NCBI GenBank assembly: GCA_934098665.1
Contig: CAKOOO010000002.1
Location: 20,374-84,373, forward strand
Direction: 5' to 3'
Source: an uncultured Bacilli bacterium
Lineage (GTDB): Bacteria > Bacillota_I > Bacilli_A > RF39 > UBA660
DNA: 64,000 nt
Part shown: in pieces, positions 1-64,000 of the stretch
How positions within the stretch are numbered: the stretch's first letter is position 1
Layout of the letters: every line of letters begins with the position of its first letter
Made by a program: the position numbers and the translations under genes
Notes under the pieces: model-generated
The model's database searches: none
What the model saw: only the letters and a program-made list of their open reading frames with translations
Told to the model about the DNA's origin: nothing

Positions 1-2
1 CT

Positions 3-224
3 GCATCAGGAAAATATGTTAAAAGAAAATTAATATCTGCACTAATATGTGGAGTATTATGTATACTTATAAGTATTTATTTATTTTTAAGTACTAAAAA
101 TTTAAAGGCAATTGATTATATTTATAATACATTTATATGTATATGTGGTATAGTTTTTATAATTATGGCTAAAAAAATTGAAATTAAAAAAATTAATGAA
201 TATGTAATAAAGCATAAAATATAG
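3..224 (+). CDS. 3' end of a membrane protein gene truncated by the window edge
   Basis: Frame 3 is open from the window start to TAG at 222-224. The translation is hydrophobic. No family recognised. Confidence 0.3.
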   Translation, partial: ASGKYVKRKLISALICGVLCILISIYLFLSTKNLKAIDYIYNTFICICGIVFIIMAKKIEIKKINEYVIKHKI

Positions 225-246
225 TCTTTATTACATATTTTTTATT

Positions 247-585
247 ATGGAAAGTAAATTAACTAAATTAAATAAAGAGGACTTTATATGGCTTATTTAT
301 ATATTTATTGCAGTATTTGCAATAGTATCTAATTATTATGAAAGAAAATATGTAATATCTAAAAATAAATATTATAAAAATATTTATAAAAAAATTAATA
401 TTATTTTACTTTCTATAGGACTTTTAATATATTTATATTTTGTAATTATAAATTATGAGGATATTAAAAATAGTAAATATGGTTATTTAAAGGAGTTTGC
501 CTCGGTAATGTTTTTAATTGGAGGTGCACTTTTACTTTATATTGAGTATAATAATAGCACTGATATTGAGGAAGGAATTATTTAA
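247..585 (+). CDS. small membrane protein, unknown function
   Basis: 112-aa ORF with about three hydrophobic segments. No recognisable motif. Confidence 0.45.
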   Translation: MESKLTKLNKEDFIWLIYIFIAVFAIVSNYYERKYVISKNKYYKNIYKKINIILLSIGLLIYLYFVIINYEDIKNSKYGYLKEFASVMFLIGGALLLYIEYNNSTDIEEGII

Positions 586-1309
586 AAAAGTAATATTTTT
601 GCCTTGGAAAAAGTTTAATATTTTTTTCTTTAATATAATTTGTTACAGAATAAACTTTAATATTATTTTCATATAAACATGGTATTAAATTTTCTATAGC
701 ATTTAAAGTTGTTTTATATGAATCATGAAATAAAAATATATCCCCTTCATTTATATTTGCTTTAACATATTTTTCTATATAAGCACTATCTTTATATTTC
801 CAGTCATTTGTATCTTTATTCCATAATATAAAGGGTGTATTTATATTTTTTATAACATTTTTATTTATACTACCATAAGGTGGCCTTACGTATGATAAAT
901 AATCTTTAGTAATTTCATAATATATTTTTTCAGTTTTATCAAAATCATTTTTTATTTGTTTACCTTTTTTCTTAGTTAATAGTTTATGATCATAACTATG
1001 GTAACCTATTTCACTATGCGAGTTATATACTTTTTTTATAACATCTTTTTGAGAGTTTATTTTATTTCCCACGACAAAAAATGTTGCGGACATATTATAT
1101 TTTTCAAGTACATTTAAAATGTGCAAAGTGTTATCATTATTTGGTCCATCATCAAATGTAAAAATAACCCCTGTTTGGGTACTTGTAAAAGCAGTTTTAC
1201 TTTCTTTATAAGAAATTATAAATACAAATGATGTAAATAAAATTAATAATAAACATATTTTTATTTTCATTATTAAATTATATGAAAAAAGAAAGATTTT
1301 ATTTTTCAT
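578..1309 (-). CDS. polysaccharide deacetylase (NodB/CE4 domain), membrane-anchored or secreted
   Basis: Motifs FTFDDGP, GYHSYDH and RPPYG, with an N-terminal hydrophobic segment. Start uncertain (M1 or M14). Confidence 0.8.
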   Translation of the reverse strand: MKNKIFLFSYNLIMKIKICLLLILFTSFVFIISYKESKTAFTSTQTGVIFTFDDGPNNDNTLHILNVLEKYNMSATFFVVGNKINSQKDVIKKVYNSHSEIGYHSYDHKLLTKKKGKQIKNDFDKTEKIYYEITKDYLSYVRPPYGSINKNVIKNINTPFILWNKDTNDWKYKDSAYIEKYVKANINEGDIFLFHDSYKTTLNAIENLIPCLYENNIKVYSVTNYIKEKNIKLFPRQKYYFFK

Positions 1310-3821
1310 CTTCCTTTAGTTTGTATAAAAAGTTTAATGCCTCAAGGGGAGTCATGTTAAGTACATCAACATCCTTTAAAAGGTTTTCCTTACTTTCTTT
1401 ATTTTCAGTAAAATCCATGGAAAGCTGAGTTGTATTTGTTTCTTTTTTAGTGCTTTGACTTTCAAGTGTATTAAGTATTTCATTTGCTCTTTTGATAAGT
1501 GGTGTTGGAAGCCCTGCGATAAGGGCAACATGTACTCCATAACTTTTATCAATGGCCCCAGGTTTTACTTTATGAAGGAAAATAAGCTCACTTCCCTCTT
1601 CTTTAGCATCAACATGGACATTTTTTATTTCACTATATTTCTTATCAAGACTAGTTAGTTCATGATAATGAGTTGAAAATAAAGTTTTCGCATGAATATT
1701 TTCCATAATATATTCAATAATACTTTGAGCAAGAGCCATACCATCATAAGTTGCCGTTCCTCTTCCTAGTTCATCAAATAAAATTAAACTATTTTCTGTA
1801 GCGTTTCTAATAGCCATGTTAGCTTCACTCATTTCTACCATAAATGTAGATTTTCCGCCCGCTAAATCATCTGATGCACCAATTCTTGTAAATATTTTAT
1901 CTATAATAGGAAGATTTGCCTCTTTACAAGGAACAAAACAACCTATTTGAGCCATTATTATAGTAATTGCAATTTGCCTCATATAAGTAGATTTACCGCT
2001 CATATTAGGACCTGTTATTAAAAGGGCATTAACATTTTTACCCATTTTACAGTCATTTGCTACATAAGATGAATTTAAAGTATTTTCTACCACTGGATGA
2101 CGCCCATCAATAATTTCCAAAATATGTTCATTATTTAGTGTTGGTCTTACTAAATTATATTTTTCTGTATCAATAGAAAAGGATACAATTACATCTAAAT
2201 AACTTAAATTTTCTGCAGTTTTACGAAGAAGTGATACATATTTTTTTACTTCACTTTTTACCTGCATAAAAAGATTATATTCTAAATTAATTATTTTTTC
2301 TTCTGCATTTAAAATTAAATCTTCCTTTTCCTTTAACTCTGGTGATATAAATCTTTCTCCATTTGCAAGAGTTTGTTTTCTTTCAAAACCAAATTTTTCT
2401 GCATCTTTTGCTTGAGCTTTACTGATTTCAATGTAATAACCAAATACTTTATTAAAACCAACTTTTAAATTTTTAAAACCAGTTTTTTCTTTAATATCAT
2501 TTTCAAATTTAGCAATGAAATCTTTGCCATTTTTTTTAATTTCCTTTAAATCGTCAAGTTCTTTATTAAAGCCATCTTTAATTAGATACCCATCTTTTAA
2601 AGTAACGGGAGGCATTTCATAAATTGATTTTTCAAGTAAATCATAAATATTTTCAAATGTATTTATTTCTAAATTAAACCCAAGTTTTTGATTAATTTCA
2701 TTTATTTCCGGTAATACCTCAATACTTTTTTTCATCTGGAGCATATCACGGGCATTAAATGAACCATTTGTAAGTTTACCAGTTAAACGCTCTAGATCAT
2801 AAACCTGTGATAAAAGATGCGATAATCTATCTTTTAAAATAAATTCATCATTTAATTTTTGAATCATATCATATCTTTGATTTAAAACTTTCTCATCCTT
2901 AATAGGAAATAAAATCATATTACGTAGTCTTCGACTTCCCATAGCGGTTTTACATTTATCAAGAAGCCAAAGTAGTGAAAACTCTCTTTCTCTATTTCTA
3001 GATGTTTCCGTAAGTTCAAGATTAACAAGAGAAAAAGTATCCATATATAAATATTCATCATTATCTAAAACTTCTATATCATCGATTGAGGATAAATCTT
3101 TTAAATTACTTTTTAAATAGCCAAATAATAATTTAACACCAATTTTACACCTTACATCAGTAAGATGTGATAATATGCTATCACTAACATTTTCATCAAG
3201 TTCATTATAATAATCTATTTCAACGTTATAAACACTTTTTAAATCGTTTATTAAACAAATATCTTCATTATCCTTAACAATAACTTCTTTAACATTATAT
3301 TTTACTATTTCACAAAAAAGTTTAGTTTTATTTTTTAGCATTTTTTCACTTAATAATTTTCCTGTAGAAATATCTAAACTTGTTAAAATATATACATCTG
3401 GATATATAAGAAGTGATGATACAAAAGAGTTTTCTGTTTTATCAAGCAGTTCAAGATCTGCGATAGTTCCTTTTGAAATAACCTCAGTTACACCCCTTTT
3501 AACCATCCCTTTCGTGGTTTTTGGGTCTTCGAGCTGCTCACAAATAGCCACTCTATAGCCTTTATTAATTACTTTTTCAATATAATTTTTTACAGCATGA
3601 TAAGGAACTCCACACATAGGAACTCTTTCAGAAAGTCCAGCAACACGGCCAGTTAAAGTAAGTTCAAGTTCTTTCGAAGCAATAAGTGCATCTTCGAAAA
3701 AAAGTTCATAAAAGTCTCCGAGTCTATAAAAAAGTAGGACATCAGGATATTTATCTTTTATTTCCATATATTGGGCCATCATAGGACTTAATTTATTTCT
3801 ATCTACTTCACATCTTTTCAT
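1299..3821 (-). CDS. mutS: DNA mismatch repair protein MutS
   Basis: 840 aa. N-terminal MMAQYMEIK...LLFYRLGDFYELFFEDA, Walker A GPNMSGKST, and STFMVEM. Confidence 0.95.
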   Translation of the reverse strand: MKRCEVDRNKLSPMMAQYMEIKDKYPDVLLFYRLGDFYELFFEDALIASKELELTLTGRVAGLSERVPMCGVPYHAVKNYIEKVINKGYRVAICEQLEDPKTTKGMVKRGVTEVISKGTIADLELLDKTENSFVSSLLIYPDVYILTSLDISTGKLLSEKMLKNKTKLFCEIVKYNVKEVIVKDNEDICLINDLKSVYNVEIDYYNELDENVSDSILSHLTDVRCKIGVKLLFGYLKSNLKDLSSIDDIEVLDNDEYLYMDTFSLVNLELTETSRNREREFSLLWLLDKCKTAMGSRRLRNMILFPIKDEKVLNQRYDMIQKLNDEFILKDRLSHLLSQVYDLERLTGKLTNGSFNARDMLQMKKSIEVLPEINEINQKLGFNLEINTFENIYDLLEKSIYEMPPVTLKDGYLIKDGFNKELDDLKEIKKNGKDFIAKFENDIKEKTGFKNLKVGFNKVFGYYIEISKAQAKDAEKFGFERKQTLANGERFISPELKEKEDLILNAEEKIINLEYNLFMQVKSEVKKYVSLLRKTAENLSYLDVIVSFSIDTEKYNLVRPTLNNEHILEIIDGRHPVVENTLNSSYVANDCKMGKNVNALLITGPNMSGKSTYMRQIAITIIMAQIGCFVPCKEANLPIIDKIFTRIGASDDLAGGKSTFMVEMSEANMAIRNATENSLILFDELGRGTATYDGMALAQSIIEYIMENIHAKTLFSTHYHELTSLDKKYSEIKNVHVDAKEEGSELIFLHKVKPGAIDKSYGVHVALIAGLPTPLIKRANEILNTLESQSTKKETNTTQLSMDFTENKESKENLLKDVDVLNMTPLEALNFLYKLKEDEK

Positions 3822-3823
3822 AT

Positions 3824-4675
3824 TTAAAATTCATCTAATAAGTAAAGAGGATTATTTTTCTTAATTATCTTTTTAAGATCTCTACTTAATTTACTTCTTG
3901 CATCCTTTCTTCTTTTTATATCTAAAATTATATTTAAATAAAGACAAAATATATTTTTATCAAATAATATATCATGCATTTTATATGTGTCAAAAGTTTC
4001 GAGAATTTTTTTAGTGGCAATAAACGCACATTTTCCTTCGTTATCATTTGAAAGTGATAATACCTCACACATATCACAGTACATTACTCTTAAAAAATAT
4101 TCAAAATAATTATTAATAAAAACTATATCTTCATCATTATTTTTTTCTTTAATAGCATTATATATTAAATCACTAACATTTTCCCCGTGACACATCAAAG
4201 AATATTTAAGTACTAAATTAATTAATTTATCTTTTAATAAATCATTTAAAAATAATATATCCCATCTTAATGATTTAATGTTTTTTTCAAAATACTTATC
4301 ACCTTTTAAACTGTTTTCTTTTTTAGAAAGAGTGTCTTCGTTTAAAAAGTTTTTAAAATAAACATTTATTATATCTTTACCAAATATCTTACTATCCAAA
4401 AACAAATTTTTATAATCATCTATTTTAAAATTATTAGTTAAATAAAATACATAATACATTTCATTAATTACACTTCTATATAGTTTTTCACTTTCATTAA
4501 AAAGTGAATTTTTTATATCTTTATAAAGACTATCAATTACATTTTCATTTAAAAGTTTTTCAATGTTTTTCTTAAGAAAACTAGTAAGGTCTTTAGAGTT
4601 TGCAAACGAAAATATACTAATGTTATTTTTATCTAAAAGCGTTTTAATTAAATAACTTTGTGCTTCACTAAACAT
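3824..4675 (-). CDS. hypothetical helical protein
   Basis: 283-aa ORF preceded by the G9 tract. No motif recognised. Confidence 0.55.
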   Translation of the reverse strand: MFSEAQSYLIKTLLDKNNISIFSFANSKDLTSFLKKNIEKLLNENVIDSLYKDIKNSLFNESEKLYRSVINEMYYVFYLTNNFKIDDYKNLFLDSKIFGKDIINVYFKNFLNEDTLSKKENSLKGDKYFEKNIKSLRWDILFLNDLLKDKLINLVLKYSLMCHGENVSDLIYNAIKEKNNDEDIVFINNYFEYFLRVMYCDMCEVLSLSNDNEGKCAFIATKKILETFDTYKMHDILFDKNIFCLYLNIILDIKRRKDARSKLSRDLKKIIKKNNPLYLLDEF

Positions 4676-4705
4676 AAAACCCCCCCCCTTTAAATTATAA
4701 CATAA

Positions 4706-5695
4706 TTAATTATTTTTTAAATAGTTAAGTGCATCATCAAAAGTTTTTACCATTACAAGGGAAAATGTAAAATTATTATCTTTATAAACTTTTTTAGCTT
4801 CTTCATAGTTTTTTTCAGGAACAAAAAATATATCTGCGCCATCATTTTGAGCACCAAGCATTTTATATTTAACTCCGCCAATTTCACCAATAGTGCCATC
4901 TAAAGAAATTGTACCAGTACCCATTACATTTTTGCCTTTTGCTATATCTTCGCTATTTATATAATCATAAATTGCAAGTGATAGCATAAGTCCTCCCGAA
5001 GAACCAGCTTCTGATGATTTTGTCTTAATATTAATTTCTGGGTCAATTTCATAATCATAATTTGTACTAATTGCAATGCCGACTTTTTTTTCACCTTCAA
5101 AATCTTTTACATAAGCATATTTTTCTTTACCATTTGTAAGAGTAAAAATTATTTTATCACCTATATTTTTACTTTTTACATACTCCTGAAATTCCTTTAG
5201 TTCATTAAATTTATTTCCATCAATTAATTTTATTTCATCAAGAACTTTTAAATTAGTTTTACTATCCTCACTTACAAGTGTAATATAGTGATGAGCATCT
5301 TTGGTAGTTATAGTTTTACCCGCTTTTTGATATGCAACATAACTTGCTTTATAAAGTGAGTCTTTAAGATCTAATTGTTCAAGTTTAAATAAAGTATTAT
5401 AATCATAAATTGATATATCACTTTGCTTTTTAATATCCCAATTTTTCATAAAAATAGATACAAAAAGCGTAGGTATATTTCCCTTTACAACAGATACATA
5501 ATTCATTGAATATGATCCATTAAAAAAGCTATCTATACCGCTTATTCTTTCATTTAAATTTATTGAGCCACCTGTTTTATATATTACAAAAGGAAGGTGC
5601 AGAAAAGAAATAAAAATAATAAATATTATAAAAATTATTTCTTTATAACAACTTTTAATAAAACTAATTAATTTTTCATATAATTTACTAAACAT
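4706..5695 (-). CDS. YlbL/SepM-like membrane serine protease (PDZ plus Lon-type S16 domain)
   Basis: N-terminal TM segment. C-terminal EAGSSGGLMLSLAIYD...GTGTISLDGTIGEIGGVKYK resembles the Lon_C catalytic region. Confidence 0.7.
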   Translation of the reverse strand: MFSKLYEKLISFIKSCYKEIIFIIFIIFISFLHLPFVIYKTGGSINLNERISGIDSFFNGSYSMNYVSVVKGNIPTLFVSIFMKNWDIKKQSDISIYDYNTLFKLEQLDLKDSLYKASYVAYQKAGKTITTKDAHHYITLVSEDSKTNLKVLDEIKLIDGNKFNELKEFQEYVKSKNIGDKIIFTLTNGKEKYAYVKDFEGEKKVGIAISTNYDYEIDPEINIKTKSSEAGSSGGLMLSLAIYDYINSEDIAKGKNVMGTGTISLDGTIGEIGGVKYKMLGAQNDGADIFFVPEKNYEEAKKVYKDNNFTFSLVMVKTFDDALNYLKNN

Positions 5696-5734
5696 TTTAT
5701 CACCTACTGTATTATAACAAAAAAAATAAGAAAT

Positions 5735-6604
5735 ATGAATAAAAAAAACATAAATATTTTATTTAATTTAATAATATTTTATTTAATATTTAAAGTGTTT
5801 TTTAATAATGCTTTATTTTATAATTCAATAATATTATCTTTAAAAATGTTTATTTATAAAGTATTTCCTTTTTTATTTATAATGATGATATTAAATAAAA
5901 TGTTAATTAGTTTTAACTTCCCATATTATTTAAATAAAATATTTAAAAAAAAAGAAATTTATATAATGATAATGAGTATGCTATCTGGAAGTCCAATTAA
6001 TGCTATAATTTTAAATGATTATTTAAAAAATAAACAAATAAATGAAAAAAGTGCTAGCATAACTTTAATGTTTACAACGTTTAATAATCCACTTTTTTTA
6101 TATAACTATTTTTTAAGTAATTTTACTAAAAAAGATACATTTATTCTAATGAGCATAATATATATATCCAATATAATAATTTATTTAATATTTAAAAATA
6201 AAATTGTTATAGATACTAATAATAAATTTATTATCTATAATATTAAAAATGAATTATTTAATAATATTTATAATTCTTTAGAAAGTTTAATAAAAATAAT
6301 GGGTATAATTATATTTTTTAAAGTAATAACTGACCTTTTATTTATAAATGAAAGTTATTTTACATCACTTTTAAAAGGACTAATTGAACTTACTACAGGC
6401 TTAAATAGTTTAAATAATTTTTCTTATTCATTACTAAAAAAAATAATAGCGTTAACTATTATTTCTTTTGCATCTTTATCAATTCATATGCAAATAAGTA
6501 TTATTTTAAGTAGTTATAAAATTAATTATAAATATTTTTATTTATCAAGAATTTTGCTTATTTTAATAAATATTATTCTACTTTGTTTGCAAACGTTAAT
6601 ATAA
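5735..6604 (+). CDS. polytopic membrane protein, possibly YlbJ-like (nucleoside-recognition/Gate type)
   Basis: 289 aa with many TM segments. It sits next to a ylbL-like gene, as in Bacillus. The assignment rests on weak similarity only. Confidence 0.4.
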   Translation: MNKKNINILFNLIIFYLIFKVFFNNALFYNSIILSLKMFIYKVFPFLFIMMILNKMLISFNFPYYLNKIFKKKEIYIMIMSMLSGSPINAIILNDYLKNKQINEKSASITLMFTTFNNPLFLYNYFLSNFTKKDTFILMSIIYISNIIIYLIFKNKIVIDTNNKFIIYNIKNELFNNIYNSLESLIKIMGIIIFFKVITDLLFINESYFTSLLKGLIELTTGLNSLNNFSYSLLKKIIALTIISFASLSIHMQISIILSSYKINYKYFYLSRILLILINIILLCLQTLI

Positions 6605-7091
6605 TATCATCTAAAGTATTATTATTTGATACTGAGTTATTTTTATTTGAGGTTGTAACAATAAAACTACATGTATATAGTTTATTTGTAAGTGCTCCAT
6701 CACCAATATCTGTGCAAGTAATATCTTCGATTTTAGCACCTTTTATAGTCCATGTTTTTTTAATTTCACCTTTTACTTTATATTGAAATTTATATACATC
6801 TTTATCATTTTCTTTTACTGTATAATAAGAAATTTCATAAGTATTTTCGCCTGTTAAAGTAAGAGTTTTACCGCTTATATTATAACTAGTTATATTATCA
6901 CAAATTAAATCATCTTCGATAGTAGTAACAATATCAATACGGTTTGCTTGATTAGAATTTGCTATAAAATCATTATTTCTTTCAAAAGTTACACTAGAAA
7001 GTAAGTTATATAAAAACAGTAAAACAACTGATATTAAAGCAACACTTACAATAAGTTCAACCATTGTCATACCTTTATTATTTAGTTTCAT
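6573..7091 (-). CDS. type IV pilin-like pseudopilin (prepilin N-terminal cleavage/methylation motif)
   Basis: MKLNNKG|MTMVELIVSVAL is a class III signal peptide with Glu at +5. The ATG overlaps the upstream stop codon (ATGA), so M4 of the track ORF was chosen as the start. Confidence 0.75.
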   Translation of the reverse strand: MKLNNKGMTMVELIVSVALISVVLLFLYNLLSSVTFERNNDFIANSNQANRIDIVTTIEDDLICDNITSYNISGKTLTLTGENTYEISYYTVKENDKDVYKFQYKVKGEIKKTWTIKGAKIEDITCTDIGDGALTNKLYTCSFIVTTSNKNNSVSNNNTLDDIILTFANKVE

Positions 7092-8041
7092 TTTATACAT
7101 TTACCTCCAATAGTTTTTTCTGTAAAAACATAAGGATTATTAATTGTTCCCTCACCTATAAATAAAGCATCAGCACTTATATTAATTACAGGTTTAACCT
7201 TTGAATTTGATGATACAAGCCTATCAGTACTTGACGAGCCATTTAAATAATATACATATGCACCACCACTATATCTTGAGGGACTCATTGTATATGTATT
7301 ACTTACCTGCCCCGTTAAAAGGCTTTCCTCTATTGTTGGAAGTCCTATATTTAAATTTAATGTATCTAAAGTATTATCACAAGAAAAACTTTGAATATTA
7401 TTTTTATTTATACCGTAGCTATAAAAATACTGCGTTGTAGTTCCATAGCCGTCCGCTAAATTATTATTTCCCTTACTTGGGGTTAAATATGCAATGCGGT
7501 TAGAGCAATAATTTTCATATTTAATATATTTTTCATATTTAGTACCAGAAAAGTTAGTATTATACCAATCATCTAAAAATATTTTTACAGTGCTATCATT
7601 TAATAAACCATTACCATTTTTATTTGAGTATTTAAATCCTACATAAACGGCATCATTACTAATGCTATTAAACATGCTAGATAAATCTTCACCATTATAA
7701 ATAAGTCTAAAACTACCATCACTATTTTTTAAAAGTACTTTCCAAGTAATATCTTTACCTATATTATTTCCAGTTTGATATTTACCAAACTTAACATAAA
7801 TAGGCTCTTTATAATAAGTAATACCTGATAAAGTGCCTTTATTTTTATTATCTAAATTTAATGGACTACTTCCAACACTTTCTGTAACAAAATAAGATTT
7901 TTTTAAATCGTTTTTTATTAATTTAAAATTTAAACGATTATTTGAATAAGTAGTCATGATTAAAACAAGTAGCATGCAAAATACTAGAAAAAATGAATAA
8001 ATCATTGAAATTGAAATTACACCTTTTTTATCTTTAATCAT
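7088..8041 (-). CDS. minor pseudopilin carrying the lectin-like module shared with the large surface-protein family
   Basis: MIKDKKG|VISISMIY leader-like N-terminus without E5. Internal WKVLLKN..FRLIYNG, YVGFKY and DDWYN motifs, and C-terminal KVKPVINIS...GEGTINNPYVF, parallel those of the four large paralogs. Confidence 0.6.
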   Translation of the reverse strand: MIKDKKGVISISMIYSFFLVFCMLLVLIMTTYSNNRLNFKLIKNDLKKSYFVTESVGSSPLNLDNKNKGTLSGITYYKEPIYVKFGKYQTGNNIGKDITWKVLLKNSDGSFRLIYNGEDLSSMFNSISNDAVYVGFKYSNKNGNGLLNDSTVKIFLDDWYNTNFSGTKYEKYIKYENYCSNRIAYLTPSKGNNNLADGYGTTTQYFYSYGINKNNIQSFSCDNTLDTLNLNIGLPTIEESLLTGQVSNTYTMSPSRYSGGAYVYYLNGSSSTDRLVSSNSKVKPVINISADALFIGEGTINNPYVFTEKTIGGKCIK

Positions 8042-8873
8042 AATACACCCACGATAGATAATATGCATTTTCACACGCCATTGAATAGCTTATATCATCC
8101 TGATTATAATAATCATTTAATTTATTTTCACAACCATTAAGGTTACCTTCACATACTTTATTTTGAATACATGATTTATAACCACCTTTTACTAAACCAG
8201 AGTTTTCATCCCCATTTTTCTTTTCATAATATAAAGCAATTAATATTCCATTACCATTTGCATCATTTTTATTTAAAGTAAGCATAAACTCCCTTAAATT
8301 ACTATCAGAGTATTTTTCAGTATAATCTTTAAAATTAATGCACTTATTTTTTAAACTTTCATCAGTAAAACCCTCTACATCTTCATTAACACATTTTTTT
8401 ATATTAGATATATCTTCGGTTTTAAGATATATAAGCATTTTAAATTTATAAAGCTTATTTGCATTATTTATATATGAATTATCATTAAATATTGATATAT
8501 AATTTTCCGCAGAACAGAAAAGTTTTCCATCACTATCCTTTTCATATTTGGTGCAAAATTTTGACTCTGTATTAAATAAATAAACAAAATTATATTTAAG
8601 GGAGTTTTTATTAATATCTTTATCAAGTGCATCCCCACCATCATAATTATTACCATTACGAGCATTGTCAAAAACGCTTGTATTAGCACTTTCAATTACT
8701 GCATCACGAATATATAAAGTTTTATAAATATATGATATATCATCATAATAAAGTCTTTTTCTTTCATCTAAAACTCTTTTACTAAAATTTGAATACAAAA
8801 AAATAAGAGTTGTAGTTAAAACAACAGTAACAATAATTGTTTCTATAAATACAAAACCCTTATTATTTTTCAT
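8034..8873 (-). CDS. type IV pilin-like pseudopilin
   Basis: MKNNKG|FVFIETIIVTVVL prepilin motif with E5. First gene of an overlapping three-gene operon. Confidence 0.7.
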   Translation of the reverse strand: MKNNKGFVFIETIIVTVVLTTTLIFLYSNFSKRVLDERKRLYYDDISYIYKTLYIRDAVIESANTSVFDNARNGNNYDGGDALDKDINKNSLKYNFVYLFNTESKFCTKYEKDSDGKLFCSAENYISIFNDNSYINNANKLYKFKMLIYLKTEDISNIKKCVNEDVEGFTDESLKNKCINFKDYTEKYSDSNLREFMLTLNKNDANGNGILIALYYEKKNGDENSGLVKGGYKSCIQNKVCEGNLNGCENKLNDYYNQDDISYSMACENAYYLSWVYYD

Positions 8874-8881
8874 ATCACACC

Positions 8882-8925
8882 TACTATAACAATTATAAAC
8901 TAAAAATAGTCTAATTTCAATAATT
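8882..8925 (-). promoter_or_regulatory. promoter cassette copy a (TTGAAA-17-TATAAT) in front of the pseudopilin operon
   Basis: On the minus strand the -35 TTGAAA lies at 8915-8920 and the -10 TATAAT at 8892-8897, with a 17-nt spacer. The same ~45-nt block recurs at 10597 and 13001. Confidence 0.55.
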
Positions 8926-10583
8926 TAATAAATCATAGGAACTTTACTATTTTCGATGGCTTCCATTTTTTCTTTTTCATATAATAAATCAAGATATACA
9001 CGATAATATTTTTTAAACAAATTTTCTAGATAAGTAGTTATTTCTTTTCCTGATGAAAATATTGAATAATCTATTCCATTAAATGTATAAGATGGATCTA
9101 AAAGAAGTATTTCTTTTTTTATTTTATCTATTTCCTTTAGTAAATTATTTATATATTTAGTATAAATATTTTCTTGAGTTTTATCCATTTGCTCTAAAGT
9201 TTTATTATTTATAGTACTTATCACATCTATTTTTGATACATTACCACTTACTTTTATTAAAATTGGCATTAAATATTTTCTAAAAGTTTTAATAAAACTA
9301 TTTGCATCATTATAATCAAGTGTTTTTTTACCATATAAATAATCAATTACATTTTGCCTTTCACTCATTAAATAAACTATTATTTCTTTTTTAGTATCTT
9401 CATCATTACTATATTTTAAAATGTCAACAAGTTTTTCTAAATCACTAATAATTTCATAATTTGAACTAACCTTTTCACCTCTTAATGTTTTAATCATATT
9501 TTGAATTAAATTCATAATATCATAGTAATTTCCATTTTTTTCATAAATTTGATTTAAACTACTTTTTAAATTTTCTAAACTTATAATTGCATTTGTATAT
9601 AAAGTATTATTTGTATTTAATGAAAGAGTATCATAACTACTAAATAAACCATTATTATACGTGCTAACTATAGCATCAACTTTTTGTTTTACTTCGTTTT
9701 TATTTATTCCTATAAAGTCAATACTTGTTACTTCTTTTGCTAAAGATAATATTTTTTTAGCTTCACTTGTTAATTTATCTGAAAAAAGATTATTATCATT
9801 TACATTAGTATTTTCATAACTTTTTTCTCTAACTACAGTAAACTCTTTTTTAATAGGAAAACTTGGAAACAAACTAGTTATTAATTCATCACTAATTACT
9901 GGACCTTTTAAAGTAAAACTTTTTACATATAAAGTTGAAAGTATTCTTTTGCTATCAAGATATTCCTTTACTGGTTTACAGTTTCTAGCATCATCAAACT
10001 TATATAAATTATGTTTATAGATAAAATCTATTGAACCATATTTATTATAACTTTTTTCATTTTTTTCAAGCTTTGAATATATTAAATTAAAAAATCTATT
10101 TATATCATTAACAAATTTAATTAATTCTTTTTCATTATTATAAGTTAACGTAAAATTAGAGCCCGCAAAAAGGTTCAAACAACGATTATCACCACTTAAA
10201 TAAAGTCTTGAGAAAAGGTCAAAATCACAAGGAATTGTAATATTATTTATTGGTCTTAAACTTCTAAAAGCATATTCATAAACCTTATTTGTTTTATTAT
10301 GAACAGTTAAACTATTAATTTTAACATCATAAAAACAAAATCCATAACTATCTATTTCTAAATTAGTGCCATCTAAATCAATATCTAAATTCATATCCCC
10401 TGTAACACGTTTATCTAATATTATTTCCCCACATGCATAACTGCATACTCTTCTATATCCACTATGAAGAGTAATTTTATAATTCTCATTTTTAAGTAGT
10501 CTTTGCAAGCTATAAGGCACCCTAAAAGATTTAACATCACCATAGTCATTTACAATTTCTAAATTAATAATATTTTCTTCCAT
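8925..10583 (-). CDS. hypothetical cytoplasmic protein, paralog of 10648-12987
   Basis: 552 aa with no signal peptide. The C-terminal ~450 aa are colinear with the neighbouring gene (for example ...ILLLDPSYTFNGIDYS.FSSGKEI..YLENL.KKYYRVYLDLLYEKEKME). Confidence 0.7.
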   Translation of the reverse strand: MEENIINLEIVNDYGDVKSFRVPYSLQRLLKNENYKITLHSGYRRVCSYACGEIILDKRVTGDMNLDIDLDGTNLEIDSYGFCFYDVKINSLTVHNKTNKVYEYAFRSLRPINNITIPCDFDLFSRLYLSGDNRCLNLFAGSNFTLTYNNEKELIKFVNDINRFFNLIYSKLEKNEKSYNKYGSIDFIYKHNLYKFDDARNCKPVKEYLDSKRILSTLYVKSFTLKGPVISDELITSLFPSFPIKKEFTVVREKSYENTNVNDNNLFSDKLTSEAKKILSLAKEVTSIDFIGINKNEVKQKVDAIVSTYNNGLFSSYDTLSLNTNNTLYTNAIISLENLKSSLNQIYEKNGNYYDIMNLIQNMIKTLRGEKVSSNYEIISDLEKLVDILKYSNDEDTKKEIIVYLMSERQNVIDYLYGKKTLDYNDANSFIKTFRKYLMPILIKVSGNVSKIDVISTINNKTLEQMDKTQENIYTKYINNLLKEIDKIKKEILLLDPSYTFNGIDYSIFSSGKEITTYLENLFKKYYRVYLDLLYEKEKMEAIENSKVPMIY

Positions 10584-10596
10584 ATCTAATACCCTT

Positions 10597-10641
10597 TACT
10601 ATAAATAATTATAAACTAAAAATAGTCTAATTTCAATAATT
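10597..10641 (-). promoter_or_regulatory. promoter cassette copy b
   Basis: -35 at 10631-10636 and -10 at 10608-10613 on the minus strand. The 5' UTR down to the ATG matches copy c. Confidence 0.55.
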
Positions 10642-10647
10642 AGGCTA

Positions 10648-12987
10648 TCATTTAATCAAAGGTACTTTACTATTTTCAAGAGTTTCCATTTTTTCTTTTT
10701 CATATAATAAATCAAGATATACACGATAATATTTTTTATATAAATTTTCTAAATAATCTATTATTTCTTTTCCTGATGAAAATAATGAATAATCTATTCC
10801 ATTAAATGTATAAGATGGATCTAAAAGAAGTATTTCTTTTTTTATTTTATCTATTTCACTTAATAACATTTTAATATAACTATTTGTATTTTCTTTTGTT
10901 TTATTATTCATTTCATTTAAGGCATAATTTTTTATATTATCAAGTACATCTATTTTTGATACATTACCACTTACTTTTGTAAGAATAGGAACTAAATAAA
11001 TCCTAAACTTTCTTATAAAACTATTTATATCATTATAATCTATTTCTTTTTTACCACATAAATAATCTATTATATTTTGTTTTTCACTTTCTAAATAAGA
11101 AATAATTTCATTTTTTGTTGTATCATCTTTACTATATTTTAAAATATTTGCTAAAGTATCTAAATCTTTTAAAATTTCATAGTTGGGTTTTACTTCTTCG
11201 CCATTTAGTTTTTTAATCATATTTTCAATTAAATCTAATATATCATAGTAACCAATTTTTTCTTCAAAATTATGATATAAAGTATCTTTATAGTTTTCTA
11301 ATTTTAAAATAGTATTTGTATAAAGCATATTATTTGAGCTTAATGATAAACCTTCACTCACTTTTAAATTACTATTATACTCTAATATAATCTCATTTAC
11401 ATCTTGTTTAACTTGGTTTTTATCAATACCAATATATTCAATGCTCATTATCTCTCTTACTAAATCAAGTATATGCTGTGCCTCTTTTGTAAGTGTTTGA
11501 TTATCACTAATATTTTCTTTCTTTTCAGTTTTATTTATAAAATTAAATTTAACCCAATTATGCTTTTCAAAAAATGATAAAGCTTTTTTTGTATTTATTT
11601 TAGGACCCTCAAAAGTAATATGTGTTGCCCCAATTTTATTAAATAAACTATCATAATTAGCACCATATGATAAGAAATCACAATATGAAAATTTATATAG
11701 TTCATGTTTATAAATAAAATCGATTTTATTATTTGAATATTTGTAATTAATGGCGTTTTTATAATAATTATCTGAAATTTTTGTAAATAAATCTGTAATT
11801 CTTTGTACGTCTTTCAAAAAAGATATAAGTTCTTTTTCACTTGTATAACTAATAGTTAAATATGCTCTACGAAATAAATTACTAGCCGTTTTATTCCCAC
11901 TTAAATAAAGACTTGTAAATAACTTAAAATCACATGGCATTTTAATACTATAAGCACCCCTATATGAATATTTATCTTTTTTACAAAAAACATTATCCTC
12001 TAAAGAAATGGTTTTGGCATTAATATTTATACTTTCAAATATAACATCCATATCTGAAGAAGAAAAATCAAAAGCATGTGATGAAATAAATACATCATCA
12101 CCCTCTATATTAATATTTACCGTAGCTTTTTCTTTAAAAGAATTTTTAAATAACTCTGAAGATGCATTACTAGAAATTACTTTAGCATTTGAAATATTTA
12201 TATCATATTCTTTTTCATCAAGTGAATATAGCTTTCCGTTACTATCCATTACAATTTCACCTTCATAAGGAAGATAAAAACTATTTATTTCATCATATAA
12301 AGTTTCATTGCAAATTTCAATCTTACCAAATATACTATTAATTTTATCATCTAAAATTTCGTTTAGAAAATATTGATTTAAAAAATTATAGCCTTCATAT
12401 TCAAAATCACTAGCTAAAGTATCTGTATAAAAACCTGCAATAATATCTTTACATATTAAAATATTTTTTTCACTATCTTTTTTCCATATAAGTGGTTTTA
12501 CTTTTACAAAAACCTTTACATCATCGCCATTATTTCTCATCCAAAAATAAGCATATTTTTCCCCATTATAAGTAAAAGTTGGAGCTCTTTTCACTTCATC
12601 ATTTACAGGTATGTGATACTCAAAATCCCAACATTTCGAAGCATCTTTTAGTTTGCTAATAAGATGCTTATCATAAATAATTTTGCTCGGATAAAACCCA
12701 AGAGGATATTCATCATTATCTAAATATTTTATAGAGTTTTCTTTTAAAAAAGATTCAATAAAGCCAGTTGTTCTAATAACAGGTCTTATTCCATAATATT
12801 TTTCATCTTTGCCCTTTTCATAAGAAGTTTTTTCTTTTTTACTTACTAAATTTTCACTTATAAAAAAAGTATTATTTTCGCCATAAATATATTTCGTTAA
12901 ATCATTTTGAGTAGCACCATCTTTAAAAGGCTCATCACTAGTTAAAAATGTTACATAAACTCTTTTTTTAATTGCAAAATCATCCAT
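10648..12987 (-). CDS. hypothetical cytoplasmic protein, longer paralog with an extra N-terminal domain
   Basis: 779 aa. The N-terminal ~230 aa contain YYGIRPVIRT and KPLIWKKD, reminiscent of the GVRPVISL module of the surface family. The rest parallels 8925-10583. Confidence 0.7.
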   Translation of the reverse strand: MDDFAIKKRVYVTFLTSDEPFKDGATQNDLTKYIYGENNTFFISENLVSKKEKTSYEKGKDEKYYGIRPVIRTTGFIESFLKENSIKYLDNDEYPLGFYPSKIIYDKHLISKLKDASKCWDFEYHIPVNDEVKRAPTFTYNGEKYAYFWMRNNGDDVKVFVKVKPLIWKKDSEKNILICKDIIAGFYTDTLASDFEYEGYNFLNQYFLNEILDDKINSIFGKIEICNETLYDEINSFYLPYEGEIVMDSNGKLYSLDEKEYDINISNAKVISSNASSELFKNSFKEKATVNINIEGDDVFISSHAFDFSSSDMDVIFESININAKTISLEDNVFCKKDKYSYRGAYSIKMPCDFKLFTSLYLSGNKTASNLFRRAYLTISYTSEKELISFLKDVQRITDLFTKISDNYYKNAINYKYSNNKIDFIYKHELYKFSYCDFLSYGANYDSLFNKIGATHITFEGPKINTKKALSFFEKHNWVKFNFINKTEKKENISDNQTLTKEAQHILDLVREIMSIEYIGIDKNQVKQDVNEIILEYNSNLKVSEGLSLSSNNMLYTNTILKLENYKDTLYHNFEEKIGYYDILDLIENMIKKLNGEEVKPNYEILKDLDTLANILKYSKDDTTKNEIISYLESEKQNIIDYLCGKKEIDYNDINSFIRKFRIYLVPILTKVSGNVSKIDVLDNIKNYALNEMNNKTKENTNSYIKMLLSEIDKIKKEILLLDPSYTFNGIDYSLFSSGKEIIDYLENLYKKYYRVYLDLLYEKEKMETLENSKVPLIK

Positions 12988-13000
12988 ATCTAATACCCTT

Positions 13001-13044
13001 TACTATAACAATTATAATCTAAAAATAGTCTAATTTCAATAATT
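13001..13044 (-). promoter_or_regulatory. promoter cassette copy c
   Basis: -35 at 13034-13039 and -10 at 13011-13016 on the minus strand, with a 17-nt spacer. Confidence 0.55.
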
Positions 13045-13222
13045 AGGCTATTAATAGCAAAATAAAATTTTGTGTATATAATAAAGTATGAATGATTTTT
13101 TTAAACAAATATTAATAATACTTTCTTTTTTAATTATACTTATAATTTTGTTATATCAAATAGCACTTTTTATTATATTTCCATTTAAAAATAACTTATT
13201 TATATTAAAATTAATAATTGCT

Positions 13223-14119
13223 TTAATTTTCATCTTCATTATTTTCATAATATGGTTTAATTAATTTTTCTGTTTTATATAAATAAGTAATCATATTGTG
13301 CATGTTTACAGTTTTATTAATTTCTCCTTCAGTGGGAATAACTTTCAAAGGAAGACTTATCATAATAAAAAGTAATTTTTTTTCTTCCTCAAGAAGTGGA
13401 AAACACTCTAGATATTCTTTTAAAAATGCAGAAAAATCATAATTTAGATATTCATTATGATATAAATTAATTATATCAAATATTGGACTATCTATTTTAT
13501 AATTATCCCAACTTATTAAATATTTTCCATCTTTATTTTCTATAAAATGATCCATTTTTATATTATTATGAACTACCGCTACTCTAGCAGTATCTTTATC
13601 CTTAATAATTTCATAAAAACTATCAAGCTCATCTTTGCAAAATTTTAAACTAGAATCAATTTTATAATAATTACGGCAAAACAAATAATCACTAGGGCTT
13701 TGATATTCTATAGAAATTGCCTTTAGAAATATACTTTGAAAATATGAACTTAAATATTTAATATTATTATCTATTTGTTCATATATTTCTTTATAATTAT
13801 CTTTACTTACATTTTTAAAATAAACAGTTTTATTATGAAGTGATGCTATAGTATCCGCTAAATCAATAAGTTTTTGTTCATCAAATATTTTTTCATCTTC
13901 AACATATTCAAATAAATTTTCTTTATCACGAAAGTTTTTTATAAGTGAAGGAAAATTATTAAAACCTCTATTATTTAAATAATTAAATAACGTATAAAGC
14001 TCTTTATTTTCTTTTTTTAATACATAATTTCCTGATGTTGATGAAATTATTGTAGAATTACCCATTTTAGTTATTTTATATGGTTTATACTCACTTATTA
14101 CACGGTTTAAATTATTCAT
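13223..14119 (-). CDS. ysxE: CotS/YsxE-like spore coat kinase-fold protein
   Basis: 298 aa immediately downstream of a SpoVID-like gene (Bacillus spoVID-ysxE synteny). HNNIKMDHF and SWDNYKIDSPIFD resemble the phosphotransferase catalytic loop and DxD motif. Confidence 0.6.
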   Translation of the reverse strand: MNNLNRVISEYKPYKITKMGNSTIISSTSGNYVLKKENKELYTLFNYLNNRGFNNFPSLIKNFRDKENLFEYVEDEKIFDEQKLIDLADTIASLHNKTVYFKNVSKDNYKEIYEQIDNNIKYLSSYFQSIFLKAISIEYQSPSDYLFCRNYYKIDSSLKFCKDELDSFYEIIKDKDTARVAVVHNNIKMDHFIENKDGKYLISWDNYKIDSPIFDIINLYHNEYLNYDFSAFLKEYLECFPLLEEEKKLLFIMISLPLKVIPTEGEINKTVNMHNMITYLYKTEKLIKPYYENNEDEN

Positions 14120-14711
14120 TTATAGGTATTAATAATTTATCATTTACATTTACATTAGTAATATTATTAATATTTAATATCTCTTCTTTTGAAAGACCAT
14201 ATAAAGTGCAAATACTTTCAATAGTTTCAGTTTCTTTTACAATATGTAAATGATACATCATATAGTCATCTTTAGCCTCTATATTTGAAATAATATCTTT
14301 TTCTTCACCAGTAGTTTTATCTTCAACTTTTTCATTATCTTCTAAAATAGGTAGAGTTTCTTCATCAACTTTTTCAAATCTTACTTCCTCTTTTTTATCT
14401 TCACCAGTTATAACATAATCAATTTTAATATCTAAATCATTATCTTTTAGATCATAAGTAAAATTATCAATAGTAAACTCTATTGTATTTAAATCTACTC
14501 TATCAGAAATATCCACTGAAAAAGGTAATGTAAAATTAAATGGTGTTTTATTTATAGATAATTCATGTTCTTTATAACTTCCAGATATTAAAAAGTTTCC
14601 TAATATTTCACCTTCATTTTTTGTAAATTCGTGTTCTAAAGAAATACTTGATATTTCACATGCATTTGAATTAAATTTAACTTTCTTTTCAAACGGTATT
14701 ATTAATTTCAT
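14112..14711 (-). CDS. spoVID: SpoVID-like spore coat morphogenetic protein with C-terminal LysM
   Basis: C-terminal YHLHIVKETETIESICTLYGLSKEEILNINNI...DKLLIP is a LysM repeat. Acidic middle region. Synteny with ysxE. Confidence 0.55.
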   Translation of the reverse strand: MKLIIPFEKKVKFNSNACEISSISLEHEFTKNEGEILGNFLISGSYKEHELSINKTPFNFTLPFSVDISDRVDLNTIEFTIDNFTYDLKDNDLDIKIDYVITGEDKKEEVRFEKVDEETLPILEDNEKVEDKTTGEEKDIISNIEAKDDYMMYHLHIVKETETIESICTLYGLSKEEILNINNITNVNVNDKLLIPINE

Positions 14712-14759
14712 AAAAAATCATCTCCTACAAAAGTGTATGAAGATGATCAAAAAATATTC

Positions 14760-15203
14760 CTATTTATTTTTACTATCTATCATAATAGTTATAGGCCCAT
14801 CATTATTAATATTAACTAGCATTTCTTCGCCAAAAATACCAGTTTGCACCTGTACATGATTTTCAAGTTTTTGAATAAATCTTTCATATAAAGGTTTTGC
14901 TATATCTTTTTTGGCAGCATTTACATAACTTGGTCTATTACCTTTTTTAGTATCGGCCATTAATGTAAACTGACTTATAAGAAGAACTTTACCACTCGTA
15001 TCAAGTATGCTTTTATTCATAACACCTTTTTCATCATCAAAAATACGTAAACTAACTATTTTATTTACTAAATAATCAATGTCTTTTTCATCATCACTAT
15101 AAGTAATTCCAAGAAAAACCACAAGTCCAAAGGGAATTTGACCTACTACATCGCCTTTTACTTTAACACACGAATTTTTACTTCTTTGAATTAATACTTT
15201 CAT
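14760..15203 (-). CDS. dtd: D-aminoacyl-tRNA deacylase
   Basis: 147 aa. MKVLIQR...SQFTLMADTKKGNRPS. Sits downstream of rel, as in Bacillus. Confidence 0.9.
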   Translation of the reverse strand: MKVLIQRSKNSCVKVKGDVVGQIPFGLVVFLGITYSDDEKDIDYLVNKIVSLRIFDDEKGVMNKSILDTSGKVLLISQFTLMADTKKGNRPSYVNAAKKDIAKPLYERFIQKLENHVQVQTGIFGEEMLVNINNDGPITIMIDSKNK

Positions 15204-17281
15204 ACTCTTTTTACATCCTTTACATAGCGTAGTTTAGAAACATTTTTTATAATGTTTTGTACATCATTTACATTTGTTACTTTTACTTTAACCATATAAT
15301 TTACATCATCCATTAAATCAATAGAAATAATATATACTTTAGGAATTGATACTTTAGCAATAATATCAGATAGTTTATTTTTATTAGAACTTATAGTTAT
15401 TTTAATTTTACATATATAATCATTATTTACATTGTCTATCCATTTAGCACTAACTTTTTTATCACTAGAAATAATATTTTCACAAGTTTTTAAATGAACA
15501 GAAATACCATCATTTTTAGTAATTACACCAACAATATCATCACCTTTAACTGGACTACAACATTTAGCTAAATGAGTAAGAATAGATACTTTACCATCAA
15601 TTAAAATATCACTACCTGATTTAACTGTAATATTTTTAGGTTTTACTATTTCCTCTTCTTTAGGCATTATAATATTTATAATATGAGTTACTGTAAGTTT
15701 ATAAGAACCTACCGCAAAATAAAGATCCTCAATATCCTTGAGTTTACACTCATTTAATATTTTAGTTAAATTTTCATTTGATAAAACTTCATTTATGGAT
15801 ATTTTTTTCTTACGTAATTCTTTTTCAAAAATAGTTTTTCCTCTTGAAATAAATTCTTTTTTATCTATTTTAGAAAAATAAGCTTTTATTTTATCTTTTG
15901 CTTGAGTTGTTTTAACAATATTTAACCACTCTTTTGATGGAGTACTATTTGGGTTTGTTAATATTTTACATATATCACCATCATGTAAAGCCCCGTTAAT
16001 GGGCATTACAGCCTCATTTACAATAGCACCAGTCATTGTATCACCAACTTTTGAGTGAACTTTATATGCAAAATCAATTGGTGTAGAATTTTCAGGAAGC
16101 TCTATCACATCACCTTTCGGAGTAAATACATATATAACATTTCCTAATATATCACGATTTACTCTTTCATTAAATATTTCATCATCTTCATTTTCAGCAT
16201 TTTCAATTATTGAACGATATAGTTCAAGTTTAGTTTCCATATAAGTTTGAATTTTTTTTGTGCCTTTTTCTTTATATGACCAATGTGAGGCAATACCTTT
16301 TTCCGCGATTTCATCCATTTCATAAGTTCTTACTTGAATTTCATAAAATCTTCCTCCAGGACCAAATACCGTTGTATGTAAACTTTGATACATATTTTCT
16401 TTAGGAAGAGCTATATAATCTTTAAATCTCGATGGTATTGGTCTAAATTTTGAATGAATTAAACCTATTACTTGATAGCAATCACTTTCTTTATCGACAA
16501 ATATTCTTAAAGCAAGAATATCATATATATCATCCCATTTTTTGCCATTATTAAGTTTATTATATATACTATAAACACTTTTAACACGGCCCTTTATTTC
16601 AAACTTTATTTCATTTTGATTTAATAAATCACAAATACTTTCTTGCATTTCCACTAAATAATCATTTAAATCATCAACTGTATCATTAAGTTTTTCTAAA
16701 ATATCATTATATACATCTGGTTTTAAATAATATAAACATAAATTTTCAAGTTCACTTTTAATAGAGTTTATACCAAGTCTATGAGCAATTGGTACAAGAA
16801 CTGAAAGTGTTTCATTAGCAACTTTTTTTTGTCTTTCAGGACTTAAAGCTGAAAAAGTTCGCATATTATGAAGACGGTCCGCAAGTTTAATGAAAAGTAC
16901 TCTTACATCTTCACTTAAACCTACCATAACTTTTCTTAAATACATCGCCGCGTTATCAGAGTCATCTACCATATCTAAATGATTTATTTTAGAAAGTGAG
17001 GAAATTATTTTATATGTATCCTCGCCAAAAAGTGATATTATCTCTTTTGGATTAATATCATTAAAATCAAGTACGCTATGAAGTATTGCACAAATAATAG
17101 TTTCTTTAGAAACATTTAAATCAAGTAAAATATTAGCAACCTCAAGACAATGAGATATTTCTGTATCACCATTTTTACGCATTACGCCAGAAAGTTTTTC
17201 ATTTGCATATTCATATGCCTTTTTTACATCCATTATATCATCAGGATTTTTAAGTTTATTTAGTATTACATCAATTTTCAT
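15200..17281 (-). CDS. relA: RelA/SpoT-family (p)ppGpp synthetase with a degenerate hydrolase HD motif
   Basis: Synthetase motifs RVKSVYSIYNKL, YQSLHTTV and EIQVRTYEMDEIAEKGIASHWSYKE, plus TGS and ACT-like C-terminus. Start moved to the ATG at 17281, which is 6 nt after AGGTG. Confidence 0.9.
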   Translation of the reverse strand: MKIDVILNKLKNPDDIMDVKKAYEYANEKLSGVMRKNGDTEISHCLEVANILLDLNVSKETIICAILHSVLDFNDINPKEIISLFGEDTYKIISSLSKINHLDMVDDSDNAAMYLRKVMVGLSEDVRVLFIKLADRLHNMRTFSALSPERQKKVANETLSVLVPIAHRLGINSIKSELENLCLYYLKPDVYNDILEKLNDTVDDLNDYLVEMQESICDLLNQNEIKFEIKGRVKSVYSIYNKLNNGKKWDDIYDILALRIFVDKESDCYQVIGLIHSKFRPIPSRFKDYIALPKENMYQSLHTTVFGPGGRFYEIQVRTYEMDEIAEKGIASHWSYKEKGTKKIQTYMETKLELYRSIIENAENEDDEIFNERVNRDILGNVIYVFTPKGDVIELPENSTPIDFAYKVHSKVGDTMTGAIVNEAVMPINGALHDGDICKILTNPNSTPSKEWLNIVKTTQAKDKIKAYFSKIDKKEFISRGKTIFEKELRKKKISINEVLSNENLTKILNECKLKDIEDLYFAVGSYKLTVTHIINIIMPKEEEIVKPKNITVKSGSDILIDGKVSILTHLAKCCSPVKGDDIVGVITKNDGISVHLKTCENIISSDKKVSAKWIDNVNNDYICKIKITISSNKNKLSDIIAKVSIPKVYIISIDLMDDVNYMVKVKVTNVNDVQNIIKNVSKLRYVKDVKRV

Positions 17282-17507
17282 TTTCATCACCTGTAAAATC
17301 GTCTTTAGAAAGAGAAAGTATATCACTTACCATATCATATAATGTAAGACGTGAAGAATTAACCCATTTATTTTCTTTTAAATAGTTCCAAAGCTTAATT
17401 TCACTTACAACTACTCCATCATTTTTAAGTTCTATTACTTTTGTATTAAATGCTGGATAAAGTCTATTAAATAATTCATTTAAACTTTCAAATTTTATTT
17501 CTTCCAT
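17271..17507 (-). CDS. ComN-like post-transcriptional regulator family protein
   Basis: 78 aa. LNELFNRLYPAFNTKV...IKLWNYL resembles the small ComN/YrzD family. Confidence 0.45.
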   Translation of the reverse strand: MEEIKFESLNELFNRLYPAFNTKVIELKNDGVVVSEIKLWNYLKENKWVNSSRLTLYDMVSDILSLSKDDFTGDENEN

Positions 17508-17567
17508 AACACATTTTCTTTCTATAATTATTTTACTAAAAGTTTTAATAAATGTCTATAAATTAAA

Positions 17568-19238
17568 TTATATTTTTAAAGCATTATTATTTATTTTAGA
17601 ATTTAAAAAACTATCTATTTTAAGAGAACTTTCATGTAAAAATAAATAAAAATCATATATAGTTACACTTATTTTGAAATTTAATTTATCTTCATAAATA
17701 TCTTCGAAAATAATTAATGAATTATTTATTGAGTTATCAAGATTAATTTTATAATTTCCATGAGCAATACTATTTCTTATTCCTTCGATTAATTTTTCTT
17801 TTTTAATTAAATCAACATTATTATTAATATACATTGTAGCATTAAATAAATCATTATTAACACTACCTAAATCATTATTAAGAATTATTATTTTAGAATT
17901 AATAGTATTTATTGTAAGATTAATTTTATTTTCAGCATCCTTTATTCCCTTTGACTTAACTATATTTAAATTATTTTGACAACTTACAAGAGAATTATTA
18001 AGTTTAATAAGCTCTTTATTTATTGCATCTTTTCTCATTACTAAATCATTTAAAAAATTATCATAGTTTTTTTCAATTTCAATATTAAATTTTGAAAAGT
18101 CAAGCAAACTATAATCAAAACCATTACTAGGATAGTTTTTATATTCAAAATCATTTTTATATACATCATCAAAACCATATGAAAAAAGTGCATTAAATGA
18201 GTTAATTAAAGAACTTGATAAATTATCATAATTAAGCATCATTTGACCATATTTATTATACACATATTTAAAAATAATATCTTTATTAACACTATCAGTA
18301 TTTTTTATAGACTCAAGGATAATAAGATTTCTTGTATTAGAATTAACTAAATTAAATTTAGAAAATTTTTCAGGATTACATAACCTTTCTACTTCATATC
18401 CTGTTATCCCAAGAGCAATTTTATATGGAATATTTGGCTGAATAGAATTGCTTAAAAATACCGCTAAAGAATTTACATCAATTATTTTACTTACATTTTT
18501 TTCAGTCCATGATAAAGTATAATAATCACTTATTTCTTTTTCAAAATTAACAAGTATTTTTTTATCTTTTTTTTCTTTATACTCAGCCCATACATTTTCT
18601 AGTTTTTTAGATATATACCCCTCGATATTTTTACCATCTTTTCTTTTTATAGTAATTTCATTTAATTTATAAGATTTAATAAAACTTTCATAATCTTTTA
18701 CACTATATTTTTCTTTATCTTTACCATTATTTAGGTTTGAACAAACAAAACTTTTTTTTAATTCATTTTGATTATAATTTTTAATACTTGAGGATAATGA
18801 AGATATAACGAATCTAGCAAGTTTTTGAATATTTATTACTAAATCACTTCCATTAACTTTTAGAATAATGCGATCATGATTTAGATCAAGAAGATACTCT
18901 CCATGAGCAAGTTTATTTCGAAGTGTTACCACAAGTTCATATTCATTTACAAAATGATAGTTATTTATATAGTAACCATTTTCATCTTTTAAAGCTATTA
19001 AACTAACATTTTTTTCAAGTTCTTTTTCATTTATTAAAAAATTACCACCTTTATCTACAATATTTTCTTTTGTACTTAAAAATATAGTTGATATAGCTCC
19101 AACCATTGCTCCACTTATATATTTTTTATCTAAAATTTCATTAATATATCTTGGGTCATTACAAAATAAACCCATTAAAAATAAATTATAGGCATAATTA
19201 GCACAAAAATAATCTATTATATAATTTTCTTTATTCAT
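17568..19238 (-). CDS. tandem-HEPN protein (two Rx4H motifs), putative RNase/defense effector
   Basis: RNKLAHGEY is encoded at 18903-18920 and RNSIAHGNY at 17760-17777, about 380 aa apart, with a coiled-coil-like N-rich segment before the second motif. Confidence 0.6.
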   Translation of the reverse strand: MNKENYIIDYFCANYAYNLFLMGLFCNDPRYINEILDKKYISGAMVGAISTIFLSTKENIVDKGGNFLINEKELEKNVSLIALKDENGYYINNYHFVNEYELVVTLRNKLAHGEYLLDLNHDRIILKVNGSDLVINIQKLARFVISSLSSSIKNYNQNELKKSFVCSNLNNGKDKEKYSVKDYESFIKSYKLNEITIKRKDGKNIEGYISKKLENVWAEYKEKKDKKILVNFEKEISDYYTLSWTEKNVSKIIDVNSLAVFLSNSIQPNIPYKIALGITGYEVERLCNPEKFSKFNLVNSNTRNLIILESIKNTDSVNKDIIFKYVYNKYGQMMLNYDNLSSSLINSFNALFSYGFDDVYKNDFEYKNYPSNGFDYSLLDFSKFNIEIEKNYDNFLNDLVMRKDAINKELIKLNNSLVSCQNNLNIVKSKGIKDAENKINLTINTINSKIIILNNDLGSVNNDLFNATMYINNNVDLIKKEKLIEGIRNSIAHGNYKINLDNSINNSLIIFEDIYEDKLNFKISVTIYDFYLFLHESSLKIDSFLNSKINNNALKI

Positions 19239-19249
19239 TTTTACCTCTA

Positions 19250-19675
19250 TTATTTTAAATATCTTTTATTTATTTTATTTTTAATAATTTTTATTAAAGA
19301 AAGTACATATGATCCTAAAAGAAAAAGTATTATAATAAGCATAATATAACCATCTTTCTTATTTAAAATAGAGTAAACCCAATAAATTAAAAATGCTATT
19401 AAACATGAAAGAATATAAACTGAAAATATGAACTTTAAATTAGAAAAAAATTTATCACTAGCTTTCTCATTATAAATAGAAATTATAAAGGCAAATACCA
19501 TATAAGTTACAAGTAATAAAACACCTGTTACAAAAATAAAAATAAATTTTACAATGCCTTTGAAAGAAATAAAAGACATAAAAAGTTTATATATACCAAA
19601 AAACATTAAAAACATAATAATTATTAAAATTAAAGTTAAAATTATTTTAAATATCTTCTTTATCATAAACATCAA
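19250..19675 (-). CDS. small four-TM membrane protein
   Basis: 141 aa, strongly hydrophobic. Lies 11 nt upstream of the HEPN gene. Confidence 0.55.
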   Translation of the reverse strand: MMFMIKKIFKIILTLILIIIMFLMFFGIYKLFMSFISFKGIVKFIFIFVTGVLLLVTYMVFAFIISIYNEKASDKFFSNLKFIFSVYILSCLIAFLIYWVYSILNKKDGYIMLIIILFLLGSYVLSLIKIIKNKINKRYLK

Positions 19676-19713
19676 TTATAGAATATCATAATTTATAAAC
19701 TAATTTCAATACA

Positions 19714-20235
19714 TTAATCATTTTTTAAAATTCTTTTTTCAATTTTTTCTTTATTAATTTTTTCAATATAAAAATATATAGTTCTTAAATTTATATAACT
19801 AGTTTTATATAAAACATTTAATATTCCCACTATATTTTTAGCATTTATATAAACTTTCATTTCATTAATTAACTTTTCATCTTTAACATATTTTAAAAAT
19901 ATATTATAAAATTTATTCATAATAATTTTATCATTAACATTTTCAATAAAAAATTCGTCAATAGATAAATTATCTTCTTTAGTAAGTACTTTAAATCTAA
20001 AATTTTTATCATTAATTATACATAATGAACCATTTAAAAAATTTTCAGGAAGTAAGTTATTTATTAAAATTAAATTCATAATTTCTTCATAAGTATATTT
20101 TTTAGTAAACATATCAATATTTTCAATACTGTTATATTGATATCCATATGTTTTTTCTAATATATTTATATCTATAGGCATAAACTCTTTAGGTCTTGCT
20201 TCCACCACTAGATAATATACTTCTTTTTTATCCAT
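19714..20235 (-). CDS. hypothetical protein, first gene of the HEPN operon
   Basis: Start moved to M18 of the track ORF, which has GGAAGTGA 4 nt upstream. No motif recognised. Confidence 0.5.
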   Translation of the reverse strand: MDKKEVYYLVVEARPKEFMPIDINILEKTYGYQYNSIENIDMFTKKYTYEEIMNLILINNLLPENFLNGSLCIINDKNFRFKVLTKEDNLSIDEFFIENVNDKIIMNKFYNIFLKYVKDEKLINEMKVYINAKNIVGILNVLYKTSYINLRTIYFYIEKINKEKIEKRILKND

Positions 20236-20263
20236 AAAATCACTTCCTTTTAGATAAGGTAAC

Positions 20264-20293
20264 ATCATATCATAATTTTTTACCATGTGTCAA
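20264..20293 (-). promoter_or_regulatory. candidate sigma-70-type promoter of the HEPN operon
   Basis: On the minus strand, TTGACA (20288-20293), an 18-nt spacer and TATGAT (20264-20269). Confidence 0.4.
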
Positions 20294-20301
20294 TAGAGCA
20301 T

Positions 20302-20329
20302 AAAAAAATGATGAAATATTTCATCATTT
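20302..20329 (-). terminator. rho-independent terminator of surface protein gene A
   Basis: Perfect palindrome aaatgatgaaa-ta-tttcatcattt followed by a U-run on the minus strand. Confidence 0.65.
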
Positions 20330-22739
20330 ATTCTACCACAAAAGGATTAGTATATGAGCCATCACCTGAAGATATTGTGGTGCCAGGTTTTAAAGATATC
20401 GATGGTCGCACACCCCGCACGTTGACCACGAGGTTGTTGTTCCACCCACCGGAGTCCACCGCCCCGACGGCGGCGTAGCCGTTACCGTTGAGGAAGCTGT
20501 TGGGAGAACCTAACAAAACATATTGTCCACTGTTAAAGTAATGACTACTTCCATAACCAGCTAAACTTAATTCTGGTACTGTTAATAATCCTATTGGATA
20601 TTTTAACCTTGCTTTTGCATTATTTACACTAAATCTATCTGTTTCATTTGCACATAATAAACTTTTATTACTTGTACTATTATTTTTAAAATATAAAACT
20701 TGACTACTTGTACTTCCGTTTGGATTCCAACCAGTTGAAGATAAATTAGTTATGGTTCTATCATTACAGAATACTGTATCTTCTAGTTTATTTGTATAAC
20801 TTGTCATATTGTTTTTATACCAATTATCTATATATGCTTTTATTGTACTATCATCAGTATTTACATCATCTGCATATAACATTTCATTTAAAGCGTCTTC
20901 TACTGATTTTCCTCCAGTTAAGGTTATGTAATATGAAGCACCATTACTAATATAATATACATAATAAATTGATGTACAACTATTACCATTTGTTAAGCAT
21001 GTATAATGATGGGTATTTACATTACTACTATTAGCAATAAATGTATCTGAATTTATTGTTACTGTATCGCTTAATGTATATGTCCCATTTGTATATGTAA
21101 ATGATGAGCCAAATACATAATCTTGATTTGCTAATGTTGTTCCATCTGTTACTCCTCCAGATAGCGAGTAATAATATATTATTGTTCCACTATTTGAAAC
21201 TATATAATAGGGATTAGAACAAGATGTTGATGTGCTATTACATGTATATCTTCCAGATAATGTACTTGATGAAGACACTGTTATATTACTAGGGTTTACT
21301 AAATTGTAAGTACCATTATCATATGTTACACCAGTGCCAATTACTTTTGTACCAACTAAATTTACACGATTAATTATTTTCTTAGATGAATATGCATATA
21401 CTTTATTTTCATTATACATATATCCTACATATGCTGGTGAATTATATTTACTATTAAATGCACTTGTTCCTATTATTGTATCTGTTCCTGTATTATTACA
21501 TGATTTTATTACATCTCCTACTGCTTTGCCAATACTAAATACTACATTATCATTATTTTTTGATACACTACTATCTTTAGAATATTTTACGGTAATAACA
21601 TCTGAAGTTGTAAGACCTTTAAGAGCAATTGTTCCTGAATCTGTAAACTTACCAAGTGATGTGGTACCATTTATAAATTCAGCTTTATCACAGCATGTTT
21701 CTGATGATACAGAGTAATTTAAATAATAATCTCCAGCTTCTTTTACACTAAATGTTATTGTTCCCGTTTTACCATGGTCATGATTTGTACTTGTCCATGT
21801 TTTAATTGTTTCATCAAATGTATATGGATATGTAGCATCATTTGTTACATTTATATATTCATCTTGATTAATAGGTTCTGTATTGACTATATCTTTTACA
21901 GCACCATTATAAACAATTTTTACTCCACCTGTATCTGTGGTTCTTACTATTTTCCAGCATTTATCTGCAAATAGTACATTATTATTTTCTACATTGCCAG
22001 TATAGTAATATACTTTATTTGCATATTTTGTTGTATCTTCATAATCACTTCCATTATATAGTTTTACATACTCATCACCATTTAAATATTTTCTTGCAAT
22101 TATAGAGTATAAATTCTTTGCATATTCCTTAAAATCACAATCTATATTTTCTACTTTAATATTACCACCAAAGGTTTTACCTATTATAGAGTTATCTTGA
22201 GCTATATTTAGATTATAGTATCTTAAATTAAAGTTCCATGTTTCACTTATACTTGTTTGTGATGTTGTTGTTTCTATTGAACCAGAATAAATTTTTATTT
22301 TACTGCTTCCTGCTAAAGAAACATCGTTAAAACTATTACCTTGATTAGAGATTCCTCTTACAGCATATTCTTTTAAAGTGCTTTGTGATGGTGTATAAGA
22401 AGTGCTTGGAACGTATACTATATCATAAGAACAATATACTGGGGCATCACCTTTTGCATCAAGTGTTAAAGTTAAATTTGAATTACTTTCTACATATGAA
22501 GTATAATCATTTGACGCACTCCCCACATCTAAATCACTTTCATTTATTGCTAATGCTACATTTTGATTTCCACTTGTATTAAATGTATAAAACTTTGTAT
22601 CTATCCTTGAGGTTGCATTATTATTTGTATTTATTTTCATGCTACCAAAAAATGCATAAGATGCACTTACTAATATAATAAGAGCTATTACTGATGCTAT
22701 TATAGTTAATATTTTCTTCTTATTATCACTTTTTTCCAT
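20328..22739 (-). CDS. large surface protein A of the lectin-like paralog family (carries GC-rich variable island)
   Basis: N-terminal signal-anchor KKKILTIIASVIALIILVSASYAFFG. Family motifs CWKIVRTTDTGGVKIVYNG, PAYVGYMYNE, IDNWY, FCNDR, YPIGLLTVPE and GVRPSISLKPG...GDGSYTNPFVVE. Start set at the ATG at 22739, after GAAAGG. Confidence 0.8.
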   Translation of the reverse strand: MEKSDNKKKILTIIASVIALIILVSASYAFFGSMKINTNNNATSRIDTKFYTFNTSGNQNVALAINESDLDVGSASNDYTSYVESNSNLTLTLDAKGDAPVYCSYDIVYVPSTSYTPSQSTLKEYAVRGISNQGNSFNDVSLAGSSKIKIYSGSIETTTSQTSISETWNFNLRYYNLNIAQDNSIIGKTFGGNIKVENIDCDFKEYAKNLYSIIARKYLNGDEYVKLYNGSDYEDTTKYANKVYYYTGNVENNNVLFADKCWKIVRTTDTGGVKIVYNGAVKDIVNTEPINQDEYINVTNDATYPYTFDETIKTWTSTNHDHGKTGTITFSVKEAGDYYLNYSVSSETCCDKAEFINGTTSLGKFTDSGTIALKGLTTSDVITVKYSKDSSVSKNNDNVVFSIGKAVGDVIKSCNNTGTDTIIGTSAFNSKYNSPAYVGYMYNENKVYAYSSKKIINRVNLVGTKVIGTGVTYDNGTYNLVNPSNITVSSSSTLSGRYTCNSTSTSCSNPYYIVSNSGTIIYYYSLSGGVTDGTTLANQDYVFGSSFTYTNGTYTLSDTVTINSDTFIANSSNVNTHHYTCLTNGNSCTSIYYVYYISNGASYYITLTGGKSVEDALNEMLYADDVNTDDSTIKAYIDNWYKNNMTSYTNKLEDTVFCNDRTITNLSSTGWNPNGSTSSQVLYFKNNSTSNKSLLCANETDRFSVNNAKARLKYPIGLLTVPELSLAGYGSSHYFNSGQYVLLGSPNSFLNGNGYAAVGAVDSGGWNNNLVVNVRGVRPSISLKPGTTISSGDGSYTNPFVVE
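20404..20510 (-). other. candidate DGR variable region (VR-A)
   Basis: 107 nt at about 65% G+C (hand count) inside a ~25% G+C gene. It encodes GSP-NSFLNGNGYAAVGAVDSGGWNNNLVVNVRG-VRP. Confidence 0.5.
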
Positions 22740-22764
22740 AACAAACCTTTCTATTATCAATTAA

Positions 22765-22793
22765 ATTATATCATTTTTTTATTAAATTATAAA
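22765..22793 (-). promoter_or_regulatory. candidate extended -10 promoter of gene A
   Basis: On the minus strand, TGATATAAT (22765-22773) with TTTATA 17 nt upstream. It overlaps the 3' end of the ftsW-like gene. Confidence 0.45.
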
Positions 22794-23941
22794 GACATAA
22801 TTTCTCTATTTAATTTATTTTTTGCATTTTCTATTGCTACTCTTTCTGTAACAAAAATCATTAAAACAGCATTAATTGTATAACTTCCTCCATAAGATAA
22901 AAATGGAAGTGGTACACCTGTAAGAGGAATAAGCGCCAAAAGGCCAAATAAATTTATAAATATATGAAGTGCAAAATACCAAAATGTACCATAAGCTAAA
23001 ATACTTGTTCTTAGATTATCACTTCTTTTAGCAATTTTATATATTTTATATAAAATAACTCCATAAATAATAATAACAATAGTTCCTACAATAGAGCCAA
23101 GCTCTTCACAAATAATTGGAAATATCATATCTGTATGACTTTCCGGAAGATATAAATATTTTTGAGTACTTTTTCCAAGGCCTACTCCAAAAAGGCCTCC
23201 GTTTGAAATCGCAATAAGTGCATTACAAACTTGATAACCGCTTTCCTCTTGATAACGACTACATGGATTTCTAAAATTAAGTCTTGATAGTTTATTACTT
23301 GATAAAATATTTCCACCTTTATAAAGAAGTGCAAGTGCTATAATTAATACTCCAACAGTTAATATTTGAACAATTTTTAAAATATTTTTCTTAATCATTG
23401 GTACTGATAAAAATGTTAAAAAGGAAATAGCCATAATGATAGCTCCACTACCCCAGTCTGGTTGAAGTAAAGTAAGTATTGTATAAATACCCGCTAAAAA
23501 AAGTGGTATAAAATATAAAGATAAATTTTTAGTATTTCTTTTAGATAAATTATTATAAAAAACAGACATAAATATAATTAAAGCACTTTTAGCAAACTCT
23601 GATGGTTGAATACTAAATGGTCCTATTTTAAACCAGCTTTGAGCATTACCGGCAATTTTACCTTTAACAAGAACAAATAAAAGTAGCCCTATACATAACG
23701 CAGCATATAAATACGCTAAAAGTTTATATTTTCTTGTGGGAAAAATCAAAATAAAAAAACCTACGAAATAAGAAATAACTAAAAATATTAACTGATGCAT
23801 AAAAAAGTGATTTGAGGCAACATGATATCTTAATAAAGTAGATGCACTCGAAGAAGACCAAATCATAAAAAGGCCTAAAATACACATAAGAGTAACTAAA
23901 AGCAAAAGTAATTTATCTATTTTTCTTATATCCTTATTCAT
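22787..23941 (-). CDS. FtsW/RodA/SpoVE (SEDS) family peptidoglycan polymerase
   Basis: 384 aa, about 10 TM segments. FSIQPSEFAK and PLPFLSYGGS motifs. Confidence 0.85.
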   Translation of the reverse strand: MNKDIRKIDKLLLLLVTLMCILGLFMIWSSSSASTLLRYHVASNHFFMHQLIFLVISYFVGFFILIFPTRKYKLLAYLYAALCIGLLLFVLVKGKIAGNAQSWFKIGPFSIQPSEFAKSALIIFMSVFYNNLSKRNTKNLSLYFIPLFLAGIYTILTLLQPDWGSGAIIMAISFLTFLSVPMIKKNILKIVQILTVGVLIIALALLYKGGNILSSNKLSRLNFRNPCSRYQEESGYQVCNALIAISNGGLFGVGLGKSTQKYLYLPESHTDMIFPIICEELGSIVGTIVIIIYGVILYKIYKIAKRSDNLRTSILAYGTFWYFALHIFINLFGLLALIPLTGVPLPFLSYGGSYTINAVLMIFVTERVAIENAKNKLNREIMSL

Positions 23942-24060
23942 ATAAATATATTACCATTTTTTTTTAAATAAGTAAAATAAATATCAAAATATTTTACAAA
24001 CTATTCACAATTTATTTTTTTTAGTATATCTTATAATAGATACATAAAGGAGGTTTAAAA

Positions 24061-24249
24061 ATGTATTACTACGGAAATAATGGCTATTACCCAACTTCTT
24101 CATATAATCAAACTCCTTACTGTGGTGGCACTTATGCTGGATACTCAAATGGATATGGAATAGGTGCTGCAATATGGATAGTACTTTTCATACTACTAGT
24201 AATAATCATAGGAGCTTGGGGTTTCGGTAACCAAAATATTAATAATTAG
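24061..24249 (+). CDS. YjcZ-like tiny Tyr/Gly-rich sporulation membrane protein
   Basis: 62 aa. Y/G/N-rich N-terminus followed by AAIWIVLFILLVIIIGAW. Strong RBS AAAGGAGG upstream. Confidence 0.5.
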   Translation: MYYYGNNGYYPTSSYNQTPYCGGTYAGYSNGYGIGAAIWIVLFILLVIIIGAWGFGNQNINN

Positions 24250-24269
24250 GAAGGAAACTTCCTTTTTTA
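24248..24269 (+). terminator. rho-independent terminator
   Basis: ggaag-gaaa-cttcc hairpin followed by TTTTTT. Confidence 0.55.
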
Positions 24270-24270
24270 T

Positions 24271-24299
24271 TTGCTAAAATAAACATTTTTTGATAAAAT
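24271..24299 (+). promoter_or_regulatory. candidate promoter of def
   Basis: TTGCTA, a 17-nt spacer, then TGaTAAAAT (extended -10). Confidence 0.5.
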
Positions 24300-24323
24300 A
24301 ACTTTGTCAAAGGGGATGAAGTA

Positions 24324-24875
24324 ATGAGGTTACCAAATATAACTATTCTAGATGAAAAAAATAAAATATTACATGAAATGTCTAAAGAAGTAAAATTTCC
24401 ACTTTCTAAACAAGATGAAAAACTAATCTATGATGCAATAAAATATTTAAAAATGTCTCAAGATGATGATACTGCCGAAAAATATAATTTAAGAGCTGGT
24501 ATGGGACTTGCATTTGTTCAACTTGGAGTTTTAAAAAGAATATTTGTTATAGCAAATAAAAATGAAGATGACTCTTTCGAAGAACATATTATAATTAATC
24601 CTCATATAATATCTTCATCTGAAGAAATGATATATGTTGGTGAAGGTGAAGGATGTTTATCAATAAATAGACCCACTACCGGAATAGTTCCAAGGCATGC
24701 AAGAGTAAATGTTGAATATCAAGATATAAATGGTAATAAACAAACTATCAGAGTTCGTGAGGATATTTCTGTAGCCTTTCAACATGAAATAGACCATTTA
24801 AACGGTATTTTATTTACAGATAAAATAGATAAAAAAGATCCATACAAAGGAAAAGACCAAATGCGTGAAATTTGA
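24324..24875 (+). CDS. def: peptide deformylase
   Basis: Motifs GMGLAFVQ, GEGCLS and HEIDHLNG. Confidence 0.9.
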   Translation: MRLPNITILDEKNKILHEMSKEVKFPLSKQDEKLIYDAIKYLKMSQDDDTAEKYNLRAGMGLAFVQLGVLKRIFVIANKNEDDSFEEHIIINPHIISSSEEMIYVGEGEGCLSINRPTTGIVPRHARVNVEYQDINGNKQTIRVREDISVAFQHEIDHLNGILFTDKIDKKDPYKGKDQMREI

Positions 24876-24882
24876 TCTTTTT

Positions 24883-25920
24883 TTAATTTTGAATACTTTT
24901 AAAATCTCTTTTTGCTTTTTCTAGGTTAAAAAATATTCCTCCGAAAATCATTGGAAAATAATAATCAATAACTCTCCATAAAATAAGTGATACAGAAAGA
25001 TAGGTACTTGGTACAATAAACTCATTTAAATTAATAAATGCATATTCCATACCTCCTGTTCCTCCAGGTATTGGTACAAATGAACCCACTAAATATACAA
25101 GAGTCCCAATTGCTAGCATGGCAATATAATTATTATATGGACTACCAAGTGATTTAAATACAAAAAATGGAAGTGAAAAACTACATACTAAGGCTATACT
25201 TTCAATAAGTACTAAAGAAAAGAAATATTTTTTATTTTGCATTAGTTCTTTATAATTTTTTTGATACTGTTCACAAGATTTTTTTACACTTTGAGTTTTT
25301 TCTTCTTTATTTTTAATTATTTTTAATTTACTTAATAAATTTATAAAAAATTCACATACTTTTTCACATACCCTAATTTTATAAGATAATATAACTACTA
25401 TCGCAAGAAGTAAAAAGTTAATTACAAAACCAAATATTAAAACAATAAGTAAAAATCCTGTAGGTTTTATAAAATGAAATAATAAAGTAATAATTAAACT
25501 TATAATAGATAAAAATACTACAGATGTTTGCAAAATAATAAAATGTTTAATTAAAACAGTTGTACCATCAAGATAAGAAACACCCTCTTTTTTCATTTCA
25601 TATAACTGAAGTGGTTGCCCTCCCGAAGAAAATGGTGTAATTCCATTAAAAAATTTAGTCATTAAATAAAGTTTTAAAGCACTTTTAAATGAATAATCAG
25701 GTTTATGGGCATTGACTAGTTTTTTTATTAATAAGGTTTCAAAACAAAAATATCCAAAATAAATAAATACTCCTAGTATTAAAAAAGAAAAATTTGCTTT
25801 TGATAAAACCTCTAAAGAAACTTTATAATTATCTTTTAAAAAGTACCATACTAGTCCTATAGATAAAAAAAGAATAATTAAACTATTTAACATTACTTTA
25901 CTTTTTTTCATATCACTCAC
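24883..25920 (-). CDS. flippase-like membrane protein (lysyl-PG synthase TM-region family, UPF0104)
   Basis: 345 aa, polytopic, with the characteristic PIPGGTGGMEYAF. Confidence 0.65.
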   Translation of the reverse strand: MSDMKKSKVMLNSLIILFLSIGLVWYFLKDNYKVSLEVLSKANFSFLILGVFIYFGYFCFETLLIKKLVNAHKPDYSFKSALKLYLMTKFFNGITPFSSGGQPLQLYEMKKEGVSYLDGTTVLIKHFIILQTSVVFLSIISLIITLLFHFIKPTGFLLIVLIFGFVINFLLLAIVVILSYKIRVCEKVCEFFINLLSKLKIIKNKEEKTQSVKKSCEQYQKNYKELMQNKKYFFSLVLIESIALVCSFSLPFFVFKSLGSPYNNYIAMLAIGTLVYLVGSFVPIPGGTGGMEYAFINLNEFIVPSTYLSVSLILWRVIDYYFPMIFGGIFFNLEKAKRDFKSIQN

Positions 25921-25992
25921 TTTTTAATTATACAACATATTATAATATTTATCTATATAATTAGATTAAAAAAAGTTAGGAATAATTCCTAA

Positions 25993-27249
25993 CTATTTAA
26001 TTTTTCTTGCTTCAAGATAAAATCTTTTGTCATAGCTATGACCCATACTAAATGTTTTTCTAGGTAATGCTCCATCTAAAATAACAGTTTTAAATAAATC
26101 TTCTTTAGCCATTGCATCAAAGATAATACCTACATTTTTATCTTTAGATCCAAGTGATTTAGTAACATCTTCACCATGAATATAATCAATGCTTCCTTGG
26201 TTTTCTTTTAGATAATCATCTAAAAACATTTGAATAGAACCTACAGCAATATTAGATTTTGGATTTTCAATATATAATACTTTATCCATATCTTTAGTAA
26301 TAAGTTCAAATTTTTGACCATTACCTTTTTCATTAATATTATAATATTTATATAAACTATCAATTAATTTATTAACATCAGTATCAAATACTACTCTATG
26401 TATTGCCTCAAATTCTAAAGCTGGACTATGTAAATTAACAAGTTCCACTAAAGCATATCTTGCGGGACTTGCAAGTGCCTTATCACCTATTTTTTCTTTT
26501 AGACTTTCATAACATGCTTTTGCAGTAGCAAGTGAGTGGTTACCATCACCCATGGCAAATAGTAAAACACCTTTACCAGTAACATTATATTTATTTTCAA
26601 AATAAGTTTTATCCGCTAAAGAAGTTAAACCATCAATAACATCATTAATGACGTTATCAGAAAGTTTATATCCTTTAATATGTCCACCATTTTGCATTAA
26701 ATCAAAATCATATATAACATCTTTACTAGTAACTTTATTTTTTAAACTTTCAATAATATTTTTCTTTTCATCATCAATTAAGATCATTATATGTGGTAGC
26801 TCTAAACTAGCATTTTCTCTAACTTTTTTTCTTGGTGGTATTCTTTCAATAACTGTTTTTTCAGTGGCTCTAATAAGAGTTTGTGAACCTTTTTCATAAG
26901 AATAATCCTCAAGGTCTACAATACCCATTACACCTTCTCTTATCTTTCCATCACTTTGAGTTCTTTCTAAATAAACCATAGAATTATCAAGCTGTGTAAA
27001 AATATCTTCATTTAAATACTCTTCCATAGTTTCATTTATTTTTGTAATTCTTTCTTCAACATTTTCATCATTTAAAAATATTTCTGGTAAAGTAAGTCTT
27101 AAAGTCGAAGGTGATGATCCTACGATATTTTCAACTTCTTCCCAATATTTTGGTTCTGATGTATATTGATCACATGCAACAACACTCCATTTATGCATAT
27201 CAACATTTTTTGGTACTAAAATATTTCCTGCCTTAAAAGGTATTTTCAT
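25993..27249 (-). CDS. DUF1015 family protein
   Basis: MKIPFKAGNILVP start typical of the family. Start moved to M18 of the track ORF, 12 nt after AAGGAG. Confidence 0.65.
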   Translation of the reverse strand: MKIPFKAGNILVPKNVDMHKWSVVACDQYTSEPKYWEEVENIVGSSPSTLRLTLPEIFLNDENVEERITKINETMEEYLNEDIFTQLDNSMVYLERTQSDGKIREGVMGIVDLEDYSYEKGSQTLIRATEKTVIERIPPRKKVRENASLELPHIMILIDDEKKNIIESLKNKVTSKDVIYDFDLMQNGGHIKGYKLSDNVINDVIDGLTSLADKTYFENKYNVTGKGVLLFAMGDGNHSLATAKACYESLKEKIGDKALASPARYALVELVNLHSPALEFEAIHRVVFDTDVNKLIDSLYKYYNINEKGNGQKFELITKDMDKVLYIENPKSNIAVGSIQMFLDDYLKENQGSIDYIHGEDVTKSLGSKDKNVGIIFDAMAKEDLFKTVILDGALPRKTFSMGHSYDKRFYLEARKIK

Positions 27250-27413
27250 TTTTTCTTTCATCTCCTTATAGTTAGTATAACACACCAAAATAAAAAACAA
27301 AAGTTATTTTACTACAAAAATTTTTATATAAATATTTTATTTTTTGTAACATTTTGACATCTTCTGTCGAAACTATTGATTAATAATTTTTTTTATATAT
27401 AATAACTTTTGAG

Positions 27414-27647
27414 CGTGCAAATATGACGTTACCTTCTTTATTTTCTGGGGTTTTGGTACAACCAAGATTTTACAGGAAAGGAGGAAATGGTTTATGAACA
27501 GTGAAAAGCTTAACAAAGTTTTAAACTTATTAATACAATTATATGGGATTCTTGTAGTACTCAAAAAAATTGAAAACGTCATCCGCAGTTTATTTGGATA
27601 ACGTTTTCTGAAAACTCAAATTTTTAGGTAACGTGAAAGTTTGCACG
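27414..27647. repeat. interrupted long-range inverted repeat enclosing a small ORF
   Basis: cgtgcaaa-tatg-acgttacc (27414-27433) against ggtaacgt-gaaag-tttgcacg (27627-27647). This gives two 8-bp perfect arms separated by a 4/5-nt mismatch. Confidence 0.6.
27494..27601 (+). CDS. candidate 35-aa small protein (MNSEKLNKVLNLLIQLYGILVVLKKIENVIRSLFG)
   Basis: AGGAGG lies 8 nt upstream of the ATG. A TTGATT-16-TATAAT promoter sits at 27376-27403. The ORF is too short for the ORF track. Confidence 0.35.
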   Translation: MNSEKLNKVLNLLIQLYGILVVLKKIENVIRSLFG

Positions 27648-27695
27648 TTCCTTAATAATAATATATCACTTTTATATAAATTTATGCAAGTATTT

Positions 27696-29486
27696 TTAGC
27701 TCTCTACTACATATGGATTATTATAAGTTCCATCACCGGAAAGTTTAACATCTTTTGAAAGTGAAATAACTGGTCTAACACCTAATATCATACTATCCTC
27801 GTTATTTACCGTTTTTTCATAAAAGGAAAAACTTAAGCCAAAAACCATAGCGGCTCCTTCATCGTTAGCAACATCTGGTGATCCAATTAAAATGCCATCT
27901 GTATCTTCAACTGTATAATAAAATAAATAAAATGCTCGATTTTCTTTTCCAGATCCAGATACTGCACCAGCCATTGCTACTTCGTCTGCGGTTATTAAGC
28001 CTACTGGATAAGTTAATGCACCATTTCCACTACTTGAACCTACTGTAAATTTATCACTTGCATTAGGACATGTTAGAACTGGCTTTTTATTTGCGACTAG
28101 TCTTCCATATGCTCCATAATAAATAAACTCATTATTTGATGTAAATGGGTTTATCTCACCATAATCACCATTTTCACTTCGTGAAGCACTTCTATCATAG
28201 CAAAATGGACTATCAGCTATTAATTTTGACGTGCTCTCATCAGTATAAAGCGAAGTTGTTGTATACCAATTATCAATATAAGTTTTTATTGCACTATCAT
28301 TTGTAAGACCATGTTGCTTACCTATTTCATATTTATATCCTACATATTCTGGTTTGTATACATTAGTGTTAAAATCACTTTTTCCAATATATATATTATC
28401 ATTTAGCATTACTACCTTTTGATCTTCGGTTGGAGCTGTTGTACCAGAATAAATCATTCGTACACTGCCATCACCATTTATTCTTATTATTCGCCAGTAT
28501 ATATCGTCACCTATATTCCACAAATATGAACAGTTATAGTTATAGGAACTAGAAGAATTACATTCTTCTAGAGAAGTATATTTTTTATATGATGAAGAAC
28601 TGGCTGAATAATATCCACGTACTGGACCATTAGATGAATATTTTCCAAACTTTATCCAGTTATTATCTACCGCACCTCTAAAATAGTAAGATGTTCCTTG
28701 GTCGTCTTTAGCTGCATACATGCCATCATTTGTTGTTGCCACTGCTGTAAAATCAGGACTTTCTTTTGTTTCAATTGCATTAGCACCACCATTTTTTGCA
28801 AGTATAATATCTTTGGCTTTTGGCACTTCTCCAACATTGCAATTATTATTTTCTACATATATTTTACCTGTAAATGATTTATTACCTAGTTGTGCTTGGT
28901 CTACATTCAAATTATAATATCTACCTGTTATATTTATATTTTGCACTACACTTGTACCTTCACTTGTTATTGTAGCATTTTTTACAAGGGTTTTCTTTGC
29001 TCCAACAGTTGTTGTCTTCGGTGTCCAAGTGCTATCATAAGCAAAATTTGTTTCACTTGCAAAGCTATTTGTTCCACTTGGACTAGAAACCTCTAAAGTA
29101 ATTTCTTTAGTTGCTCCATTTGTTACTGCAACAGTGCTTCCATATATTTCACTAGAAAGATCATATTCATACACTACATCATATGTACATGTTGTTATTA
29201 CATCTGGTACTCCAGTAAGATTTACTGTAAGTGTAGCGGTATTTTCGGCAGCTAGTCCAGTATTACCCTTAAACATTCCACTTGTAGGTACTATTACATT
29301 TAAATTTGCACTTGTTGCTATAAATGAAGTATCTCCTATTGTACTTGCATGAATATTTACTGCTACCTTATTTTCAAGATTTACTGTAAACATACCAAAA
29401 TATGCAAACGATGCACTAATTAAAAGCACTAAAAGAAACATTCCAGATATTATCCAACCTATATTTACTTTCTTTTTATTTTTCAT
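27696..29486 (-). CDS. surface protein D of the lectin-like paralog family
   Basis: N-terminal anchor GWIISGMFLLVLLISASFAYFG. YWRIIRINGDGSVRMIYSG, PEYVGYKYE, IDNWY, FCYDR, YPVGLITADE and GVRPVISLS...GDGTYNNPYVVE. Confidence 0.8.
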   Translation of the reverse strand: MKNKKKVNIGWIISGMFLLVLLISASFAYFGMFTVNLENKVAVNIHASTIGDTSFIATSANLNVIVPTSGMFKGNTGLAAENTATLTVNLTGVPDVITTCTYDVVYEYDLSSEIYGSTVAVTNGATKEITLEVSSPSGTNSFASETNFAYDSTWTPKTTTVGAKKTLVKNATITSEGTSVVQNINITGRYYNLNVDQAQLGNKSFTGKIYVENNNCNVGEVPKAKDIILAKNGGANAIETKESPDFTAVATTNDGMYAAKDDQGTSYYFRGAVDNNWIKFGKYSSNGPVRGYYSASSSSYKKYTSLEECNSSSSYNYNCSYLWNIGDDIYWRIIRINGDGSVRMIYSGTTAPTEDQKVVMLNDNIYIGKSDFNTNVYKPEYVGYKYEIGKQHGLTNDSAIKTYIDNWYTTTSLYTDESTSKLIADSPFCYDRSASRSENGDYGEINPFTSNNEFIYYGAYGRLVANKKPVLTCPNASDKFTVGSSSGNGALTYPVGLITADEVAMAGAVSGSGKENRAFYLFYYTVEDTDGILIGSPDVANDEGAAMVFGLSFSFYEKTVNNEDSMILGVRPVISLSKDVKLSGDGTYNNPYVVES

Positions 29487-29543
29487 TTTTTCCGCCTTTC
29501 AAAAAAACAATTAAGTAAGTACATTTATGTACCCTACTATTAA

Positions 29544-29572
29544 ATAATACACTATTTTTTATAGTTTTTAAA
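29544..29572 (-). promoter_or_regulatory. fixed copy of the family promoter segment (no flanking inverted repeats)
   Basis: 29529-29582 is homologous to the interior of the switches at 44798 and 52554. On the minus strand it reads TTTAAA-17-TATTAT, facing gene D. Confidence 0.4.
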
Positions 29573-29603
29573 GTCCAAATAATATTATTATATTTAATAA
29601 TTT

Positions 29604-29629
29604 TTAAAAAAAGCCACTTAATGTGACTT
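29604..29629 (-). terminator. rho-independent terminator of the PAP2 gene
   Basis: aagucac-auuaa-guggcuu hairpin plus a U-run on the minus strand. Confidence 0.5.
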
Positions 29630-30251
29630 AATTAGTTTTATTATTTTTTTTAACTTTATCATAAAGTAAATCAATACTTGTAAGAAGTGCAAGTGATAAA
29701 AGCATTGCTCCGAAAACATCACTAAAATAATGTGCTCCAAGATAAATTCTTGAAATAGCCACTACAAAAGGAATTATTCCAAGAAGTATGCTAAATAAAA
29801 TTTTATATGATTTACTTATTTTTGTTTTAAATAAATAATAAATTAAAAATCCATATAAAGTTACACTTGCCATTGTATGGCCACTTGGATATGAAAATGT
29901 ATTTTCAATAACAGTAATATACTCTGGTCTAGGACGACGAATTATAACTTTAACAATATTATTTAAAAGTGTGGAAATAACAAGTATACCTGCACATTTA
30001 AATGCGTAATCTTTCTTTTTTAAAATCATTAATATAATAAATATTAAAATGCATAGTCCTATAATAAATGGGGTACTACCTAAAAATGTAAATACTTTCA
30101 TTATTTTTGTCATTGTTTCACTTGAAAACTTAATAACAAAATCATGGACATTTTTATCTATTACATTATATTTATTATTAACCACTAATAAAGAGTTAAT
30201 TATAAAAAGTACAAGCAATGTAAATGGAATATAATATTTTTTATTTTTCAT
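29628..30251 (-). CDS. PAP2-family phosphatase (BcrC/undecaprenyl-diphosphatase-like)
   Basis: Motifs RRPRP, PSGHT and SRIYLGAHYFSDV. Confidence 0.8.
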   Translation of the reverse strand: MKNKKYYIPFTLLVLFIINSLLVVNNKYNVIDKNVHDFVIKFSSETMTKIMKVFTFLGSTPFIIGLCILIFIILMILKKKDYAFKCAGILVISTLLNNIVKVIIRRPRPEYITVIENTFSYPSGHTMASVTLYGFLIYYLFKTKISKSYKILFSILLGIIPFVVAISRIYLGAHYFSDVFGAMLLSLALLTSIDLLYDKVKKNNKTN

Positions 30252-31287
30252 TTTTTTCTCCTACAAAAATAAATGTTCTTTGAATAACAAAATTAACTAC
30301 AAATAAAATTACATCAACTATAAGTTTTAAGATAATTACATTAATCTTAATTATTATAGCTAAATACTCAACTGCGAAGCCAGATACAAACATTTGAATT
30401 AAACATAAAATAACATATTTAATAAATGATAAGCTATTTTTATTTTTAAATACCATTTTAGCATTAACTGTAAAATTATATAAACTTGAAAGAATTCTTG
30501 CACATATAGTGGAAAATAATATAGCATCTTTTCCATGAATTATTTTAGAAAATATCCAAAATAATATAATATCTATTAAAAATGAAGAAAGTCCTGCGAA
30601 TATAAATTTTACAAATAATTTATATATTTCAAAAGAATCTTTTACAGGATTAAAGTGACTTTCACTATTACTATTTTCTAAATATATTGTTTCTATTGGC
30701 GTTTCCACTATATTAATGTTACTATTAACGCATTCAATTAACATATTAGTTTCATATTCAAATCTATCACCTTTTACAGTTAAAAACTTACTCATAACTT
30801 TTTTAGGATAACCACGAAGTCCTGTTTGCGTATCAGTAATAGAAAGACCTACAAAAGTTTTAAATACACTTCTTGTTATTTTATTACCAAATTTATTTCT
30901 CTTAGGAACATTATCACTATCAAAATTTCGACATCCTAAAACTAAACTATCCGGATGTTTTTTTATAAGTGAGCATATATTTAATATATCTTTTACACTA
31001 TGCTGACCATCACTATCAGCGGTAACTACTCCCTCTAAAGAAGGATATTTTAGTAATAAATAGTTAAAAGCATCTTTCATAGCTCTTCCTTTTCCCATAT
31101 TTACATAATGAGAAATTACGGTTATTTTCTTTTTCTTTAATTCATCAAAGAAACTATCATATTCTTTTCTGCATCCATCATTTACTACTAAAATATTGGC
31201 TGTTTTTTTTAATAATTTATCTAAAAATTCAGAAAATATTTCAATATTAGGATTAAGTGTTGGCACTACAACAAATATATTATCCAT
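30241..31287 (-). CDS. family 2 glycosyltransferase fused to a GtrA-like membrane domain
   Basis: N-terminal VVVPTLNP...VNDG...ADSDGQH (GT-A fold) and a C-terminal four-TM GtrA-like region. Confidence 0.75.
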   Translation of the reverse strand: MDNIFVVVPTLNPNIEIFSEFLDKLLKKTANILVVNDGCRKEYDSFFDELKKKKITVISHYVNMGKGRAMKDAFNYLLLKYPSLEGVVTADSDGQHSVKDILNICSLIKKHPDSLVLGCRNFDSDNVPKRNKFGNKITRSVFKTFVGLSITDTQTGLRGYPKKVMSKFLTVKGDRFEYETNMLIECVNSNINIVETPIETIYLENSNSESHFNPVKDSFEIYKLFVKFIFAGLSSFLIDIILFWIFSKIIHGKDAILFSTICARILSSLYNFTVNAKMVFKNKNSLSFIKYVILCLIQMFVSGFAVEYLAIIIKINVIILKLIVDVILFVVNFVIQRTFIFVGEKNEK

Positions 31288-32423
31288 TATTTATCTCCTT
31301 TTGCTTTCATAGATACAACTTTATAAGCACCATCTATATAAGCATAATAAAATGTATCATTTATTGTATCAACTCTTTTTTCACCATTAACAAGTGTCAT
31401 ATTCTTTTCTAAATAAATATCTACAGAAAAAGCATTTTCATTATAGACAATATAATTATCTACTTTTACATTTGTAAATGTATCACTATCAAGTGTATGT
31501 ATTGAGGTAAATGTTATATCTACATTTGTTGCCCAGTTATATGCTCTTTTATAAAGTGATGTTCCTTCAACTAAATTTGGTGTTAATTTATAAAGACCAT
31601 ATCTTTCACCATCTAAATCAGCAGTTAAAAATAAACTCCAATTTTTAGCAAAAGTTATTTCATCAAAATCTTTATTAGAAAGCTTACTAAGGGCATCTTC
31701 TTTACTACTTGCTTTATAATATGAGGAAGCATAATATGTATTTTTATCATTTTTTACTTCAACTTCATTATCACCATCTTTAACAGTAATTTTTGGTTTA
31801 TAAGTAAGGCCACTTATTTTATAATGTTTTTCATAAGGTAAATTTACTTTATCATAAACTTCACTATATTCTTTTATTTCTTCTTTAGAAAGCAAATCTT
31901 CATCTAATGCTTTTATACCATTAATATATAAATCATAGTTATCATTTACATAAATATCTACATTATATATACCTGTTTTACTATAAGTTTCAACTTTTTT
32001 TATACTATAATCCTCAAAAGAAAGTATACCAAGTCTTCTTTCTTTTTTCGATGTTAAAGTAACACTTGCTATCAAAATATCATCAGCATATATGTCATAT
32101 GTATTTTCTTCATTAGTATTTTTTTTATAGCTTAATTTACTATTTTCAAAAAGCTCTTTATATCCTTTTTCAAAAGATGATGATTTTTCATAAGGTGAAG
32201 AAGTATTATTAAACGATAAATATTTTTTAATATTACCCGTTTTACTTGCTTTTTTCATATCTTTTATTAAATATGTCATATAGCCTTCGATATTTCCTTT
32301 TTCATACATTTTAAGTGTTGAGGAAAGATATATAAGAGTTATTTCACTTAATATTAATAAAATTAGGAAAAAGACTAATAAACTTTTTTTATAACCACTC
32401 ATTTTTTTTCTTCTTTTACTCAT
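31287..32423 (-). CDS. membrane-anchored extracytoplasmic protein, unknown function
   Basis: 378 aa with a single N-terminal TM segment. Coupled to the neighbouring envelope genes. Confidence 0.55.
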   Translation of the reverse strand: MSKRRKKMSGYKKSLLVFFLILLILSEITLIYLSSTLKMYEKGNIEGYMTYLIKDMKKASKTGNIKKYLSFNNTSSPYEKSSSFEKGYKELFENSKLSYKKNTNEENTYDIYADDILIASVTLTSKKERRLGILSFEDYSIKKVETYSKTGIYNVDIYVNDNYDLYINGIKALDEDLLSKEEIKEYSEVYDKVNLPYEKHYKISGLTYKPKITVKDGDNEVEVKNDKNTYYASSYYKASSKEDALSKLSNKDFDEITFAKNWSLFLTADLDGERYGLYKLTPNLVEGTSLYKRAYNWATNVDITFTSIHTLDSDTFTNVKVDNYIVYNENAFSVDIYLEKNMTLVNGEKRVDTINDTFYYAYIDGAYKVVSMKAKGDK

Positions 32424-32430
32424 AACAAAC

Positions 32431-33468
32431 CTACTTTTCTATTATAAATGCCTCGGGTAAACGCCAAGATGAATTTGAATAATAAAGGGTAACTGATGTC
32501 ATTAAATATTTATCTTGATAATACATTGTTGAGGATGAGCCACCATCAAGGTTCGCAGCATTTACTGCCCCATATTTTTCCATAACCTCAATAAGATCTG
32601 ATGCAGTTGCCCCTAAATGACCTGATGCTCCTCTTCCATCTGTTACAAGAAATAAAACTGTTCCATCGGCTTTTTGTCCTATTGCGGTTCTTGGATTTGC
32701 TCCACTTCCAAGACCATTACTCTCTCTTTTTTCACCATTTATAATAAGTTTTACAAAATGGTTATTTGCATCACTTGCTTCCTCTTGAAATGTTACGCCG
32801 TCTCTTAACCCTTCATCTTTAACAAGTTTTTCTACGCCTTCTTTATTAAGTCCTGAAAGAGATAAAATTTTTAAAATATTATTATTATCAAAACCAATTA
32901 AATAGTATCCCACTCCATTTGGACTATTCCAAACAATTTCACCTTTAGAAACAACAACACCCATTGGATAACCACCTTTATTAAGAGTAGATACATATAT
33001 ACCCCCATTAACTCCACCAATAGCGCCATTTTCTTTAACTATTTCATCAAGTGTTTTTCCATATTCAGAAAATGGATAAGTTGTTGCAACTTTTACTTTC
33101 GCAGGATTACTTATAATCATCATAGTTCCATGAAAATTACTTCCATTAACTTCTTCGATTTTAATATCATTTTCATCTTTACTTGCAATATCAATTAAAT
33201 CACTATCTACATCTTTATTTAAATCTTTTAAAGAATTACTATTTACAATTTCATTAATTGTTTTACTAGGAAGTACTAAATGTACTACAAATTTAAAAGC
33301 ACCAGTTTCCAAAAATGTTGTTGTAAAAATATTTCTCGCAGATTTACTTGGTCCATAACATATTAAAAGTAGGCTTGCATATAAAGTAAATAAAACCATC
33401 AAAATAAATACGCCAAGAAAAGATAACGTTTTTAAAATAATCTTCATAATTTTTTTCATAACTACCAT
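32431..33468 (-). CDS. phosphodiester glycosidase family protein (NAGPA/DUF2233-like)
   Basis: N-terminal anchor. PRTAIGQKADGTVLFLVTDGR and NLDGGSSSTMY motifs. Confidence 0.65.
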   Translation of the reverse strand: MVVMKKIMKIILKTLSFLGVFILMVLFTLYASLLLICYGPSKSARNIFTTTFLETGAFKFVVHLVLPSKTINEIVNSNSLKDLNKDVDSDLIDIASKDENDIKIEEVNGSNFHGTMMIISNPAKVKVATTYPFSEYGKTLDEIVKENGAIGGVNGGIYVSTLNKGGYPMGVVVSKGEIVWNSPNGVGYYLIGFDNNNILKILSLSGLNKEGVEKLVKDEGLRDGVTFQEEASDANNHFVKLIINGEKRESNGLGSGANPRTAIGQKADGTVLFLVTDGRGASGHLGATASDLIEVMEKYGAVNAANLDGGSSSTMYYQDKYLMTSVTLYYSNSSWRLPEAFIIEK

Positions 33469-33515
33469 CCTAAACTCAATAATATCTTATCATACTTTTT
33501 AGGCAAAATAAATAG

Positions 33516-33818
33516 TTATTTTATAAACATAAATTTTTTCTTTTCTACTTGATAAATTAGTCCAGAATATATTAGCACTTTTATAAGTTCATTACATCTA
33601 CTCATGCTTAAATTAAGTATGCATATCATATCCTCTAAAGTAAAGTTTTCATAAAATTTATAATATGAAAATAATAATTTAATATTTTCTTTTGTTACAG
33701 ATTTTATTTTAGAGTTAATTTTTTTTAAAAGTAATAACTGAAAATAGTCTTCATCATTTACAATATTATAATCTTTTTCTATTTCACAAAACATTGTTAC
33801 ACCTCCCTGTAAATACAA
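33516..33818 (-). CDS. small hypothetical protein
   Basis: 100-aa ORF. No motif recognised. Confidence 0.4.
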   Translation of the reverse strand: MYLQGGVTMFCEIEKDYNIVNDEDYFQLLLLKKINSKIKSVTKENIKLLFSYYKFYENFTLEDMICILNLSMSRCNELIKVLIYSGLIYQVEKKKFMFIK

Positions 33819-33912
33819 TATACAATAAAAAAATAAAAAAAATTGTCGAAAAAAGAAGTTGAAATAAAAAAAAATTTATGGTAAATTATCTATAGAAAAG
33901 GAAGATAATAAA

Positions 33913-34005
33913 ATGAAAAAAAAGACAAGAAAAAAAGTAGCATGGATACTTATAGTACTTATGCTTTTATCAGTAGTTGCAAGTATCATAGCATACTTTC
34001 TATAA
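33913..34005 (+). CDS. candidate 30-aa membrane peptide (MKKKTRKKVAWILIVLMLLSVVASIIAYFL)
   Basis: AAAAGGAAG RBS. TTGAAA-17-TGgTAAATT promoter at 33859-33887. Confidence 0.3.
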   Translation: MKKKTRKKVAWILIVLMLLSVVASIIAYFL

Positions 34006-34743
34006 TAAGTTTAATAAATTTAAGAACTTATCTTGAAAAAGAAAAACAATAAATAATGAAGAAACCAAAAATGGGCCAAAAGCAACTTCATTATTTTTTT
34101 GTAGTTTTAAGGAAGCTACACTATATGGAAGTGCTAAAAAAGAAGCAAGAACAAGTGATATTAATGAAAGTTTAAAATTAAGTGCATAACCAATAACAAA
34201 AGAAAGTTTTATATCTCCCCCACCAAGGCTCTCTTTTTTAAAGGCAAAATCTCCGATTATTTTAATTAAATACATTATTAAAAATAATGCTACTCCACTT
34301 ACTAAACTAATAAGTGCTTCTTTGTAACCAAAATAAATAAATTTTAAGATAAAAAGTAATACACTACTTATTATAAGGGGGCTATCTAAAATAATATAGT
34401 AATAAAAATCAGTAATAAATATTAGTATCATAAGACTTGCTAAAACTAAAAGTGCATAATGCATGTAACCAGTAAAAAAATGGTAGCAAAGTGCAAATAA
34501 AATGCCTGTACTAATTTCTATAATTATATTAACCATACTAATTTTCTTATGACAATATCTACATTTACCCTTTAAAAAAATGTATGAAAAAATAGGTATT
34601 AAATCATACCATGCTAAAATATGATTACATTTATCACATTTACTACGAGAAAAAAAGGCATCTTCACCTTTAGGAAGTCTTTTACCTATAACAAGGTAAA
34701 AAGATCCTAAAACTGTGCCTATTATAAACATAATTACTTCCAT
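34000..34743 (-). CDS. prepilin peptidase (A24 family, PilD/ComC-like)
   Basis: Cys-rich CDKCNH...CRYCHKKIS, a GGGDIKL active-site region, and a polytopic membrane topology. Confidence 0.85.
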   Translation of the reverse strand: MEVIMFIIGTVLGSFYLVIGKRLPKGEDAFFSRSKCDKCNHILAWYDLIPIFSYIFLKGKCRYCHKKISMVNIIIEISTGILFALCYHFFTGYMHYALLVLASLMILIFITDFYYYIILDSPLIISSVLLFILKFIYFGYKEALISLVSGVALFLIMYLIKIIGDFAFKKESLGGGDIKLSFVIGYALNFKLSLISLVLASFLALPYSVASLKLQKNNEVAFGPFLVSSLFIVFLFQDKFLNLLNLL

Positions 34744-34751
34744 AACTCCCC

Positions 34752-36317
34752 CTATAAAATACTGTTGTAAACTTGGAACATTGGGATAATTACCGCAAGA
34801 AGTATACCACCAACAATTATAGCCAAGAATACAATCATAATTGGTTCTATTAAACTCTTTAATGAATTAATAATATTTTTATGCATAACTTGATAATAAT
34901 CACTTACTTTTTGCATCATATCTGCAAGTTGCCCGGTTGATTCACCAGTTACTATCATATAATATGCAACATCTGGTACAGCCCAGTGATCTTTAAATGC
35001 ATCTGATATTTTTTCACCTTTAACTATATTATCAATTGTTTTATACATTACTAATCTATATATTTCATTTTTAGTTATTTTACTTAAAATACCCATACTT
35101 TCAGTAATATAAACATTATTTCTTAAAAGTGAGGCAAATGTTTTTGCAAATATAGTAATTTCATTATATATAATAATATTTTTTATAACAGGAATTTTCA
35201 TCGTAACTGTTTGAACAAAAATTCTAAACATTTTAACCTTTTTATACATTACATAATTTGCAAATATTAATAAAGCAAAAACTAATATAACTGTTATAAT
35301 ATTATTTGTTAAAAAATTACTAAAATTAATAAGCCATTTTGTAAGTCCTGTTACCGCAACATCCATTTGGGCATAAATATCATTAAACTGTGGTACAACA
35401 TATAAAACAATAAATGTTATTACCGCAATAGAAAAAATCATTATAATAAGTGGATAAGTAAGAGCACTTTTCATTTCTTTTGTAGTATTATGAACTTCAG
35501 TATAATACTGGGCCATATCCTCAAGGGTCTCTTGAAGTGTTCCCGTAGCTTCAGCGGCTTTAATCATATTTATAAGAAGTGCTGGAAATAAAGTACCTTG
35601 TTTTGCAAGAGCATTTGAAAAAGTTTCTCCAAGAGCAAGTTCATAACATATTGCATCATAAACTCTTTGTCTTGTTTTATTTTTCATTTGTGATGTAAGT
35701 ATTTTCATACCTTCATTTAAGGTAATACCTGCTTTTAAATAAGTAGAAAGCTGAGTTAAAAAGAATATTAAATCTTTTTTAGACATTTCTCTTGAAAAAA
35801 TAGAATTTTCATTATATAAAAAGTTAATCATTTTTGAGGTTTTAATATCATATACTTCATAACCTTTATTAAGTAAAAATGCATTTATATCAAGTTTTGA
35901 AAGGCCAGATATAGTTCCTGAAAATATTTGATTATCACCTTTTGCATTTCTAACTGTAAATCTATATACATTTGGAGTTTTACTTCGAGTTGCTCCACCC
36001 ATTCTTAAATCATTTTCTAAAGCAATTTTCATTTTTTCATATTTTTTTAATGTTGCATTGCTATACTTATATACTTTTTGCCTTTTGATAGTTTTACCTT
36101 TAGTTTTTTCATAAAGGGCCTCTCTTTCATCTGCTGTTTCAATTTTTTCTTTTTTAGATCCTACCGCTTTTTCTAAATTCCATGCAAAAAAGTTAAATAA
36201 AATAACCCACATGTCCCAAAGTAAAAACTTTATTCCCTTTAAGCTATAAAATGGAATGTAAATAAAACTTAATAAAAAGTCAACTAAAATATTACTCTTC
36301 TTTTTTTCTGTATCCAC
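34752..36317 (-). CDS. type II secretion/type IV pilus platform protein (GspF/PilC/ComGB family)
   Basis: Two T2SSF repeats (LTQLSTYLKAGITLNEGM... and FAKTFASLLRNNVYITESM...). GTG start 7 nt after AAGGAG. Confidence 0.85.
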   Translation of the reverse strand: MDTEKKKSNILVDFLLSFIYIPFYSLKGIKFLLWDMWVILFNFFAWNLEKAVGSKKEKIETADEREALYEKTKGKTIKRQKVYKYSNATLKKYEKMKIALENDLRMGGATRSKTPNVYRFTVRNAKGDNQIFSGTISGLSKLDINAFLLNKGYEVYDIKTSKMINFLYNENSIFSREMSKKDLIFFLTQLSTYLKAGITLNEGMKILTSQMKNKTRQRVYDAICYELALGETFSNALAKQGTLFPALLINMIKAAEATGTLQETLEDMAQYYTEVHNTTKEMKSALTYPLIIMIFSIAVITFIVLYVVPQFNDIYAQMDVAVTGLTKWLINFSNFLTNNIITVILVFALLIFANYVMYKKVKMFRIFVQTVTMKIPVIKNIIIYNEITIFAKTFASLLRNNVYITESMGILSKITKNEIYRLVMYKTIDNIVKGEKISDAFKDHWAVPDVAYYMIVTGESTGQLADMMQKVSDYYQVMHKNIINSLKSLIEPIMIVFLAIIVGGILLAVIIPMFQVYNSIL

Positions 36318-36416
36318 CTTTACACTCCTTACTATAAAAAAAGTATATCATAAAAAAGTGCTCAATTCTAGTATTCTTTTTATTTTTTTTACATATTTTA
36401 TATTAGGTGAATGTAT

Positions 36417-36671
36417 ATGTTTCCAAATGTAGTAACTTCGGCTTTATCGCTTACTAAAGTTTTATCAGGTCTTTCTAAAACTATAGGTATAGTTAAAGAG
36501 GCTATTCCTCTTTATGAAAGTGTTAAACCAATATTTGGTAATTCAAAAAAGATAATGAATTTACTTAAAAAAAATAATGTATTAGATTTAAGAAAAAACG
36601 ATTATAAAACATCAAAAAAAATGACTACAGAAAGTAGCCAAATTATAAATAATCCTGTATTTTTTAAATAG
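36417..36671 (+). CDS. small hypothetical protein
   Basis: The ORF is divergent from the gspF-like gene. The second ATG is preferred, 7 nt after AGGTGA. Confidence 0.35.
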   Translation: MFPNVVTSALSLTKVLSGLSKTIGIVKEAIPLYESVKPIFGNSKKIMNLLKKNNVLDLRKNDYKTSKKMTTESSQIINNPVFFK

Positions 36672-37272
36672 ATTTAAAATATAAATAAATCATATTTTTT
36701 AAAGTGGATAATTTTTTTGAATGAATAAATATATATTTTTCTTTTTTATATAAGTATTTAAAATAATTTTTATTATTACTTATTCCATACATAAGTTTAT
36801 TATGTGATAGTTTTTCATAACCTTTTTCATAACTTATAATATCATAATATTTTTTATTTTCATAAACTACTATCTCATTAACTATTTTATATCTTAAATC
36901 ATTCATATATTTTCGAAGCATATATAAATCATTATTAGAGCTTATTATAATATTACTAGGTAACTTACCACTTTCAAGTATATGAATTATAGTACTTGTA
37001 CCCATACCACATATTACTAAAGTATCATATTTTTCTTTAATATCCTTTAGGCCATCACTTAAAACAAATTTTACACCTTTTATATTATGTTTTTTTAAAT
37101 TTTCTTTGCCTGCATTTAAGGCATTAATAGATATATCACTAGCAATAATACTCTTACATTTTTTTTGTTTTATAAGTAAAAATGGTAAATATGCATGGTC
37201 AGTTCCAACATCCAAAATACTTGAACCATTTTTTACTAATTTACTTACTGCCTCAAGGCGCAAAGACTTCAC
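36664..37272 (-). CDS. trmK: tRNA (adenine22-N1)-methyltransferase TrmK-like
   Basis: DVGTDHAYLP motif. Position directly downstream of sigA, as with Bacillus yqfN. Confidence 0.7.
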   Translation of the reverse strand: MKSLRLEAVSKLVKNGSSILDVGTDHAYLPFLLIKQKKCKSIIASDISINALNAGKENLKKHNIKGVKFVLSDGLKDIKEKYDTLVICGMGTSTIIHILESGKLPSNIIISSNNDLYMLRKYMNDLRYKIVNEIVVYENKKYYDIISYEKGYEKLSHNKLMYGISNNKNYFKYLYKKEKYIFIHSKKLSTLKNMIYLYFKSI

Positions 37273-38384
37273 TATTCCTCCATAAAATCTTTTAGTTTTT
37301 TAGCTCTTGAAGGATGACGAAGTTTACGTAGTGCTTTAGCTTCAATTTGACGTATTCTTTCTCTTGTAACATTAAACTTTTTACCTACTTCCTCTAAAGT
37401 ATGGCAAGTTCCATCTTTAAGGCCAAAACGTAAACGTAATACTTCTTGCTCTCTTGGTTGTAAACTTTGAAGCACTTCATCAATTTCCTCTTTCAATATT
37501 TCATTTTCGGTATATTCTTCAGGTGAAAGAGAACTTTCATCTTTTATAAAATCTCCTAAATGAGAATCATCTTCTTCACCAATAGGTGTTTCAAGAGAAA
37601 CTGGATCTTGACTAATTTTAATTACTTCACGTACTTTATCAATACTTACATTCATTTTTTTAGCAATTTCTTCTTCGGAAGGTTCACGATTAAGTTCCAA
37701 AGTAAGTTGTCTTTGAACTCTTACCATTTTATTAATAGTTTCAACCATGTGTACTGGAACACGTATTGTTCTTGCTTGGTCTGCTAAGGCTCTTGTAATT
37801 GCTTGTCTAATCCACCAAGTTGCATACGTTGAAAATTTATATCCCCTATTAGAGTCAAATTTATCAACAGCTTTCATAAGACCGATATTACCCTCTTGAA
37901 TAAGGTCAAGAAAAAGTAGTCCTCTTCCAACATATCTTTTAGCTATTGAAACAACTAAACGAAGGTTACTTTCCGCAAGAATTCTTTTTGCTTCTTCATC
38001 ATCATTATTAATTCTATCAGAAAGAGCTAGTTCTTCAGCTGGAGTAAGTAGTGGTATTCTACCTATTTCTTTTAAATACATTCTAACTGGATCATTAATA
38101 TTTACATCTTTAGTTATTTCTTCATCATCAAGTATTAAGTTTTCTTCATCATTTGCTTCTTCTAGTGTTTTAGCAACATTTCCTCCATTTGAGGCAACAT
38201 CATCACCAGAAATAACAGTTATATTATGTTCAAGTAATTTATTATATAGTTCATCAAGTAAATCATTATCAATATCAAGACCTTTTAATTTATCAGCAAG
38301 CATTTCATAAGTAATATAACCTTTTCCTTTTCCTTCTTTAATTAACTCTTCTTCTCTTTCTTTAAATGTTTTAATCTCTTTCAT
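37272..38384 (-). CDS. rpoD: primary RNA polymerase sigma factor
   Basis: Regions 1.2-4.2 are recognisable: [59 protein letters not shown]. Confidence 0.95.
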
Positions 38385-40119
38385 TTTTATCCACTTCCTT
38401 TTTTAATTTTGTTAATCTTTCTATTAATTTTACTTTTGCATTTATATCTTGTTCATTTTTAATTTTTTCCTTTAGATTTTTAATATCATCAAGGTCAATT
38501 TCTTTACTAACTGCTTTAATCAATTTTTCATATTCATTTTCACTAATATCTTCTTCATAGTTTTCCCCAATAATTTTATTTACAAAATCAGAAACTTCTT
38601 CATATTTTAACACATAATCTATAAAATCTGCAATATCTATTTTATTATATTTATCTATATATTCTGCAATTAATCCTACAGTCATACGTTCTTTTTTTTC
38701 TTTTAAATAACCAAGGTTATTCATATACATCCTATAATACTCTTTATGAAGTAACATTGCATAAATTAATTTTGAGGATAAAACTTCATATTTGCTTTTT
38801 TTTATTTTAATAGGCTTTTCTTCTTTTTTAGGTATTTTACTCTTAATACTATCCCTTAATAAAGAGGCATCTATATTATACTCATTTGCAAGCCGGTTTA
38901 TAATAAGTTCACGTTCAATACCTTCAGTAAATTTTAAAGATGATAACGCATTTTTTAAATACGCTGTAACATCCTCAATAGACGTTAAATCTATTCCTGT
39001 TTTTAGGGCATCAAGTTTAAAATCAATAAATTTACGAGCATTTGTAATGTTATCTTTTAGAGCATCAACTCCATTTTTACGAACATATTCATCAGGGTCT
39101 TTACAACCAGAAAGTCTTACTACTCTTACATCAATACCTTTTTCTAAAAGGGCATCACCAACTTTTAAAGTAGCACTGCTACCAGCATTATCACTATCTA
39201 GCATTAAAATTACTTTTAATCTTTGCTTTTTTATAAAATCAATTTGATAGCCCGATAAGTTAACGCCCATTAGAGCACATACATTTTTTATGCCATAAGT
39301 ACAAAGCATTATTGCATCCATATTTCCTTCGACAATAACAAGCTCCCTTAATTTATTTATTTCATTTTTAGCATTATAGTAATTAAATAGTATTTCACTT
39401 TTTTTATAAATAACAGTTTCTTTGGAGTTAACATATTTATTTTCTTCATCTTTAAGATAGCATCTTCCAGTATAACCACAAAGTTTTCCATTTTGATTAA
39501 ATATAGGAATCATAATTCTATCATTAAATACATCAAAATACTCTATACCATTTTTATTAACAAGTCCTATATTATACGCAAGTTCTAAATCTATATTTTT
39601 ACTTTCTAAAAACTTTTTTAAACTATTTTGACTAAAAGAAAGACCAATTTTAAAATTATTAATTATATTTTCATTTATTTTTCTTTTTTCTAAATATTCT
39701 TTTGCTTTTTTGCCATCATTACTAGCAATATTATTTTGAAAAAATTTTAAAGATAAATCCATTATTTCATATTCTTTAGTATATTTTTCACTATCATTAT
39801 ATTTATTTTTTATTTGAAAGTTAAAGTCTTGATGAGATTTTTGAGCCACTATTTTAACACTTTCAATAAAGGATACATTTTCATAGTCTTCGACAAACTT
39901 AAAAACATTACCACCTGCTGAACACCCACCAAAACATTTATATATTTGTTTTTTTTCAGATACTATCATATTTGGATTATGATCATCATGAAAAGGACAC
40001 AAACATAGATAATTATCCTTACCTTTTTTTTCTAGTTTTATGCCATAACTTTCTATAATATCTACAATATTTGCGTTTTCTCTAATTTTACTAATTTCTT
40101 CTTCTGTTAAATACTTCAT
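38371..40119 (-). CDS. dnaG: DNA primase
   Basis: Zinc ribbon [13 protein letters not shown]...CFGC, TOPRIM EGNMD...DSDNAG, and overlap with rpoD. Confidence 0.95.
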
Positions 40120-40206
40120 ATTTTTTCCCCTACACTTATAATTATTACCGGTAAGGTGCCAATTTCCTTTTTTTTTTGCAAAAAAATTAAAAAAAACTCA
40201 AAAAAA

Positions 40207-40587
40207 CTATAATTTTCTTGAGTTTACGACATATTGTTTACGTAAATTAAACTTATCACATGTTATTAAATACAAATTATTTTCATCAAAATTAAAACTA
40301 TATTTTTTACCTTTTTCTATATATTCAAAACTTACTATTTCATATTTATAAATTTTTCCATAGTACTTTAAATAGATAATATCATTTATATTTAAATCAA
40401 ATAAATCATTAAAATATGCATTATCACCATAACCGGAATGTCCTAAAATAAATAATACACTTTTTTCATTATTTGGCATAATGCTTTTTTCATGAAGTTT
40501 TATATTATCACAAAGCGTTGAAGTGCTAGAAAAAGACTTTTTAAAATTAATTTTAGGGATTATTAAAGTAAGTTTATTATAATTCAT
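40207..40587 (-). CDS. sortase catalytic domain, separated from its anchor and start codon by a homopolymer frameshift
   Basis: LGHSG (His), LYLITCD (Cys) and RKQYVV (Arg). The same frame stays open upstream, encoding KKSKIIILILVIITVFSSQ, but has no start codon. See findings. Confidence 0.6.
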   Translation of the reverse strand: MNYNKLTLIIPKINFKKSFSSTSTLCDNIKLHEKSIMPNNEKSVLFILGHSGYGDNAYFNDLFDLNINDIIYLKYYGKIYKYEIVSFEYIEKGKKYSFNFDENNLYLITCDKFNLRKQYVVNSRKL

Positions 40588-40675
40588 TTTATCAAAAAGA
40601 GTATTTTCATAATATATTTCTTTTTTTATTTGGGAAGAAAAAACTGTTATTATTACTAAAATTAGAATTATAATT

Positions 40676-41953
40676 TTACTTTTTTTTTACACATATTTTT
40701 ATTCCCACAAAAAGCAAAAGAGTTACAAGTATTATTAAATATTTATAAGGAAATGAAAATGTATTTTCAAATGTAATATCCTTTATATTATTTTCACTAT
40801 CTATATCATCATTATTAAAAATATCATTACTAATAAGTTCATTATTAATATTTTTTAAATTACCATTTTCTTCATTATTATCATTATCAATATTTTCATT
40901 ATTATCATTTTCTAAATTACCATTTTCATCATTATTAATATTTTCATTATTTTCTTCATTTTGAATAACCTTTTTATTTAACTTTAATTTAATTAAAGAG
41001 TCATTTATATTAACATTTTCATTAAAGTCTTCATAAATATCATCACCCTTTATAAAGATATTATAAGTTCCTTCAAATAATTTAAGATTTATCATCCCAT
41101 TTTCATTAGAGCAATATTTTTCATCATTAATATTTATACATTTATTTACAAGCTTATCTTCATCATAAACTAAAATACTTGTGCTTGTTTTATCACCATT
41201 TATTTCCATTACATACTTTTTATCGTTAAAATTAGTAGTTGAAAAAAGTGTATTACTACCATTTGTAACTAAAAATTCAAAAAGTGGTTCTGCTATAGGA
41301 AGTACTTTTTTTCGAAAAACAAGTTTATGCTTACCCTCTTTTCCTTTAACAGTTAATTTATCATTTATAATATTTACTTCAAGGTTATCTTCATTATCAT
41401 ATAAATAAAAATTATCTAAATAATCAAACTGAAATTCTTTTATTTCACCTGGCTCTATATTAACTGTGTTATTCCAAAATGAAGGACCTTTTATAACTGA
41501 AAAATATTTATCTTTTATTTTCTGATAAAAATCTTCGTAAATTTCATATTTTTCTTTAGTATTTGGATAGCAAAAATAAAACTCTTTTTCTGGATATAAA
41601 TATTCCCATATAAGTCTTTGAGTTAAAGAGTGATATACTCTTTCATCAACGTTTAATTTATCCCTTATTTCCATAAAGGCAAAATATAAATCTTTTATAT
41701 CTTTGGAATAATTACTTTTTTCATAAGTAATTTTTTTATAATTTTCTACATTTGTATCAAGCATATCTCTTGTTTGGGGTACTAAAAAAAATGTTTCTCT
41801 ATGTTCAAGCCAAACATAAGTAAGTTCATACATATTTCCATCACTTGAACATAAATTTTGATGAGTTGTATTTATTAAACTTGACACACTTATAGCGTGC
41901 ACATTTTTAGATAAAGTAAACAATATAGCCAAAAATATTAAATATTTTTTCAC
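40676..41953 (-). CDS. secreted surface protein with a sorting-signal-like C-terminus and an N/D/E-rich spacer
   Basis: Signal peptide MKKYLIFLAILFTLSKNVHA (GTG start after GAAAGGAAA). C-terminal hydrophobic stretch plus a KKK tail. TQRLIW resembles the Gln motif of thioester-domain adhesins (weak). Confidence 0.65.
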   Translation of the reverse strand: MKKYLIFLAILFTLSKNVHAISVSSLINTTHQNLCSSDGNMYELTYVWLEHRETFFLVPQTRDMLDTNVENYKKITYEKSNYSKDIKDLYFAFMEIRDKLNVDERVYHSLTQRLIWEYLYPEKEFYFCYPNTKEKYEIYEDFYQKIKDKYFSVIKGPSFWNNTVNIEPGEIKEFQFDYLDNFYLYDNEDNLEVNIINDKLTVKGKEGKHKLVFRKKVLPIAEPLFEFLVTNGSNTLFSTTNFNDKKYVMEINGDKTSTSILVYDEDKLVNKCININDEKYCSNENGMINLKLFEGTYNIFIKGDDIYEDFNENVNINDSLIKLKLNKKVIQNEENNENINNDENGNLENDNNENIDNDNNEENGNLKNINNELISNDIFNNDDIDSENNIKDITFENTFSFPYKYLIILVTLLLFVGIKICVKKK

Positions 41954-42031
41954 TATTATTTTCCTTTCTATATTTCCTATCACCAAATATAAAAAGTTTT
42001 TACGAGCAATTTAAATATAACAAAATATTTT

Positions 42032-42562
42032 TTATTTGTCTATAATAAATTTAAATAATTTTAAAGCAAAAAAATATTTTAGTATTAAACATATTATATT
42101 ATTTATAAAATATACACTAGACATTACAATTATTTTTTTCATATATAAAAATAAATTATTAATATTTCTTTTGTACTTATTAAATATATTTAAATAAATG
42201 TGTTTAATAAATTTATATGAATAAAATGAATTTAAATATAGAAAAAATATATTTAATAATTTAAAAAATATAAAATAAACTATTATAAAAAGTAGTCCCT
42301 TTAGTTTGTATGATATTATAAATAAAGATATCATATATCCAAAAGAAAAACCTTCGAAAAATAAAAGTGTTTGACTTAAATTTAAACTTATAAGTGGAAG
42401 TACAATGCATAGTAAGCTAATTAGTAATAATATAAGTATTATTTTAAAAGAAATAATATTTATGAAAACGACATATTCACTTAAATTTACTGGATATAAT
42501 AAACCAAAAAGTATTCCTACAATTAAAGCTATAATAATGCTATAATTAATTAATTTTTTCAT
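42032..42562 (-). CDS. polytopic membrane protein, unknown (possibly SpoIIM-like)
   Basis: 176 aa with 5-6 TM segments. The assignment is weak. Confidence 0.4.
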   Translation of the reverse strand: MKKLINYSIIIALIVGILFGLLYPVNLSEYVVFINIISFKIILILLLISLLCIVLPLISLNLSQTLLFFEGFSFGYMISLFIISYKLKGLLFIIVYFIFFKLLNIFFLYLNSFYSYKFIKHIYLNIFNKYKRNINNLFLYMKKIIVMSSVYFINNIICLILKYFFALKLFKFIIDK

Positions 42563-42585
42563 ATTAAAGTATATTATAAATATAT

Positions 42586-42612
42586 AAAAAAAATGATAGA
42601 TTACCTATCATT
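42586..42612 (-). terminator. rho-independent terminator of surface protein gene C
   Basis: aaugauag-guaau-cuaucauu hairpin plus a U-run on the minus strand. Confidence 0.6.
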
Positions 42613-44731
42613 AATTAATAATATATGGTTTAGTATACGAGCCATCTCCTGAAAACACTATAGTTTCAGGTTTTAGTGATATGACAGGTTTTACACCAAT
42701 AGATGCCATTGCTGTTCCTCGTGATACAGTATCGTATAACGTTGATTGCATTAAGATTCTTTGATATAATACTGGTGATTGTAGCCATATACCATATCCT
42801 GTATATAAATAATGTTTTTTTGCTTCCACATCTTTAGTTGCCAAATGTGCTTCTGGTGCAGAAAGAAGTCCAACTGGATATGTTAAAGCCCCATTACCAT
42901 TACTAATGTTAACTGTAAATCTATCATTTATATTTTCACAAAAAAGACTATAAGTAACATCGTTATTTTTAAATTTAAATGAATCACCTGTTGTTTGTTT
43001 ACTTAATGACCAACTACCAAGATCAGTATTGCTTCTATCATTACAATATATTGTATCTTCTAATTTATCTGTATAGTTTATCATATTATTTTCATACCAT
43101 GCATCTACTACTTTTTTTATTGCACTGTCCTTTTTATTAACATCATCCGCATATAACATTTCATTTATTGCATTATCTATTGACTTACCATTAGAAATTT
43201 TTATTGCAGAAATATCACTAGTGCCCTTATAATTGATATAATATATAGAACTACAAGTGTTTGATGAATTATAACAAGTAAAATGATAATCATCAATATT
43301 ACTATAATTTGAACGCCAAGTTTTTGCATTAACAGTGATAGTATCCGTTAAAACATATTTACCATTTGTATAAGTAAAAGATTTACCAAAAACATAATCA
43401 ATATCATAATAAGATCCATTTGTTATACCGTCTTTCAAAGTAAAATAATTAAATTGCCTACCGCTTGTTGAAAAAATATATCTTACTTTTTTACAAGAAG
43501 TTGAGGAACCATCACTACAAATATATTTTCCAACAAATGTACTTAAATCACTACTTGTTGTAATATTTACAGAAGTTGGATTTACAAGACTATATAATCC
43601 ATTACTATATGATACTGAGGTTCCAAACATAGTAACATTGCTTGATGTCATATAGTTCATAATTTCATAGTAGTTATCTTCATATGCAATATTATACATA
43701 TACCCAGCATATGCTAAAGAGTTTTGTTCTTCATTATAAGGAGAAAAAGCAATTTGAGCATCATAATATGTATTATTACAAGATTTATATTTATTAATAG
43801 TTTTTCCAAAACTAAATATAACATTATTTCTTGTTCCTGAAGTATAACTTTGATTTCGAGTAAATACTACTTTAATTGTATTTGAGGTAGATAAATTATC
43901 TAAAATAATTTGTCCAGAAATATTACCAACATAGCTACCAAGTAATTCACTATCTTTATAAATATTTATATTCATATCATTTATATTTGCATAAGTTGAA
44001 ACGTCATAATTTAATGCGAAGTCACCATTTTCTGGAACATTAAATGATATTGCTGAACTATTTGTTCCTGTATTTGTACTTGTCCATGTTTTATTTGTTT
44101 CATCAAAAGTATATGGGTATTGTGAATTATTTATTAAATTTTTGTATTGCGATAGTTCAAATAAATTTAAATCGGCAACATTTTTTTGGCTACCATTATA
44201 AATCATTTTAACTCCACCAGTACCTGTAGTTCTTACAATTTTCCAACAATACCCACCAAAAAGAACATTATTATTTTCTACAGCTCCATTAAAGTAATAT
44301 ATATTATTTGCATAATTTGTTGTATCCCCATAATCTGCACCATTATAAATTTTTACAAAATTATCATTGTCTTGATATCTTTTTGCTATTGTATCATATA
44401 GTTTGGCACTATAATCAAAGTATAAATAGCATTTATCACTTCCTATAAAACTAAAACCCACTACCCCGTTTACATTATCATAACTAATTACTTCACCATT
44501 ATTTTCACAATGTGTTTTTTCTTTATTTAATGTATAATTTCCTTTGGGTATATCTTTTGAACTTGATTTTGTATAATCAGTTGCACCATCTTCTTTTATC
44601 ATTATAGATAATTTTTCTTCTTTAATTGGGTTATTTTTACTTAAACTATTTTGCTTAAATTTATAGGTTAAAATTAAACTTAAAATCCCTACTCCCAAAA
44701 ATACGAACAACACTATTTTTTTCTTTTTCAT
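42611..44731 (-). CDS. surface protein C of the lectin-like paralog family
   Basis: MKKKKIVLFVFLGVGILSLILTYKFKQNS anchor, nearly identical to gene B. CWKIVRTTGTGGVKMIYNG, LAYAGYMYN, VDAWY, YCNDR, YPVGLLSAPE and GVKPVISLKP...GDGSYTKPYIIN. ATG at 44731 preferred over the track GTG. Confidence 0.8.
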   Translation of the reverse strand: MKKKKIVLFVFLGVGILSLILTYKFKQNSLSKNNPIKEEKLSIMIKEDGATDYTKSSSKDIPKGNYTLNKEKTHCENNGEVISYDNVNGVVGFSFIGSDKCYLYFDYSAKLYDTIAKRYQDNDNFVKIYNGADYGDTTNYANNIYYFNGAVENNNVLFGGYCWKIVRTTGTGGVKMIYNGSQKNVADLNLFELSQYKNLINNSQYPYTFDETNKTWTSTNTGTNSSAISFNVPENGDFALNYDVSTYANINDMNINIYKDSELLGSYVGNISGQIILDNLSTSNTIKVVFTRNQSYTSGTRNNVIFSFGKTINKYKSCNNTYYDAQIAFSPYNEEQNSLAYAGYMYNIAYEDNYYEIMNYMTSSNVTMFGTSVSYSNGLYSLVNPTSVNITTSSDLSTFVGKYICSDGSSTSCKKVRYIFSTSGRQFNYFTLKDGITNGSYYDIDYVFGKSFTYTNGKYVLTDTITVNAKTWRSNYSNIDDYHFTCYNSSNTCSSIYYINYKGTSDISAIKISNGKSIDNAINEMLYADDVNKKDSAIKKVVDAWYENNMINYTDKLEDTIYCNDRSNTDLGSWSLSKQTTGDSFKFKNNDVTYSLFCENINDRFTVNISNGNGALTYPVGLLSAPEAHLATKDVEAKKHYLYTGYGIWLQSPVLYQRILMQSTLYDTVSRGTAMASIGVKPVISLKPETIVFSGDGSYTKPYIIN

Positions 44732-44778
44732 ATACTCCACTTTTTCTCCGTAAATACGGCATATAATTTTCTTATATT

Positions 44779-44901
44779 AGGTAGATTTAAGAAAATTCTA
44801 CCTTGTATTTACGTACCTTACTATTAAATAATACACTATTTTTTATAATTTTTAAAGTCTAAATAACGATTTTACGCATATCTATTTTCTTAAATGTATC
44901 T
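44779..44901. promoter_or_regulatory. invertible-switch copy 1 upstream of gene C, promoter-like segment facing the gene
   Basis: IRL is aggtagatttaagaaaatt (44779-44797). IRR at 44883-44901 matches its complement at 16 of 19 positions. The 85-bp interior is the reverse complement of the interior at 52554-52638. Confidence 0.6.
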
Positions 44902-44968
44902 ACTTTAGGAAAATACGAACAAGGTAATTACTGAGTTTTTTTGATATTAACTTATTTTTTTGTTTTTC

Positions 44969-44999
44969 AAAAAAAGTTATAACTTTTAATGCTATAACT
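44969..44999 (-). terminator. rho-independent terminator of the NUDIX gene
   Basis: aguuaua...uauaacu stem followed by a U-run on the minus strand. Confidence 0.45.
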
Positions 45000-45616
45000 T
45001 AATCAAAATAAGTAATAAAATCTTTTTCATTATTTGCCTTAAAACATAATTCTATTTGTTTTAAAGTTGTTTTTTCATTTGCAAGATTTTTTGGAATTTC
45101 TTTTAAAGAGAAATATTTAGTTTCTATAGTTTCATTATTTTTTGTAAATGCTCCATCTATAGTTTTACACAAAACAAATGCTTTACATACTCCATAAGCA
45201 TAAACTGGTGTATTATGTTTATTACGATCCATTAGAGCTATTAATTTTAGTGGTTTAACATTAAGCCCAGTTTCCTCTTTTACTTCTTTTATAGTATTAG
45301 ATTTAACACTTTCAAGTACATCACACCACCCACCAGGAAGTGACCAAGAACCGTTATTTTCCTTTACTAAAAGAATTTTATCATCTTTAAATATTGCGGC
45401 TCTTGTATCAATTTTTGGTGTTTGATATCCATTATCGCTTGCAAATAAATCTTTAATTTTTTCAAATGGTAAATCATTTTTATATTCAAGTAGCTTGCAA
45501 GCAATATTTCTAATTTCTTCATATCTTTCTTTATCAAAAGGATTATTTGCATATGTAAGACCATTTTGACCAATTGCCTGAAGCATTACAATAAGTTTTA
45601 TATATTCATCCATCAT
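44999..45616 (-). CDS. NUDIX hydrolase
   Basis: Nudix box GGWCDVLESVKSNTIKEVKEETGL. Confidence 0.8.
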   Translation of the reverse strand: MMDEYIKLIVMLQAIGQNGLTYANNPFDKERYEEIRNIACKLLEYKNDLPFEKIKDLFASDNGYQTPKIDTRAAIFKDDKILLVKENNGSWSLPGGWCDVLESVKSNTIKEVKEETGLNVKPLKLIALMDRNKHNTPVYAYGVCKAFVLCKTIDGAFTKNNETIETKYFSLKEIPKNLANEKTTLKQIELCFKANNEKDFITYFD

Positions 45617-46629
45617 TATCTATTTTTTTTATCTTTAGAATATTTTTTATATTCATTAATATTTTCTTTTGTATATCCTAAAAGCATTTTATCATTTTTT
45701 TCATATATAGTGTTTAATATTTCATCAAACTGCTCTGTTTTTACTTTCGTAGATAAACTCATGCTAGCTATAACATGTTTTTTTAAATCTTTTGTTTTTA
45801 ACATAATAGACTGATTTGTTTTTATACCATTTGTTCTTTGAATAAATTTATACATCCAATATATATCATCATATTTAATAAATGTAACTGGGCTTTCATA
45901 ACTTACAACATAATTATCAGTCAAAATAACTTTAGCATATTTATAGTCAAAAGCATCTTTACTTTTTAGTTCACTATTCAAAGTATTAATTTCATTTCTA
46001 CTCAACTTTTTAATATTTTTATAATAAATAGCATTATAAACTATAAAAATTATAAACGAAATAAATGAACCCAAAAATAGAAGAAAACCAGTAGTAAATA
46101 AGGCATTTGTTGCACCCGTAGATGTTGTAGTAAGGTCAATATATACTGAACCAAAATAATTAGAAAAATCTGAAATAGTTAAGGCTTCATCACCAGTAAG
46201 ATCAAACATTTTATTATAGGAACTTATTGCGATTTCTTTAACATCTTTTGGAGTTACTTTTGTCATACCTTTTATTTTTACTGTAACATCCTTATCTTCT
46301 TTTGCATTAATTTTATTTTCTTTAGTATCATCCATATAAGCTATATAAATATATGTTCCATCAGTTACAAAATAATAAGAACTTGCCTCACCTTCATAAG
46401 ATGCAAACTTTAATGCAGTATTTTTAATATCTAAATATGCATAAATATCTTCTTTTTCATTATTACCTTCAATTATATCATTTAAATTTTTTGCATTTTT
46501 TGCACTGTTACTATCAATGTTATCACATATTACAAATATAATTATTGATAGGACCATTAATAAAAAACTTATTAATATACTTTTTTTAAGTTTCTTTTTA
46601 CGATTTATTATACTTTCATTTGTTATCAT
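45616..46629 (-). CDS. membrane protein, unknown function
   Basis: 337 aa with two TM segments. No motif recognised. Confidence 0.5.
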   Translation of the reverse strand: MITNESIINRKKKLKKSILISFLLMVLSIIIFVICDNIDSNSAKNAKNLNDIIEGNNEKEDIYAYLDIKNTALKFASYEGEASSYYFVTDGTYIYIAYMDDTKENKINAKEDKDVTVKIKGMTKVTPKDVKEIAISSYNKMFDLTGDEALTISDFSNYFGSVYIDLTTTSTGATNALFTTGFLLFLGSFISFIIFIVYNAIYYKNIKKLSRNEINTLNSELKSKDAFDYKYAKVILTDNYVVSYESPVTFIKYDDIYWMYKFIQRTNGIKTNQSIMLKTKDLKKHVIASMSLSTKVKTEQFDEILNTIYEKNDKMLLGYTKENINEYKKYSKDKKNR

Positions 46630-46660
46630 ATTTACTCCTTTACATACAAAAATAGATATG

Positions 46661-46870
46661 CTATTTATATCTATTCATTTGTGCCATAACTTGTTTAACT
46701 TGTTTTTGACTAGGTTTTCTACCCATGCCACTCATCATAGCTTCAATCATTTTTTCATTTATAGGTGGATTTTTAGTAAGCATTTTTTTTGTAACAAGTC
46801 TTGCAATTAAAAATCCAATTATTATTCCTAAAACTAAACCAATTAAGCCCCATGCAATTTGTGCACCCAT
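46661..46870 (-). CDS. yneF: UPF0154 family small membrane protein (YneF-like)
   Basis: [15 protein letters not shown]...[25 protein letters not shown]. Synteny with tkt and lexA. Confidence 0.7.
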
Positions 46871-46924
46871 TATTTATCACTCCCATTTAAGATTATACTA
46901 AAAATAATTATGTTTGTCTACCAT

Positions 46925-47338
46925 TTAGGCATATACTTCGCTAAGCCAAAAATAGTCTTTATTTTCAAAATCACATACAAATAAATTATAATTTTTTAAT
47001 GATTTTAATAAAACTAATTTATCTGCACTACTTTCTACACTTAAAAAAGTATTTTTTACAGTAACAATTTCCTCATAGCTTTTATATTTATTATAGTAGT
47101 GGTGTGAATTATTTACTACATAGTAAAAATGATTATTTTTATTATCTGCATAAATTTTATCATTTATATTTTTTTGATTAATTCTATTAGCAAGACCATC
47201 ATAAAGTTTTTGAGCAAGAACTAAATCTTTTTTATTAGCTTTATAAATACTTTCAAAACTTTTGTAAAGCATATAGGGACTATCTTTTGTAAGAGTTGTA
47301 AGCTCCTTATTTACATTAAATACATAATATTTTCTCAT
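46925..47338 (-). CDS. possible SirA/YneE-like protein
   Basis: It occupies the yneE position between tkt and yneF. The C-terminal LFVCDFENKDYFWL weakly resembles the SirA C-terminus. Confidence 0.3.
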   Translation of the reverse strand: MRKYYVFNVNKELTTLTKDSPYMLYKSFESIYKANKKDLVLAQKLYDGLANRINQKNINDKIYADNKNNHFYYVVNNSHHYYNKYKSYEEIVTVKNTFLSVESSADKLVLLKSLKNYNLFVCDFENKDYFWLSEVYA

Positions 47339-47398
47339 TATATTCCTCTTTTCTATAAAGACTATAACAAAAAAATTATAAAAAAAATGTCGAAAAGA

Positions 47399-49375
47399 CT
47401 ACTTTTCGAGCATATTTTTTATTTTCATGATTAGTGAATTATAATCAAATGATAAAAACTTTAATGTATCTTCTTTTTTACCTGATACTGCAAAAGTATC
47501 TACGCCAAGAGCACATTTGGGATTACTTGCAAATCTATTCCATAAAAGAGTACTACCTGCCTCTAAAGTGAAAATAGTAGTATCTTTAGGAAGTAGTTTT
47601 TCTTCATAAATAGGATTTTGAATTAAAAATAATTCTACACTTGGCATTGATACAATTCTTAAATCAATTCCTTCATTAAATAATTCTTCCGCGATTTTTA
47701 AGGCAATTGTAACTTCATATCCTGTAGCAATTATTACACCATCTAAATGAAATTTTTCTTTTCGAACAATATAAGCACCATATTTAACATATTTACCATT
47801 AGTATGTTTTAAAATATGAGTATTTTCATTACTAATAACTAAAGCAGTAGTTTTTTTATTTTTTAAAATAAATTCCCATACACCAATAATTTCATTAATA
47901 TCACATGGTCTAAATGTAATTAAATTAGGTATACTTCTTAAATAAGCTAACTGCTCACAAGGAAGATATGCTCCTCCATCAGTATTTGAATAAAAACTAT
48001 CTTCATAAAAAATATAATTTACCGGCATATCACTTAGTGCACTTACTCTTATACTATTCATTTTACTAGCATTTACTAAACTTGTAGATCCAAAACATCT
48101 TAAATTAGAGTTAGCAAGGCCAAGCATAATACTACTCATAGTATTTTCTCTATAACCAAGTTCTATATTTCTTCCTAAAGGATCTTCATTTGTCATTAAA
48201 CTATCTTTTGAAATAATTGCCCTTGAGGATTTAAATGAATCTGCACTACATCCAAGAATATATTTTGTTTTCGGAGTAATAAAATTTATTACTTTTTGAT
48301 TAGATATAATACCCTGTTCACTATATTTTTCATTAATTTCATAATTTGTACTATCAAACTCTATATTAAAATCATCTTTTTCCATTAAACTTACTAAACT
48401 AATAATATTTGCATCTTTACTTGCTAAAGCCTCATTATATAAAGCATTCCATTTATTAAATATTTTTTCCATACGCATTACAATATTATTTGTAACAATA
48501 TTTTTAAGCTTTATATCATAATTAAATGGTTCAAGTGAAATACCATTTTTTTGTTTAAAGGAAATAAGTTCCTCTTTAGAAATACTATCAAAATGCATTT
48601 TATTTGTACCAGCATTTTCTAAAGTATCTCCTAAAAGGGTATTTACAATAATAATTGATGGCATATCACTTTTTTTAGCATCTTTTATAGCTTCAGTAAT
48701 ACTAGATATATTATTACCATTTTTTACATTAATAATATTAAAGTCAAGAGCATCAAATCTAGTTTCAATATCTTCAGTAAATGTTTTAGAAATATCACCA
48801 TCTTTAGTAACATTATTATTTTCTAAAATAACAATTAATTTATTAAGTTTTTGCATACTTGCAAAAGATAAACTTTCATAAGATGCTCCTTCCATAATAT
48901 CTTCGATAGAACATACTACATATACATAATAGTTAATTAAATTTAGTTTGGGATTTATATTTTTTACAAGTGAGGAATAATATCTTTGTGCAATAGCCAT
49001 ACCAACAGCCTGCCCAATTGCATCACCATAAAGTGTACTACTCCCATCAATACCCATAAAAGTATTATAAATTTGACTTCCCGGAGCATAAGAGTCAACA
49101 TCACGGTATCTTTTTAAATCCTCAATTGAATAGTCATACCCAGCATAATAAAGCATTGAATATAAAGCTGCACTAAAATCTTTATTAGCAACTACTACTT
49201 TATCCCTATTTATCCAATTAGGTTTACTAGGAATTATATTAAGCACATTATTATAAAGAGCATATAAAGTTGGGGTAATACTCATAGTTTGTCCTACATC
49301 ACCACCATTTTTACTTATCATATCTAAAGCTAATGCTCTAATATTATTAACTATATCATTTGGTTTTACTGCCAT
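47399..49375 (-). CDS. transketolase homolog with degenerate catalytic motifs
   Basis: Colinear with Tkt over its full length (IRALALDMI, AIGQAVGMAIAQR, CSADS, EQLAYLRSIPNL), but the His, GDG and Glu motifs are substituted. Start moved to M12, matching the Bacillus Tkt N-terminus. Confidence 0.8.
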   Translation of the reverse strand: MAVKPNDIVNNIRALALDMISKNGGDVGQTMSITPTLYALYNNVLNIIPSKPNWINRDKVVVANKDFSAALYSMLYYAGYDYSIEDLKRYRDVDSYAPGSQIYNTFMGIDGSSTLYGDAIGQAVGMAIAQRYYSSLVKNINPKLNLINYYVYVVCSIEDIMEGASYESLSFASMQKLNKLIVILENNNVTKDGDISKTFTEDIETRFDALDFNIINVKNGNNISSITEAIKDAKKSDMPSIIIVNTLLGDTLENAGTNKMHFDSISKEELISFKQKNGISLEPFNYDIKLKNIVTNNIVMRMEKIFNKWNALYNEALASKDANIISLVSLMEKDDFNIEFDSTNYEINEKYSEQGIISNQKVINFITPKTKYILGCSADSFKSSRAIISKDSLMTNEDPLGRNIELGYRENTMSSIMLGLANSNLRCFGSTSLVNASKMNSIRVSALSDMPVNYIFYEDSFYSNTDGGAYLPCEQLAYLRSIPNLITFRPCDINEIIGVWEFILKNKKTTALVISNENTHILKHTNGKYVKYGAYIVRKEKFHLDGVIIATGYEVTIALKIAEELFNEGIDLRIVSMPSVELFLIQNPIYEEKLLPKDTTIFTLEAGSTLLWNRFASNPKCALGVDTFAVSGKKEDTLKFLSFDYNSLIMKIKNMLEK

Positions 49376-49428
49376 ATCATAATCACATCCTACATAATAG
49401 TTTATCATATTTTTTTTATAAAATAAAC

Positions 49429-49572
49429 TTAATTATTCGAAGTGTACGAAATATTTTTAATATTTACACTATCTAATTTAGAACATTTTGCATTTAATAA
49501 AAATACACACATTACTAAAAATAAATAAAATAATATTATAACTCCATAATTTTTAAATAATCTTTTTAACAT
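49429..49572 (-). CDS. 47-aa membrane peptide under a LexA-box promoter (candidate SOS division inhibitor)
   Basis: MLKRLFKNYGVIILFYLFLVMCVFLL... The RBS AGAGGTG lies 6 nt upstream. Divergent from lexA. Confidence 0.4.
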   Translation of the reverse strand: MLKRLFKNYGVIILFYLFLVMCVFLLNAKCSKLDSVNIKNISYTSNN

Positions 49573-49594
49573 TTCTAACACCTCTTTCATTTTT

Positions 49595-49623
49595 ATCATA
49601 ATACAAATGTTTGTTCGTGTCAA
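49595..49623 (-). promoter_or_regulatory. promoter with an embedded LexA (Cheo-type) box
   Basis: On the minus strand, TTGACA (49618-49623), a 17-nt spacer cgaacaaacatttgtat, and TATGAT (49595-49600). The spacer holds CGAAC-N4-ATTTG (49605-49617). Confidence 0.5.
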
Positions 49624-49631
49624 TTAAATTA

Positions 49632-49671
49632 GAAACAAATGTTTGACATTTTACATTTCATATTGTAAAAT
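49632..49671 (+). promoter_or_regulatory. lexA promoter with an overlapping LexA box
   Basis: TTGACA (49643-49648), a 17-nt spacer and TAAAAT (49666-49671). The palindrome gAAAC-AAAT-GTTTg (49632-49645) overlaps the -35. Confidence 0.55.
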
Positions 49672-49687
49672 TAAATTAGATAAGGGA

Positions 49688-50314
49688 GTGATTACTACGG
49701 AAAAATTAACAAAGAAACAAGAAGTAATACTAGAATATATAAAAAAATATACTGCAAAAAATGGATATAGCCCCACTATAAGAGAAATATGTAATGGTGT
49801 TAAACTTTCAAGTCCTGCAACTGTATTTGTTCATATTAAAAATTTAGAGAATAAAGGCTATATTACAAGTACAAATAATAAATTTAGAACATTATCTTTG
49901 CTTGTAGATAATGAATATGATGAGAAAAAAGAAGATGTTGTAAAAGTGCCTTTACTTGGTAAAATTACTGCAGGAAGTCCAATTACCGCAATTGAAACAC
50001 CTAATGAATTTTTTGATTTACCAGCAAGTTTAGTACCTAAAAATGATGAAGTATTTACTTTACATGTTTCCGGAGAAAGTATGATTAATGCTGGTATATA
50101 TGATAATGATTATGTTATTGTCAAAAGATCAAATACCGCTAGAAATGGGCAAATTGTTGTAGCTATGACACTTCAAAATGAAGCTACATTAAAAAGATTT
50201 TATAAAGAAGATGGACATATTAGACTCCAACCTGAAAATGATACAATGATGCCAATAATCTTGCCTGACTGTAAAATATTAGGTATAGCAATTGGTTTAT
50301 ATAGAAAATTATAA
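49688..50314 (+). CDS. lexA: LexA repressor
   Basis: N-terminal winged HTH LTKKQEVILEYIKKY...GYSPTIREI. C-terminal S24 peptidase with GESM and KRF motifs. A GTG start at 49688 is assumed, since the track start lies inside the promoter. Confidence 0.9.
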   Translation: MITTEKLTKKQEVILEYIKKYTAKNGYSPTIREICNGVKLSSPATVFVHIKNLENKGYITSTNNKFRTLSLLVDNEYDEKKEDVVKVPLLGKITAGSPITAIETPNEFFDLPASLVPKNDEVFTLHVSGESMINAGIYDNDYVIVKRSNTARNGQIVVAMTLQNEATLKRFYKEDGHIRLQPENDTMMPIILPDCKILGIAIGLYRKL

Positions 50315-50360
50315 CAAACTAAAAATGTAAGAAAAACTAATTAATTTTTCTTACATTTTT

Positions 50361-52487
50361 TTATTCTATTACAAAAGGATTAGTATATGTGCCATCACCT
50401 GAGGATATTTCTGTCCCTTGTTTAAGTGATATTGAAGGTCGCACGCCACTCGCGCTGGCCACGAAGTTGTAGTGCAACCCACTGTAGTGCACCACCCGGA
50501 CGCCTACGTGGTTGCCGTCAAAGTTGTGGGGAGAACCAAGCCAAACTTCTTGTCCACTATAAAAGTAATGACTACTTCCACTTCCATAACCAGACAATCT
50601 TAATTCTGGTGCTGTTAATAATCCTATAGGATATTTTAATTTTGCTTTTGCATTATTTACACTAAATCTATCTGTTTCATTTGCACATACTAAACTCTTA
50701 TTACTTGTACTATAATTTTTAAATTCTAATGGTGTTGTACTTCCGCCGTCTGGGTTCCAACCTTCTAAACTTGATATACTTCTATCATTACAAAATATTG
50801 TATCTTCTAGTTTATCATCATATTTATCTTTTATATTTTCTTCATACCAACTATCTATATATGCTTTTATAGTACTATCTTTTTTATTTACATCATCTGC
50901 ATATAACATCTCATTTAATGCATCACTTACTGACTTTCCCCCCGTTAAGGTTATGTAATATGGAGTACCATTATAAATATAATAAACGTAATAAATTGAT
51001 GTACAGCTATTACCATTTGTTAAACATGTATAATGGTGGGTATTTACTTTACTACTATTATTAATAAATGTATCGGAATTTATTGTTACTGTATCAGTTA
51101 ATGTATATGTTCCATTATATGTAAAGGATTTGCCAAATACATAATCTTGATTTGCTAGTGTTGTTACATCTGTTGTTCCTCCAGAAAGTGAGTAATAATA
51201 TATTGTTGTTCCACTATATCCCGCTATATACCATAAACTATAACATGTTCCTGTTGTATTTGAACTATTACATGTATATTTACCTACTAAAGTACTAATA
51301 TTAGAACTTGACACAGTTATTGTTGCTGCATTAGTAAGTGTATATTTATTACTTGCATAGGTTGCTCCATCTCCATATGCTTTTTGTCCACTAAAATATG
51401 TATTATTAATTATTGTCTTAGATGAAGATGGATATACTTTGCTTTCATTATACATATATCCTACATATGCTGGTGAGTTAGAATAATTATTAAATGTACT
51501 TGTTCCTATTTGTGAATTCTGTCCTGTATTATTACATGTTTTTATTATACTATTTGCTTTTCCGAAACTAAATATTACATTATTTCTGTTTCCATCTAAA
51601 GGCGGCATTTGTCTAGTATAAACTAATTTTACTACATTTGATGTAGCAAGGTCTTTAAAAACAATTTGTCCAGTTGCTACTCCAGTATATTTTCCTTGAC
51701 TTACATCATCTTTAAATATTTCTACATTTATATAATCAATATAGTCATCCATTGATAAATCATAATTTATTACATAATCTCCGCTTGTTGGTGCCGTAAA
51801 TGATATTGTTGAACTATTTGCTCCTGTATTTGTACTTGTCCATGTTTTATTTGTTTCATCATATGTATAGGGATATGATATATCATTAGTTAAGTTTGTA
51901 TATTCTGACTGATTTAATAAAGTGTAGTCATCTATAGTTGGTCTTCCACTATATACTATCTTAACTCCACCTGTATCTGTAGTTCTTACTATCTTCCAGC
52001 ATTTATCAGCAAATAAAACATTGTTATTTTCTACAGCTCCGTTAAAGTAATATATATTGTTTTCATATGACGTTGTATCTCCATAATCTGCTCCATTATA
52101 TAGTTTTACAAATACATCATCTCTATTATATCTATTTTCAATTATATTGTATAAAGGTGGTACTATTTCATCAAAATATAAGAAACATTTATCTGTACCT
52201 ATAAAAGCAAAAGACACAGTACCTGTAGCATTATCATAACCTTCTATTTTACCATTATTTTTGCAATAACTTTTTTCTGTGTTCAATGTATAATCACCTT
52301 TAGGAATATCCTTTGAGCTTGATTTTGTATATTCTGTAGCACCAGATTCTTTTATCATTATAGATAATTTTTCTTCTTTAACAATTTTATTTTTACTTAA
52401 ACTATTTTGCTTAAATTTATAGGTTAAAATTAAACTTAAAACACCTACAAATAAAAATACGAACAACACTATTTTTTTCTTCTTCAT
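50361..52487 (-). CDS. surface protein B of the lectin-like paralog family (mosaic, carries GC-rich variable island)
   Basis: The N-terminal ~130 aa are nearly identical to gene C. The C-terminal ~250 aa are nearly identical to gene A, apart from the GC-rich island. Confidence 0.85.
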   Translation of the reverse strand: MKKKKIVLFVFLFVGVLSLILTYKFKQNSLSKNKIVKEEKLSIMIKESGATEYTKSSSKDIPKGDYTLNTEKSYCKNNGKIEGYDNATGTVSFAFIGTDKCFLYFDEIVPPLYNIIENRYNRDDVFVKLYNGADYGDTTSYENNIYYFNGAVENNNVLFADKCWKIVRTTDTGGVKIVYSGRPTIDDYTLLNQSEYTNLTNDISYPYTYDETNKTWTSTNTGANSSTISFTAPTSGDYVINYDLSMDDYIDYINVEIFKDDVSQGKYTGVATGQIVFKDLATSNVVKLVYTRQMPPLDGNRNNVIFSFGKANSIIKTCNNTGQNSQIGTSTFNNYSNSPAYVGYMYNESKVYPSSSKTIINNTYFSGQKAYGDGATYASNKYTLTNAATITVSSSNISTLVGKYTCNSSNTTGTCYSLWYIAGYSGTTIYYYSLSGGTTDVTTLANQDYVFGKSFTYNGTYTLTDTVTINSDTFINNSSKVNTHHYTCLTNGNSCTSIYYVYYIYNGTPYYITLTGGKSVSDALNEMLYADDVNKKDSTIKAYIDSWYEENIKDKYDDKLEDTIFCNDRSISSLEGWNPDGGSTTPLEFKNYSTSNKSLVCANETDRFSVNNAKAKLKYPIGLLTAPELRLSGYGSGSSHYFYSGQEVWLGSPHNFDGNHVGVRVVHYSGLHYNFVASASGVRPSISLKQGTEISSGDGTYTNPFVIE
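50437..50537 (-). other. candidate DGR variable region (VR-B)
   Basis: 101 nt at about 62% G+C (hand count). It encodes GSP-HNFDGNHVGVRVVHYSGLHYNFVASASG-VRP, at the same position as VR-A. Confidence 0.5.
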
Positions 52488-52534
52488 ACACTCCTCTTTT
52501 TCCGCATAAGTACGCCATCGAGTTTTCTTATATT

Positions 52535-52657
52535 AGGTAGATTTAAGAAAATTACATAGCGTAATTTCGTTATTTAGACTTTAAAAATATAAAAAAGTAA
52601 TGTATAATTTAATAGTAAGGTACGTAAATACGAAGTAGAATTTTCTTAAATCTACCT
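52535..52657. promoter_or_regulatory. invertible-switch copy 2 upstream of gene B, promoter-like segment facing away from the gene
   Basis: Perfect 19-bp inverted repeats: aggtagatttaagaaaatt (52535-52553) and aattttcttaaatctacct (52639-52657). The interior has TTTAAA-17-TATAAT on the plus strand (52580-52608). Confidence 0.65.
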
Positions 52658-52727
52658 ACTTTAGGAAAATACGAACAAGGTAATTACTTGGTTTATTTGA
52701 TATTAACCTATTTTTTTAAATTTACAT

Positions 52728-52754
52728 AAAAAAATATTATCCTTTTTGGGATAA
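52728..52754 (-). terminator. rho-independent terminator of cotJC
   Basis: uuaucc-caaaaa-ggauaa hairpin plus a U-run on the minus strand. Confidence 0.55.
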
Positions 52755-52768
52755 CATTTATTTTTTTA

Positions 52769-53326
52769 TTAATAGCCTTTAGATTTATAATAATCGTATA
52801 ACTGTTTAAATCTATTAAAGTGAACTACCTCTCTTTGTCTTAAAAAAAGTAGTGGTCCAATTATATCTTCATCTGTAGTTTGATTTATTAAGCCTTCATA
52901 AGTTGCTCTTGCTTTTTCTTCAGCGGCCATATCTTCAGAAAGGTTTGCAAGAACATCACCAGTTACTGCAAAATAAGCACAAGTAAATGGATTTCCAGTG
53001 GCATCAACTGGGAAAATGCCTACTCCATGTTCTGTATAATAACTTCCAAGGCCAGCTTTTTCAAGTTCATCAATTGTCGCATTTTTAGTAAGTTCATGCA
53101 CCATAGCACAAATCATTTCAACATGTCCAAGTTCTTCGGTTGCTATATCATTTAAAAGCGCTCTACCTTTATCATCTGGCATTGTAAATTTTTGTGAAAA
53201 ATATCTCATTGCTGCCCCAAGTTCACCATTAGGTCCTCCAAATTGAGTTATTAAATATTTTGCCATTTTTAAATCTTTTTTTGTAATATTTATTGGATAA
53301 GCAAGTTTTTTATCATATTTAAACAT
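52769..53326 (-). CDS. cotJC: manganese catalase-family spore coat protein CotJC
   Basis: MFKYDKKLAYPI..., ITQFGGPNGELGAAMRY and EELGHVEM motifs. Start at M13 of the track ORF, 8 nt after GAGGA. Confidence 0.85.
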   Translation of the reverse strand: MFKYDKKLAYPINITKKDLKMAKYLITQFGGPNGELGAAMRYFSQKFTMPDDKGRALLNDIATEELGHVEMICAMVHELTKNATIDELEKAGLGSYYTEHGVGIFPVDATGNPFTCAYFAVTGDVLANLSEDMAAEEKARATYEGLINQTTDEDIIGPLLFLRQREVVHFNRFKQLYDYYKSKGY

Positions 53327-53765
53327 ATTTTCCATCCTCACTTTCCCATGGCCATGGACCATTTACCCATTTAAATGAATTATAATTGTTTCCTTTACTA
53401 TAACAAAGTGGGCCATATTTTTCCTCATATTCTTTAGAGTATTTTTCAAGTTTTTCACACCACATTTTATATTTTGCAAATAAATTTTCATCATTTGGAT
53501 TTAAATCTAGTGCAAGTACATAATCATTTACCGCAAAAGATGATTCCATAACTTTAAATAAATCTTTATCTTTTTCTGTTTTAAGTTTTGGCATTAAATA
53601 AGTATAATTTTTATAAGGTTTATATTCATTTGGAAACATATTACCTTTTAAAAATCCTTCTTCCGAAGAAAGTTTTTCTTCATATTTTTTACTAAAATCT
53701 AACCCAGGAAAATTATAAAGCATATCACTATAACTATTAAAATAGTTATCATTATCAAATAACAT
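53319..53765 (-). CDS. cotJB: CotJA-CotJB fusion-like spore coat protein
   Basis: The N-terminal part, EEGFLKGNMFPNEYKPY, is CotJA-like. The C-terminal part, FAVNDYVLALDLNPNDENLFAKY, is CotJB-like. It overlaps cotJC. Confidence 0.6.
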   Translation of the reverse strand: MLFDNDNYFNSYSDMLYNFPGLDFSKKYEEKLSSEEGFLKGNMFPNEYKPYKNYTYLMPKLKTEKDKDLFKVMESSFAVNDYVLALDLNPNDENLFAKYKMWCEKLEKYSKEYEEKYGPLCYSKGNNYNSFKWVNGPWPWESEDGKYV

Positions 53766-53860
53766 ATTTTTTCCCCTTTCATAGATAAGTTATGAAAAGA
53801 GGAAAAAATACATTAGTTTTTTTGCCTATAAAAAAGAAAACCTTTAAAAAAGCTTTCTTA

Positions 53861-54340
53861 TTAAACATTAAATGTTTTAACAGTTATATTATTATCCTTT
53901 AAAAGATTTATTAAGTCGCTTACTTTTAAAAATACAGTAGCACTGTTATCATTTGGATGAACACCAATTTTATCACTTAGATTTTCATCTATATAAAAAA
54001 CTACTTTTCTTTCTTTATCATTAAGAAGTCCAAAGGGAGTTACACTACCCGTAGTTAAGCCCAAAATATTTAATAAATCATCATTACTTGCAAAACTAAG
54101 TCTTTTAGTATTATATTTTTCTTTAAAAGATTTTAAATCAAGTTTTTTATTTCCTTTTATAGTTATTAAATAATAATGTTTCTTTTTATCATCTCTTACA
54201 AATAAATTTTTTGCATCATACTCTTTATAAGGTAAATTTATTTTTTCAATTTCTTCCATAGTAAAAACTTTCTTATGGTTTATAACTTCATACCTTATAT
54301 TTTTACTATCAAGTAAATTATATATTTGTTCTTTATTCAT
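53861..54340 (-). CDS. YbaK/ProX-type aminoacyl-tRNA editing domain protein
   Basis: 159 aa. KNLFVRDDKKKHYYLI...TGSVTPFGLLND, typical of prolyl-tRNA-synthetase-associated editing domains. Confidence 0.7.
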   Translation of the reverse strand: MNKEQIYNLLDSKNIRYEVINHKKVFTMEEIEKINLPYKEYDAKNLFVRDDKKKHYYLITIKGNKKLDLKSFKEKYNTKRLSFASNDDLLNILGLTTGSVTPFGLLNDKERKVVFYIDENLSDKIGVHPNDNSATVFLKVSDLINLLKDNNITVKTFNV

Positions 54341-54499
54341 AAACTCCTCACATTTAAAAAGAAAACTTATATTTCAAAGTTTTCGTTTACATTTTCGTTC
54401 GGAATAATTTATATCCCGCACCATCCAAGAGCGGCTAACATTTTCTAAACATTTTCTTAAATGCAATTATATTTTACCATATTGTTTATTGTTTTTCAA
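54341..54499 (-). promoter_or_regulatory. promoter plus ~120-nt leader with an intrinsic terminator (candidate attenuator or riboswitch)
   Basis: On the minus strand, TTGAAA (54494-54499), 17 nt, then TGgTAAAAT (-10 at 54471-54476). The hairpin gaaaacuu-ugaaauau-aaguuuuc plus U5 lies at 54355-54384, directly before the RBS. Confidence 0.35.
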
Positions 54500-54509
54500 A
54501 TACTAAAAC

Positions 54510-54752
54510 TTACTTTTTTAGACCTTTCATAACTTCTTGAAATATTGCTACTGCTTTTTTCTTTCTAAGTTCTTCGGTTATTTCTTTAACAATATAATTA
54601 TCATTTATTACTTCATAAGTTCCAAATATAACATTTAACATTTTATACTCATTATAAGTATTATCTGTATAAAAAATATACTTGTAATCATCATCAACAT
54701 AGGTAAAAAGTATAAAATATTTTTTGCCATCAATTTCAATTATATCTTTCAT
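54510..54752 (-). CDS. small DUF1292-like protein
   Basis: 80 aa. The DGKKYFILFTY pattern resembles the family. Confidence 0.4.
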   Translation of the reverse strand: MKDIIEIDGKKYFILFTYVDDDYKYIFYTDNTYNEYKMLNVIFGTYEVINDNYIVKEITEELRKKKAVAIFQEVMKGLKK

Positions 54753-54793
54753 TTTACTCCTTTAAAATTCAAAAAAAGTGAATTAAATCACTT

Positions 54794-55210
54794 TTATCTG
54801 TATAAACTTTTAACTTGTTCTTCAATTTGATCATTAACTGTTGTGCTATCAAATGTATGAGAATCTATTCCATAATCTTCTGCTTGATTACCATAAATTG
54901 TACAAAAATTATAATTTTCTCCAGAAGTAGCTACTGTTTGGCCATTTTCAACTGTATACCATAAACAAGTATTAGGATCATATTTATAGCCATCAGGAAT
55001 AATTCTAACATTTTGTTGTTTAGTACGTTTTTCAACTTCATTAATACTATGTTCTATAACTTTATCTCCATAGATAAACGCAAATGGACACTTACTTGTT
55101 AAATGATTACTGTTTGAATGAGAATAAAGTGTTACCCCTAAAGTCATTGCTAATGTAGCCGCCATAACACCGAATGTTATTTCTTTTTTTGTTTTGTTAT
55201 CAATTTTCAT
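54794..55210 (-). CDS. membrane-anchored hypothetical protein
   Basis: 138 aa with one N-terminal TM segment. Confidence 0.45.
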   Translation of the reverse strand: MKIDNKTKKEITFGVMAATLAMTLGVTLYSHSNSNHLTSKCPFAFIYGDKVIEHSINEVEKRTKQQNVRIIPDGYKYDPNTCLWYTVENGQTVATSGENYNFCTIYGNQAEDYGIDSHTFDSTTVNDQIEEQVKSLYR

Positions 55211-55274
55211 TTAAATTTCCCCCTAAGTGTTATAATTGTAGCATATTTTTTATAACTGTCAAATTTGTGTAAAT

Positions 55275-55946
55275 CTATTTCTTTTTATAAGCTCTTATGA
55301 CATCTTTGGATATATCTTCGATAGAGCGAACTACTCCATTTTCAAAACAATTAATTTGAATATAATTAAATATTTTTGCAAGTTCAAGGTAAGCTCTTTG
55401 ACTTTTCTTTAAGTATTCTTCATCCATTTCATTTTGATCAAGGGCCTCAGGTCTATTTGCTCTAAGTGCTCTTGCACCCTCGACTGGCATATATAAAAAT
55501 ATTACTTTATCTGCTCGAGGAAGACCTAAAAGATCAAACTCCAAAGTTGCATTAAAATTGTAAAGTGAAAGTCTTTTTTCTTTATCATCCTCTTTACCTG
55601 CTTGATGAGCCATATTTGAATATACATATCTATCTAGTATTACTGTATAGCCTTCATTTAATTTTTTTTGAATAATAGGAAGATTGTAAAGTCTATCTGC
55701 TGCATAATAAAGTGAGGATACTTTTGGATCTACATTTGGTGCTCCCTCAGGGAAAAAACCCTCAGAAATATAACGTTTACCTAAAAATGGGCCTCCAACG
55801 ATTTTACCTGTGGGGCTATCATAATTTGGAAAAGACATAGTAAATACTTTAGTATTATTTTCTTCTAAATACTTTACAAGTAGTTTTGTTTGAGTTTCTT
55901 TTCCAGAACAATCTGTTCCTTCGATAACAATTAATTTACCTTTCAT
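55275..55946 (-). CDS. tmk: thymidylate kinase
   Basis: P-loop IVIEGTDCSGKETQ and the DRY motif. Confidence 0.9.
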   Translation of the reverse strand: MKGKLIVIEGTDCSGKETQTKLLVKYLEENNTKVFTMSFPNYDSPTGKIVGGPFLGKRYISEGFFPEGAPNVDPKVSSLYYAADRLYNLPIIQKKLNEGYTVILDRYVYSNMAHQAGKEDDKEKRLSLYNFNATLEFDLLGLPRADKVIFLYMPVEGARALRANRPEALDQNEMDEEYLKKSQRAYLELAKIFNYIQINCFENGVVRSIEDISKDVIRAYKKK

Positions 55947-56418
55947 TTTTCCTCCTATATAAAATGTGTTTATATTCTAAATTATTTTCTTTATTTTCTC
56001 CAAGTAAAGTTTGATTATAATTATTTTCATCAAACGAAGGAAAATATTTATCTGCAACTGCATTTGCATAAACCTTTGTTAAATAAATATTTTGTGCATA
56101 ATTAATAAAATAATTATAAAGACTTTCACCCCCAATTATAAAAACCTCTTCTTCACTATTTAAATATTTTTCTAATACTTCCTCTAAGGAATTTATAATA
56201 GTTATTCCATCAGTTTCTTTTAAAGAGTTAGATACAACGATATTTATTCTTTTAGGAAGAGGTTTACCAATTGACTCATAAGTTTTTCTTCCCATAATAA
56301 CCGTTTTACCTATTGTAGTATTTCTAAAAAATTTTAAATCTCCAGGAATATTAAATATTAAATGATTGTCAAGTCCAAGTTCATTATTTTTACCAACTGC
56401 TGCGATTAATGATATCAT
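55936..56418 (-). CDS. folA: dihydrofolate reductase
   Basis: MISLIAAV...GRKTYESIGKPLPKR...IGG. Sits downstream of thyA. Confidence 0.9.
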   Translation of the reverse strand: MISLIAAVGKNNELGLDNHLIFNIPGDLKFFRNTTIGKTVIMGRKTYESIGKPLPKRINIVVSNSLKETDGITIINSLEEVLEKYLNSEEEVFIIGGESLYNYFINYAQNIYLTKVYANAVADKYFPSFDENNYNQTLLGENKENNLEYKHILYRRKNER

Positions 56419-56425
56419 ATTTCAC

Positions 56426-57523
56426 CTACTGTGCCAAAGGGAAAGTTATTTCCCCGTGATGTTTATAATTTCTTACTCTAACATTTGTTAAATTTTTATC
56501 ATCAATATCCTCAAAAGAATTAATATTTTTATCAATTTCTAATATTGGTGCTGGATAGTCTTCTCTAAGACCTTGTTTAATTTCTTCGCCTCTTTGAATT
56601 TGCTCTTTTATACCATCTATTTGATTTACATAAATATGAGCATCTTTAATGGTATAATTAAGAACTCCTGGTTTTAAACCTGTAATATGTGCCAAAAGAT
56701 AAGCAAGTGTTGAATATTGTGTTACATTAAAAGGTAGTCCAAGTGGTACATCACAACTTCTTTGAACAACTGTACCATTTAAATAACCATCAGTTACATC
56801 CCACATTGACATAAATACACAAGGTTTTAAAACAGCATCTTTTATATCTTCCTCTTGCCATAAATTAATTAGTATTCTTCGAGAGTCTGATATTGATGGA
56901 TCTATTTTACTTGCATTTATTAAAGCAATTGTTCTATTTAAATAATCATTTTTATTTACTGTATAACCATAAGCATGTCCTATTGTATGGGCATACTCTT
57001 TACCAAAATATCTAGCAAAGCGAAGTACTTTTCCCTCTTCTGTTGCTTTTTTTGTTGGGGATGCCATCATAGGTTTTGAGTTTATTGTTTTTTCACTTTC
57101 TTTATAAATGCCTTCTTCATCATAATACATTTTTTCTAATATGTCTTTACCATCACTACCTATTTTCCCCGTATTAAAATAGACTGGTAAACTTGCTGGA
57201 GCATTTTCTGGTTCTTTACCATTTGGATAATATATTCTATAAATACCATCTTCATCAATTTCCCATTCATCCCAAATATGAACACCTCTATCTTGAAGCC
57301 ATCTTACATCATTAATACCTTTATATATCCATAAAAGTTCTTTTATTGCTGCTTTATAATATAATTTTTTAGTAGTTAAAAATGGAAACTCTTTTTCTAA
57401 ATCAAAAGAAAAATTATAATTAGGTATTTTAATTGTATTAATACCTGTTCTATTAATAACTTCTTTACCTTCCTCTAAAATAGTTTTACATAATTTTAAA
57501 TATTCTTTATCCCAATTAGACAT
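56426..57523 (-). CDS. thyA: thymidylate synthase (long form with a large insertion after IWDEW)
   Basis: NRTG, ELLWIYKG, IWDEW, DSRRIL, KPC, QRSCDVPLGLPFN and DAHIY are all present. Confidence 0.85.
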   Translation of the reverse strand: MSNWDKEYLKLCKTILEEGKEVINRTGINTIKIPNYNFSFDLEKEFPFLTTKKLYYKAAIKELLWIYKGINDVRWLQDRGVHIWDEWEIDEDGIYRIYYPNGKEPENAPASLPVYFNTGKIGSDGKDILEKMYYDEEGIYKESEKTINSKPMMASPTKKATEEGKVLRFARYFGKEYAHTIGHAYGYTVNKNDYLNRTIALINASKIDPSISDSRRILINLWQEEDIKDAVLKPCVFMSMWDVTDGYLNGTVVQRSCDVPLGLPFNVTQYSTLAYLLAHITGLKPGVLNYTIKDAHIYVNQIDGIKEQIQRGEEIKQGLREDYPAPILEIDKNINSFEDIDDKNLTNVRVRNYKHHGEITFPLAQ

Positions 57524-57532
57524 ATTACCTCC

Positions 57533-58759
57533 TTAATACCATAATGGATATTTATCTGTTATATTTTTAACTCTTAATTTTAATTCATTTAAAATATTTT
57601 CATCATTATAATTTTTTAAAGCTTTTGATATTATTAAACCAATTTCTTTAAAATCATCAGTATTTAAGCCTCTTGTTGTAAGAGCGGCACTACCTAGTCT
57701 TATTCCACTTGTTATACCCGCTTTTTCAGTATCACCAGGAACCATATTTTTATTAACTGTTATATTTATTTTTTCTAAAATATCCTCAGCCATTTTACCA
57801 GTCACACCTATACTTTTAACATTTAAAAGAAACATATGATTATCAGTGCCACTAGATACTATTTTAAAGCCTTCTTCTTTTAAAGTATCACTTAATACTT
57901 TAGCATTAGTTATAACATTTTTTGCATAACTTTTAAATTCATCACTCATTGCTTCATAAAAACACTCACATTTTGCCGCGATAACATGTTCCAAAGGGCC
58001 TCCTTGAATACCAGGAAAAATAGTTTTATTTACTTTTTTAATTATCTCTTCATCATTAGTGAGAATTATTCCCCCTCTTGGTCCTCTTAAAGTTTTATGG
58101 GTAGTGGATGTAACAACATCTGCATAAGGAAATGGTGATGGATGAACACCTGATGCTACAAGGCCTGCAATATGTGCCATATCAACCATAAGATATGCTC
58201 CCACTTTATCTGCAATTTCTCTAAAGCGTTTAAAATCAATTATTCTAGAATATGCTGAAGCTCCTGCGATAATAAGTTTTGGTTTTTCTTTTAAAGCAAT
58301 TTTTTCAATTTCTTCATAATTAAGCATTTCGGTTTTTTCATCTAAATAGTAAAATACAGCGTTATAATCAATGCCTGAAAAAGATGTTTTAAAGCCATGT
58401 GATAAATGCCCACCATTATTCAAATCCATTGAAAGGATTTTATCACCAAATGAAAGTAAAGAGCGAAGTACTGCCATATTTGCACTTGATCCAGAATGTG
58501 GTTGAACATTTGCATATTTACAGTTAAATAGTTTGCATGCATATTCTATTGCTTTTGCTTCAATAATATCTACATTTTCACAACCACCATAATATCTTTT
58601 ACCAGGATACCCTTCAGCATATTTATTTGTTAAAATACTTCCTTGAAGTGCTAAAATATCATTTGAAACATAATTTTCAGAGGCAATTAATTCCAAACTA
58701 TTTTCTTGTCTTTCTCTTTCTTTTTCTAATGCTAAAGTAATTATTTTATCCACTTTCAT
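57533..58759 (-). CDS. glyA: serine hydroxymethyltransferase
   Basis: [20 protein letters not shown] and [14 protein letters not shown]. Confidence 0.95.
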
Positions 58760-58770
58760 CTTCCTTTCAT

Positions 58771-59598
58771 TTATTTTTGTAATTCATATGCTTTTACTAA
58801 ATTTTCAATTATCATTGCAATTGTCATTGGTCCTACTCCCCCAGGATTTGGTGTAATATAAAGACATTTATTTTTAACATCTTCATAGTCAATATCACCT
58901 ACAATTTTACCATCAACAATACTTATACCAACATCTATTAAAATTGCATCATCTTTTATCATATCACTTGTAATTAATTTAGGATGTCCTACTGCACTAA
59001 TTATAATATCTGCATTTTTTGTATATTTTTTTAAATTCTTAGTTTGTGAGTGACATACGCTTACAGTTGCGTTATTATTAAGAAGTTCAAATATCAAAGG
59101 TTTTCCAACTATATCACCACGGCCTATAATGCATACATCTTTTGAGGCAATTTTTATATTATAATATTTAAGTAGTTTAATAATTCCTTTTGCAGTACAT
59201 GGAAAAAGACCATCTTTATTATGAACAAGTTTATATAAATTCTCTTTAGTAAAACCATCAATATCCTTTACTGGATTAATAAGACCACTTACTTTTGTAA
59301 AGTTTATATGTTTTGGCACAGGACTTTGGAGAATTATTCCTGTAATATCACTTGCATCATTTAATTTTTCAATTAAATCAATTACATCTTTTTCTTTTGT
59401 TTTTTCCTCAAGTTCATATAAAAGTACTTTAATACCTACTTTTTCACAATATTTAATTTTATTTTTGATATAAAGTTTACTAGGTTTATCATCGCCTATG
59501 CTAATTATAGCTAAGCAAATTTTTAAATTTTCATCAGTTATTTTTTTCTCATAAAAAGAAAGTAATTCATTTCTTACTTTTTTACCATCAAGTATCAT
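58771..59598 (-). CDS. folD: bifunctional methylenetetrahydrofolate dehydrogenase/cyclohydrolase
   Basis: ILDGK..., [10 protein letters not shown] and [11 protein letters not shown]. Confidence 0.9.
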
Positions 59599-59654
59599 TT
59601 TAACCTCCTAATATTTATTATAAATAAGCTATTATAATTTAGCAAGAATTTTTA

Positions 59655-60389
59655 TCAATGCCTGTCATTTTCTTTTATTTCATTTCTTATTGCCTTAAGG
59701 CCTTCGGAATCTTTATATTTTTCATAAAACTCATTATTAAGCCAAATAGTGCAAAAGTTAGATATTCTATTTTTTATAGTTGTTTTAGGTTTTAAATAAA
59801 TATCTACTTTAGGTATTTGTTTAACTTCTTTTTTATCATAAGTTTTTAAAAATTTTAAATATGAATATAATGTAAGAATTTGAAATATATATAATGGTAT
59901 AAATAAATATAAGTATAAATTATGACTATTAACATAACTAATTAGATTACTACTTAAAAAAGTTAATTTATTTATATCAGTTATTAAATAAACTAAAATT
60001 ACAGTGACGCTCATAACAATTGTTTTAATTTTACCAAGTTTTGAGGACTGTATATTAATATTTTTTTGAAATTTTACAAATTGTATTATTACCACTAAAA
60101 TTTCTAAAACAATTGATATTATAGAATATTTAGTTACATTAAATAAAATTATTAAGTTACTGCATGAAAAAAGTTTATCAGCAATACCATCAAACATACT
60201 TCCAAAAAAGGTTGATACATGATATTTTCTTGCTAAAAAGCCATCAATACAGTCTGTTAAATAGCAACCCACTGAAAGATATGCAGCATAAAGTCCACCA
60301 TATCTAAAATATACTGGTATCATCATAAATACACCGATTATTCTTATCATTGTAAGTAAATTTACAAAAACTAACATAAACTTTTTCAT
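59655..60389 (-). CDS. CDP-alcohol phosphatidyltransferase family protein
   Basis: DCIDGFLARKYHVSTFFGSMFDGIADK matches DG-x2-AR-x8-G-x3-D-x3-D. Confidence 0.75.
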   Translation of the reverse strand: MKKFMLVFVNLLTMIRIIGVFMMIPVYFRYGGLYAAYLSVGCYLTDCIDGFLARKYHVSTFFGSMFDGIADKLFSCSNLIILFNVTKYSIISIVLEILVVIIQFVKFQKNINIQSSKLGKIKTIVMSVTVILVYLITDINKLTFLSSNLISYVNSHNLYLYLFIPLYIFQILTLYSYLKFLKTYDKKEVKQIPKVDIYLKPKTTIKNRISNFCTIWLNNEFYEKYKDSEGLKAIRNEIKENDRH

Positions 60390-60400
60390 ACCTTTTCTCC

Positions 60401-61018
60401 TTAAACAATATTACTAAACTCTAATATATAGTTATCATTTTCATTTATTATTTCAACTTTTTCAATATTTTTATCATTACTTGTTATTTTTACTATGCCA
60501 TTTAAGGTTTCATAACTAAGAGTATTACCCTCTATTTTCATATTATCTTTATCATATTCCAAAGAAAATATATACTCTAAAGATAATAAGTTTTCATTTA
60601 CATTTTCATATAAACCATCATATAAAACTTTTTCATCCATAACAAGTTTATAAACAGTGTCATTTAAAATTTCATATTTTGTTATGCTACTATCCTCTTT
60701 ATAGCCAGTAATAACATCACCATTTTTATTGCCACTATAAATGATGGTTCCACTATCATTTTTAACTGTATATTTAAAGTCATAACTTCCATTAATTAGC
60801 TTTTTTTTCATATCTTCAAGAGTAACTAAACTTTCTTTAGGATGAGTAGTTATATTTTTACTTTCATGATTATATGGAATTATAAAAACTAAAAAGATAA
60901 ATATAAAGAAAATAAGCCAAAGTCCAAGACAAATTAAAGCATGAAGACGTTTATTTTCCCACGCCTTAACAAATTTATTATCTGGGTCATTTTTTTTTAA
61001 ATAATTAACTATTAACAT
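60401..61018 (-). CDS. membrane-anchored hypothetical protein
   Basis: 205 aa with a single TM segment. Overlaps fmt. Confidence 0.5.
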   Translation of the reverse strand: MLIVNYLKKNDPDNKFVKAWENKRLHALICLGLWLIFFIFIFLVFIIPYNHESKNITTHPKESLVTLEDMKKKLINGSYDFKYTVKNDSGTIIYSGNKNGDVITGYKEDSSITKYEILNDTVYKLVMDEKVLYDGLYENVNENLLSLEYIFSLEYDKDNMKIEGNTLSYETLNGIVKITSNDKNIEKVEIINENDNYILEFSNIV

Positions 61019-61925
61019 ACAAATTATCCTTATCTATACCATTTAAAAATGCTTTTATATTCATTTCTTTTTTACCCATAGGTTTTACTTCTTCAAGGCT
61101 TATTACACCATCACAACATCCTATTTCAAATGTATTTTTAGTTATATATACTTTATTTACTTCACTATTTTTTGGGATAAATGATGCTTTACATATTTTT
61201 ATTTCTTTATCATTTAATATAAAATTTGCATAAGGAGATGGTGCAAATGCTCTAATTTGATTTATTATGTCTTTGCCATTTTTATTAAAATCTATTTTTT
61301 CATCTTTCCTAGTAATAAGCCCAGTGTAAGTGGCATTTTCATCATTTTGCTTTATACTTTCATTTTCATTTTTTACTATTAAAGGAAGTGTTTCTTTTAA
61401 AAGGCTTGCCCCTAAAAAGGATAATTTATTTGAAAGCGTTTCAAGATTATCAAAACTTTCTATATCAATACTTTTGCATGAAATAATATTTCCAGTATCC
61501 ATACCTTTATCCATATACATAATTGTTACACCAGTTTTTTCTTCACCATTTAAAATAGCACTTTGAATAGGCGACGCTCCCCTGTATTTTGGTAAAAGTG
61601 AAGCATGAACATTAATGCATCCAAGTTTTGGAACATTTAAAATACTTTCAGGTAATATTTTACCATATGCGCAAGTAATAATAATATCAGGATTTATTTC
61701 ACTAATTTCTTCATAAATATCCTTAATTTTATCTGGTGTAAGTACATCAATATTATTTTCTAATGCACATTTTTTTATAGGTGAACTTGTAAGAACTTTT
61801 TTTCTTCCTTCATAAGTATCTTTTTTTGTTACCACTAAAACAACGTTTGTATTTTCTATTAGATATTTAAATACTGGAACTGCAAATAAAGGTGTTCCCA
61901 TAAATATTACTTTTAAGTCTTTCAT
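61005..61925 (-). CDS. fmt: methionyl-tRNA formyltransferase
   Basis: VIFMGTP.FAVP and NVHASLLPKYRGASPIQ. Confidence 0.9.
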   Translation of the reverse strand: MKDLKVIFMGTPLFAVPVFKYLIENTNVVLVVTKKDTYEGRKKVLTSSPIKKCALENNIDVLTPDKIKDIYEEISEINPDIIITCAYGKILPESILNVPKLGCINVHASLLPKYRGASPIQSAILNGEEKTGVTIMYMDKGMDTGNIISCKSIDIESFDNLETLSNKLSFLGASLLKETLPLIVKNENESIKQNDENATYTGLITRKDEKIDFNKNGKDIINQIRAFAPSPYANFILNDKEIKICKASFIPKNSEVNKVYITKNTFEIGCCDGVISLEEVKPMGKKEMNIKAFLNGIDKDNLYVNS

Positions 61926-61992
61926 CTATCCTCCATATAAGTAAATTATACAATATTTTGCCCTAAAATAAAAGAAATTTTAATTTATTCAT

Positions 61993-62018
61993 AAAAAAAT
62001 TTCCTATATCTAGGAAAT
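61993..62018 (-). terminator. rho-independent terminator after the tRNA cluster
   Basis: auuuccua-gaua-uaggaaau hairpin followed by U7 on the minus strand. Confidence 0.65.
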
Positions 62019-62028
62019 AATTTTTAAT

Positions 62029-62104
62029 TGGTGTCCTGTTGGAGATTCGAACTCCAGACCCTTTGATTAAAAGTCAAATGCTCTACCGACTGAGCTAACA
62101 GGAC
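62029..62104 (-). tRNA. tRNA-Lys (anticodon UUU)
   Basis: A 76-nt cloverleaf was folded by hand. Acceptor gtcctgt/acaggac, anticodon loop cuUUUaa, TPsiC ggagttcgaatctcc, and an encoded CCA. Confidence 0.85.
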
Positions 62105-62116
62105 AAAATATTGAAA

Positions 62117-62192
62117 TGGCTGCCTCGGATGGATTCGAACCATCGGAATGTCAGAGTCAAAGTCTGATGCCTTGCCACTTGGCTACGAGGCA
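62117..62192 (-). tRNA. tRNA-Gln (anticodon UUG)
   Basis: Acceptor tgcctcg/cgaggca (U1-A72, as in bacterial tRNA-Gln), anticodon stem tcaga/tctga with loop cuUUGac, and an encoded CCA. Ends are accurate to within 1 nt. Confidence 0.8.
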
Positions 62193-62202
62193 ATATTTGA
62201 AA

Positions 62203-62286
62203 TGGTGGAAGGAGATGGATTTGAACCATCGAACCCGAAGGAACAGATTTACAGTCTGCCGCGTTTGGCCACTTCGCTATCCTTCC
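62203..62286 (-). tRNA. tRNA-Tyr (anticodon GUA), class II with a long variable arm
   Basis: 84 nt. Acceptor ggaagga/tccttcc, anticodon loop cuGUAaa, a long variable arm, and an encoded CCA. Confidence 0.85.
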
Positions 62287-62399
62287 GTCATTAAGAAAGT
62301 TTTTCTTTCTTCAAAGACAATATAGATTTTATCACATATTTTTTATTTTGTGAACACTTTTTTTCAAATTTGTTTAAAAAAATACAATTTTTTTATTTT

Positions 62400-63602
62400 T
62401 TAAAAGATTTTTCGCTTATTTTCTTTTATTTTTTCTAAATAAATTTTATATACTTCAGAAACTTTTTTATCCCAAGTTACATATAAATCAATAAATGCAT
62501 TTTCTTTTACTTTATCAAATAGTTTTTCATTATTCATTATTTCAATTATTTTATCTGAATATGCTCCAACAGTATTTTCACTTATAAAACCATTTACATT
62601 ATCAGTAACAGTTGCACTAGTCGCACTACCTTTTAAAAATACACCCGGTGTTTTTTGACTAGCGGCTTCGATTTGTACTATTGAGGATGCATCATAAAGT
62701 GATGGAAATAAAAATAAATCTGCTCTTGCATAATATTTTGAAAGTTCATTTCTATCAGTTATTTTACCAACCATTATTACATTTTCGGCTATGCCAAGTT
62801 CATTTATATAACTTTTTAAATCATTTTCATCTTGGCCAGTTCCAACATAAAGCATTTTAAATTTTATTTTTTTATCTTTTTCTTTAACAGCTTTTAGGGC
62901 ATCAGCAATAAAAAATATATTTTTAAGTTTATTAATTCTTCCCACAAATAAAAATACTTTCTCATTATTTTTAATATTATGTTTTTTATTAATATAGTTT
63001 ATAGCTTCTTTTTCACTAGATACAGGCATCATTTCTGTAGCATTATTCATAACTTTAGGTAGGCATTTATAATGATAATCTTCATAATATATTCTAGCAA
63101 CTTCACTATTTACTGCCCAGCACTCATCACACTTATCAAAAAATTTTATTAAATTATTATTAAGTTTAGTGGCAAGTAACTCAGATTTTACCGCTCTTTG
63201 AAAATCTTGTTTAAATTGCGAGTGCATTGTAGCAATACACGGAACATGATGTTTTTTAGCGTACGCTAGTCCTGCTCTTCCAATTGTAAATGGAGAATGA
63301 ACATGCACTATATCAAGTTTATATTTATTAAGCACTTTCATAAACTTATTATCTAGTTTAGGAATAGATACTGAATAATCTAAAAAAGGAACTTTTACAG
63401 AGTGACATCTTACAACTTTATATGGAAAAATGCTATCATCATATTTTTTAGTTAAATACTCCGGTACAAATACAATTACATTTGCATATTTACATAGTCT
63501 GCGAGCATAATTATCTATAACCATGATAACTCCATCTGCCATAGGAAAAAATGAGTCACCAAAAAGGCCAATTGTTATTTTTTTATTATTTTCTTCTTTC
63601 AT
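62400..63602 (-). CDS. family 4 (GT-B) glycosyltransferase
   Basis: 400 aa. N-terminal FGDSFFPMADGV and a C-terminal E-x7-E-like region (...QIEAASQKTPGV...). Confidence 0.7.
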   Translation of the reverse strand: MKEENNKKITIGLFGDSFFPMADGVIMVIDNYARRLCKYANVIVFVPEYLTKKYDDSIFPYKVVRCHSVKVPFLDYSVSIPKLDNKFMKVLNKYKLDIVHVHSPFTIGRAGLAYAKKHHVPCIATMHSQFKQDFQRAVKSELLATKLNNNLIKFFDKCDECWAVNSEVARIYYEDYHYKCLPKVMNNATEMMPVSSEKEAINYINKKHNIKNNEKVFLFVGRINKLKNIFFIADALKAVKEKDKKIKFKMLYVGTGQDENDLKSYINELGIAENVIMVGKITDRNELSKYYARADLFLFPSLYDASSIVQIEAASQKTPGVFLKGSATSATVTDNVNGFISENTVGAYSDKIIEIMNNEKLFDKVKENAFIDLYVTWDKKVSEVYKIYLEKIKENKRKIF

Positions 63603-63633
63603 AATATGATTATATCATACATTTTAAAAATAT

Positions 63634-64000
63634 TCACTTTAACTTATCTAATATAGATAATTTTCTTATATAAAGATTATTATTCTTACCAGTGCCAAGA
63701 CTAATATCTGGTTTTATACTTCCATGAAAATCACTACCACCGCTTACTAGTAAGTTATATTTATTTGCTATATCTAAATAATATGCCATTTCTTCTTTAT
63801 TAAAACTACTATGATAACACTCAATTCCCATAAGACCACAGTTAATCATATTTTTAAGTAAAGAAAAAAATTCTTTTTCGTTTAATTTAAGAGTTTTAGG
63901 ATGAGCAAGAACAGGAATACCACCACTACTTAAAATTAAGTTTATACACTCTTCATAAGTTAAACCTTTATTAATGCCCCTTACTTTTTCATATGCACTT
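63634..64000 (-). CDS. PHP-domain phosphoesterase, 5' end truncated by the window edge
   Basis: The frame stays open upstream of the track ATG to the window end (…GGIPVLAHPKTLKL…IECYHS…SGGSDFHG). Confidence 0.65.
   Translation of the reverse strand, partial: SAYEKVRGINKGLTYEECINLILSSGGIPVLAHPKTLKLNEKEFFSLLKNMINCGLMGIECYHSSFNKEEMAYYLDIANKYNLLVSGGSDFHGSIKPDISLGTGKNNNLYIRKLSILDKLK

What the first reader, a model, noticed from the sequence alone, without database searches (positions are those of the whole stretch)
50437..50537. Second GC-rich variable island (101 nt) at the same position in paralog B, 30 kb away and two codons shorter
This island has about 62% G+C. It encodes HNFDGNHVGVRVVHYSGLHYNFVASASG where paralog A encodes NSFLNGNGYAAVGAVDSGGWNNNLVVNVRG. 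The roughly 700 nt upstream and 70 nt downstream of the island are about 90% identical between A and B by eye, so divergence is focused on the island.

Two VR-bearing targets 30 kb apart imply remote (trans) targets. The two single-codon length differences in the 5' half cannot be produced by DGR mutagenesis. Either two distinct template repeats exist, or one copy is an older, decaying target.

Paralogs C and D have ordinary AT-rich sequence at this position, so they are not targets.
Basis: partly seen in the sequence, partly recalled or inferred. Interest (0 to 1): 0.8.

Follow-up and report, generated by a model that had tools for sequence, protein, structure and literature searches.

The report
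Retroelement-written variable tip of surface protein
The GC-rich patch is almost certainly the variable region of a surface-protein gene that a diversity-generating retroelement located somewhere else rewrites, which is a known kind of system, and the retroelement itself could not be found.

Summary
Window 50437-50537 is 62.4% G+C in a 24.9% G+C window. It lies at the 3' end of a 708-aa gene (B, 50361-52487, minus strand). A sister island lies at the same place in paralog A.

I read it as a DGR (diversity-generating retroelement) variable region (VR). B belongs to a family of more than 2000 proteins from uncultured gut Bacilli. That family is hypervariable exactly between 'WLGSP' and 'GVRP'.

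In relatives I found true template-repeat (TR)/VR pairs at this position, with mismatches almost only at TR adenines:
- L076 and L050 carry target-TR-avd-reverse transcriptase (RT) cassettes.
- In MAG CAKOMR01, one TR matches four VRs on three contigs.

Differences among VR-A, VR-B and an allelic VR-B' are enriched at the adenine columns of those foreign TRs.

Relatives' TR/VR pairs show 3- and 6-nt indels in the AAC run, and the literature reports the same.

No cognate TR or RT was found in the window, in about 10 kb beyond each end, or in collection scans. Both VRs are invariant in near-clonal strains, but that also held in a control with a complete cassette. Whether the element is active or a fossil is unresolved.

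Verdict: a new member of a known kind, of modest interest.

The parts
50361..52487 (-). Target gene B, 708 aa. It has an N-terminal hydrophobic helix (a likely membrane anchor or signal), beta-sandwich domains, and a C-terminal domain distantly like DUF6273 that carries the VR.
   Evidence: ORF and translation. AF2 model with mean pLDDT 86 and helix 4-30. Beta-sandwich/CBM-like Foldseek hits. Sub-threshold DUF6273 match covering profile positions 36-171 of 172. More than 2000 homologs.
50437..50543 (-). VR-B. This is the G+C-rich island 50437-50537 plus the TGGCTT just upstream, where TR homology starts in relatives. It encodes WLGSP-HNFDGNHVGVRVVHYSGLHYNFVASAS-GVRP.
   Evidence: 62.4% G+C. 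Homologous to verified VRs and TRs. Hypervariable in the family. Differs from the allelic VR-B' at 21 nt, 16 of them at codon positions 1 or 2.
50437..50447 (-). 3' boundary motif GGCGTGCGACC, a candidate for the G+C-rich part of an IMH-like element.
   Evidence: The same motif, GGCGTGCG(T/A/C)CC, ends the G+C-rich VRs across the family and occurs in the TRs of L050 and L076. In L010, L011, L019 and L051 the G+C-rich stretch ends at this motif too.
20328..22760 (-). Target gene A. The ORF tool gives 810 aa from a TTG start. Public gene calls give 803 aa, starting at 22739.
   Evidence: P0132 is 803/803 identical.
20404..20510 (-). VR-A, 107 nt, 65.4% G+C. It is 6 nt longer than VR-B within the (AAC)n tract.
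   Evidence: Its DNA is identical in four other strains, and one further strain has two changes.
42611..44740 (-). Paralog C, 709 aa. It has no G+C-rich VR and ends in GVKP instead of GVRP.
27696..29486 (-). Paralog D, 596 aa. It has no G+C-rich VR. The locus carries three very different alleles among strains.
7127..7597 (-). A distant fifth copy of the C-terminal domain (29% identity), inside ORF 7088..8074.
   Evidence: tblastn.

Best explanation
The island is the variable region (VR) of a target gene of a diversity-generating retroelement (DGR).

How it works (inferred from the known DGR mechanism):
- A G+C-rich template repeat (TR), located outside this window, is transcribed.
- A DGR reverse transcriptase, working with Avd, copies it and misincorporates opposite template adenines.
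- The cDNA replaces the segment TGGCTTGGTTCTCCC...GGCGTGCGACC of gene B, and likewise of gene A. This recodes about 28 residues of the ligand-binding tip of a C-terminal lectin-like domain on a cell-surface protein.

Why the island stands out: its sequence is dictated by the TR and not by the genome's AT mutational bias.

The two-codon length difference between VR-A and VR-B lies in the (AAC)n tract. It is the kind of slippage indel that this DGR lineage produces.

Shown directly: homology to verified VR/TR/RT systems; the position-specific pattern of variation; one TR serving several remote VRs in a sister genome.

Inferred: that a cognate TR and RT exist, or recently existed, in this genome. 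I put extant versus lost at roughly 55:45. The confidence given here is for a DGR origin of the island, whether or not the element is still active.
For: 1. Across more than 2000 homologs, the stretch between WLGSP and GVRP is hypervariable while its flanks are conserved.
2. Relatives have true TR/VR pairs at exactly this position, with mismatches almost only at TR adenines:
 - L024: 12 of 13 mismatches at TR adenines.
 - L076: 19 of 20.
 - L050: 17 of 18.
 - L076 and L050 also have the TR followed by an avd-like gene and an RT with RVT_1.
3. In MAG CAKOMR01, one TR (L024 11742-11860) matches VRs on three contigs: L018 with 17 A-site against 4 other mismatches, L015 with 20 against 4, L022 with 21 against 0-1, plus its own VR. 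Unlinked targets are therefore normal in this clade.
4. Differences among VR-A, VR-B and VR-B' are enriched at columns where four foreign TRs carry A (odds ratios 3.2-4.7; Fisher p = 0.02, 0.0013, 0.0005).
5. B against B' in the VR differs at 7, 9 and 5 nt by codon position, with 12 nonsynonymous and 2 synonymous codons. The rest of the gene differs at 41, 46 and 83 nt.
6. The same 3' motif GGCGTGCG(T/A)CC occurs in the family's VRs and TRs.
7. The G+C level of the island is 5.7 sd above the window mean, and only the two VRs reach it.
8. Remote targets, and 3n indels next to AAC, are documented for DGRs (PMC5758913; PMC8144416).
Against: - No TR-like copy exists in the window (ungapped scan; blastn with word size 7).
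- There is no RT or avd homolog in the window (tblastn) and no RT-like YxDD ORF.
- There is no RT in about 10 kb beyond either end of the window in other strains' contigs.
- Degenerate TR/VR patterns found nothing in viral, genome or metagenome collections. The species seems absent from those collections, because its own VRs were not found there either.
- VR-A is DNA-identical in four strains that differ by 7-9 SNPs elsewhere in the gene, and VR-B is identical in three contigs. This is weakened by a control: nine contigs with a complete cassette also share one VR.
- VR-A, VR-B and VR-B' also differ at 10-16 columns where foreign TRs have no A.
- The C-type lectin fold of the VR domain could not be confirmed. 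The Pfam hit is sub-threshold and Foldseek was dominated by another domain.
Confidence: 0.85

Rival explanations
1. Fossil VR. The islands were written by a DGR in an ancestor, but the cassette (TR/RT) has been lost or inactivated in this species. VR-A and VR-B are now ordinary, frozen coding sequence that has not yet decayed towards AT. This is a sub-case of a DGR origin, and a rival only to the idea of a DGR that is still present.
For: - No TR or RT anywhere I could look.
- VR-A is invariant in 4 of 5 other strains. The fifth (L088) has only two point changes, not a rewritten VR.
- VR-B is invariant in 3 contigs.
- Relatives show decay of the system: a split RT in L105/L106, an RT C-terminal fragment next to a target in L031, and a TR with no RT within 10 kb in L024.
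- Across the family, VR G+C runs in a continuum from 67% down to about 30%.
Against: - By my own count from the sequence, third codon positions in the island are about 79% G+C, in a genome of 25% G+C. That argues for recent templating.
- The invariance control with an intact cassette shows that near-clonal contigs are uninformative.
- Only about 84 kb of a genome that I estimate at roughly a megabase was inspected.
Confidence: 0.35
2. A non-DGR cassette. On this reading the G+C-rich segment was acquired horizontally, or spread between paralogs by gene conversion, and it varies by ordinary mutation and diversifying selection on a binding loop.
For: - The B and D loci clearly undergo allelic replacement between strains. 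B alleles are 100%, 86% and 66% identical in the same synteny, and D has three alleles.
- The flanks of A and B are about 80-87% identical, so exchange between paralogs is conceivable.
- 10-16 differences fall outside predicted adenine columns.
Against: - It does not explain why the same segment in relatives is paired with AAC-rich TRs, avd and RT.
- It does not explain the enrichment of differences at foreign-TR adenine columns.
- It does not explain the exact coincidence of the G+C boundary with the TR-homology boundary.
Confidence: 0.07
3. Assembly or binning artefact, or chance composition. On this reading a chimeric join or a random fluctuation created the G+C-rich patch.
For: The window comes from a metagenome-assembled genome.
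Against: - The same sequence was assembled independently in several samples and studies (L001, L093, L094; L088-L092).
- The patch is in frame within a conserved ORF.
- It lies 5.7 sd above the window mean and occurs twice at homologous positions.
Confidence: 0.01

Closest known systems
Treponema denticola DGR (TvpA and its remote targets) and other non-phage 'Lineage 4' cellular DGRs (Wu et al. 2018, PMC5758913; Nimkulrat et al. 2016, PMC4891356)
   Same: - A chromosomal DGR with several paralogous surface-protein targets, some far from the RT.
- The VR lies at the C-terminal end of the target.
- The TR is rich in AAC.
- TR and VR differ by indels in multiples of three.
   Different: - The host is an uncultured, very AT-rich gut Bacilli lineage.
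- The target family has no Pfam assignment above threshold.
- Here the cassette itself has not been located.
DUF6273 / C-type-lectin-like DGR targets of gut phages (tentaclins and Mtd-like proteins; PMC10743442)
   Same: - A weak but full-length DUF6273 match over the VR-bearing domain.
- Some family members reach the precomputed DUF6273 annotation.
- Same end motif, of the type ...SP...(G/A)VRP.
   Different: - All matches are below Pfam's threshold.
- The proteins are cellular, with an N-terminal anchor helix and housekeeping neighbours, not phage tail proteins.
- The fold was not confirmed here.
Bordetella phage BPP-1 DGR (Mtd / TR / Avd / bRT)
   Same: The same logic in relatives: a target-TR-avd-RT cassette with A-to-N mutagenesis.
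   Different: - No G+C-rich hairpin was found downstream of the VR.
- The RT carries a C-terminal MutS_I-like extension.
- The targets are unlinked from the cassette.

Membership tests
Diversity-generating retroelement (DGR) target / variable region | A template repeat (TR) elsewhere that matches the VR, with mismatches essentially only at TR adenines | tested here: not met
   - No TR in the window, in about 10 kb beyond each end, or in collection scans.
- The rest of the genome could not be read, so 'not met' applies only to the roughly 84 kb inspected.
- The feature is met for homologous VRs in L024, L050, L076 and L095.
Diversity-generating retroelement (DGR) target / variable region | A DGR-clade reverse transcriptase (usually with Avd) in the same genome | not testable with these tools
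   - Absent from the window and its near flanks.
- Relatives have RVT_1 RTs with avd-like genes next to homologous targets.
Diversity-generating retroelement (DGR) target / variable region | Variation confined to TR-adenine positions, mostly codon positions 1 and 2 of AAC-type codons | tested here: met
   - The test is indirect and uses the adenine columns of four foreign TRs: Fisher p = 0.02, 0.0013 and 0.0005.
- 16 of 21 B/B' differences are at codon positions 1 or 2, and 12 of 14 changed codons are nonsynonymous.
- Caveat: 10-16 differences lie at columns where the foreign TRs have no A.
Diversity-generating retroelement (DGR) target / variable region | VR at the 3' end of the target ORF, ending in a conserved G+C-rich IMH-like element shared with the TR | tested here: met
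   The motif GGCGTGCG(A/T)CC at 50437-50447 is shared with the family's VRs and with the TRs of L050 and L076. Its function as an IMH is inferred, not shown.
Diversity-generating retroelement (DGR) target / variable region | Ongoing diversification: VR polymorphism among strains or within populations | tested here: inconclusive
   - VR-A and VR-B are invariant in near-clonal contigs.
- A complete-cassette control is equally invariant.
- No read-level data were available.
C-type lectin-fold / DUF6273 variable proteins | The VR-bearing domain adopts the C-lec (DUF6273-like) fold with the VR on its surface | tested here: inconclusive
   - Pfam DUF6273 scores E = 0.008 and 16.4 bits, against a cut-off of 23.5. 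6 of 20 family members hit it, all below threshold.
- A profile search of PDB sequences found nothing.
- Foldseek on the full-length model returned only beta-sandwich matches.
- The model of the isolated domain was poor, with pLDDT 46.

The most novel reading that the evidence does not exclude
This Bacilli clade may run a fully dispersed DGR in which the TR, the RT and up to half a dozen target genes are all unlinked. L024 is an example: its TR has no RT or avd within 10 kb. Alternatively, the window's two VRs may be written in trans by a DGR carried on a mobile element or phage that is absent from most strains. Host surface proteins would then be diversified by a visiting element.
Probability: 0.12. 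Interest if true: 0.6.

Novelty: new member of a known kind. Interest (0 to 1): 0.3.

Why it matters
- It identifies a large, unannotated family of surface proteins in uncultured, very AT-rich human- and animal-gut Bacilli as DGR targets. The family has more than 2000 members and no Pfam domain above threshold.
- In this clade most VRs sit far from their TR and RT, which is the class of target that large metagenome surveys say they miss (PMC8144416).
- In such AT-rich genomes, a sharp island of about 100 nt and 60-65% G+C at a gene's 3' end is a simple marker for remote VRs.
- None of this changes what is known about how DGRs work.

Tried and rejected
1. Search for a TR inside the window. An ungapped identity scan at 50% or more, and blastn with word size 7, returned only the reciprocal A/B hit.
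2. First collection pattern. It fixed third codon positions that later proved variable in VR-B' (CAG, TGG), so it could have missed a TR. I redesigned it as GGTTCTCCC N{21,39} GTC..., verified it on VR-A, VR-B and VR-B', and rescanned. There were 0 hits in viral contigs and 0 in metagenome contigs. The species' own VRs were not found in any scanned collection, so these negatives say little about the TR.
3. Walking outwards from the window through edge proteins. No RT was found, and the G+C islands there are tRNA genes.
4. RT route. I searched homologs of the L076 RT and looked up two clusters, P0176 and P0229. Both belong to another species, and their TR does not fit VR-A or VR-B.
5. TR-peptide route. 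The small ORFs that span TRs are not in the protein collection, so I dropped it.
6. The three foreign TRs (L024, L050, L076), and later L095, tested as templates for VR-A and VR-B. They are homologous but show 22-29 or more mismatches at non-adenine positions, so they are not the cognate TR.
7. The idea that VR-A and VR-B are frozen because their IMH decayed (AT-rich sequence right after GCGACC). I rejected it as evidence, because several other lineages (L010, L011, L019, L051) have the same boundary.
8. A G+C-rich hairpin downstream of the VR, as in BPP-1. None was found, only transcription terminators.
9. Fold assignment of the VR domain. Inconclusive.
Full report
**1. Observation**

The window is 24.9% G+C. 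Positions 50437-50537 are 62.4% G+C. All 101-nt windows average 24.9% with sd 6.6%, and only this stretch and 20404-20510 (65.4%) reach 55% or more.

The island lies on the minus strand, near the 3' end of ORF 50361..52487 (708 aa, 'B'). It encodes GSP-HNFDGNHVGVRVVHYSGLHYNFVASAS-GVRP. Paralog A (20328..22760) has GSP-NSFLNGNGYAAVGAVDSGGWNNNLVVNVR-GVRP, which is two codons longer. Paralogs C (42611..44740) and D (27696..29486) are 36% G+C at the same place.

A-B identity is 83% over the 700 nt upstream, 79% over the 70 nt downstream, and 68% in the island.

**2. The protein and the organism**

- B has no Pfam domain above threshold.
- Its AF2 model is confident (pLDDT 86). It shows an N-terminal hydrophobic helix followed by beta-rich domains.
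- Foldseek sees only CBM/CUB-like beta-sandwiches.
- The C-terminal 180-196 residues give a sub-threshold match to DUF6273 that spans the whole profile (E = 0.008; 6 of 20 family members). DUF6273 is described in the literature as a C-type-lectin-like domain targeted by DGRs in gut phages (PMC10743442).
- B has more than 2000 homologs, all from metagenomes or MAGs. The exact protein occurs in Hadza gut samples.
- Relatives in GTDB genomes are uncultured Bacilli, 'Mycoplasma sp. CAG:472', Anaeroplasmataceae and Erysipelotrichaceae MAGs from human, rumen and rabbit guts. They carry several paralogs per genome.
- Neighbours of B are housekeeping genes (Mn catalase, LexA, transketolase), so the gene is chromosomal.

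**3. Evidence that the island is a DGR variable region**

Across 120 homologs, the segment between WL(G/A)SP and GVRP is hypervariable while both flanks are conserved. Most homologous genes in the 78 fetched loci carry a G+C-rich island at the same 3' position.

In several relatives, a second copy of the island lies a few hundred nt downstream of the gene and behaves as a template repeat (TR). It is rich in AAC, and its mismatches to the VR fall almost only at its adenines:

| Locus | Mismatches at TR adenines |
|---|---|
| L024 | 12 of 13 |
| L076 | 19 of 20 |
| L050 | 17 of 18 |
| L095 | a further pair of the same kind, mismatches not tallied |

In L076, L050 and L095-L104 the TR is followed by a 118-119-aa avd-like gene and by an RT of 438-485 aa with RVT_1.

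**4. Remote targets in a sister genome**

In MAG CAKOMR01, the TR of L024 (11742-11860) fits four VRs on three different contigs:
- L018: 17 adenine-site mismatches against 4 others.
- L015: 20 against 4.
- L022: 21 against 0-1.
- L024's own VR.

No RT or avd lies within 10 kb of that TR. One TR serving several unlinked paralogous targets is therefore the normal state in this clade. This is what the window shows: two VR-bearing paralogs 30 kb apart and no cassette nearby. Remote targets are documented for non-phage DGRs (PMC5758913), and large surveys acknowledge that they miss them (PMC8144416).

**5. The length difference**

Verified TR/VR pairs in relatives contradict this:
- 3-nt indels in L050, L076 and L095.
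- 6-nt indels in L022 and L024, which has 118- and 124-nt VR classes against one TR.
- All of these are within or next to AAC runs.

In a joint alignment with four TRs, the extra 6 nt of VR-A fall in the (AAC)n tract. The TRs themselves differ in length there. Wu et al. report TR/VR length differences in 7% of DGRs, 74% of them next to AAC. The A/B length difference therefore needs neither two TRs nor decay, although neither is excluded.

**6. Indirect test of adenine-specific mutagenesis without the TR**

A strain with the same synteny (L002/L003) carries an allele B' that is 86% identical in protein. Its VR has the same length and differs at 21 nt.

| Region (B against B') | Differences at codon position 1 / 2 / 3 | Nonsynonymous : synonymous codons |
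|---|---|---|
| VR | 7 / 9 / 5 | 12 : 2 |
| Rest of the gene | 41 / 46 / 83 | 78 : 57 |

I used the adenine columns of four foreign TRs as an independent predictor. Differences between VR-B and B', B and A, and A and B' are enriched at those columns (odds ratios 3.2-4.7; p = 0.02, 0.0013, 0.0005).

Two caveats apply:
- 10-16 differences fall at columns where the foreign TRs have no A.
- Diversifying selection on the same loop residues could contribute.

**7. The 3' boundary**

The island ends in GGCGTGCGACC. The motif GGCGTGCG(T/A/C)CC closes the G+C-rich VRs throughout the family and is present in the TRs of L050 and L076.

In pairs with known TRs, homology runs about 10 nt further (..GCCGTTTCC). 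In L010, L011, L019 and L051, as in the window, the G+C-rich part stops at the motif. The shorter boundary is therefore a lineage feature, not evidence of damage. No hairpin like that of BPP-1 follows the VR.

**8. What was not found**

- No TR-like sequence in the window.
- No RT or avd in the window.
- Nothing in about 10 kb beyond each window end in other strains' contigs.
- Degenerate patterns that match VR-A, VR-B and VR-B' found nothing in viral or JGI metagenome collections. An earlier, stricter pattern found nothing in viral or GTDB genome contigs.
- Even the species' own VRs were absent from those collections, so the species is simply not represented there.
- Two RT clusters that I looked up belong to another species.
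- TR-spanning ORFs are not in the protein collection.

**9. Active or fossil?**

VR-A is DNA-identical in four other strains that differ by 7-9 SNPs elsewhere in 2.5 kb. A fifth strain (L088) has two point changes (AAC to AGC, GCC to GAC), not a rewritten VR. VR-B is identical in three further contigs that are 0-3 SNPs away.

It is weak evidence, however. Nine contigs from nine samples that carry a complete target-TR-avd-RT cassette also share one VR. Consensus assemblies of near-clonal strains therefore do not reveal activity.

In favour of recent writing, about 79% of third codon positions in the island are G or C (my count from the sequence), in a genome of 25% G+C.

In favour of possible loss:
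- Relatives show degraded systems: a split RT in L105/L106, an RT fragment in L031, and a TR without an RT in L024.
- Family VRs span a continuum of G+C content.
- At the B locus another strain carries an AT-rich allele, P0012, that is 66% identical.

I judge an extant remote DGR slightly more likely than a fossil, at about 55:45.

**10. Verdict**

The finding is real. Its core interpretation, a DGR variable region in a remote target, is well supported by homology and by the pattern of variation. The argument from indels is wrong, and the cognate template remains unfound. This is a new member of a known kind of system. Its interest lies mainly in annotating a large unknown surface-protein family of uncultured gut Bacilli, and in showing that most of its VRs are unlinked from their cassette.

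Noticed in passing
L076:12924-14381, L050:3196-4611; many hits: The DGR RTs of this clade carry a C-terminal extension that matches Pfam MutS_I above threshold (23.8 and 25.6 bits against a cut-off of 20.6). About 40 of the 120 listed RT homologs are annotated RVT_1 plus MutS_I. Wu et al. 2018 noted this in only three RTs. In L105/L106 the RT is split into a 326-aa RVT_1 part and an 88-aa MutS_I part.
   Followed up: partly
L024:11742-11860: A TR that fits four VRs on three contigs has no RT, avd or conserved spacer within 10 kb on either side. RimP, NusA and IF2 follow it. The TR therefore appears to be unlinked from its RT, or is left over from a lost cassette.
   Followed up: partly
window 50361-52487 and 27696-29486; L002, L087, L089-L091: Loci B and D are hot spots of allelic replacement among otherwise near-identical strains. 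B alleles of 100%, 86% and 66% identity sit in the same synteny, and the 66% allele has an AT-rich 'VR'. D has three very different C-terminal alleles (521, 572 and 596 aa).
   Followed up: partly
P0017, P0040, P0048, P0091, P0120: Longer family members (about 900-1130 aa) carry a second, tandem VR-type domain (...WLLSP...AVRPTFYL), so they may have two variable tips per protein.
   Followed up: no
window 40807-40968 (ORF 40676..41986, minus strand): Degenerate short tandem repeats (spacings of 9-24 nt, about 71-86% identity) inside a 436-aa ORF, suggesting a repeat-rich, probably surface, protein.
   Followed up: no
window 8882-8925, 10598-10641, 13001-13044: A 44-nt element repeated three times (84-98% identity) just downstream of window ORFs 8925..10583 and 10648..12987 (both minus strand; the third copy lies upstream of the latter). 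These ORFs share a stretch of 83% identity (8931-9230 against 10654-10953). It may be a shared terminator or regulatory sequence.
   Followed up: no
L095-L104 (VR about 2925-3050, TR about 3360-3485): A complete cassette of ABC transporter, target (654 aa), TR, avd, RT, YhcG and MutS from nine samples has an identical VR in all nine, apart from one SNP in the IMH-like motif of L097. This shows that consensus assemblies can hide or lack DGR activity.
   Followed up: yes

Follow-up and report, generated by a model that had tools for sequence, protein, structure and literature searches.

The window (the whole 64-kb stretch of DNA analysed here) has a G+C content of 24.9%, and almost all of its genes lie on the minus strand. 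They include sporulation genes (CotJB, CotJC, a SirA-like protein and FtsW/SpoVE) as well as LexA, a sortase, RpoD and folate enzymes. Contigs near-identical to the window come from human-gut metagenomes, Hadza samples among them. Two minus-strand ORFs, 34000-34743 and 6573-7100, encode a type IV prepilin peptidase (A24) and a protein bearing an N-terminal-methylation motif, and indicate that this Gram-positive-type organism has a type IV pilus or pseudopilus system. Just outside the window start (L054 5455-8119; L055 4173-6999), two adjacent large proteins of 396-464 aa, an unusual size, carry sigma-70 regions 2 and 4.

Two paralogous genes, B and C, encode proteins that are 52% identical, and each is preceded by a short segment bounded by inverted repeats. 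The features of the two loci and of a further paralog, A, are as follows.

20328-22737, minus strand: paralog A, ~803 aa from the ATG at 22737
42611-44731, minus strand: gene C, 706 aa, paralog of B
44767-44795, no strand: gene-proximal core site of switch C, arm-spacer-arm pattern
44797-44883, minus strand: interior of switch C, 87 bp, predicted promoter toward gene C (ON orientation)
44885-44913, no strand: gene-distal core site of switch C, arm-spacer-arm pattern
50361-52487, minus strand: gene B, 708 aa, the gene under switch B
52488-52533, minus strand: predicted 5' untranslated region of gene B from the proximal spacer down, with the outer arm and the ribosome-binding site GAGGAG
52523-52551, no strand: gene-proximal core site of switch B, arm-spacer-arm pattern, same architecture in all related copies
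52553-52639, plus strand: interior of switch B, 87 bp between the 12-nt arm cores, predicted promoter inside (OFF orientation)
52641-52669, no strand: gene-distal core site of switch B, arm-spacer-arm pattern
52659-52735, minus strand: conserved distal flank, common to the paralogous loci, including AAAATACGAACAA at 52666-52678

Protein B begins with a membrane anchor or signal helix, and its extracellular part is rich in beta structure. Gene C is followed on the same strand by two unknown ORFs and the sortase gene, and an exact look-up found no record of the 706-aa form of its protein. Protein A is 63% identical to B across B residues 105-708 and has a different N-terminus. Its gene has no switch; the promoter is fixed and has an extended -10 (TGATATAAT, 22773-22765, minus strand), so the family mixes constitutive and switchable members. 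Metagenomes contain >2000 homologs of the family; searches of Pfam, NCBIfam and PDB sequences gave no match. The confident AlphaFold model of a family protein (pLDDT 86.4) places a helix at the N-terminus and beta-rich domains after it, and one of these domains, a beta-sandwich, resembles CBM51, 86, 35 and 29 in Foldseek, with weak matches only (E about 1e-3). The model suggests glycan binding, nothing beyond that, and makes 'surface protein' a reasonable label for B and C.

Scanning genome contigs with protein B returned a single distant locus (L001, 33% identity). Within the window, the minus-strand ORFs at 27696-29486 and 7088-8074 have only a C-terminal domain of ~170 aa in common with B (36% and 29% identity, respectively), namely the conserved module ...W-L-x-S-P...G-V-R-P-x-I-S-L. 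Strain divergence has a hot spot at gene B, as seen when window 50361-53857 is set against L008 and L002. Contig L008 is 97.5% identical to the window across the 10-kb lexA-to-sortase stretch, C included, but only 83% identical across cotJ-B, and the B proteins of syntenic strains share 66-86% identity.

A sequence-only reading of the window had described an invertible segment upstream of B flanked by perfect 19-bp inverted repeats. AGGTAGATTTAAGAAAATT occurs at 52535-52553 and, at locus C, at 44779-44797, and its exact reverse complement lies at 52639-52657; the positions at B therefore stand, while the perfect repeat is in fact 20 bp long (52534-52553 and 52639-52658). It is the sole inverted repeat of at least 17 bp within 300 bp across the whole window, for which first-order Markov simulations give a chance expectation of 0.33 inverted 16-mers. 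The B interior had also been read, correctly, as the reverse complement of the C interior: 78 of 87 positions agree after inversion vs 55 of 87 directly, the global alignment scores are 122 and 14, respectively, and both blocks quoted as identical after inversion were found. The statement that C has the same flanks fails at its gene-distal repeat (44884-44902, ATTTTCTTAAATGTATCTA), which has two mismatches to the reverse complement of the gene-proximal one.

Judged from its surroundings, the reported 19-bp repeat is only part of the putative recombination site. At each switch end, a 7-bp asymmetric spacer separates an outer arm, which is imperfect, from an inner one; the two arms are mutually inverted and 11-14 bp long (consensus ATTTAAGAAAAT). 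In the gene direction, the distal end reads GTATTTTCCTAAAG / TAGGTAG / ATTTAAGAAAATTC and the proximal end (T/G)AATTTTCTTAAAT / CTACCTA / ATATAAGAAAA(C/T)T(C/A). The proximal site of B consists of outer arm TTTTCTTATAT (52523-52533), spacer TAGGTAG (52534-52540) and inner arm ATTTAAGAAAA (52541-52551), and its distal site of inner arm TTTTCTTAAAT (52641-52651), spacer CTACCTA (52652-52658), which is the reverse complement of the proximal spacer, and outer arm CTTTAGGAAAA (52659-52669). The corresponding elements of C are an outer arm at 44767-44777, spacer TAGGTAG at 44778-44784 and an inner arm at 44785-44795 on the proximal side, and an inner arm at 44885-44895, spacer GTATCTA at 44896-44902 and an outer arm at 44903-44913 on the distal side. 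All related copies share this architecture. The pattern TTTTCYTAWAK-N7-MTWTARGAAAA matches the window exactly four times, at the four switch ends, and never in 100 shuffles. A looser full-site pattern, applied to 506 kb of fetched DNA, found switch ends only, plus two low-complexity chance matches. A dyad-symmetric (hix-like) reading centred on the arm was rejected, as it fits one end only of some copies and is not conserved.

The arm-spacer-arm architecture explains the 'third repeat-like copy' at 52520-52533, before the ribosome-binding site, as the proximal outer arm, and part of the 13-nt direct repeat AAAATACGAACAA as the distal outer arm. This direct repeat is present at both loci, as had been noted, with positions one base lower than originally given (52454-52466, 52666-52678, 44698-44710 and 44910-44922). 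It is largely the distal outer arm together with an arm-like stretch in the signal-peptide codons, and not a target-site duplication around the element. The motif TTCGTATTT has five copies in the window, all at the B and C switch loci and all on the gene (minus) strand. They lie in the distal flank, at one interior end (52626-52634) and in codons 8-11 of genes B and C, and those in the signal-peptide codons are conserved at synonymous positions across paralogs. The arm-like stretch there (13 nt conserved among paralogs) was discarded as a third functional site; its would-be spacer and second arm vary between paralogs, and it is absent from L033 and L043. The distal flank is identical at 82/100 positions between B and C, and an extended arm, an accessory site and an insulator for outward OFF-state transcription are candidates for its role. 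Together, the TTCGTATTT copies, the 75-bp distal flank and the leader hairpin described below may represent accessory sites, extended arms or traces of the origin of the cassette. A lone arm core (ATTTTCTTAAAT) lies in intergenic DNA at 54451-54462, upstream of a tRNA-editing-domain gene. Its conservation extends to L002 and L003, but it has neither spacer nor partner arm and is probably a chance occurrence.

The arms are constant across loci and the spacers are not: six variants occur (TAGGTAG, TAGATAC, TAGATAG, TATATAC, GTAATAG and GTATAAG), and within each switch the two ends match at 7/7 spacer positions, with the exception of C in the window (2 mismatches). In the 655-kb contig L043, which encodes a 54%-identical protein, two tandem family genes have a switch each (9620-9968 and 12190-12540) of ~320 bp rather than 87 bp. 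The inverted repeat of these switches is the entire 29-bp arm-spacer-arm unit, and their spacers, GTAATAG and GTATAAG, are matched. Constant arms around a variable, matched and asymmetric spacer of 6-8 bp are a signature that points to the core sites of tyrosine recombinases. We propose, by analogy, that differing spacers should restrict recombination to the two ends of one switch, in the manner of the 'spacer code' that has lately been put forward for C. difficile RecV switches (PMC12282940). Alternatively, homogenisation of the inverted repeats could retain matched spacers with no need for spacer homology in recombination.

Switch C of the window bears on this proposal. Its proximal spacer is TAGGTAG and its distal spacer TAGATAC (GTATCTA reverse-complemented), whereas in L002, L003 and L008 both spacers of the orthologous C switch read TAGGTAG. 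The hybrid pair recurs base for base in the independent assemblies L051 and L052, and C is ON in 3/3. Given the two mismatches, and by analogy with Cre-lox and with repeat variants of C. difficile, slow flipping or locking in the ON state is expected, and the C allele of the window is probably one or the other.

The interior of switch B carries TTTAAA-17-TATAAT on the plus strand at 52580-52608 (-35 TTTAAA at 52580-52585, -10 TATAAT at 52603-52608), directed away from gene B, exactly as the sequence-only reading had it. At C, TTTAAA-17-TATTAT runs from 44856 to 44828 on the minus strand and is directed at gene C. Promoter activity and transcription start are consensus predictions only, and promoter-like hexamers are common at 25% G+C (shuffles give 2.6-3.0 per 400 bp). 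The site in the cassette is the sole sigma-70-like match in each 400-bp region. No intrinsic terminators are predicted in these regions in either orientation. In an alignment of ten related copies, all turned so that the promoter reads forward, neither the hexamers (-35 TTTAAA and -10 TAT(A/T)AT) nor the 17-nt spacing varies, and the distant copy in L033 has TTGAAA-17-TATTAA on the same strand. A sole promoter-like site, conserved in position and spacing across ten copies, supports the earlier suggestion that B is phase-OFF. Thus gene B is predicted to be OFF and gene C ON, and inversion would act on transcription. In the ON-state leader, the two arms pair into a hairpin, which for the C copy has -19.1 kcal/mol and z -3.2. 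Across the two orientations the hairpin energies are -19.1 and -17.1 kcal/mol; the structure derives from the dyad symmetry of the proximal site, forms in either orientation and leaves the ribosome-binding site free. An Rfam search gave no family match for the switch and only three tRNAs across the window.

The original case for site-specific inversion was a comparison of paralogs, and paralogs in opposite orientations might be an old fixed difference. Orthologous loci provide better evidence, and they support the claim. We recovered syntenic contigs (cotJ - B - lexA - tkt - ... - C - sortase) with proteins 66-100% identical to B. Locus B is OFF in the window, L002, L003, L004, L051, L052 and L053, and ON in L008; between the window and L008, the distal flank is identical at 97/100 positions and the interior at 84/87 positions when inverted vs 52/87 directly. 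Locus C is ON in the window, L051 and L052, and OFF in L002, L003 and L008; between the window and L002, the distal flank is identical at 100/100 positions and the interior at 83/87 inverted vs 51/87 directly. Three samples (L005, L006 and L007) have a third locus, situated between topA and a DUF6020 gene, in the ON orientation. Opposite orientations at orthologous loci, in DNA with ~97.5% nucleotide identity over 10 kb, therefore indicate recent flips within one species. Phase variation is defined by heterogeneity within a population. The window's own strain has one orientation per locus, with B OFF in 5/5 assemblies and C ON in 3/3. The contigs come from k-mer assemblers (up to k141, per contig names), and the 20-bp repeat is shorter than the k-mers, so we infer that the orientations must be supported by reads. 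The anatomy, the two orientations at orthologous loci and the conservation of promoter and sites are direct observations; from these, B and C very probably each have a separate copy of an invertible promoter cassette (an 'inverton', or phase-variation switch).

A metagenome scan for two arm cores 75-100 nt apart gave 22 matches, of which only L011, L013 and L019 are homologous, the rest sharing 12-mers by chance. A scan of viral contigs with the full site gave seven matches, in coding or unrelated sequence, and these were set aside. An unrelated element of ~105 bp occurs in three copies (L009 2467-2571; L026 971-1075 and 8921-9025, contig ERZ869921 NODE-24), all in the same orientation, with a 17-bp inverted repeat (ATTTAAGAAAATTAGGG / CCCTAATTTTCTTAAAT) and conserved flanks. 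The three copies have no Rfam match, and the element may be a structured RNA or another repeat family.

The earlier observation that the window encodes no recombinase is borne out: none of the 40 window ORFs scanned against Pfam has a recombinase (integrase or resolvase) domain. Nor did ~6 kb of sequence past the window start, or the surroundings of most family genes in the fetched DNA, yield a recombinase gene. The enzyme is presumably unlinked, as RecV and Mpi are, and the sites suggest that it is most probably a tyrosine recombinase. In L033-L035, a XerD-like gene, scoring just below the XerD equivalog cut-off, directly precedes a switch-bearing family gene. It was rejected as a linked enzyme: orthologous xerD loci in L036-L042 have the same neighbourhood without the family gene, so the adjacency in L033-L035 is a local insertion and coincidental. 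A XerC-like gene 5 kb from family member P0086 (L031, L032) was likewise dismissed, as the P0086 gene has no switch. Membership in the XerC/XerD-dif system is contradicted by the absence of linkage between site and Xer and by a spacer of 7 bp, in place of the dif-like 11-6-11 arrangement; the arms also seem unlike B. subtilis dif. Downstream of xerD, the switch and the family gene in L033, a cluster of Arc-like, Zot-like and Rep_OBD genes (8771-14107) suggests an integrated filamentous-phage-like or plasmid-like element.

Could the enzyme be a serine invertase of the Hin/Gin/Mpi type? There is precedent in Bacteroides Mpi, a serine recombinase that flips many unlinked promoter cassettes of <200 bp. 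Hix-type sites are 26 bp long with a 2-bp crossover, and Hin/Gin systems further have an enhancer and carry the invertase gene within or beside the segment. The sites described here, with an odd 7-bp spacer, arms of 11-14 bp and an overall length of 29-35 bp, are instead like lox, FRT and the lambda core. A spacer that varies freely and yet is matched at both ends is the signature of a homology-dependent overlap of 6-8 bp (cf. PMC12282940). The Pfam scan of window ORFs also gave no resolvase domain, and the 87-bp interior contains no ORF, which, along with the odd spacer, led us to reject membership in the Hin/Gin group. We regard a serine enzyme in general as unlikely. Less likely again is that the orientations are an inversion polymorphism that no longer switches, produced by a few historic flips, by a recombinase since lost or by rare homologous recombination at the 20-bp repeats, with strains now fixed. 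All assemblies of the window's strain are indeed alike, and no recombinase came to light in or near the window. Consensus assemblies, however, give the majority orientation only. Moreover, the arms and matched spacers are conserved at ~8 distinct loci, including relatives with 54% protein identity, which implies continuing selection for a protein-recognised site. Between strains that have the segment in opposite orientations, no more than 0-3% of the flanks and 3-4/87 interior bases differ, so that the inversions must be recent.

A segment that inverts might also act through the leader RNA, by termination, stability or translation (cf. C. difficile cwpV and flgB), under a fixed promoter in the distal flank. 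The conservation of the 75-bp distal flank between paralogs and the stable leader hairpin would fit such control. But the 400-bp regions gave no gene-strand sigma-70-like site except within the cassette, nor an intrinsic terminator whichever way it lies, the hairpin is the dyad of the proximal site, present in both orientations with the ribosome-binding site free, and it is the interior promoter that is conserved; we therefore consider leader-RNA control quite improbable, somewhat more so than a defunct polymorphism. Finally, the sequences are metagenome assemblies, in which an assembler might pick an orientation arbitrarily across inverted repeats. This we can practically discount: the assembly k-mers are longer than the 20-bp repeat, separate assemblies of one strain are identical base for base over 279-293 bp, and differences in orientation accompany strain-specific substitutions in the interior. 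An invertible promoter cassette remains the reading that we favor.

By the tests made here on its sites and neighbourhood, the switch is placed outside the RecV, Hin and Xer-dif systems. Its design is close to that of RecV sites, its logic to that of the mpl family, and the class to which it belongs, gut invertons, is already well known. The RecV switches of C. difficile (Cdi1-Cdi7: cwpV, flgB, cmrRST and others) are unlinked segments of ~150-200 bp served by one unlinked tyrosine recombinase (PMC12282940). A RecV site has two degenerate inverted motifs around a short spacer, which is specific to its switch and the same at the two ends; locked phenotypes result from natural variants of the repeat or the spacer (PMC12282940). 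Both systems are found in Firmicutes, with several short invertible segments whose arm-spacer-arm ends have spacers matched within a switch. They differ in spacer length (7 bp here vs 6), in the size of the cassette (shorter here, ~118 bp) and in the arms, which are unrelated (ATTTAAGAAAAT here vs AWAGTWNCCNTTW for RecV); searching the window for the RecV motif AWAGTWNCCNTTW-N6-WAANGGNWACTWT, at up to 3 mismatches, gave 0 matches. The 64 kb and the short flanks that were covered yielded no RecV homolog. In addition, the predicted promoter lies inside the cassette here, whereas cwpV and flgB act after transcription initiation, and the targets here are paralogs of one protein family.

In the mpl (P35) lipoproteins of Mycoplasma penetrans, most genes are independently ON or OFF via their own small adjacent invertible promoter, and Xer-like tyrosine recombinases are the candidate enzymes (PMC2268961). 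Common to both is a low-G+C bacterium whose surface proteins form a multigene family, each switched paralog having an invertible promoter of its own. Unlike the mpl products, B and C are unrelated, membrane-anchored, beta-rich proteins of ~700 aa without a lipobox, from a spore-forming gut host. Only some family members here have a switch (paralog A has its fixed promoter), and full lox-like sites with locus-specific spacers are documented here. Invertons of the gut are widely catalogued and frequent in Firmicutes from human metagenomes (PMC11602134). The Bacteroides systems (Mpi capsule loci and the surface-protein switches of tyrosine recombinases) resemble the present one in that a gut commensal inverts promoters at variable surface loci with a global recombinase. 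They belong to another phylum, have another repeat consensus and, for Mpi, probably another enzyme class, and single protein genes rather than polysaccharide operons are controlled here. E. coli fimS (FimB/FimE) is likewise an invertible promoter acted on by tyrosine recombinases that turns a surface structure ON or OFF. FimS is 314 bp long, with 9-bp repeats, adjacent recombinase genes and a single locus, none of which applies here.

How, then, might the switch work? Each end of the cassette would be a complete site resembling a lox or att core, two inverted arms of 11-14 bp around the 7-bp asymmetric spacer. The four arms would be bound by a recombinase, in all likelihood of the tyrosine class and with its gene at another place in the genome, and strand exchange across the 7-bp spacers would invert the cassette. 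The flipped DNA, ~118 bp from spacer centre to spacer centre, would carry the sigma-70-type promoter TTTAAA-17-TATAAT with it. In the ON state, as at C, the promoter would read via a leader of ~90 nt into the gene; in the OFF state, as at B, it would read outward, toward the terminator region of the upstream gene. With arms common to all loci and spacers specific to each, recombination would be confined within one switch. More tentatively, and with somewhat less than even confidence, we suggest that ATTTAAGAAAAT with a locus-specific 7-bp spacer defines a lineage-wide regulon in uncultured, low-G+C, spore-forming gut Bacilli, in which one unlinked tyrosine recombinase flips the private promoters of many members of a hypervariable family (>2000 homologs) and natural two-base spacer mutations, like that of C in the window, leave switches heritably locked ON. 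A variant in which there is no dedicated invertase and the housekeeping Xer enzymes flip the switches is less likely.

How gut bacteria escape phages and the immune system of the host is shaped by surface proteins that undergo phase variation. To our knowledge, mechanistic knowledge of them comes nearly all from Bacteroides, enterobacteria, mycoplasmas and C. difficile. The switches described here reveal no new principle and, well supported as they are, will not surprise specialists. They do offer a clean, sequence-readable case in uncultured human-gut Bacilli, with the anatomy defined to the base and a recognition sequence that can be searched for across metagenomes so that ON and OFF states can be counted. 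The natural spacer-mismatch allele at C provides a test of the 'spacer code' outside C. difficile. The family under control is a large one without annotation and a hot spot at which strains diverge, and is therefore a candidate determinant of colonisation or phage susceptibility.
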